A stretch of DNA of 42,002 bases from Dimargaris cristalligena. Its lineage: Eukaryota. The stretch lies in NCBI GenBank assembly GCA_003614675.1, contig ML002322.1, forward strand, positions 1-42,002. The letters are read 5' to 3'. How positions within the stretch are numbered: the stretch's first letter is position 1; every line of letters begins with the position of its first letter. This document shows positions 1 to 42,002 of this stretch, piece after piece. Under the pieces are notes generated by a model. The model was given only the letters and a program-made list of their open reading frames with translations, was not told the origin of the DNA and did no database searches. The position numbers were made by a program, and so were the translations under genes.

Positions 1-54
1 ATCTATCTTTTCAAATAAAGTTCAGTTTTCAAGGATTTGATTTCAGTTCTTTAC

Positions 55-450
55 AGTGGGCACACTTACTGGTCAGTACAATGGGTGAGTGTATAGAGAG
101 TTTATTGGGTGTAAACTATAGAGGTATGAAATAAGCTGAGAAATTAACTAGTCCCAGTGGGGCACAGTTATTTATACATGGGGGACCACTCATAATAAGA
201 GGTCCTAAGGAGGAAGTAATGAGGACTAAGCAGGGAAAGGAAGGAGGTTGGCCAGGTGTCCCCACTTCTGGGAAACTCTCATGGGAACTAGGGAATTGTT
301 GGATCAGCCAGTTGAGTGTTACATGCAAAGCATTGGGGCCAGTCATAAGGGGTTATACAATAGAAGAGGGGTAATATGGCACTATAAGGCAAGATAGGAC
401 AGGACAATCAATACTTCAGTATTTAGGTGGGATTAGGAGGGCCAACACAT
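55..450 (+). repeat. Degenerate repeat family, copy A (CpG-depleted, probable transposon relic)
   Basis: CACACTTACTGGTCAGTACAATGGGTGAGTGTATAGAGAGTTTATTGGGTGTAAACTAT... aligns by eye to the reverse complement of ~1290-1680 and to 27200-27620. No CpG seen. Boundaries approximate. Confidence 0.8.
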
Positions 451-1289
451 ATTAGAGATAGAAATGAACTATAAATGGGAGGTTAGACTCTAGAGGTATA
501 TATGGGTAGAATTCACCCCTACTGTATATTGTTTTATATGATATATATGTTAGACTGCATCTCCCCCTAAGTACTATTTACTGTATCAGGTATTTTGAGT
601 GATCCTATTAGTTGAAACTACACTCAATAAATACCACTGTGATGAGCTTAATTCTCATTTTGTGGTTCTTTCCTACTTCTATTTATCTTAAAATAAACTT
701 TATCTTTAGTCTATCTTGGATTATAATTGAGAGAATCTGTGGTTACTCCAATAATATATATATAAGAAATTATATGGGAGATTAATTATTAACCAGTAGT
801 ACTTGCATCACCCAATGAAGTTTTTGTTATATAGCCTAGTTGAATCCCTCTTATATTAACATCTTATAATTATATTGTGAAATTGAAAAGAAAATGCCAA
901 CTGGTTATTGGATGAGATATCCCTATTGACTGGAACTTATGCTAATAAGACTAATAGACAGTGTAGCTAAACTAGAAATCACTGGAATTACCTCCTTGAC
1001 AGGAGTATATATTTCAACCTAGTAGTGCTTAGGCTAAGGTGGCTATTTCAACCAACCAAATTAATAATAGTCTCATCTAAAGCCTCTATGTTCTTCACAC
1101 AGCCATTATGGTATTATTAATATAAAATAGTCCAAATTAGTTGCCTTAGCATCAGCCTTTGTCCTATTCTATATCCAAAATATGTGTATATTTATTTACT
1201 TTTTAGTAATCCATTAAATAAAATGGCTAGTATGAATAGGAGGTATTCTCACATTAAATATATATATATATTTGAATGTATTATGTTGG

Positions 1290-1830
1290 CCTGCCTAATC
1301 CTCCCTAAATATGGGAGTACTGATCGTCCTATCTGATCTTGCTTTATTGCACCATATTCCTCTTCCCTTACTATATAACCCACTATGACCAGGCCCCAAT
1401 GCTTCTTACACAATACTCCACCGGCTGATCTAATGTTCCCCCATTCTTAGTGGAGTCTTCCGGACACAAGCCCCCTGGTTGAGGCCCCGACCCTCAACTC
1501 TTCATTAGTCATTCCATTACTCTTAAGGACCCCTCATTATGAGAGGTCCCTGCATATAAATAACCAGGCCCCTCTGGGACTGGTTCAATTCCTTAGCTTA
1601 TTTCTTACCCCCATAGTTTACCTCAATAAACTCCCTATACACTCACCCATTGCATTAGCCAGTAAGTGTACCTGCTGCATGTCCCTTGCATTAGCTGGCA
1701 CTCCTCCTTTATTAGTTAGTACTGATCCCACCCTGATACTAGTAGCCTGCTTGGCCAAGTCTAAAGCCCCACCTACCATTAGAAGCTTATCCCTAGGACT
1801 CTTGACCAACTAAGAGTGGTAAACCTGGGC
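1290..1830 (-). repeat. Degenerate repeat family, copy B (inverted relative to A and C)
   Basis: Reverse complement reads CCAGGTTTACCACTCTTAGTTGGTCAAGAGTCCTAGGGATAAGCTTCTAATGGTAGGTGGGGCT...GCAGCAGGTACACTTACTGG, colinear with 27045-27620. Weaker similarity may extend to ~1970. Confidence 0.85.
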
Positions 1831-3771
1831 AACATATTATATAGTAACATATGTAAATATACAAATTTAACCTGTTTATAAGCAGACACCACCTTAGTTT
1901 GGATTATATAATGGCTGGTACAATCAGCAAGCCCATGTCTACATTAGATAAGAGCTTGTCCCATTCTGTGGCTGGGTAATCCCTATCACAGATGGGTGAG
2001 TGACAACTAGTAATACCCCATTAGGGATAGAGGGGGAGGTAGTTAAAAATGATGTGCATGACAATAGGTGATTATTGTATTGCAATATTTGGGTGGCTAA
2101 AAATGATTTAGGGATATTTGGGGACAACTTCAGTCTACTATTTATGCTATGTTTTAGTAATGGTCTTATTAATTAAGTACTGGACATGGTGATCTGCCAC
2201 TACTCCCATCAAAGTAAACTACAGTTCTAGTGCTGTTACACAGATTTTTTTTGGGGGGGGGAGACAATTCCCTAATTGCTAATATGTATTAGTAATAAGA
2301 TAAAGTGCCATATTTGCGCCTGCCTATTCCCTTTGTTGACAATTCAGATTATGACATGGAACTCAACCATAAGCTATTTGGCATTAAAACCTGACACTGG
2401 GGTATAACTAGGCACAATGGATTGAGACTGTCGCCCAATCCCCTACTTTCAACACCTGATACTGGGGGTTTGGTCATGCCCAAGGTTTCATGACTGGAGG
2501 TATTTTTATATAGAAAAACTTGTTATTTGCAAAGACTATACAGAAAAAGGTCCTACAGTATCAAACCTGTTACACACAAAGATAATTATCCCGGCCAAGA
2601 ATATTAGACCCTAGGCTGTATAAGGCGATATGATTTATATTTGAGGAGATGGATCCAGTTAAATTCCGCCCGGCTGGCTGAACTGCCGATCAGATGGTCG
2701 CAGCAGTCTAGTAATGACACGGACAATTTTCGATGCCATGCTCCTAATAGAAAGAACGAAGCCTTCTGGCCTTTAGCAATATACAATAGCCGTTGATGGT
2801 CCGGGAATTTGCTGATAACTATCCTAGTACAACTAGAAGTATGTAAATCAAGCTACTACGATTTATTTGTTTTTTGGATTTTGGCACCCGTGGTAGTTGG
2901 GACAGGAAATAATAAGTATATATGGTACATAGTTGAATGGCTATTTCGCGCAGCATGGGGTTGAATAATACGCCAGTATCCAAGACTAGTCTTTGCGCTA
3001 TACTATGGTTGGTATAATTATTCCGAACCACACTGTCGCGGCTGAACCGCAGTTATACTTCGGCGGCTTTTTTTTTATTCGAATAGGAATACCACTCCTT
3101 TTTTACCATCGCCTTACCTTCCCCCTGGATCGCGGAGTGTTAACGGAACGGATGTTCAGGCAACTTTCAGTCATATAGAAAATGTTAAAGTCGGCTAACT
3201 AGAAGATAACCATGTGCAGAAGGAGGTAATAAAACCAGTTTAGAATAATCGGGCCTGAATTCCCAGGGTGGCTTCATTAAGGTCTTTAATATGAAAGCAC
3301 ATTCCCTGACGGTGCCACAGCATGTCTTTATTATTATATAGATAATATCCAACCTAACAATATATGACCTAGGATGGCAGAATTAGACGAATCAAGGCGG
3401 GCGATTTTATTTTTGGCCGGGAATGCGTGTCTCATCAATCACAATTTTTCGCTATCTAGTCATAGTGAACCTTGCCCTTAGTATTGGAATACTAAGGTCG
3501 TAAAGGAAATAAAACTGGAAGTAAGGGAAAAAAGCAGCTAGAGGACGATAGGTACCTCTAGGTGGCTAGTTTTATTGAACTGTAATTTCTGTGGGGTGAA
3601 ATATAAGTGGCTAACATGAATGATCTCATGATAGCAGAATAAACTAACGTAATTGGATGAAAATAGGATAAGATAAAGAACACGTAGGAATATATTCTTC
3701 AACACTTAGGTCGGCCTGAAATCCAATTTTATTTGTATGCGTATGGTTAGGCGTAGGAGGGAGGGTAGTTG

Positions 3772-6647
3772 CTAATGCCGATGCTTGCTGGCCGCTTTTT
3801 GGCGCTCCTTTTCCAACCGTAACAGTGTTTTTTCGCGGTCCGATATCCGAGGAATAAACTCTTCTGCTTCATTAATCAATCGGTCGATATTTCGCTGGAT
3901 TGCCGCCGCCGCCTCGTGGTCACCTATCGCCATGAATGCCAAAAAGTAGTCATTCGAGACAAAATGTGTTTTTGTTTTACAGGATATACACAACGGGATG
4001 GAGGGAGGGGTAGCTGTCATTGAGTATTATGAAATGGTCGAATCGAATCGAATCCAATTGGGGTTTTTAAATAATGTCAAAACCAATATAGGAGCAATAA
4101 AAAGTGACAGGCGATTATTACTATTTTTGGATTACTTACTGGGAGCAAAAGTGCGGCGCATCCCCACGAGGGCAATATCTTTCGTCGACGGAATCCTGAG
4201 GTTCTCCGTACTTATTTCGTACCCACACTGGGTCATGATATCCTTCACGTAGTCCACGTAAGTTTGGAACCGGGTCTGGCCCGGCCGGGTACGGGTGAAT
4301 TTCCGGCCCGCCAAGTCGTACCGACAGCAGGGGATGAGTATGATTTTGGAATGGTAGATCCCAGAGCGGGCCGCCATGATCGGAATCCAGGGGATCAGCT
4401 CATCAGCGTGGTTGCCGACGAGCCATTCGGCGGAGGCAAAGTGGGTCGTCGGAGGGGATAGCGTCTGGGCTTCGAGGTGTGTGGTCGGGCCGTAGAGAGA
4501 CCAGACTTTGCGTTCGCTTTGGTCGATGCCGTAGCCTGGGATCCCTTCGCTTGTAAGTAAGTGGACGAGAAATCCGTTACCGCAGCCCAGGTCCACGTAT
4601 TTGGTGGGGAATCTGGGGCCATTTGGAAGTGTAAATATAATAAAAAAGCCGAAACAAAGGAGGTAAGGATTTGGGGCCAAATATTTAACCACCTAAATAG
4701 GACGGTCTCGGAGTATATAGCACGGCGTAAAGGTCCCAAGGGCCCAATACCGGTATCTGAGTTCCCACCTTTATCGTTAAAATTAGACCTAGTAAGCTAC
4801 TTACGAACGCTCGCTGGGATACCGCTGCCATATTCCCAATAGCCAGCTGGCAATGCTAATGTCCTCGGGTATAAATTTTTGGGCATCCGTTTTTTCGGGC
4901 CAAGCCTGGACCCAGTGGTTAGCGTATTTGGCTTTAAGGGACGCCCGGATCTCCCGGTACGTGTCGTGGTCCAACAGCACGTCATAGTGGGTCCGTTTGC
5001 GGTACCCGCCGGTCAAGTGGGAGATGCTCCACTTGTTGAGTTTGGTCAACAAACTGAGCCAGTAGGATGCTTCCTTGTGGGTCATGGAAAAGTGGGCCAG
5101 GTCCGTGATTTGGAACTCAATGCTTAGCGTACCGATCATGGGCGGTCTGTACGGAAAGAAGAACCGATGGTTGCGAAAGAACGATTATAGGAAATAGGTA
5201 CCAGTGAGATTTTCGGCTTAAACTTAGTATAAGGTATGTAAATATCGGAAAGTCGAATCAATACAATTTTAGGGTAATGGTACCTAAGCCGGTGATCTGA
5301 ATAGTGTTTTAAAATAAAATATGTGGTGGTTGAATGTATGTGCGAATGACTTACAAATGATCAATATCCTCGGTAACGTCTGGCTGAGAGTCACAACTAC
5401 TCGAATCGGGGGCAAGTCTTCGGTAAACAAAGGCAAACGACGATACCTAGATATCACAATATAACAACAAATTGGCAGGGGAGTGGTTATGAAATTCTAC
5501 GGTTAAAACCACGAATGGAGCTGCAGATGGCCGTATGGGACGCATGTGAGCACTTCTTATTCGTTCGCCCCAGTAGCAAAAGTATAGAACTCGGTCATTT
5601 CCTTCTAAAGGTAAAACAAGCGAGAATGATCCAAACAGAATACTAGGGACGTACCTTGGGATAAAAGAAGGGTAGTTGTTGCAGATCTCGATTTTCAGGA
5701 GGTAAGTTGGGCGAGAAATGGGTGCGGGATTCTGAGTATGAATGGAGGTTATTCAGTAGTATATTAATTAATTAACATAACTCTATTTAATTAAGGTGCC
5801 TACCCTGTAAGGAAAGTACTGAATTTCGCCGATCATCAGCAGAGTTCATTATAGGCTTATCTACAAGACGAATTTGGGTCATCCGGTTCTCGTTTATCCC
5901 TATACCTATACTATACTTACCGTGCTCGCCGACTAGAATTTCGACGGTTTCGTTCACTACATTATCCTTGGTGATCCGTTTAGGGTTTAGATTTCGAACT
6001 AGGCGACGGACAACCTGTAGGGTTTCGGGGGGTTGTGACCCGTATATCAGAGGTGCTGTACCAAGGGCCTGGCTGCCCGGTGCTGAGGTTTCATCCGCTT
6101 GGACAATAGCCTTATCCACTGGCGGGATCACCAATTGGGGTTCTACAATCCAGCGGTCCTATCGAAATATTTCGTCGGTATTTATAGGGTTCAAAATAGC
6201 GCTTAGTCCGGAGGGTTAGTTAGGACCATTTTCACCTGGTGGCTTTGCTGGCATGTTGCTAGCTCCACCGGGCTCCTCGCCGGGAGGTCAGGGCTCGTGT
6301 TTTCTAGCAGTACACTAATATATGCTTGCCATTTTTATATATTGTTGTTTAATGTCTGAGTAGACGTAGGGGCCTCCCTTCCTATAACTTACCATGACCT
6401 GTTGGAAGTGACTCGCACTAACCGGGGTTGGGCAAGTCAGGTACGAGTACCAATTGAGTTGGTTTATACTTTTGCACGGCACCGTTGGGGACCACTGGGT
6501 GGGTTTGACACCGGCCTTAGCGTCTTCCGTCTCGGGCTCTGGGCACCCAACCCGCCGTTGAACAACCAGCGGTCGGAATTGTTTAATAAGGGCATTTCGG
6601 TAGGCCTCCTGGGCGGCGTCGGACGACGGGTTAGCTGGGGTCGCCAT
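3772..6647 (-). CDS. TRM44: tRNA(Ser) Um44 2'-O-methyltransferase, 7 exons (6647-6393, 6158-5921, 5731-5655, 5446-5355, 5146-4805, 4612-4140, 3923-3772), ~542 aa
   Basis: Motifs WPEKTDAQKFIPEDISIASWL, YVDLGCGNGFLVHLL, WLVGNHADELIPWIP, IPCC and LRIPSTKDIALVG are typical of Trm44. All introns are GT(AAGT/ACGT)...AG and exon phases join into one frame. Confidence 0.92.
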
Positions 6648-7713
6648 GGGGTAAAGCCGCGGCAGAAATAGTCGGATAGCCAAAGGAAATGGGGTAAAAG
6701 ACCGTGGGTTCCAGCGGTGAATGAGTAAGTACATGCGACCAGTACATGTAAGGGAGAGGAAATCCGACAAGTAGTAGGGTGTGGGGGTATTGTAAGTGTG
6801 ATTGGGGTGCATCCACGGGCTGGGTTGCCAACGGGGAAAGGGAATGCAGCAGTTAGCTAGAGGCCTCACCTTGGCTCACTCAACCCGCCTCTTGTGCTAC
6901 CGAATTACGGGAGAGCGACTTCCCCGTAGCTCTTAGTTTATTTCTTTAATTTTTTTCGGCGGCGCTTCGTAAAGTGGTGAACCAACGAGGTCGCTCACTC
7001 ATTCCTTCAGTTCGGAAGCTCCTATTTGCTCCCTGTCGCTGCTTCCCTTCCCAACCCTCCTATTCGAAACCTTATTAGTCCGGTTTAAACCGGAGCTCCT
7101 TCAACAGGTCAGACACCACCCCACCTTAGTAAGTCTGCTTCAACCACCGCCGCTTTGTCCCTTTTTGGGAAGCCTTAATTTACGCATATTAGCCATTTCC
7201 CCGCCTGGACTCGCGATAGATTAGCAAATTAATCTGAGGTGGAGGAAAGATACGGGGAGAAGCAGCGAGTAGATTAGGTGGGGGGAGACCCCCACGTGAC
7301 CCACATTGACCAGTAGTATTATTATCTCTCTTGCCCCAAAGCCCCACCAACCCCAATCCAGTCCCCGCAACTGGCCCTCTCTCTCTGGGTCTCCCGGCGC
7401 TGGCTCTCCGGAGACGAGAAGAGGCGAGGCAGCTGCTGCCGAACCACAAGGACTGCGAAATGCAATTATAGTGAAAGGGGGCAACAAGGCCTGGAATTCC
7501 ACCTCTCTTGTTAAGCAAGGTTTCACCCCACGCTATCTATCTGTTTATGACTCAGTCTCGTTTCTAACAAAGTGTCTTCATTATACCTATTGTTGTTTGC
7601 TTTTCCATATCTATTCTCCTTCCTTGAATCAACCGCTTTACTTATCTGACTTTCCTCGCCTGTGCTGGAATCTAAGCCCCCCTCTCGTTGATCCCACCCG
7701 AACAGTCACTGTC

Positions 7714-8827
7714 ATGTCGGCTACCCTGACTAGAATCGGTCGCAACACCGTCCAGCACGCCTCCAAAGTAAGGCGGTCTTCTGACCCTCACGAATTCTAG
7801 GGCTCTAAGAAGGAGCGGTATGCCCCTGCGGGGACTCCTCTCGATTCAGCCTTATAATACAGTACCTATATTCCATGTACCGCCGCTTGACGTTCCCCCT
7901 CCCCCTGTAGTACCTTCTTCATGGACTGACTAGTTCTTTCTTATGGTATCCATTTCAAAAAAAATATGTTCCCTCCCCCACCTTTGTAAAAAAAAACACT
8001 CTTCTATCCAGGCTACCTGGACCCGGTCGCTGGTGACCGCCACGCAACCCACCCAGGCCTCTCCGGTCGATACCCCCGCCGCCGAAACGACGACCCCGTT
8101 GGTGGGCGAGCAACCCCTCAACAAGACCTTCTCCATCTACCGCTGGAACCCCGAAACGCCCAACGCCAAGCCCCACATGCAGGACTACACCATTGACCTT
8201 AATTCGTGCGGCCCCATGATGCTGGACGCCCTGTTGAAGATCAAGAACGAAATTGACCCTTCGCTCACGCTGCGCCGTTCCTGCCGGGAGGGTATTTGCG
8301 GTTCTTGCGCCATGAACATCAACGGCGCCAACACTCTGGCCTGCCTGTGCAAAATCGACCGTTCTGCGATCACCAAGCCCGACAAAATCTACCCGTTGCC
8401 GCACATGTACGTCATCAAGGATTTGGTTCCCGACATGACTTATTTCTACAAACAGTACAAGAGTATCCAGCCTTACCTGCAGTACAAGACGCCCCCTTCG
8501 CCGACCCAGGAGAACCTGCAGAGTATCGCGGAACGTAAGAAGCTGGACGGCCTGTACGAATGCATTCTGTGCGCGTGCTGCTCGACGTCGTGCCCCAGCT
8601 ACTGGTGGAATCAGGACGAGTACCTGGGACCCGCGGTGCTCCTCCAGTCGTACCGCTGGATGGCCGATAGTCGTGACCAGTTCGGCCCCGAACGCCGGGC
8701 TCGTCTGCAGAATGCCTTCAGTGTGTACCGCTGCCACACCATCATGAACTGCACGCGTACTTGCCCCAAGGGTCTGAACCCCGGTCTGGCGATTGCCGAA
8801 ATTAAGAAGAAGATGGCCTTTGAGTAA
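7714..8827 (+). CDS. SDH2: Succinate dehydrogenase iron-sulfur subunit, mitochondrial; exons 7714-7767 and 8012-8827 (~289 aa)
   Basis: [16 protein letters not shown] (2Fe-2S), [18 protein letters not shown] and [17 protein letters not shown] cluster motifs. Exon 1 [18 protein letters not shown] resembles a presequence. Phase-0 GTAAGG...CAG intron. Confidence 0.97.
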
Positions 8828-10496
8828 GCCCTCTCTAATGCCTGACCATGGCATCCACTATCTCTACTACCACCACCATTACCATCACCACTTTGCTCCG
8901 CGTATCTGACCTTCCTTGGGTGTGTCTCGTCTAGAGATGCGAAGGAAGATGCTGGACTCGGCTTCTTCATCCTCAGCTTCTTTGTCTTTTCGCAGTGTAT
9001 CTTCCTTGATTTGGTGATGTGCCATTTTAAATAATATTATCCTCCTTTTCACGCATGTGTCCTACTCGATGCCTACCACGCCTGTCCCTTTTTAAGTAAT
9101 TCAGTATATACCTAGTTGATGAATGGGCCCATCCCTTCCTTCATTTAGGAAAATGCTGGCTCAGTGGTTGAAGCAATCGAATGCGGATGATGAGGAATTA
9201 TACTTACTATTCTACAAACCCCCCCTCCTTATTTATATAGACCGATTATATGTCCAATGAAAAATACCTTCTTGAATGATGATACCCGGGGGGCCTTTGA
9301 TCTTGTGGAGTCAGCTGGGTGGTTTATTATGCGGTTAAGGTTACCGTTGGGCATGTAGTAGACGGAGTCGGAATGTATATTTACCATAGTGAAGACTGGA
9401 TTGGGATCTGGTGCCACTTACCCCGGCTTTTATCTTTGCTGCACTGCATTTTCATCGATGGGGATCGGATTGCAATGGCTGGCATTGGGTAGGTTCGGGA
9501 CTTAAGGCTATATGTGGGCAGACTCATTAATTAACGAAGGGCTGATCCCGTCCCTTGAATTATTCTGACAGATGACGGGTGAAGGAGAGGATGGTAATGT
9601 GTACTTATGCATGTCTGTACGTATGATGTACTGTTATTGATAGGGAAGAGGGGGGGATGGTGGCTACTATAGGAGGGGGCATATTTGATAAGGGTAAATC
9701 AAAGGCATTATTGTGGGGAACGAGGAGTAGAATAGTCTAACCAATGGGGGGAGTCACATGGAAGTGGCCTATTATAAATCCTGTGCGGAGAGAAAAGAAA
9801 ATCCGGTATTATATTTTCACGTGCGCAAGATATGCTATGCGATTAGGCAGAGGCCATAGATACAGCATAGTATAGTAGAGTAATAGTTGTAAGTCCTCGT
9901 TTTCGACGAAAGATCCCAAATCGATCCGCTACAGAAGAGGAGGGCAGAGCCAAAGCAAAAAAAGGAGCAGCGGGAGGCTCCGTCAGATGTGAGGCAGTCT
10001 ACCGCAAGGCCCTGCCGAGTGGATTGTGGGGAATTGACTACTCCTCTACTACCCTCCATAGAGAAATATATCCGGTAATTATAAAATATAGTTCAACGCC
10101 TATTGCTTGGTTTTATTCGTCACTTACCCTTACCGTACCACCAGCAAGTCCGCCCCGTATTCACCAACTCCGGCGACCCAGTCGATACGATATTCGTTGG
10201 GGCGTTTTCCTTCTCCTCCCGAGATTCCTTCGCCATTCTTCCTCTTCGCCTGGTTGACAACGACCTGGCCAAACTCTTACTCAATTAGTCTTTTATCCAA
10301 CCCTCTATATAGTCTATTCGGCTTGGTGCCTGTCGCTACACTATAGCCGTCTCAAGGAAACTGTCGGCAGTATTGTCATACTTAAGGTCACTCCACAGCT
10401 CTGCTTTGGTGGGTGTATCCTGCCGTACTTCCCCATTCCCTACTTTTCTTTTTCTTCTTAAAAAAATCGCCTCATTCTTACGCAGCCTATCCGCCA

Positions 10497-11794
10497 TGGT
10501 GTTCTTCACCCCTGTAAGCTACCTGGTCGACATGACCCACCGGGTATTCCCCTTGAGTGAGGCCGTCACCTCCCGCCTACCGTTCGTCTCGACCTTCATC
10601 ACTACTACCACCACCACCTCCTCCTCCTCCTCTTCCCCCGCCCTCCCGGCCCGTCCCTCCGAGGCCCCGAAACCGCTTTTCGTTCCCGGTAAAGTGGAGG
10701 CAGCCGTAACGGTTGCCCTGGAAGCCGTGCATAAAGACTCGGAGGGGGCCCGGGACGTGGCTCTCCAGCTGTACCTGGTGGCCCTCGAAAGTCTGGCCCA
10801 AGCTATCCAGCCGGGACAGCAGGATATTCTTCCGGCCACTCACCTAGCCCGGGGTATTTCGGCACTACAGCCATCGCCATCGTCCACGCCGGTGTATGCG
10901 TCCGCCGGTTCAAACCGCCGGGGTCCGTGGCAGCGTAGGGTCGCCGACTCCCCCGAACCGGCAGTTTCCCCCGCACCCAACGACCCCACCCCGGCAGCTC
11001 TGGCCTTCGTGGGGGGTCTTTTTTATCATTTATTAACCCTTCCTACCACCCTGGGCCAACGCTGGTTATTATCGTCCTCCACCGCTACTTCTACTTCTAC
11101 TACTACTATCCCAACACCCCTGACTACATGCCCTCCTAGGGCCACCTGGATCGATATCACCGGCGAGCAGGAGAGTGTTTCTGCGGGATCTCTGAGTTCG
11201 GAGGAAGAGTCAACGGCAGTAGGTGCGTACGATGATATCCCGTACGCTAGTAGGAGGTGTATTGGTAATCACCGGAGGCGTGGGGGAAAGTCCCGCTGGG
11301 TGCATGCCGGCGGAGAAGAGGAGATGGTAGACGGGGACGACTCCCCCCCCGTGGAAGGGGAAGCCGGGTGGTGGTCGGATCCTGAATCCGAACCACTGTC
11401 CGACCGGTCGTCGTCCCAGCGGCAGTGGCAGTGGCGGTCAGCAACCACCCCTTCGACTCCCGTCCGGTCACTCGGGGACCGGTGTATCTCCCTCGCCCAA
11501 CAGATTGCCATCACCCTCAAACGCTCCCCCATCCCGACCCTGGTGGCCGCCCTGATTCAGTTTACGCTCCAAGTCATCCGGACCGTGGACCAGCATGTGG
11601 AGTTTCGGCAGCGCCTCTGGGAATGGACCAAAATGGTGTTGGTGCTGCTGCTGGAATGGGAACGCCGTTATCTAGTGCATCAGCGACTGGGTCAGTCCGT
11701 GACCGTGCTGACGACGGCCGTGGTGAGAGCGGTGATTGCTTATCGGGAGACGCAGCCCTACTACACCGTCAGGCCCCAGCGTACTCCGTCCTAG
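10497..11794 (+). CDS. Hypothetical protein with MIT-like helical segment, disordered middle and conserved-looking helical C-terminus
   Basis: Long ORF with coding-like codon bias. AAVTVALEAVHKDSEGARDVALQLYLVALE resembles the MIT signature (A..AV..D..G....A...Y..A). Start placed at the first ATG (10497). Confidence 0.7.
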
Positions 11795-12315
11795 CATGAT
11801 TGGATGCACCCTTTTCTTCCATTGTTTCATTTCATTTTGATTTTTGGTTATTTTTCTTATGGTAAGAAAAGTGGGAGAAATAGATACCATCTTCTGGCAG
11901 CCTTCTATTTTATATTTCTTGTATATACATGTTCGGTGTAGTAACCGGAACCCTCATGCAATTGGCTGCCGTGGCATCAAGCCCAACTGTTAATAAAATT
12001 CTTCGGGAGACAACTACATCCCTCCACTTCGGCACTATCAGCTGTTGCACCGTATCTATTAGGTTTTTTTTTTCAAACGCTAAACCGCGACAGTATAATA
12101 TAGAAGCGAGTTCGATTCCATAGATCCAGGAGGTATCTTCAATGCTGAAACGGCTACATGGGCATTATAGGGTGCGCGTAGTTAAATATAAATGGGTGAT
12201 GGTAATAGTGGACGAGTGACTATTATACAGACCATGTGAATTACAATAGAAGCACATACATGGGAGGAAACATGGAGGAGGTCCTTGGTGGGCGGGGTAG
12301 CCCAACATCATCCGA

Positions 12316-13290
12316 TTAGAAAGACCACAGATAGGTTGTCAACATACCCATGGCTAGAGTAAACCAGTCGTCACCATTCCCGGCAGGTTTGACGGGCTGC
12401 GCTAGATGGGGTAGAATTTCCTTTTGAAACAGCTCATCGTTGTGTGCCAAGTGCTCACCGGGGAACTCCAGAAACACCAATTTATCGGCCTCATGCAGGG
12501 TTCGCAGACCCAAGTGGTCCTGTTTGTAGTGTTCGGAGCTCCGCAGGGGTACCGTGCGCTCCGCTTCGATGGTCGCGAACCAAGCGGATTCCTTAGGTAC
12601 GATCATGGTATCGTTCATATACTGCACCATGACCCATTTATTCAGGGCCACGAGTCGTGGTTTGTACGCGGGGTTATGGGCCGGAAGTTCGAGGTTGATA
12701 TCGGGCAAAAACACATTAGCAGTCCGGTATTCCGCGAGACGGGCGGGGTCTTTAAAGTACTGGGCCTGCACCACATGGTCCCGGAAATACCAGGCGTAGG
12801 CGCGACCCTTCAGCTGGCCGAATATTTTGGTACACCACCACCCGTCGTTGTGACACTGCGGCGGCGCGGCAATACCACCGTGCGGGGACCCCAGGGTGAC
12901 TAAATTATGTATAGGGGCGCCGGAACAGCGCTGCAAGTAGGCGCGGAGAAATAGACCGCCCTGGGAAAAGCCGAGGGCATTGAAGCCGTGTTGGAGCTCG
13001 GGGATGGTGCGTAGTGTCTCGCAGACCTGGTCGACTTGGTCGGTGACGCGGCCGAAGAAGGAGGCCGACTGGTCCGAGGATTCGTCAGTGCCGAGGGCGA
13101 TGAGGTGGACAAAGGCGCGGGGGATGAGTCGTTGGAGGTCTTGTTTGAGGGTGAGCATGGACCGGTTGGTGTAGGCGGAATCGCCCATTCCATGCCATAC
13201 GACAATTGGGACGCTGGGGGTGGCGGTGGTCAGTAGAGTGGCCGTGCCCAGAAGGGCGGCGAGAGCAGGTAGGACGAAACGGGATTTCAT
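12316..13290 (-). CDS. PPT1: Palmitoyl-protein thioesterase 1 (secretory/vacuolar alpha/beta hydrolase)
   Basis: Signal peptide MKSRFVLPALAALLGTATLL; PIVVWHGMGDS, GFSQGGLFLR (catalytic Ser), LGSPHGG, VVQAQYFKDP, DTMIVPKESAWF (Asp), GEHL (His). Confidence 0.93.
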   Translation of the reverse strand: MKSRFVLPALAALLGTATLLTTATPSVPIVVWHGMGDSAYTNRSMLTLKQDLQRLIPRAFVHLIALGTDESSDQSASFFGRVTDQVDQVCETLRTIPELQHGFNALGFSQGGLFLRAYLQRCSGAPIHNLVTLGSPHGGIAAPPQCHNDGWWCTKIFGQLKGRAYAWYFRDHVVQAQYFKDPARLAEYRTANVFLPDINLELPAHNPAYKPRLVALNKWVMVQYMNDTMIVPKESAWFATIEAERTVPLRSSEHYKQDHLGLRTLHEADKLVFLEFPGEHLAHNDELFQKEILPHLAQPVKPAGNGDDWFTLAMGMLTTYLWSF

Positions 13291-13321
13291 AGTGGACAGG
13301 GGAAGAATCGTTTTGCTAAAG

Positions 13322-13342
13322 TATATATATATATATATATAT
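13322..13342. repeat. (TA)n microsatellite about 30 nt upstream of the PPT1 ATG
   Basis: TATATATATATATATATATAT read directly. Confidence 0.9.
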
Positions 13343-14826
13343 GAATAAAAAAGATAAGTCAAAGTACAAGCGCAACCTAGGAGAATTATCTCAAATAAAA
13401 AACCCAAAGAAGGGGAATGCAGCAGCAGTCCTCCTGGTAGCGCCCCTCCAAAGGTGCTGAGAGAGAAGGCACTATGGTTTACCTGATATATGCGCACACA
13501 TCCATGGTCAATCATAAGTGAACCATGGTTGTTGATTTTTATTATGGGGCAGGGCGAGTCTCGTCTCTAAACACTTTACGAGGAAGAGACTAGATAATAT
13601 ATACTGTGTCGTTTCTGTATATAAGCCGGCTTCAGTTCTCTACATTGCATCTTGGATGATCGAGCAATCAAAAGGTAAGCCATTTTAGAATAGAGAGGTG
13701 GGAAGGGCTATCCATGCACGCTCCAATGGTTGCTAATGAACGTTTTAAACTTACCCAGGGGTTATGGCCCGATGTCCAGTCGTTTTAAAGCCAAACCACC
13801 TCGCTTAGGCTGTGGAATTCGGCACATTAGTCAGTTGGGGCGACATTCCTTATTAATCAATACTTCGTTATTTCCCCCATTTGGCCAAGTGCCAAATTCG
13901 GGGGGCTTTTGATACTAAAGGAGTTCTGGGGCTGACAGGGGTAGGGAGAAGGCTCGTTAGACGAGGGGACAATACACCCCTACTATCCATCTATTTTTTT
14001 CTCTCTAGAGGAATGTACTACACCTCTTGAACTTGGTGATGCTCTCTCCTATTTGCCTAACACCACCACGGCTCGACTGCGCCACCCGTCATTCCATCGC
14101 ACGATTGTCGCACCAGCCAAAACTCCCGTGGTTAATAGTTCATTGTGAGCGGGCGGGTGCGGGGGACAACCCCCTTCATGGAAGGAGGGTCTTCTTCGGA
14201 CCTTTCCCTCTCTTCCTCCTCTGTTTGGTTGGAAGGTACCCCTCCCCCAAGCTGAACAACACACACAGACAGAGAGAGAACGGGCTGCGGACGCTCACCG
14301 GCTCCGCGACCTAGGGGGATTTTCTCGGCCCGACCTTCGGCAAATGGGAGGAGGATCATCGGTTTGACAGCCCGAGTGAGTCGTGGGGCCATTTGGCCTA
14401 ATGCCGCCTGCATACAGACCATATATGCATGCATAGATACCCACAGACATATTTACTTGCATTTGTCAAATTTATAATGTCCCACCGTTGCGCTAGTAGA
14501 GTATATGCTGGTCATCCATTATTAACAACTTCACTAGCAGTGTGTGTGTGATACCCCCCTCTCTTCCTTTTCTCCTCCCATCACCCTCCTCCTCTTCCTC
14601 CTCCTCCACTCATTGCGTGGACCTACCTAGTGACTCAGTCACCTACTCACTGCATTCTTTCCATATAACTCATGCTGTCCGCCCGCCTTATGCTTTTATA
14701 TTCTCTGCCTCTATATTTCCAGTGACAACAAGGCTCCCTTTATTGCTCTAGTATTCTTCTATTCTCCCCCTCTTATACACACCCTATTTCCCCTTCCCTA
14801 CCTCACGGTGACCAAAGCGGGAGAGC

Positions 14827-15858
14827 ATGGCCTCCTCTAACGACACCCCCTCCACCTTCACCATCCGTGACCTGATTTACTACCATCCCCGGTCAGGCCT
14901 TGATCCCTTGCACAAGCTTGACCTTTACCTACCCCAAGCGACCACCACTCCCCCGCCCCTCGTTGTCTTCGTCCATGGCGGCGTCTGGCGCTCCGGCGAC
15001 AAGTCCCAGCATGCCCAGCTAGGCCAAACCTTGAGCGCCAAGTACGGCCTGGCCGTGGCCTGCATTAACTACCGCCTGAGTACCTTAGAAAAAGCCGTCC
15101 CCGACGCCCCTGCCGGCACTCCCCTCGCTAGCCGGTGTTACCACCCTACCCATGTCCTCGACACCGCCCGCGCCGTCGCTTTCCTTATGACCCACGGGCA
15201 TTTACTGGGCTTCGATCCCAAACGCATCGTACTGAGCGGCCACTCCGCTGGTGCCCACCTGATTTCGCTTTTGGCTCTCCAACCCGACCTATATTTAAAC
15301 CCGGCTCTCGACGAAACCTACCAATTCGATCGTTCCGACACTACTCCTGCTACCAATACTAATACTAATACCGACACCAAAACCAAAAATGAAACCGAAA
15401 CCGAAGCCCCCTCCACCACCTCGCCATCGACGACACCCTACCTAGACTACTACCAGTGTATCCGTGGCGTACTGGGTGCCGCTGGCCTCTACCACCTTCC
15501 GTTATTCATTGAAACTTACCCGCCATATGTCGAATTTATGCGACAGGCCTTTGGGACTGCCGACCCCGCCGTCTTGAGCCAAGCCTCACCCCAGCTGGTC
15601 AAGCCATCCGCTTCTGTATCTTCGGTGGCCACGTCATCCACCACCACCCGGACTCGGCTACCCTGGTGTATTGCCCACAGTGTTGGTGATGCCCTGGTGG
15701 ACCTGCCCCAATCAGCTGGCTTCGCGGATCACCTCGCCCGTTGCGGATATCCTGAATCCCGGAAATTCGACCTCACCGGTGGGCATGATGATATGCTGAC
15801 CACCCCGGATTTCCTTGCTACGGTGGCCGACTTCACCCAGCGAGTAGCGGTTCTCTAG
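14827..15858 (+). CDS. HSL-family alpha/beta hydrolase (kynurenine formamidase / isoprenylcysteine esterase-like)
   Basis: KLDLYLP, VFVHGGVWRSGDKS, INYRL, GHSAGAHL nucleophile elbow, HSVGDALV (Asp), GGHDD (His). Confidence 0.85.
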   Translation: MASSNDTPSTFTIRDLIYYHPRSGLDPLHKLDLYLPQATTTPPPLVVFVHGGVWRSGDKSQHAQLGQTLSAKYGLAVACINYRLSTLEKAVPDAPAGTPLASRCYHPTHVLDTARAVAFLMTHGHLLGFDPKRIVLSGHSAGAHLISLLALQPDLYLNPALDETYQFDRSDTTPATNTNTNTDTKTKNETETEAPSTTSPSTTPYLDYYQCIRGVLGAAGLYHLPLFIETYPPYVEFMRQAFGTADPAVLSQASPQLVKPSASVSSVATSSTTTRTRLPWCIAHSVGDALVDLPQSAGFADHLARCGYPESRKFDLTGGHDDMLTTPDFLATVADFTQRVAVL

Positions 15859-16285
15859 TTGAACTTGACTCCGTTTGCTTAAGGTGGTACGCTTCGCTCT
15901 TTTTCTCTATTATTCTCCCCTCCCTCCTTGATTCAATCGACGTATTATTATATTTTTACCATTTATAACTCCCCTCTTCCTCTCCTTCCATATCATCATT
16001 GACTTACTCTACCCTATTGTCGTATTTTTTTTGTTTATATAATGTTCCAGCTACTCTCTCCTTCGCTATTCCATTACGCTGCATTTTACACCAGCGTGGA
16101 AATAAACGGATAATCTCAGATCCCTCTTTTAAAGAGTTACCACCAGTTTAATGCTAGAGTCAGGTTTTATTTAGAGTCGATTTTAATAGTGGTCTATTTG
16201 GGGGAGGGGGTATCCTGTAATAATTCGTACACCGCGGTTTGTTCGTTAATCTCCGCCCTCAGAGAGGGATGGGGATAGCAAACTA

Positions 16286-18594
16286 TTAATAATACTCGTG
16301 CTGCAGCGCATATTTTTTCTCGGTCGACGTGGACGTTTCACTGAACTGGCTTCCGGCATTTCGATCTAAAGCAATGGGGATGAACACCTTCATCTTTAGG
16401 AGGGTCCGCCCCCCTGGTATCCGCTGGTTCAATTCTGCTTCGTTGGGTATCGATTCAAAAGTCACCTAAAAGCCCGCCTCAAAATACCAATATCCATATA
16501 CAATGAATTGCGTTAGTCCATCTAATTACGCCTGGGTAATTTCTCCCTCCTCTTCCCCAGAAAAATGCTTTTAAACCAGAGAGGTTATATAGACTCCAAG
16601 TCCCCCATATCCCCCTTAACTAAGGCAAACCTTCCTTCCTTCTTTCCTTCCGGGATCCTAGCAAATGTCTACTTACCGTGGAGTTAAGTTTGTTGTACAG
16701 CAGCCACTCATCCTTCACCTCCTTTAACGATTTTGTCGCTTCCACAGCAATTGCCCATCGACCCCCACTACTCTTCTTCACCAGAGTTTCCAAGTCCTGC
16801 ATGGCTAACTGGGCAAACCCCACCGCCACGCCATTGTGGTCACCGTTGTGGGCATCCAGGGCCAAGTAGCGTTTCGCACAGCCCAGCAGGAAAGTCCGGC
16901 CGTCTTTGATATAGCGGCGCAATTCAGTGGTCATAACTTTGACGTCGTCGGAATGTTGGGCCTGGAACAGACCGAAAATAATGTCGTACTCTTCCGCGAC
17001 GCCGATGAGCAGTTTGGCCACGAGGCCGGGCGAGGTTTTTTGGGGCATTGACACCCGAATGGCGATCCGTTGGGCATCGGCCAGAGCGAGTCTTTTTAAA
17101 AAAGTACCCCCCCCCCAACCCACGTATGAAACACATATAATAAAATAGAAAATAACATTAACCAAAGTGGATATGATGAGATGGTAAATTAAGGATTGCG
17201 GAGTCTGAGCACCTGCGCAAATATTGATCGCTACGGTTGTCCGTTGGTAGTGTTAGATGAGAGTAGTCATTTCGGGGATACTAATTTGGATTACACTTAC
17301 TTTGACAGAATGCGGAGCATACCAGGCGTCAGGTCTGGGGGGCGGTGCGTAGCATCGTTGTACTTCCATTTGGGCAAAATATTTTCGAGAATGTAGTCGT
17401 GGATGCCTGCTGCTTGGGACAAATACAGCATAGCCTTGTTTTCGAGGAAACATGAAAGAATCGTACCCAAATGTCGAAAGTAATATAGAGGGGTCAGTAA
17501 TGCTTTTTAGGATATCGAGTTGGGAGATGATGAGTACATGGTAAAATTTTGGGGGCTGTTGTCGTTCATGACTAGACACGACTTTTTTTATAAAAAACAT
17601 AATCTTAGTCGGCACACGGACACCCGTTTCCTTAAATACATATATAAATGATCGTATATTTATTTACCTGCTTAAATTTCTTGATATCCCCTTCAGCAAT
17701 GACCCGGTCCCGTTCCGAAATGGTCAGGGCGTCCACCATGCGGAACGCCAGCGTCGACAAGGCCAGCCCGTACGCGAGGAGCGTAAAGGCCGTTTCAAAG
17801 TACACGGAATTGGAGGCAAATTTACCCCGTTTGAGTTTATTCGCCCACTGGCCCAGCCGGGTGGAGTCATCGAGCCCGCTAAGCAAGGGGGATTTCCAAA
17901 TAAACATTTCGGTGCTACCAGTATCGGGTCCGCCGGTAGGCACGGTGGAACTTACGGGGGAGGCCGTATAAGTGGGGGCCGCGCTGGAGGTCGACGATCG
18001 ACCAACCCCGATAGCCTGGAGCATTCTGGTCGACCGACTACTGCTGAAACTACCCCCCCGCACCGTAGGCGGCGGCTGCTGATGTTGCTGTTGCTGCTGC
18101 TGCTGGTGATGGTGGTGGACAAACTGGTCCGGGTCTAAAAAGCCCGGCGTTGGACCACCACCATTGCCCCCCTCAGAGGAGGGGTCTTCTAGTTCCTCAT
18201 CACTGCTCACGGTCATGCCAAAATCCTCGCAGTCTATTACCGAACTGGCCGTGGGGGTCTTTGACCTCCCATTACTGCTGCTACTACTGCTGCCGCCGCC
18301 ACCGTTTCGCCCGGCCTGGTCCAATCGACTCTGTTCGTAGTAGTTGACACACCAGAAGAGGTGGGGTAGGTACGCCTCGATGCTGGCTACCAGTTTGGAC
18401 ACATCAGCCGGGTTCGGAGTGCTTTGGGGACCTTGGCGGTAGACGCGGAGGGCCTCCCGCATGCGTTCTCGGTGGGCCGTGGCTTCGGATAGCGGGTGGA
18501 TAACTCGGGTATCCTCGGGATTGTCGCCCTTGACCCGGAAAATACGGAGAAACGAAGCGGATTTGGTCTTGGGGGTGAGCAGATAGAAATGCAT
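16286..18594 (-). CDS. palC: PalC/Rim23-like BRO1-domain pH-signalling protein, 4 exons (18594-17668, 17434-17301, 17091-16677, 16465-16286), ~551 aa
   Basis: BRO1-like segments (IEAYLPHL, FIWKSPL, FETAFTLLAYGLAL, LSQAAGIHDY, LALADAQRIAI, GVAVGF, NSTVTFESIP, IPGGR) and a C-terminal di-aromatic YALQHEYY* characteristic of PalC. Canonical GT-AG introns keep frame. Confidence 0.85.
18078..18118 (-). repeat. CAY/CAR trinucleotide repeat encoding poly-His/poly-Gln in palC exon 1
   Basis: HHHHQQQQQQQHQQ in the translation. Confidence 0.8.
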
Positions 18595-19629
18595 CGCTAG
18601 GAATGAGGGGATTGGGTGTGTCTATAGATAGATATATAGATATGCGTGTATGTGTATGGCATATAGGGCTAGGGCCACCAACGCAATAGCAAGAACACCA
18701 GAGAAGGAATAGTGAGAAGAGGACTGAAGTTAAGAAGGGCCGTTAGGGTTAGTTTAGTGAGAGAGAAGGAAATAGAGAGTGTGGCTATACCAGTAACTAA
18801 GTAAGAGAAGGAATAGGGCAGGTGGAATGGGAGAGAGAGAGATAAGTTAAAGTATAGGGACGGGCCGGCGGCGACCATACATCGGCAGCTGCTATATCTT
18901 CCCAGACTGACCGGTTTTTATGCACCCAGCGGTATAACAAGCGGGTGGGATCAGGGCCAGGTTCCTTCGAAATATCCCCTTATGGGTCACTGCCAATTCA
19001 GAGACAGCAATCATGCCAAACTCCCTCGCTAACGATCACTTTTGTATCTTGCCGGGGATTTTCTTATTTTCTGGGCCATTGTGGCGAATAGATCACCCGA
19101 CTTTGTGCTTCATCACCAATTTTTATCATACGGAACTCCTTCCGTTTGGATAGTGATTTTCAAATATAATCCCCCCACCTCCCCTTTGGCCTATTCCTGG
19201 GTTATGAAAGAGTGGCTGCTGGTCCAAAGAACGGTCCATTTAACCCCCAAGACCCCCCCACCCTCTTATGGTGGCGTTTCGTTGCCCGGCTCGACTAAGT
19301 GAGTCAGTGAGTGAATGGGTAAATGAATGAATGTTGCGCAGCCCTGGTCTACTCGTATAAAGCATACGCCCCAAATCAGTCTACTGTGGGCACTTCACTC
19401 GAGTTGGTGCGTCCGCATAATGTCGACACTGGTGGACCAATTATGGTTGGGATTCCCCGAATTGGCCTGTTTGGGCATAATCGACCACCAAGGACAAGTT
19501 GCAGTAGTACGCGAATGAAATTCCAGGCTCGCTTCAAAAAAATAAAACGACTCGTACATATAATTTACACTTTATTTTGTCGAATGATGGAGCAACACGT
19601 TATACAATAAAAAAACAGCATCAAGTAAG

Positions 19630-21639
19630 TTATGGTCGGGGGGATGATTCGCTCTTCGCGGTCAAGGTGAGTTCCTCCCGCATAAAGGCGTTGAACTGGT
19701 CAGGCTGTTCCACCATGGAGCTATGTCTAGCACCCGGGAGGTAAGTCACCCGGGATCCGGTGGGCAAGTGCTGGATCAGTTCCTCGGCCCCGCCGTGGTT
19801 GATCCAGTCGTGTTCGCCGTAGACAATGGTCACGGGGGAGGTGACGGCAGCCAGGCGGTGGGGTGTCAGGGGTGCGCGCGCAAAGGCATAGGGGGTCAGA
19901 AGGGCGGTATAGGCGTATTCGCCCGACGCCGGTTGCGCGGCCAAATGGTAAATGTATTCCAAGTACCGCTGTTGGGCCAGGTCGGCGGAGTGGCTGGTCA
20001 GTGTAGTAGTTGTGGTAGTGCCCTCGGCGTAATTACAATGGTCCTCCGGTTCAAGTGAACGGCTACTGCCGGTGTGCTGGGAAGATTGCGGTCGGCTATT
20101 ACTGGAGAATCGTGTGATCAGAGTAGGGCCCAATGGTCCAGTGGCCCGTACAAACCACTGGGGCGAGAGATTCCATCGCCAAATATGGTAAAAAAAGGGA
20201 CCGTGCAACCGGAGACTGCCTAAGAAACTCTCGGGCGCACCGGGTAAGTGAAGACGGGCTTCGGGATCGTTGTCCAGGGGTACCAATCGGAAGCCCGCGG
20301 GTACTTTAAAGTCCGGTGGAAGATCCGCGGCATGGTCTTGGACACCATCGTCGGAAGGGGCGGTGTCCAACATGACTTCGGCAACGGGGACGGCAGTCGA
20401 CTTGGGCCCGCCCACCATAAGTTCCATCGGATCCATCATGTCCGCCACTGGGGTTTCCGGCGAACCATGGGCTTGGTTAGGGGTATCCATCGACTGCCCG
20501 GGGGTGCAATTGGTAGGTCGCCAACACTTCGGGGCAGTTGGTCGTTTAAAGGCCCAGCGCGGTAACGGACAGTTAAAGTTGCCTTGCAGAATCTCCCGGA
20601 CCCATGCGTCGTAGCCCGGCGGGGTGGGCGATACTCCCATGGGACTAAGCAGGACCAGTCGTTCGACCCGGTGGGGGTAGCGGTTGGCGTAGAGGGCGGC
20701 CATGTACGCACCGAAACTGTGGGCCATAAGGTACATCTGGGGGATGCCCATGGTTAGGCGCCACCTTTCTAGCGCATCAATAAAAAAATCCTCCGTTTGG
20801 GCCACCACCTCCCCTTTAGAGGTACTTCCACTCTCGTCACCCAATTCCGAATCGGTCTCCGACTCCGATGAGGAGGAACCGGAAGACGATGCCGAAGGCG
20901 AACCATTCCCAGGGCGGACCCACGGGAGGGTCTCGGAGCGTGAACTTAGTCCCATCCCAATCCAGTCGACACTGTATATAACGCGTTGGGGGGTAGCCTC
21001 CGCCAGCGGAGCGTAATTGCGAAAATAAATGCCCAGCCCACCCCCGAAGCCATGCAACATGACGATGGGCGCGGCGGCAGAGGTCACAGTATGGTGATGG
21101 CTTGCTGGCACGTCATGGGTCGACTTAGCAGCCCTACTAGTGCAAGTCGAGGTGGGGACGGGTCGATGGATTGCCAGGGTCCGGATGGTCTGACCTCCAC
21201 CAATATCAACGGACCCTACATACGCCTTGGGTGCGGACTGGGGCGAATGATAAATGGCGAGGCGGCCGTGGGGGCCTAAAGGCGAAAGCCCCGCCGCCGT
21301 ACCATCGTCCAAACTGCCGGTGGTTTCCTCTCCATGGGAGGTGGGGTCACCACTGTGGTCATGGTGGAGATCAAGCAGCGCATCTAGATGCTCCTGCAGA
21401 CTAACGGTAGGGTCGAATAGGGGAACAGTTGACAAAAGGGAGCGTTCAGCTAATGTGGCCTTGTCGATGGTGGAGGGCCAGTGACTCTGCCAGGTCGGGA
21501 GATAGTTGTACAACGTGCCAATCGAGGCCGTTAAAGACGGGATACGGAATGACCAGCCCGGAGAACCGGACGGGCTTTCGGTAGACGGGTTGGATGAGTT
21601 GGCGGTTGTTAATGGCTGGGTTAGAGCAGTGGCTGCCAT
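19630..21639 (-). CDS. ABHD4/ABHD5 (Cld1/Ict1-like) lipase/acyltransferase, paralog 1, 669 aa
   Basis: MLHGFGGGLGIYFRNY, VDWIGMGLSSR, EDFFIDALERWR, AHSFGAY, YPHRVERLVLLSPMG, SPQWFVR, SGEYA, YGEHDW, ARHSSMVEQP. Confidence 0.9.
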   Translation of the reverse strand: MAATALTQPLTTANSSNPSTESPSGSPGWSFRIPSLTASIGTLYNYLPTWQSHWPSTIDKATLAERSLLSTVPLFDPTVSLQEHLDALLDLHHDHSGDPTSHGEETTGSLDDGTAAGLSPLGPHGRLAIYHSPQSAPKAYVGSVDIGGGQTIRTLAIHRPVPTSTCTSRAAKSTHDVPASHHHTVTSAAAPIVMLHGFGGGLGIYFRNYAPLAEATPQRVIYSVDWIGMGLSSRSETLPWVRPGNGSPSASSSGSSSSESETDSELGDESGSTSKGEVVAQTEDFFIDALERWRLTMGIPQMYLMAHSFGAYMAALYANRYPHRVERLVLLSPMGVSPTPPGYDAWVREILQGNFNCPLPRWAFKRPTAPKCWRPTNCTPGQSMDTPNQAHGSPETPVADMMDPMELMVGGPKSTAVPVAEVMLDTAPSDDGVQDHAADLPPDFKVPAGFRLVPLDNDPEARLHLPGAPESFLGSLRLHGPFFYHIWRWNLSPQWFVRATGPLGPTLITRFSSNSRPQSSQHTGSSRSLEPEDHCNYAEGTTTTTTLTSHSADLAQQRYLEYIYHLAAQPASGEYAYTALLTPYAFARAPLTPHRLAAVTSPVTIVYGEHDWINHGGAEELIQHLPTGSRVTYLPGARHSSMVEQPDQFNAFMREELTLTAKSESSPRP

Positions 21640-24358
21640 TGTGTAATGGACTTAATAAATTGTAATATTTGAAATAAAAGCAGTCCAAGGCAAAGTGAAG
21701 GGAATATTAGGTGTAACCGGTATAAACAGGGGCTGATAAGGAAGAAGTATATTTGACTGGTATTTAGGTAGAGCGAGGACGAATGAGTTTAGTAAGCGGT
21801 ATAAATAGGAGAAAAATACCATGCACGGTCCCTAAGCGGTTCGTGCCGGTCTTTTATAGTGTGCGGGGTCATTGTCCACCCCTTTACCAAAATATAAATG
21901 ATTTGTCATTTGAGTAACTTACCCTTTTATATTCCGGTGGTATTTGGTGATAATATTGAGTATACGTAATACACTCAAACTTGACAATGCAGGCCCAGTC
22001 GACTCCAATACAATTCCTTTAGGTGGCGCTGTACATTTCCAGCCGAAGAAGTAGCGGAGGCCATCCCTTGCCATCAACTATATCAGCCTAAATTGATCAG
22101 TATCCGCCCAGATTACAACGTATTTGTCCAAAGTAGAAGCCGATGGGAATTCATCACATCCGTCATCTGCGTCACCCAAGAACCCCTCTATTGGCCCCAC
22201 GCTCCGATTGGGGGCAGTGGTCAATTGTACTCTCGTCTTCCCTAGTCGGTATCTATCTGTACCACCGACATCTTCAGTTGCCTTGGTGTCATTATCGAGT
22301 AATATTGGGCCAGCCGTATCGGCAACACCAACCAGCAACCCAATCTATATTTATCACTCAATCGTATAAGAAACCTTTCACATGCCAAGTACAGAAAATC
22401 TCCCCGCGACTTGGGCGTGGTGCACCAAGGATTTTCCGGTGTCAGCCTAAAAGTGCTTCGTGTTTCCTATTTCTCATCAGTCAATGGCGGATTGTATTCT
22501 TGCTAGAGGTCATTTTGGATATATTTTGAACTCAGACTACCCCCCTCCACCCCAATAATGGAAATAACCAGTCTGGGCAACCGAATTCCCAGACCCGCCT
22601 CTTGCCTTTATTGAAAGACTTATTAGCCTGGTTACGACATTTGACCATATTGAAACGGCGGTGAGGGTCTCGTGTGGATCATCCACAAGGTTCCTCCACA
22701 ATAATGGCAGCTGATGGCGGATGACCAGGGTCTGGGCTAGAACGGTCACAACCCGTTAGGCATATCGGTCGAACCTCGGTGGCCGTTATCGTGGCCGATT
22801 TAATCCCCGTACCCTAGGCTGTGGGTTTCTGGTTTCTGGGTTACAGTTAATATAGTATCGCAGCAGATGAGAAGTGTACAGGAAAAGTACTACTGGCCTA
22901 TGCATTAAGTGCAACAGGTCTAGCACCATCGGGCGGTCTCCAGATCCCTTTAATCATTGGTTAGTTTAGCGACCGAGTGGTTGGGCGGGGTAAACGCGAT
23001 GGCCGACCTCGGGCTATTTAAAAATGATTCTGAAACACGCTTCGTTACTCCAAAGTAATATATCACCGGAGGCTTTGGCTGTAGTGTTGCTATCATTGTT
23101 ATTACTATTATTTTGTAAATAGATGAATAATTATATTACGTTATCGGTATCTTTAATTTGGTGGATAGAATGTATCTCCCCCATTAGTCCAATTGTAGTA
23201 ACTCAACAACCGGAGAATGGGCACTTTCCCTCGGAATTGGTCGGTAATAGTGAAAGTATGTATGAAGACATTCGGATACTGGCATTGCTCGTAACGCATT
23301 ATCATTAGACACTTGGACTCTCATCGACCCACATCTATTAGTAAATGTATTTTAATTCTAATGAACCACATCATTGGGTACCTGAAATTCACACTCACCT
23401 AATCAGGTAAATATGGGCATCCTAACATTGTCGGCTATTTACTTTATTATTCAGACTGTATCTCCTCGCCCTGCCGCATGTACCGTTCACAACTACACAG
23501 CAAATTTCCCTATTGGCCGATAGTCTATTGCCACACCCGCTCTTAATCCCTCTATATTGTTCGGGCATATTGTCCTATTGTTTAGGGCGTGCTCCTATAA
23601 AATAATTGATCAATCCACAACTTACCCTGCCTAACTTTACTCTATGTCTGGTAGGCAATGGTTGCGTTTGATTGCCTCAAAGTCTTTTTTTTTCTGCTCG
23701 CGTCCTATGGCAACTGCTATATTTGCGACAATCCCTCATCCGTTCCATCCCCACTTTAGCCGAATCATGTAGGCGTCAAAAGGGACAGTAAACGCGCAAA
23801 TGGGCTAGATGCTGATGTGAGCAGGTATTCCCTGTCCAACTTAAGAGGTATATTTAGCCTGAAATCCTGTGGTGCGAAACGGGAAGAAAAAATCAAGACA
23901 GTGCCAAAACAAAATAGAGTCAAGGAGGACACAGAGGCACCGGTGCAAAGGAATTGGTAGCAGCCACTTGAACCTTGTACTACCCACTCGTCAGTAAGCA
24001 GCGTCCACTGCCACCTATTTAGTGACATATTGTAATTTACAAAGTAGTCAATTGAGTAATTGCAGCAGCCCGTCCTTAACCGCGTGCAATAAGTAGACGG
24101 CTGCTGCAACCGGTAGTACTGGGAAGGGAACGAGCAGTGGCTAGCTGTATTTAAGCAGCTGTGGGCCAGAATCCCGACTCTGATATGTACCGTTGCTATC
24201 GATTCCTTCGAAACGAGTGGATTTACTACCACACCCGATGGCACCACCTCTTAATAGCTTCCGCTAATTAATCATTCACTACCATATTTTATATACTATT
24301 AATAATTGGTACTCAAGTATTTTTGATCATACACCCATTCGCATCTAGTCTTTCCATA

Positions 24359-24691
24359 ATGGTTCGCTTGGTAAATTTAGCCTTATTCATCGGATGTATC
24401 GTCATTACCTTCGGCGACTATGCCGTTCCTTTGCCGACCGGCCGACATGGGGTGGACACCAATCCCCACTTGGATAAGCGATCCATGCTTAACGTACTCT
24501 TGTATCTTAAGAACAATCGCGATACACCCGAAACCACCACTGCGGCCAATCTGGTCGAACGGATTCCAATGGAGAGCCCGGCTCACGGTAGCCCTGCTCA
24601 GATACAAGCCAAACCAGTTTCGGCGTGGCGGGCGATTTTTAGCTGTTACCCTTCCCTGTTCCATCCCAGGCGCAGGGGATGCCGTATTTAG
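24359..24691 (+). CDS. Small secreted pre-pro-peptide, paralog 1 (110 aa; signal peptide, Kex2 KR site)
   Basis: Hydrophobic N-terminus; TNPHLDKR|SMLNVLLYLKN; clear paralog at 28761-29093; TATA-like TTTATATA at ~24288. Confidence 0.8.
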   Translation: MVRLVNLALFIGCIVITFGDYAVPLPTGRHGVDTNPHLDKRSMLNVLLYLKNNRDTPETTTAANLVERIPMESPAHGSPAQIQAKPVSAWRAIFSCYPSLFHPRRRGCRI

Positions 24692-25169
24692 ACCGTATTC
24701 AGGGCTGGAGGAGGTGAAGAAGGGGATAGGGTTTTTGCCCAAACCTTCCACGCTGGAAGATTTATATATATATATAATATATATACTGGAAATTACTTCA
24801 TATACACTGGCTTAGTTCCATACGGGCCCTACCTCATAAATATATTTCGGATTGTGATTTCTTTTAGTAATCATTAATATTTTGCTCGCCATCGCTTTCC
24901 AGGTTCGACAAACTTCCCTACACACGAATTGAATCGTATAACGCTAATTGATACTAGAATACCGAGGGAATATTCCGAACTTAACTTGAGGCGTATCGGC
25001 TATAATCATCAAATAGGTACCGACATTACGAACCTCCACTATTAATAGTAACCCCTCAGGCCTCGGTGGTATATTGGAGTTTAACGGGAATACCATCCAG
25101 GATAAGTTCACTCCTATAGGATATTGTCATTTATTTCCGAAGTTGATAGTCCATTATGCTTGATACATT

Positions 25170-27800
25170 TTCTATTGTCTCTCCTGCTTTATCTATATTT
25201 GAAATCCCAGATAACTTCATCAGATGTCAACCCAATGAAACACCTAATGTTGAAACACAGGAGATATCAATCTGATTGTTTACAACCAATGTCCTGCTGA
25301 TCAACTTGAACAAACCCACACACAACCATTTACATCACTACTTCATAAGATGTAATAGTGGGGCCTATGGATGTATGACGTGTCTGGTATTTGGCAGACT
25401 GTTCATTCACAATGGTTTTCTTTGGAGGGGTGTCTGGAATTATTTGATGAACCTTGATCCAGATCCTCCTTGGGTGTAAATTAATACCTCCATTTGGGAT
25501 GGCGGGCTATAGTTTATAGTGTCAGGCAAGATTGTTCCTGAAAGTCCGATAGAACTATTCATCAATTGTGGTGTGGCCAACCCATCCAATTAAACTCCTT
25601 AGGAAATTGTAATCAGTGTCAAAATTTAGGCTAGACCGGCAAGTACAACTAAGGTGTAGTTAAACTAACTGGGGTAGAAAGCGGGGGGCTGGGTGGCTCA
25701 ATTTTATGTGTTTTTTTTTTCTGCACAGGTCCTATAGTAACTCTAGAACATACCTTACATGGTTTGTTGTCATAGGCAACAAATTGCTTTGTTTTAATGA
25801 CACATAATTGGTTTTTAGTTCTATACTGAGTAATGTAAAAAATAAAGGGGGGCCAATTATAGTATAAAAGAGTATTTATTATCCCAAAAAAATTGGGGGT
25901 GGGTAGAGGGGGAGGTAGGGAATATGTAGTGCCATCTGGAGGTCGGCACTTAACCCCAGACTATGGATGGCCAGTCTTTGTTATCAAAGGGCGGAATATA
26001 CCACAATATATAACAGCAGTATCATTCCCGCCACTTTCCCATTAAAACTGCCACCTAGACTGTGGCATATACTAAGAATACCGAAAATCTTATTAAATTT
26101 TACACATATAGTTTACATTAAAAAGTCTGACTTATTTCTTGGTGGATTCTTTTCCCTTCCATTTTACTCCATTTGCTGATTATTTTCTACATCCTTTTCT
26201 TTACACCCAGCAGCCTCTAAGGCCCACAAAATAGTTACATAAGTAACCAGTAAATTCTTGCTTATTTTTTAAGAGAAGAACAATCACTATTTGTTTTATT
26301 TGAACTGATTTTTTATTCCTTAAACTCTACTATGCCTTTTTCTATTGATTTATTATTATTAACATTACTGTTCTTTATTATCTTTCAATAAACTTTTGCA
26401 CCCCTTGTTTATATCCCCATCCTCCATTTATTTTACTGATCATTCACCCCTCCAAAATCCTGCTATGACAGCACCCAACTCTGCCCCAGTCTTATCCAAC
26501 TCTGCAAACCTCCCATCTTCTGCCACCAGGGAGCTGGCCACCACAACTTTAGGCTGTACTGATAAGGAGGCCACTGCCTCCTTATAAATTCCAAAGGCTA
26601 CTAGCAATAGGCTGGACATCCCAGGTAGTATAATTACAGGGTGATATTGTCTATATTTGATAAAAACTAGTAAGTTGCTGATATAGTTAGCACTGCTTTG
26701 TATCCCTATGCTATTATTATTATCACACTACTATATCACCCATGGATTTGAGTATGGCCAACTGGCAGGAATACTATTGGAGCAACAGTCTATTTTTTGT
26801 TTTACAACCTACACTTAATAAACCTGTCTTTGGGAGCTCTAATTATGAAATGGATAGCTACCAAAGTAAGACCTCCCTCTTAATGATAGAATGGGATGTG
26901 CCATATAGCCTACTATTTAGTGCAAGGGAATATGGAAACAAAAGAGGAGGCTTATACAGTCATAGGTCTGATGAGTCAATAGTTAAAAGTAAGATAAATT
27001 GGCCCAATCATCTCGGATATTTGTGACTGCTCTATGTGATTGTTACCTGGGTTAACCACTCTTAGTCCATCAAGAGTTCTAAGGATAGGCTTCTAACAGT
27101 AGGTGGGGCTTAGGCTCAGCCAAGTGGGCTACTAGTGCTAGGATGGGGGCATAGTACTAACCAATAAAGGATAGATGTAAGTTAATATCAGGGATGTGCA
27201 GCAGGTACACTTACTAGTCAGTACAAGGGGAATGAGCATATAGAGTTTTTTGAGGTAAACTGGGGGATAAGAATAAGCTAAGGCATGGAACCAGCCCCAG
27301 TGGGGGCCTGGTTATATATACATAGGGACAGCTCCAGAGGGAGGTCCTAAGGGAATACTACTAAGACTAAGGTATAGAAGTAAAGAATCCAACCAGATGA
27401 ATTTGCATTGGGAAGACTCTCATGGGAACTGGAAAAGTCTTGGATCAGCAAGTTGAGTGTTTAGGGTGCTAGTGTTGGGGTCAAATGGGTGGGGTTATAT
27501 AATAAAGGATGCCCCATAGTACTGGGGGTGACTATGGGAGGGACAATATGGCTTTATAAGGCCAGAATGGAACAGGCAATCATTAGGTCTGGGTTAAGTC
27601 AGATTAGGAGGGCTGACAGTGATAAAAAAGAGCTAGATATTTGCCTAATTTTAACACTAATAGATATTGTAGCCATGTGGGCAAATCTTCACTTGTGTTA
27701 GTCATGGTACTTAATTGATCAGCCCTAAAAAGGGACTCTCCAGATTTTTGAATATCATTGCAAATGCTGAATCAACCACTAGCTAGGGTCTATTATTGCA
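25170..27800. mobile_element. AT-rich, CpG-depleted degraded transposon region
   Basis: Very few CG dinucleotides, no credible ORF, contains repeat copy C. Boundaries approximate. Confidence 0.6.
27045..27620 (+). repeat. Degenerate repeat family, copy C
   Basis: CCTGGGTTAACCACTCTTAGTCCATCAAGAGTTCTAAGGATAGGCTTCTAACAGTAGGTGGGGCT...GCAGCAGGTACACTTACTAG is colinear with the reverse complement of 1290-1830. Confidence 0.85.
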
Positions 27801-28568
27801 ACTGGTATGTCGGGGATTTGTATTTTCCACTAGTCTTATATTAGTATTTTTTGCTACATTTCTACTGTAGGGGGTACAGCACGATATCCCCTCCCCTCCT
27901 CAGCTACATGCTGCTATCAATGGCTGGGACTAAATCCCTTTAATTCAATCGACCTTCTGCCAATACATAAAAGGAAATCTGTGGCTTTTATCACCAGTGG
28001 TAATGGTTACAGCCGTGAGACCCTCACATGTGTTGGAATTCCAGGCACCTAATTTGGACAGAGGGAGGGGGGCCCGCAGAGCATTGTCATGATGGTCCGC
28101 CTGAACATAGCCTCCATGAGTTCAAGAATAGAAGACTGAGCAGGGTTCTTCAACGTCCCCCTTTCATCAGTACGCATTTGTATATAAAGGGGAGAAAAGA
28201 AAGGATATGACCATGGCCATGTCGGCTTCGTTCTTTACTAAGCTATTCGTAGCTCCACATGCTGCAATTCCAAGAATAATAATCGAGAAGGGAAAAGGGA
28301 AGGCCCAGGGTGGGTTGGGGAGTACAGGGAGAGTGGTACGAGGGAGTCGACAAGGGTCAATGGATATTTATACTCCCAACTACATTATACCTTCGCTAAG
28401 TTTATATCCAATATTACGGGCAGCGCCCCCAAATACACAGTATATTCGTAGTGGTCTCACCCTTTAAACAATATGAGTACCAAACTCATCTAGGTGAATG
28501 AACACATGGTCAAGGGGATGGATACTCTGCCTAGATGAGAGGTGTCCCAGCGAAACAGCTGTCTAGTT

Positions 28569-28578
28569 TATATAAAAG
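28569..28578 (+). promoter_or_regulatory. Canonical TATA box upstream of secreted peptide paralog 2
   Basis: TATATAAAAG about 190 nt upstream of the ATG at 28761. Confidence 0.55.
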
Positions 28579-28760
28579 GCACGACTAGTATACCTATACT
28601 GAGATATATCCCCTCCAAACTCACCCTCAATCACTCTGGTTAAACTAAAGACTACTCGACAGTAGCCCGTGTATTGCATTGCCTACCGTTCTTTTTATCG
28701 AAGTTTCATTTTGGCCTTCCCCTCCCCTGCTTACTTCCATTGCCAAATCCTGAATTTACC

Positions 28761-29093
28761 ATGGTGCGAACAATTGCGCTCCCATTGATTCTTTTGGGCC
28801 TCGTTGCTTTCAACATCCCCGCCATGGCCGCGTCCGCGAACCAGGGGACCTCGGCAACTAACCCTCGGCTGAACAGGCGCTCGATGATGCATACGGCCAT
28901 GTACATGAAAAACGAACTTGATCATCGCAACTCTCCCATAAGCACCCCCCGAACCGGCGAGGCCTTAAAGAAGACGCCAGGGAATAGCGACAATATCCGA
29001 TCCACGACCCAGCCGCCGATATCCTCATGGTGGTCTTCCCTCAAAAACTATCCCTATTTCAACCGCCAGAAGTACGAAGAGCGGCGTAGTTAA
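28761..29093 (+). CDS. Small secreted pre-pro-peptide, paralog 2 (110 aa; signal peptide, Kex2 RR site)
   Basis: ACCATGG start context; MVRTIALPLILLGLVAFNIPAMA signal peptide; TNPRLNRR|SMMHTAMYMKN; paralog of 24359-24691. Confidence 0.85.
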   Translation: MVRTIALPLILLGLVAFNIPAMAASANQGTSATNPRLNRRSMMHTAMYMKNELDHRNSPISTPRTGEALKKTPGNSDNIRSTTQPPISSWWSSLKNYPYFNRQKYEERRS

Positions 29094-29518
29094 AGCAGTC
29101 TCACTCATTCAAACCGCTTGACTTATCCATTTAACCGGAGAAGGCCTAGATATCCGTGCTCCGCGTTCGTTTGTGATGCCATTGGCGACTCACAGTTCAT
29201 TTTAAATTGATATTTAGTATACTCATTTTAGTAAAACAAATAATCATTCACTTCTAAATAAACAGAGCGGTTTCCTAAATGAAAATAGCAGTACCGTTCG
29301 GCGGGGATTGAGCGTTATAGCAATGTCAACAAAGGCATCTTGCAGCATACAGCATACAAACAATAATAAAAAGAAAATATAATTACAATAACCGACGCTC
29401 ACTCATTTTCCAACTCTACCCTATTCCGTGGTAATGCAAAATACCAGAAGAAAAGTCAAAATAAAATTGAGAGGATGGAAACGTGGATTAAGGAATACGC
29501 GGAGAACATGCAAAATGT

Positions 29519-31543
29519 CTATTCCCCATTAATTTCAGTTGGGGTTTCTTGGCCGCTAAGGTGTGGGCCCTCCTTCATCTCCTGAATCAGGAAAGCATTA
29601 AAGTCCTCGGGGTTTTCCACCATGAGATTATGGCCTGCGTCGCCAATATGAACGATTTTCGTGGGGACTCGCATCCGAGCGGCTGCTGCCTCAGCCCCCC
29701 GGTAGTCCATCCAGTCCGTTTCACCGTACATAAAAACGGTAGGCACTTTCAGATCGTGGAGGCGACTCGCAAGGGGGTTTCGGGCGATCACAAACGGGTG
29801 GGTCAGGATGGTGATGGAATACTCGCCCGATCCGGGACGGGTAGCCAAGTGGTACAAGTAGTCCGAGAGGGCGGTGCGTTCCGGTTTAGCCAGATATTCA
29901 TAACGACTGATGTACTGGTTCACTAGGTAAGAGCCCAGTGGGCCTGAATTGCGCACAAACCATTGCGGGGAGGACTGGGAACGCCAGCAATAGGCCACCA
30001 GTTTGAACATAAACTGGCGGCTCCCAAACAAAGGTTTTGGGCCGGCGGGCTTCGCCGGCGGGGAAGGGGATTCGGCGGTGGCATCGTCCACGTCCGTATC
30101 GTTGACCAGGGGAGTATTCACATCGGGATTTGAATCCAGCTGGGTGTCAGCCGTGAGGTCGATCCCTGTATACTCCTGCGTTTGTTTTGCAATGGCGGCC
30201 TGTACTTCCGGTGGCGGCAGTGGGCGGGCTTGTTCATCCGCAGGGCCCGTGTTGGGCTGAACCAGTGGCACTTCCGACCCCGGTAACCAAGTGGAGGCCT
30301 TGGGGCGGGTGGGGCCGAAATCTGGGAGGGCGTCGGCGCCGCTGCCTTTCATAAGTTCGTCCACCCAGGGAAGGAACCCCTCGGGAATTTCGGGCACGCC
30401 CATGGGCGAGGCCAAGATGAGTTTTTCGACCCGCTCGGGGTAGCGCAGGGCATAGAGTGCTGTCATGTAACCGCCGAAACTATGGCCCAATAGGACCATT
30501 TTAGAAATGCCCATGGCTTCCCGCCAGCGTTCCAGAGAATCCACAAAGAACTCTTCGGTCTCACGGACCTGGGCGGCCGAACCTTCGTCGGTTCCCCAAT
30601 GCACTGGCTCTTCGGTGGCAGCATTAGCGGGAGTTTCGCGTTGTTTATGCCAGGGTAGGTGAGTGGGGCGAGCACTTAGGCCCATACCCAGCCAGTCGAT
30701 TCCGAACACCCGACGACCACTATGGTTGGCGAGGTGCTCGTAATTGCGGAAGAAAATTCCTAGACCGGTACCAAAGCCGTGGGCTACTACCAAGGTGGGG
30801 CGATCGGCACGCTCCTCTAAGGTGGCGGCATCGTCCGAGTCAATCATAAGCGTCCGGACGAATAGGCCGTCACCAATATCGACAGAACCCAATCGGGCCA
30901 CCATGTCACCGTGGGGTCCGGGGCCTCGAACGCCGTTCGACTCCAACTCACTGGTGGTTTGACTGGCGAAAGACCGGCGGCTGGAAGCAGAAGTAGGGGA
31001 GCCCGAGGCGGCTGGACTACTGGGACCCTCCGAGGAGGTCTTGTTCACATGTTTGAAAGGTGATAAACGGGTTAGCAGACCTGAAACGAGACCCGTGGCG
31101 TGGCGTTGGCGACCTGTTGGGCACTTGCCAGGGGTGGAAGAGGCAGGGTCCTCCTGACGCCCCCCCGCGCGGAGTTGGGCCAGGTAGGCCTCTAGGGGCT
31201 CGGAAGGCCGAAAAATAGGGAGACTCGATAGAAGTTGTACTTCAGCATGCCGGGCCTTAAAATGGGTCGACGGCCACCGACCGGGCAATGTGGTAAGGTA
31301 ATGGTGGAAGGGCATGGACAGCTTGGGTAAGCCGGCGCTAGGCTGGGACTCGCCGAGGGACGCCATAGGGGGCACTGAGAGTGAGGAAAATGGATATTCA
31401 CTGGAAACAGGGGGGGAATACGAAGCCGAAATGAAACGCAGCTTAGAAGCGTGTGCCGTTCTACGAACGGGCTGAAGGGATGAGTAGACGGACAAGCGGT
31501 GAATTGGCTTGGGCAGGTGAGACAAGCGAACTACGAGATGCAT
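29519..31543 (-). CDS. ABHD4/ABHD5 (Cld1/Ict1-like) lipase/acyltransferase, paralog 2, 674 aa, possible mitochondrial presequence
   Basis: AHGFGTGLGIFFRNY, IDWLGMGLSAR, EEFFVDSLERWR, GHSFGGY, YPERVEKLILASPMG, SPQWFVR, SGEYS, YGETDWMD, AGHNLMVENP. Confidence 0.92.
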   Translation of the reverse strand: MHLVVRLSHLPKPIHRLSVYSSLQPVRRTAHASKLRFISASYSPPVSSEYPFSSLSVPPMASLGESQPSAGLPKLSMPFHHYLTTLPGRWPSTHFKARHAEVQLLSSLPIFRPSEPLEAYLAQLRAGGRQEDPASSTPGKCPTGRQRHATGLVSGLLTRLSPFKHVNKTSSEGPSSPAASGSPTSASSRRSFASQTTSELESNGVRGPGPHGDMVARLGSVDIGDGLFVRTLMIDSDDAATLEERADRPTLVVAHGFGTGLGIFFRNYEHLANHSGRRVFGIDWLGMGLSARPTHLPWHKQRETPANAATEEPVHWGTDEGSAAQVRETEEFFVDSLERWREAMGISKMVLLGHSFGGYMTALYALRYPERVEKLILASPMGVPEIPEGFLPWVDELMKGSGADALPDFGPTRPKASTWLPGSEVPLVQPNTGPADEQARPLPPPEVQAAIAKQTQEYTGIDLTADTQLDSNPDVNTPLVNDTDVDDATAESPSPPAKPAGPKPLFGSRQFMFKLVAYCWRSQSSPQWFVRNSGPLGSYLVNQYISRYEYLAKPERTALSDYLYHLATRPGSGEYSITILTHPFVIARNPLASRLHDLKVPTVFMYGETDWMDYRGAEAAAARMRVPTKIVHIGDAGHNLMVENPEDFNAFLIQEMKEGPHLSGQETPTEINGE

Positions 31544-32218
31544 GAAAAAATAGTGAGATGGTTGGAATAATGTTTCCGTTATTTATGTCGGGCTTTGGTC
31601 CGGGTGGGCAGGCTAGGGTTTTATAAAAGCCGAGAAGACGGCTTAGGGGCTTTATACCCTTAAAGTGATAAAAGCGACTCTTGAGTGCCAGGCGCACCAT
31701 TATTATCCAGCCACCAGCACTAATTCCAACAAACCGTAGCCCAATGGGTGACGAATCTCTGGAGCCCTCTCCCATTGATGCTCCGATAATTAGGCTTAGG
31801 CCATTGTAAATTCGAATCAGGGGTGGATTAGTCAGCAAATGGGTGACGACGGCAATTAAGGTGGGCCGGGGTGGCGAACGCCCACGCGTCCCTTGGCACT
31901 CCTCCCACTAATACCATCATATATTCTTCACTAGTCATGTGCCTTCGACGACCATTTCCGTATCCGGACAATCCACTATAGCAAGTTCCCTCCTTGGTAT
32001 GTACAAAAAGTGGCCCACTATACCGACTCAACCTGTGTGCGGTGTCGTATAAAATTATTGGATCCCTGCTATTTATCATTTATCGCCAAGCTAGTTACCG
32101 CAGTCATGCTGTACATCCTAAAACGTCCCTCCCATTACTCTTGCCGTTCTAGAAAAACAACAACAAACATTGTTCATTAGCTACGTTAATCGCCAACATT
32201 ACTCAAAAACGAGTTCTT

Positions 32219-33907
32219 TCAAAGAAAACGTTGATTTATCCAATGGGAGTAAGCCATCCCAACCAGGAGGGTTAATGCTATGCGATAATTCCCTTTAACA
32301 AAATCCGCGGCCTGACTGAATAAAGTCCTGTTTTTCCTATAAATTGCATTTACCGCCCGTTCCACCGGCTGGAACGATGGGAAATCGGTTTGAACACCAG
32401 GATCCATGTACTGGTTGGCTTCCAAGGTAATTCCAAGTAAATTTATCGGCACCTGAACTCCCAATTCGCCTTTCGGAGTGAGTGTAAACCAGCGACTACC
32501 AAGATACTGGTACCAACAGGTGGTGCGGTCGGCATTGTAATTATTCAGGCTGACTTCCACTCCCCAGGTATTGGCTAGGAATCGGGCGACATCGGTCAAA
32601 TCTCGGGCAGCAAGGCACTCGATAAACGGCTGTTTTTGACTTTCAAAAGTATGACTGACTCGCTGGTCAGCACCATCAAAGATTTCCACCGTAACCAGCA
32701 GTTCGCTCAGCATTTTCACCCTTGCCGAGTCCTTACGAATGGCAGCAAGGGTTAGAGAAAGGTAAGCCACACTACCGGCCACATGGCTAATGCGGTGTTG
32801 GCCGTTCCCCCCGGCCTCCGACGGTACTGAGCGCAGAAGGGCCGTGAAGAACTTATCCAACTCAGTCGTCCATTGGCGGTGGTGGAGGTACCAGGTTATC
32901 ATGGGAATGGCCAGCTCAATCGATCCCCCCACTGGTGTACGGGCCAGCTGAAGGGCATCCACCGACTCGGGGGCTAGTCGAAGAGCAGTCCCAAAATGGG
33001 TATCCATAGTGGATTGCGGTTCATGTAGCAGGCTAAAGTGGGTTGAGGTGGAGCGGTAAATCCGCTCCAAATACACCATGGTGCCAGCATTGGCATAGGG
33101 CACTAAAGGGAATAGCTGTCTTAGTTGAAAGGCTGATAAGGCAGGAACACTGACTACTCTCCACGTTTCCTTTTGTAAAATCGGAGCGAGGCGATTTGCG
33201 CTGATCAGCTTGAAAAATTCGATAGGCCGGTAGCTCATGGGGTTCTCATCGTCAATCGAGGACTCGTCCAAGGTGTCTTGGTTTAAAGGAATATCCTGGA
33301 ATTCACTCAGAAAACTCCCCATCATCTGAGCCCAGGACTCGAGGCGGGCTAGGGAATAAAAATCGGCCGTAAATTGCAGGATCTGTTGAGCCGAATTCTC
33401 TGGGACTCGTTGGTCCAAGGTTTCCACCGCTTCGAGTGCAATTGATGTATCTTCTAATAATTTGTTAATCTATCAGTTATAATCCGTAATATACAATCCA
33501 ATGTCCCCCACAAGCAAACCCCAATAACACACTGATTAGACAGCCGGCAAATGCATCTCTACACAATTGAAGGCCCCAATGGGCCACAAGGACGGAGCGT
33601 GCCCAGGGCATTTTCGCCCTAGGAATGGGAATACGAGTACGATTCAAAAAGAGGGCCGAGATGACGGGGGAAAATAACTTACTCGATTAGTGATAGCAAG
33701 ATGGTTCTGGACCAGGCTCTGGTTTATAAAATCGGCTTTTCGGACAAAATCACCAATGGACAGCTGGTGTCCGATGGCTACTCGGAGTTCGTAGGGTAAC
33801 AGCTGTTCAATGAGGTTTCCTAGCGTCTCATCGGGTGTTTCGGTGGCCCTTCCAAGAGTAGCGAAGGAAAAAAAGGCCAGAAGGGTCGGAGCAATACAGA
33901 CTTTCAT
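32219..33907 (-). CDS. Secreted hypothetical protein with N-terminal F-box-like motif; exon 1 33907-33683, probable micro-exon from 33618, last exon ~33453-32219
   Basis: Signal peptide MKVCIAPTLLAFFSFATLGRA, GTAAGT donor at 33682, 400-codon downstream ORF on the same strand, TATTTATAAATA about 105 nt upstream. Exact splicing uncertain. Confidence 0.7.
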
Positions 33908-36900
33908 GTTGGTCTAAGGGTCTTACAAAAATGTAATAGGGAAGTCAAAGGTGTAAACAAGAGCACTACAGAGGGTAAGTCTTGGCAGAAATCCTGTGCG
34001 AGCAATACAGTATTTATAAATAAGCCGCGCCAATAGCCAGTTACTTGGGAGAGAGAGTGCCTTGGTGTAAAAATGTCTGGCCAGTAGTGGAGATGTCGGA
34101 GGGACTCGCTGGGTTTTGCGTTGAATCCAAAAGCGACGATTACATGATTTGTTGAGCCATCGCCGGGGCACAATGAATCTCCCGTATGAAGGATAATGGG
34201 GGAATGAGGCCAACCCCTGTTCTCTTGTGCAGGTTTAAATGGTGGTACCACCCAAACCAATTAATGAATTGGTAAGAGTGGTTCAAGAATAAGCTGCGGT
34301 TACATTCGTCATTTTTGTGACCTACTAAGCCCCAGCGGCGCTTTCCGTGTGGCTCATTATAACGGTTTATCTGCATGACTAAGAGGGGTGGGCTAGCCGA
34401 GGCCATTTTTCGGCCGCTCGCTTGGCTATCGTCGAAAGAATGCGGCAAAGACCAGCCGCTGTCCAATTTACAGTGAGAGGTTAACATTATAAAAATAAAA
34501 CCGGATTAACAATGTTACCGGTAAATTCTTCCTTACTAACAGCTAAATCGTTCAAGGGTAGGGTAGAGCGCTGTCTGTCTGCAGACCACAGAAATGCGAA
34601 AGTCTCAATTATTTTAGACGAATATGTAGGTGATCAGTTAGCGAGCCCACTAAAAATGGCAAGCAATTAGCCATGTCCGTCGAAAATACTTTAACACAGG
34701 CGGCCATTTCCCAAAGTATTAGTGGCCTATAGCTTATCCAGTGTTGCTGGTCAAACCACAGGTTGGGCTGGGGTAGTGTACCGTAGGGATAATACTTTAA
34801 CCAGATGGGTATACACGTGACTGTGGAACCGATAGACCCTTCATCCTACCGTAATCGGATTTCGGCGTTTTGCGAAATACCAATTGCAAAACATGGACTA
34901 GGCCCGCCATATCAGTTAACATATATATCCCTATATATTATCCCTCATCTTCCTAATGTCTATGGGTTCGAATACACTAATGTCGGGTTCCTTTATGTTG
35001 AATATGCATAGGACTTGCATCTTAATTCGGCCCCAACCTAAGATTCTCACTTTGCCTCATTGACATATTATCGCCATCGAATCTACTGCCGACCTCGCTT
35101 ATAATCCCAGTACAATTCCCGTTCGTAGAGGTATGCCTTTCGGGATAATAGTCAAACGAATAGGTGTTATTCTACGAAATGTACCCAATGGGTTATGGAG
35201 TGGAAACTGGGAGGGTCATAAATGATCTTATCAGTCCGAACTAAACGGCGAGGAATTCCGATGACATGGCTTGAACAATGGGCTGTATTGGCTGTACACT
35301 TGTTTCGCTCTAAAATACTCCCTACAATTAGGCCACCAGTTGAAGGACCCGGTTCAAGCGCCGCCCCTTTAAATCGGGCACTGAGTGGGGACCACTGGCG
35401 AAAAGAAGCCCAAGGAATACTATGGAAATGCCGCTATAAAAAATATACACATTAGGTCCGCAACTCTCAAGGTAGACGGGTGCGGTATGTTCGCGAGGTG
35501 CCCTTAGCCTAAAGGATATACGTCGCCAATATACAGCTGGGACGCCTGGTCCCTTTACCCCGGCATAGTTTGGACCCTGTCACAATGTTGGAGTCGGTAA
35601 ATCGGAGTATAACTGTCGAGCTATAGGGCCGCTTATAGGGAGAATCAGTTATCCAAATAGTCCGTTGGTTCATTCTGGTATTTGGCGTCCGATAATAAAT
35701 TTATCATAGTAAAGGCCAGTGCATAATTGATTTTTTTCAGCTGAGAATGGCTAGTTTATCAAATGGGCGATACTAGTGAGGGCAAGGGAAGCCCGTCCAA
35801 GGCGGCAAGGCTGTACAATAACCGGCGGATAGGCCTGTAAAAGTACCACGATATAGGAATAGTTGACGTTCTTTAGCCAACTCTATATTAGCCGATTATT
35901 AATGGTATACGAGTAAAATGGTTCGAAATTTCATCTGTAGACTCAATAAGTGACCTCCCGGCGGTTCTTTCTACCCATGACCCCCATTCATTAGGGGAAT
36001 TCAAGCCATCTGCGTCTTTAGTCGGCTAATAGTATGAGAAGATGAAACCGGCGGAGACACCGGTTACATCTAGTGTGGCTATGTGCAACAACGCCCGTCT
36101 TTGGAAGTTTCCTTTTAAAATCACCGACACTGAATAGCTTCATTGGGAGGTATGCAAAATGGCGGTTTTCGAACGCGATAAAATGTACCCATATCCTCCG
36201 TGGCTATATATTATCCCCGAAACCGCTACTGTGTGAGATCATTTCACTGAGATTAACCATTCTCTAAGGTTACTACTGCCCTGAGTTGATAATGGAGTCT
36301 TAATGACCATCCGAAGTAGCTGCAGTAGACTTGTTTATACGAGGTTTCAGCTTAGTATCGGCGCTAGCAGTGCTATCAAAATATTCTTAAAACATCTGGC
36401 TATCAAGAATCCTATGGCTTCCTCCCCTCTCTAGAAATGCTTATCACCCTTGATTGAGGTCCTAGGGCCGATGGGTGCCCTAATTAGCACCTGAATACAC
36501 TGAATGACGAACATATATAGTTGGCCTATCTGTGCTGGGTAGATCATAAATTCATTACACCGCAGCCGTAAAATAATATTACTGATATGGAAAAAACAAC
36601 GGAGTGCCTGGTCTCAGCAGCGGGGTGTGAAGCCCAATGGTAGATAGGTCTATATCGACTTTTTAGGCCTGCAAAAACAATCAAATGAATAATTTTTTCC
36701 GATTACGGCCGTTCCAGTGGTGGCTACTATACCTAGAGGCCATTTCCTACCATAGTGAAAACCATCCTAAAGCCTTCCTGTTCGAACTTGGCAATTGGCC
36801 CAGCGCTTGGGTGGATAACGGCCAATATAAACCTCAGTTGAAGGAGATACCCACATCACCAGGCGACAGTATGGTTATGCCGCGGACATGGATCGACGGG

Positions 36901-39900
36901 GTAGAGCACTGTAGATTTATTTGGAATTGTATAATCACCAATGTTACTGGAGTAGCCGTAATAAAGTTTATCGGGCCTCCTCTGGTCTTCTTTCGCTTTA
37001 CATTTAAGCACGGCGGGAAAGCCGTGATGTAAATTTTTCTATAGTTTGTCGTTGGCAAAATCTACACCAGATTCTAAAATTCACGGCACTTGTATATAAT
37101 AGGTGACATCTCAATGCTATGTAACGAAAGTATTGTATTGCCAATTTATGTGGACGGTGTGAGAGTCTCCAAGGGTATTTACTTATGCCTATTATGTGTT
37201 AAATTGCACACTTCCATTTCTGCTATTGACGGAAAAATTTACAGTGGCTCAATGCCCGTCTTGAATATCGCTACAGTTACAGGTCTTGGCGCTTCGTGTC
37301 AAAGTCTGGACTATAATGATGTAATAACAGCTCTAGTGGCGAGAGGATCGGATGTAAAAATATAAAAGGTAATGGGGGCTCATCTGATAATTTTAGGAGC
37401 AGGAAAAGTCAGGAAAAGTAAGAAAAAAATACTTCGCCAGTTCGGTTGTGGAACCCCGACCCTTGGTAACTCTACAATTAAGGGACTTCCCGAACAACAT
37501 ATTTTATAGTTGGATTCATTTTTATTGGTAAACTCCCGTATTCTTACTCAGTTAAAAGCAGTTTTACTACTTAACCTACGTTCGCATTATATACCACACC
37601 ATTGTAATTATATTCAATCCAGTTATCTGTCTCCAACGGAGTATTCTACCAAATGAATGTGTATTACCGGTAATAGCTTGTCAATAGGGTGGAAAATCAG
37701 CCCAGGACCAGCTGCAATAGTTTACTATCTTAGGGAATACCCTAAAGGGCGTGTTATCGTTGGGATACACAAGACAGGCGTAAATTTTAGATTTGAGGAG
37801 ACTGGCAATGAAAAATATATAATGTGATATTATGAGTCAAGAGTCCTCCTTTGGATGGAAATGGAGTGACCTGTTGTACTGTAAGAAGTAGCAGAGAGGA
37901 CTGATGTCCCTAGGGATAGGCATATAATTAATCTCGTGTATATGTATTTTTTACAATACTGGTGGATTCGGTTAGTCGACCCTGCAGGTGAAAATATGAG
38001 GTGGAATCCAACGGGACTATCTAGTTGTAGGTCCTGACAGGCCACTGTGTTTTGACCACTAGACTGACTGGTTAAAATCCACAGCGGAGTTGGTTTCGGT
38101 TTGGGAGTGTTCAGAAGATGATGGCATTTACAATACAAGTTAAGGGGCATCACCATTGTGCAGATGGAGTTTGTAAATGACTGGCCCTATCCAATCGAAC
38201 CCAAGTAGTATCCTCATTGGGGTTATTTATTTGGACTATTGCGACAGGTTGCGAAGGACCACAAGTGGCCAGGGAGGGACTTCCACCGAGGCACTTACTG
38301 ACCGGTACAATTGATCAGAGGCTTTTGGACGGTTTAAGCTGAAACAACCAATTGCTGAATTGGAAGGCTTTAGCGGACTTCCGGCGGGAAAGAGTAATAA
38401 TTGCCTTGGTATTGGCGTGTGGAGGGTGGGCTCTATTGAAAACAGCCTTATTTGCCAGAACTTGTAAACTAAATTGCAATCCGCGACTTTATCGGCTGGT
38501 TTGGATAATCATGGTGGAAATCTTGATTACGACAGTTGCCAATGTGAAGCCCCAACATTGGGCACTGTAGTTTATGGATACCCTATAGGTAAGGTTTACT
38601 GTAATTCACATCGGGCAACCACTCGTAAAATATTACACATTGTTCACTGCTACTTCTCAAGGAATATGGTTGGGCTACCGTCGCATGACCCGGCTGGGTG
38701 ATGTAATCTAATACAAGGGTACACAAATTACAAATAGAAGAACCGGTGGACAGTAGTTTCTCAGGAAATTCCCTCTGTATGGTACGGGGGAAGGCGCCGG
38801 AAGGCAGGGTGTGGCTGTTTACCATAACAAATGCCGTTGACAAGAGGTGCTGAAGAATGCTTATGTTTCTTATTAACTGGCGGCTGATACAACCACAATT
38901 AGCAATGTAATTATGATTTAATGACCCTAAATCCCTGGGAGGCATTTCTAATCAACCATTTATACAACATAAGGCACCCATGCTACAGCCGTCTCGCCCT
39001 ATAGGGCGTGGTCACTGAATAGTGTGCGCAATTGCACCGGAGTTCTAATCACCACTACACCAGCGCATGGGCTGCCGTACTAAGCGAACAGGGGCCGGGA
39101 GGTTCACTAGAAACCACTTTTAGCTACTCCGAATACGCCAGCTGGGTAGCGAGGGGTACTCACGTGATGTGTATAGATTGAACCCAAACTCCACCACTTG
39201 TTTACCTACTGCCCAGCCCTAATTCCACAAAGGCCTTCATAATTATGCTGAGATATCGGGCTACATTTAAGGGAAACCGGATACATACTGCTGAATGGAG
39301 AACTGGTACAAATGGTTCATCTTTATAGGGCTGATAGGGGAACACAACACAGGTCAGTCGGCTGAGGCATGATGTCGGAAGGATCGTGATTGTACTAATG
39401 TATAATTACAGGTGCAATCTGAGAGGCTGTGCAAGCGGGCGGTGTGGTAAAGGGATGATTGACCCATGTGTCTGTGGGGAAAGGTCCCCCCAGATGGAAA
39501 TGGTGATGGTACTGCCAATGTTTTTGGTGGTGACATAATGGGGCGGTAGTTACTCCTGGCGCCTAGATAAAATGGCCAGTGGCGATTCAGAAGGCGACTC
39601 AGATGGCCTAAACTCCCTCCCCTACATGGTGCATATCATCGCTCTATGCGGACAGAAGGGCTGTGTGTATGTAGTCCAACCCCTCTTCCCCCAGCCCACT
39701 CCTTCGTCCAGTGGTCCCCCACTACTCTCTTCCACCCGTTCTAACTTCCGCCAATTCGTCTCCATCTCTGCATTCTCAGTCCAATTGTCTAAACCACCTT
39801 CTCTGCATAACATTCCCTTCTGACTTGTTGCCCGGCCTCCGCAGCCCTGCCGTTCGGTCTAACGCTACCTGGACCGCTTCATTATCGCCTCGTTATCTCA

Positions 39901-39926
39901 TAACATATTCCTCCGCCATCGCCTAT

Positions 39927-41916
39927 ATGCCCGACCCCGGTTCCAATCCCACCAGCCCAAAACACCCGGCCGCCCCATCCAAGGGAGGGCCCGACGGGTC
40001 CGCAAGCAAGCTCCGTGCGACTTCCTCCACTCCCAAAGTATCGCCCTCCTCGCATCGGCGGCCTTCTAAACTCTTCAATACCCTGCGCGACTTCCTGCAG
40101 CCCAAGTCAGAGACCCGGGAGGTCTCGCACGCCAAGCTCGCTGCCCAGTTTTCCAATATCAGTGCCCGTGCTACGGCGCTGGACGGTCGTCAGCTCGCTC
40201 GGGCCATCGACCAGACCGTGCCCTTGTCCGATCGCCGGGTCCACATACGGGCACTCTGCCATTACATTCAATACCAACCGGTGGAACACATTGAGGCCCT
40301 CTGGCTGGCCGTCGAAGACTTGGTCGTGCCCTCGGCCGATCCCGCCGACCGCCACCTAACCCTGCGTTTCATGAGCGACCTTATTAAAGGTCAGTACAAC
40401 CGCCTGGGCATTCTCCGCACCGTATTCTACGACGTCCTGTGCCGCTGTCAGGCCTGGGAGGATTTTCCTTGGGTAATTCTCTGTCTGCGCCAACTGACCC
40501 GGGACGGCAAGGACCTGTACGCCTGCGAGCGTAAGCTGCTTCCCCACCTATTATGGTGGGTCGACGAGGCCCTCCAACGTAAGGACCGGACTCCGTTTGC
40601 GACCCCGGACCATCCCGACGAAAACTCCCCTGCTCCCGCTGCCGTCCCCCACTCCTCGGCCATCCCCGCTTCCCCCGCCAGCGCCAAGCCGATTGGATCG
40701 ACCTCCCAGTCCGCTTCTTCCTTCATTACCGCTACCCTGTCTAGTATTTTTTCGGGCGGTGGGACTATGCCGTCGAGCCTTTCCACGCCCACCCCCTCCC
40801 CGCTGCCCTCTGAGCCAGAAGACACCTCGCCTGACGTCTACCTGGATGGCGCCGATACCGTCATTGAAAATTCTCTGAGCTTCATCCGCGACGTCATCAA
40901 GATCAATTTCCCCATCATTCAAATACACCACATTGACCAACTCATCCATTACTTCTGTTGCCAGATCAACGACTACTGGCGACCCGCGCACATTATCCTA
41001 CTGATCCAGATCATTCGATGCATTATGATGCTGGGGCAGGTGCCCAAGTCGACGATGCCTACCTTCTTCCGTCTACTGAGTATCCTAATCAACCTCTCCG
41101 ATCCCCAGCTTTACCAAGAGCTCGATCGGGAGATTATCGGCAAACTGGTGAATACCCATTATTATTTCTACGCCATCCAGGAACTCACAGCCATCCTCCA
41201 GGACCCCTCCGACCGAGCCAACCTTCACCTTTGCCATGGCGCCATGTACCTTTTGAACCGCTGGGTTTGGGGTCATCCCGAACCTCAGAATGCCGAACCT
41301 TTCTACGGGACCTTCCTACACTTGACAGCCGAGATGCTTCGGCCAGCTCCCCTGGCCTCCAGCGCCATTGGAAGGCCCCCGGAAAAGTGGCCCCCGTTGC
41401 TCATGTACGACATTATGTACCAAGTGTACCACTTTGTCCGTTCCTGTGCCCCCTATATTGTGACAAACCAGGAACAGGTCACCTTGGATTTTGCGTTTCG
41501 TATAACTACCGTCGAATGGGAGGCTGTCCTCCTTATCCTGGAGCGGTACATTACCGAATGGGTGCAGAACCATACCAGCCAGTTGGCCGCTGCCCCCTAG
41601 CTTCCGCTTGACCGATGCCGCCCGAACCCCGTTGGAGCACCTGTTCCCACCCAAACTGACCGACGATGATGTGCATAACGGTCTGGCCACCCCGGAGCAG
41701 TTCAATCAGCCCATGACCCCGCTGGCGCGGGCCTCTTTCCACTGCCACCCCTTACCTGCGGATACCCCACCCGATCGCCGCCCCCTCCACCTTCGGCAAT
41801 GGCCCGAGCTCAACTGGGTGACCCACGATAACTTCCACCTAACATTACTTTACCTGATGGAGTTCGCCCACCTGCCGGTTGGCCGACCTGGGGCTGCCCG
41901 GTACGAACAGGGCTGA
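39927..41916 (+). CDS. TSC2: Tuberin (TSC2) N-terminal region (DUF3384-like), interrupted at 41598-41600 and apparently broken near 41875
   Basis: RRVHIRALC...IEALWLAVEDLV...RHLTLRFMSDLIKGQYNRLGILRTVFYDVL...LRQLTRDGKD matches my recollection of the tuberin N-terminus (VEALWKAVADLL...IVQGQGERLGVLRALFF). Coding-like sequence continues in the +1 frame to ~41875. Confidence 0.85.
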
Positions 41917-42002
41917 GCTAGACTCCCGTAGGCGAGGGCTGGTGGACGGGTCGGACAGTCGGTCCAAGTCCCGGCCAGGCATAGCGCCTGTAGTAGCTAT
42001 GG

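Follow-up and report, generated by a model that had tools for sequence, protein, structure and literature searches.

Two paralogous 110-residue open reading frames of Dimargaris cristalligena predicted to encode small Kex2-processed secretory precursors

Two small co-oriented genes

The window analyzed here is a stretch of 42,002 nucleotides from Dimargaris cristalligena. It contains two small open reading frames of equal length on the same strand:

24359..24691, plus strand: ORF1, 110 codons plus stop, encoding the predicted pre-pro-protein P0001
28761..29093, plus strand: ORF2, 110 codons plus stop, encoding the predicted pre-pro-protein P0002

The initial annotation had reported two co-oriented ORFs of 110 amino acids with shared motifs. 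Coordinates, strand and lengths agree with the translations, and both the pair and the motifs are confirmed. Starts and stops of the two ORFs are aligned, and in each case the MVR start is the first in-frame ATG past the upstream stop. The GC content is 0.53 for ORF1 (GC3 0.58) and 0.55 for ORF2 (GC3 0.69), with GC3 values resembling those of the Pfam-matched genes in the window (0.62-0.76). A local GC maximum of 0.54 lies on ORF1, flanked by DNA with 0.35-0.45, and another one of 0.55 coincides with ORF2. The codon-usage log-odds are above zero in the ORF frame only, for ORF1 as well as for ORF2; the score of ORF1 is lower (0.028) than that of known genes (0.15-0.26).

Similarity is confined to the protein level

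Comparison of P0001 and P0002 by pairwise BLASTP showed 30% identity (E 6e-10). In an all-against-all comparison of the 363 six-frame window ORFs of at least 50 amino acids, ORF1 and ORF2 matched each other with E 6e-7. The only other non-overlapping pairs found there were the two alpha/beta hydrolases and two short matches, one of them repeat-derived (60% over 40 amino acids) and the other from the hydrolase genes in another frame (55% over 29 amino acids). A third copy of ORF1/ORF2 is absent within the window. The local alignment score in the ORF frames is 92, compared to at most 44 across 17 other frame pairs, and none of 2000 residue shuffles of the pair reached this score (maximum 57). 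Removal of the first 25 residues left a score of 86 with a shuffle maximum of 58. At the DNA level, blastn with a word size of 7 detected no similarity between the two loci including 1.5 kb flanks on each side (best E 0.66).

Identity at codon positions 1, 2 and 3 is 0.39, 0.61 and 0.34, respectively, so that position 2 is the most conserved. By region, the N-terminal block has 11 identities among 31 residues and the C-terminal block 6 among 27; residues 1-25 have 6 in 25, and the linker has a single one in 27. Since the similarity is present only in the ORF frame and is undetectable as DNA, the protein sequence appears to be under selection, a conclusion supported by one pairwise comparison of two sequences. 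Frame-specific similarity and a conserved second codon position at loci that are dissimilar as DNA thus bear out the earlier proposal of paralogy with selection, and judged by their sequences ORF1 and ORF2 are paralogs from an old duplication. The dN/dS ratio between the paralogs is not meaningful, since at 30% protein identity the synonymous sites are saturated.

A signal-peptide-like N-terminus

Both proteins begin with MVR followed immediately by a hydrophobic core of 14-15 residues:

24359..24415, plus strand: signal-peptide-like segment of ORF1, residues 1-19, MVR and hydrophobic core L4-F18
28761..28829, plus strand: signal-peptide-like segment of ORF2, residues 1-23, MVR and core T4-F17

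The 12-residue Kyte-Doolittle maximum is 2.84 in P0001 (from residue 7) and 2.82 in P0002 (from residue 5), in line with the signal-peptide-like N-terminus described initially. A 12-residue stretch of strong hydrophobicity located in residues 1-30 is present in two of the 75 window ORFs that start with ATG and have at least 60 codons, and these two are ORF1 and ORF2. A second hydrophobic segment was not detected, the 19-residue maxima past residue 30 being 0.42 (P0001) and -0.71 (P0002). Residues 2-19 of ORF1 are helical in the structure model. For P0001 we infer cleavage past G19, with the small residues T17 and G19 at positions -3 and -1; in P0002 the residues A-M-A at -3 to -1 would place the cut ahead of A24. 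Short cores of 14-15 residues followed by small residues are typical for cleaved signal peptides. At the N-terminus the 19-residue maxima are 2.1-2.2, values that an uncleaved signal anchor might show as well.

A candidate Kex2 site within the best-conserved block

The most conserved part of both proteins contains a dibasic pair:

24458..24514, plus strand: N-terminal block of ORF1, T34-N52, TNPHLDKR/SMLNVLLYLKN in the alignment, the slash marking the candidate cut
24470-24481, plus strand: candidate Kex2 site of ORF1, L38-D-K-R41, by the motif rule of PMC8528282
28857..28913, plus strand: N-terminal block of ORF2, T33-N51, TNPRLNRR/SMMHTAMYMKN in the alignment
28869-28880, plus strand: candidate Kex2 site of ORF2, L37-N-R-R40, by the same rule (PMC8528282)

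In P0001 the block reads T34-N35-P36-x-L38-x-K40-R41-S42-M43, with Y49, K51 and N52 further on. P0002 has the same block shifted by one residue towards the N-terminus, with RR at 39-40, and the shared motif TNPxLx[KR]RSM...Y.KN can be read directly from translations and alignment, as the initial annotation had it. LDKR and LNRR align with each other and fall in the N-terminal half of the 110 residues. According to the available part of PMC8528282, Kex2 prefers Arg at P1, Lys or Arg at P2 and Leu at P4, which is the basis of an in-silico search rule for Kex2-processed pro-domain (K2PP) proteins. The dibasic pair with Leu at P4 in both proteins fits this preference, so that the Kex2-type site proposed earlier stands as a candidate. 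An L-x-[KR]-R motif at residues 23-60 was found in two of the 75 window ATG ORFs (at least 60 amino acids), again ORF1 and ORF2. Residues 21-37, located ahead of the dibasic site, have pLDDT values below 50.

The same block also allows another reading, in which both proteins enter the secretory pathway and are not cut by Kex2; they would be small signal-anchored membrane proteins or soluble proteins destined for vacuole or endosome, with TNPxLx[KR]RSM...Y.KN as an intact binding or sorting motif. Conservation straddles the dibasic pair instead of ending there, and a helix of the structure model (residues 40-52) begins at the pair; from these two observations it could belong to one uncleaved motif. 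The 19-residue hydropathy maxima would suit an anchor, and P0001 carries Asp at P3, a residue described as unfavourable for Kex2 in the accessible part of PMC8528282. On the other side, the hydrophobic cores are short and followed by small residues (A-M-A; T-F-G), Leu at P4 and the dibasic pair are kept in both copies, and the helix belongs to a low-confidence model (mean pLDDT 53). We regard proteins left uncleaved as unlikely, at roughly one chance in a handful, and as the strongest competitor of Kex2 processing.

The predicted mature part

Past the candidate Kex2 site, 69 residues (P0001) and 70 residues (P0002) would remain, close to the mature peptide of approximately 70 amino acids suggested at first, which is corrected accordingly. 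They contain a second conserved block:

24614..24652, plus strand: C-terminal block of ORF1, P86-P98, PVSAWRAIFSCYP, from translation and alignment
29016..29054, plus strand: C-terminal block of ORF2, P86-P98, PISSWWSSLKNYP, from translation and alignment

P86-[VI]87-S88-x-W90 and Y97-P98 have identical residue indices in P0001 and P0002, exactly as claimed for the P[VI]SxW...YP motif. Outside the conserved blocks the proteins are divergent, Cys-poor and modelled at low confidence; in the ORF1 model short low-confidence helices are present at 89-101. The predicted mature part has two Cys in P0001 and none in P0002, none of them conserved, in agreement with the stated lack of a Cys-rich pattern. 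The internal-repeat scores peak at 23 and 19, inside the range of shuffled sequences (on average 20 and 22, at most 33 and 34), and the absence of internal repeats is likewise upheld. Two further statements required revision. The linker had been described as divergent and S/T/P-rich; it is divergent, but the S+T+P fractions come to just 0.25 and 0.31. The proposed N-terminal helix has a low hydrophobic moment (0.26 and 0.15) and is thus not clearly amphipathic, in contrast to what had been suggested. In-silico cleavage at KR/RR yields three fragments for P0001 and two for P0002.

Neighbourhood of the ORFs and sequencing runs

Three further features surround the two ORFs:

25950..27650, no strand assigned: high-copy dispersed repeat between ORF1 and ORF2, recognized by contig depth
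19630..21651, minus strand: alpha/beta hydrolase paralog 1 (Pfam Abhydrolase_1, E 1.6e-20)
29519..31543, minus strand: alpha/beta hydrolase paralog 2 (Pfam Abhydrolase_1, E 6e-26)

In runs X1, X3 and X5 the contig depths over the repeat add up to 1e3 to 1e5, and the run contigs show many joints and loose ends here. Further copies are located in the window at 1546-1844 (78% identity), 59-183 and 269-320, and the repeat has no match in Pfam or Rfam. The two hydrolases are 31% identical (E 1e-82), with paralog 2 taken as 29519-31582 in this comparison. Paralog 2 is convergent with ORF2, with 426 bp between the stop codons. A single tandem or inverted duplication of a unit of hydrolase and small ORF does not fit the order hydrolase (minus), ORF (plus), ORF (plus), hydrolase (minus); from this order and the strands, the arrangement requires two or more events, or else a rearrangement.

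Among the six sequencing runs retrieved for the window, none was given as RNA. Contigs of run X1 have a depth of 1192-3975 over 27513-30153, compared to 7-25 alongside. This depth was rejected as a measure of expression: the run carries the label "DNA?", genes cannot be ranked by contig depth, and the block begins at the repeat edge and ends within the oppositely oriented hydrolase gene. Run X6, from another organism, contributed just two 151-base contigs (24577-24727 and 24830-24980) plus repeat pieces. Both contigs are identical to the window and have a depth of 2, and they look more like carry-over than like an ortholog.

Searches for relatives and the status of the two genes

A word-indexed search of 5.8 billion clusters returned no match for P0001, and P0002 matched only itself. 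A two-sequence profile compared with 1.84 billion representatives retrieved P0002 and three long proteins of 986, 1467 and 1036 amino acids (9, 5 and 4 stretches, respectively), which on reading were rejected as summed repeat or low-complexity matches, so that no relative remained. A scan of JGI metagenomes gave 242 pattern matches, none upheld by tblastn, and a profile search of the PDB gave no match at E up to 10. In Pfam no family was found for P0001 and for P0002 only DUF7096 (E 0.18, 12 bits compared with a cut-off of 27). The best ESM Atlas scores were 0.80 and 0.85, below the lead level of 0.9; the Atlas structure matches were disregarded because of the pLDDT of 0.52 of the underlying model. 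Pfam, PDB, profile, Atlas and metagenome searches thus agree with the initial view that no family is recognized. That the pair is undescribed holds for P0001, whose exact sequence the public protein collection searched does not contain, but P0002 is already deposited, as an unnamed singleton cluster in NCBI, UniRef, nr and eukprot. The best reading of these searches is that the pair is probably an orphan one, lineage-restricted within the databases searched.

These results bear on whether one or both ORFs, ORF1 especially, might be non-functional duplication relics or decaying copies. The missing ORF1 protein, the lack of homologs in any search made, the weak codon-usage score of ORF1 (0.028) and an Atlas "recognition" value for P0001 of 1886, where most known families reach 2300, would fit decay. 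In run X5, ORF1 shows two differences, and this density (2 in 333 bp) is like that of the adjacent intergenic DNA (8 listed in 1262 bp). Against decay, the two differences, at 24454 and 24592, are both synonymous (P about 0.12 by chance; the polymorphism data consist solely of these two changes). In addition, both frames are open for exactly 110 codons although DNA similarity has decayed beyond detection, whereas by our own estimate fewer than 1% of random 110-codon frames of this composition would stay open. Protein similarity persists in one frame only, and GC and GC3 peak on ORF1 and ORF2. We therefore give decay only a small chance.

It is very improbable that ORF1 and ORF2 merely represent the first exon, or another part, of a longer gene with introns, which would make the 110-residue products artefacts: introns are frequent in eukaryotic genes and unassigned ORFs lie close by (such as the one at 24420-24815 in a different frame), but the stops are at the same aligned position behind basic tails of equal length, P0002 is deposited as exactly the 110-residue product, the protein collection searched likewise lacks the ORFs that overlap ORF1 in alternative frames, and most of the other large genes in the window are long uninterrupted ORFs.

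A model for the two precursors

Taken together, paralogy, frame-specific conservation, coding-like composition and the shared motifs are features of both ORFs. The explanation we favour, with somewhat better than even confidence, is that ORF1 and ORF2 are real genes derived from an old local duplication, each coding for a small secretory pre-pro-protein predicted to be processed by Kex2. From the motifs we infer entry into the secretory pathway, Kex2 cleavage and secretion; any extracellular role, be it as effector, as signal or associated with the wall, would be hypothetical. A signal peptide of about 19-23 residues would direct the protein into the ER. It would be followed by a disordered pro-segment of about 17-22 residues ending in L-x-[KR]-R, and cleavage past the Arg of this motif would be carried out in the late Golgi by a convertase of the Kex2 type. 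The product would have 69-70 residues, be mostly disordered and Cys-poor, and expose the conserved SM[LM]xxx[LM]Y[LM]KN as its new N-terminus; its second conserved patch, P[VI]SxW...YP, would be close to the basic C-terminus. The C-terminal RR(R) at residues 104-106 and 108-109, respectively, might allow further trimming.

A more specific version of this model is a long shot: the pair could be lineage-specific precursors of secreted peptide signals, hormone- or pheromone-like, in which the Kex2-exposed SM[LM]xxx[LM]Y[LM]KN binds a receptor and the ligand is trimmed at RR. If this were true, the ligand would have roughly 62-67 residues, be cysteine-free and disordered, and represent a non-repeat, non-lipidated peptide class unlike alpha-factor, CAAX pheromones and Kex2-processed repeat proteins (KEPs). 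The flanking hydrolases could take part in peptide maturation, as both kinds of genes are present in old duplicate pairs.

Fungi commonly have orphan small secreted proteins, and ORF1/ORF2 are one among very many such candidates, a modest lead rather than a discovery. If they are made and cleaved as proposed, they would be a cysteine-free, disordered addition to the fungal secreted proteins with a Kex2 pro-domain, with two short conserved modules that are testable for binding partners. Since the collection searched lacks one member of a clearly conserved paralog pair, such small-ORF families are likely under-counted.

Comparison with known systems

As defined in the available part of PMC6339444, KEPs carry an array of at least three internal repeats, with Kex2 sites between them, and include the precursors of alpha-factor-type pheromones. 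P0001 and P0002 resemble them in a signal-peptide-like N-terminus and in a candidate dibasic processing step that would release a peptide; their internal repeats are no better than those of shuffled sequences, which sets them apart from KEPs so described (PMC6339444). They also differ from Cys-rich small secreted proteins, having two and no Cys, none conserved. By language-model features, animal pre-pro-hormone precursors (urotensin-2B, diuretic hormone class 2 and others) are nearest to P0001, with scores of 0.77-0.85, all below the 0.9 that counts as a lead only and often equalled by shuffled sequences. P0001 shows no alignment and no common family with these hormones, and the resemblance is one of type, not kinship.

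With K2PP effectors, P0001 and P0002 have no sequence relationship. The mature domains of known K2PP effectors are mostly folded and often disulfide-bonded, whereas those of P0001 and P0002 are modelled at low confidence and contain two and no Cys. What is shared is the predicted layout. K2PP effectors of fungi, for example SnTox3, ToxA and SIX1/4/6, are described in the available part of PMC8528282 as consisting of a signal peptide, a short disordered pro-segment, a single mature part and, situated in the first half, a Kex2 motif that is either KR/RR or an LxxR whose Leu is at P4. ORF1 and ORF2 would match this layout as predicted from their sequences, with a signal-peptide-like N-terminus that might also be an uncleaved anchor, LDKR at residues 38-41 and LNRR at residues 37-40 of 110 and a preceding segment (residues 21-37) with pLDDT below 50 (PMC8528282).

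Two paralogous reading frames of equal length

The initial annotation had proposed two co-oriented, paralogous ORFs of 110 residues, and translation and BLASTP bear this out. Both ORFs start at the first in-frame ATG past the upstream stop, and their products, P0001 (ORF1) and P0002 (ORF2), begin with MVR and are 30% identical over 105 aligned residues (BLASTP, E 6e-10). The features discussed here are:

24359-24691, + strand: ORF1, 110 residues, then stop; stop-to-stop frame 24272-24688
28761-29093, + strand: ORF2, 110 residues, then stop; stop-to-stop frame 28644-29090
19630-21651, - strand: alpha/beta hydrolase paralog 1, 673 codons stop to stop
29519-31582, - strand: alpha/beta hydrolase paralog 2, 687 codons stop to stop
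~25950-27650, between ORF1 and ORF2: unclassified high-copy dispersed repeat, recognized by contig depth and joints

When the 363 six-frame ORFs of at least 50 aa in the window were compared all against all by BLASTP, the ORF pair was recovered with an E of 6e-7. The other non-overlapping pairs were the two hydrolase genes, a match of 40 residues between 1451-1810 and 27141-27311 that is part of the dispersed repeat, and a match of 29 residues that lies within the hydrolase genes but out of their reading frame. These two short matches aside, the ORFs and the hydrolases are the only paralog pairs of the window, and no third copy of the ORFs was found within it.

The shared motifs described in the initial annotation are present in both proteins: the block T-N-P-x-L-x-[KR]-R-S-M...Y-x-K-N is shifted by one residue between the copies, and P-[VI]-S-x-W90 and Y97-P98 lie at the same indices. 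Identical residues cluster in the conserved N- and C-terminal blocks, with 11/31 in the N-terminal block, 6/27 in the C-terminal part and 1/27 in the linker.

Genomic surroundings

Long uninterrupted ORFs with housekeeping domains give the window a eukaryotic style; among them are a succinate dehydrogenase Fe-S subunit, a palmitoyl-protein thioesterase, a BD-FAE esterase, a BRO1-like protein and a DUF3384/tuberin-like protein. Long open frames with no Pfam match are found on the minus strand at 32219-33469 (416 codons), 17632-18621 (329), 6315-6875 (186) and 23765-24250 (161; all stop to stop). The hydrolase paralogs, which flank the ORF pair, are 31% identical (E 1e-82) and contain long low-complexity insertions; the nearest solved relatives of both are generic alpha/beta hydrolases. 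The similar divergence of the two pairs suggests an old local duplication. A single tandem or inverted duplication does not fit the order hydrolase (-), ORF (+), ORF (+), hydrolase (-).

In sequencing runs X1, X3 and X5 the dispersed repeat shows numerous joints and loose ends and summed contig depths of 1e3 to 1e5; it has no match in Pfam or Rfam. Other copies in the window lie at 59-183, 269-320 and 1546-1844, the last matching repeat segment 27032-27329 on the minus strand at 78%. Run X6, labelled as a different organism, also contains diverged copies (~80-90% alike). Two 151-base contigs of X6 (24577-24727 and 24830-24980, depth 2) are identical to the window, and no other unique window sequence occurs in this run; they look like carry-over between libraries, not a conserved ortholog. 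The region 27513-30153, comprising ORF2 and the 3' part of a hydrolase gene, has a contig depth of 1192-3975 in X1 compared to 7-25 on either side, and is flat in X3 and X5. Uneven library amplification is one possible cause, and this depth was not taken as expression. An (AT)-rich microsatellite at 24757-24789, ~70 bp past the ORF1 stop, was skipped as a repeat in the run comparison.

Evidence for coding

That ORF1 and ORF2 are coding is suggested by a number of independent observations, all in agreement. The local BLOSUM62 score is 92 in the ORF1/ORF2 frames versus at most 44 when any of the 17 other frame pairs is compared, both strands included. In 2000 residue shuffles the highest score was 57, and with the first 25 residues removed the pair still scores 86 against a shuffle maximum of 58. 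At the DNA level, no similarity was detected between the two loci including 1.5 kb flanks on each side (blastn, word size 7; best E 0.66). Since the DNA is dissimilar and the protein similarity is frame-specific, the protein has been conserved while the DNA was randomised, in line with the protein-level conservation that had been claimed. Identity at codon positions 1, 2 and 3 is 0.39, 0.61 and 0.34 in a protein-guided codon alignment, the protein basis of which biases these values somewhat.

A codon-usage log-odds score, trained on seven long window ORFs each with a Pfam match, is 0.028 for ORF1 and 0.086 for ORF2, and negative in the five remaining frames of each. GC3 is 0.58 (ORF1) and 0.69 (ORF2) compared to 0.62-0.76 in the training genes, GC peaks coincide with the ORFs (0.54 and 0.55; flanks 0.35-0.45), and the length of exactly 110 codons is retained in both copies. 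A second study of the same organism yielded run X5, in which ORF1 carries two substitutions relative to the window: G>A at 24454 (V32V) and C>T at 24592 (S78S), each at a third codon position and synonymous. Because 34% of the possible ORF1 transitions are synonymous, both would be so by chance with a probability of ~0.12, which gives weak support for coding. Among the X5 differences listed none falls in ORF2, which is not a claim of invariance, as 424 further differences lie outside those listed.

Predicted architecture and processing

In both proteins MVR is followed by a hydrophobic core of 14-15 residues (Kyte-Doolittle 12-residue maxima 2.84 in P0001 and 2.82 in P0002) and by small residues (T-F-G / D in P0001, A-M-A / A in P0002), forming a signal-peptide-like segment from residue 1 to ~19-23. 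Cleaved signal peptides classically show this succession. Among the 75 ATG ORFs of at least 60 aa in the window only ORF1 and ORF2 have such an N-terminus, and hydropathy shows no second hydrophobic segment in either protein. The following 17-22 residues were modelled without structure (residues 21-37, pLDDT <50) and end in L-D-K-R 38-41 (P0001) or L-N-R-R 37-40 (P0002).

The predicted mature parts of 69 and 70 residues (P0001 and P0002, respectively) have a basic net charge, 2 and 0 Cys, an S+T+P content of 0.25 and 0.31, and no N-x-S/T sequon; a second dibasic group is located near the C-terminus (RRR 104-106 and RR 108-109). AlphaFold2 on the two-sequence alignment (mean pLDDT 53, pTM 0.19) placed helices only at 2-19, 40-52 and 89-101, which coincide with the predicted signal peptide and with each conserved block; the Atlas model of P0002 is no better (pLDDT 0.52). 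The N-terminal helix had been called amphipathic; its helical hydrophobic moment is low, 0.26 and 0.15 (Eisenberg scale), and does not support that term.

From these sequence features and their conservation we infer each cell-biological step. The most likely course, which we favour with some reserve, is that the signal peptide would take the proteins into the ER co-translationally, a Kex2-type convertase would cut after R41 (P0001) or R40 (P0002), and a disordered product of 69-70 residues would be set free, its conserved N-terminal segment and C-terminal Trp/Tyr-Pro patch possibly serving as short interaction modules. Less probable, yet the foremost alternative, is an uncleaved anchored or vacuole-sorted protein with the conserved block as one motif; the 19-residue hydropathy of 2.1-2.2 would be compatible with an anchor.

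Several points count against coding: the codon-usage score of ORF1 is weak, the exact P0001 sequence is absent from a 15-billion-protein collection (P0002 is an unnamed singleton there, with sources NCBI, UniRef, nr and eukprot), and the X5 SNPs in ORF1, 2 in 333 bp, are no sparser than in the intergenic region 24692-25953 (at least 8). That the ORFs, ORF1 above all, are non-functional relics is improbable, and that they are exons of larger genes is more improbable still.

The descriptive part of the initial interpretation is reasonable. An effector or signalling role would be a further inference, and the boldest reading, a novel secreted peptide signal that lacks repeats and cysteines and owes its N-terminus to Kex2, is a long shot.

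Searches for relatives

No known family had been recognised, and the searches agree. Neither protein matched Pfam above cut-off; among 5.8 billion clusters searched by word index, P0002 matched itself only and P0001 had no match. With HMMER, the full profile run against 1.84 billion representatives gave 4 matches at E <=0.001, one being P0002 itself; the other three, tandem-repeat proteins of 986-1467 aa matched in 4-9 stretches, were rejected as additive repeat artefacts. A PDB profile search gave 0 matches, and 0 of 242 pattern matches in JGI metagenome contigs were confirmed. The best ESM Atlas feature scores (0.80 for P0002, 0.85 for P0001) are within the shuffled-sequence range. Small genes of this kind escape annotation, as ORF1 itself shows, so the negative outcome applies to annotated relatives that a profile of two sequences can reach. 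Fungal genomes commonly encode orphan candidates for small secreted proteins that have a dibasic pro-site.

Comparison with known secreted precursors

The named Atlas clusters nearest P0001 are small animal secreted precursors (0.77-0.82), such as urotensin-2B and diuretic hormone class 2, which resemble it in type only. As the initial annotation had noted, a Cys-rich pattern and internal repeats are absent: with 2 and 0 Cys in the mature parts a Cys-rich small secreted protein was rejected, and no internal repeats were found above shuffled controls. Kex2-processed repeat proteins (KEPs) are defined by at least 3 internal repeats separated by Kex2 sites (PMC6339444); in-silico cleavage at KR/RR yields 3 (P0001) and 2 (P0002) fragments, and KEP identity was rejected.

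Kex2 cleavage depends on Arg at P1; Lys or Arg is preferred at P2, Leu or a different aliphatic residue at P4, and Asp at P3 is unfavourable (PMC8528282). The proposed Lx[KR]R site agrees with these preferences at P1, P2 and P4 in both LDKR and LNRR, and LDKR carries the unfavourable Asp at P3. The same paper describes a search for candidate effectors with a Kex2-processed pro-domain (K2PP), in which a secreted protein qualifies if its first half contains KR, RR or LxxR downstream of residues that promote disorder, and reports a putative pro-domain in ~30% of 120 surveyed effectors (PMC8528282). Membership would call for proof that the proteins are processed and act on a host; P0001 and P0002, which both fit the in-silico rule with their sites in the first half of the protein, are K2PP-like by sequence and would work like the K2PP pro-domain proteins.
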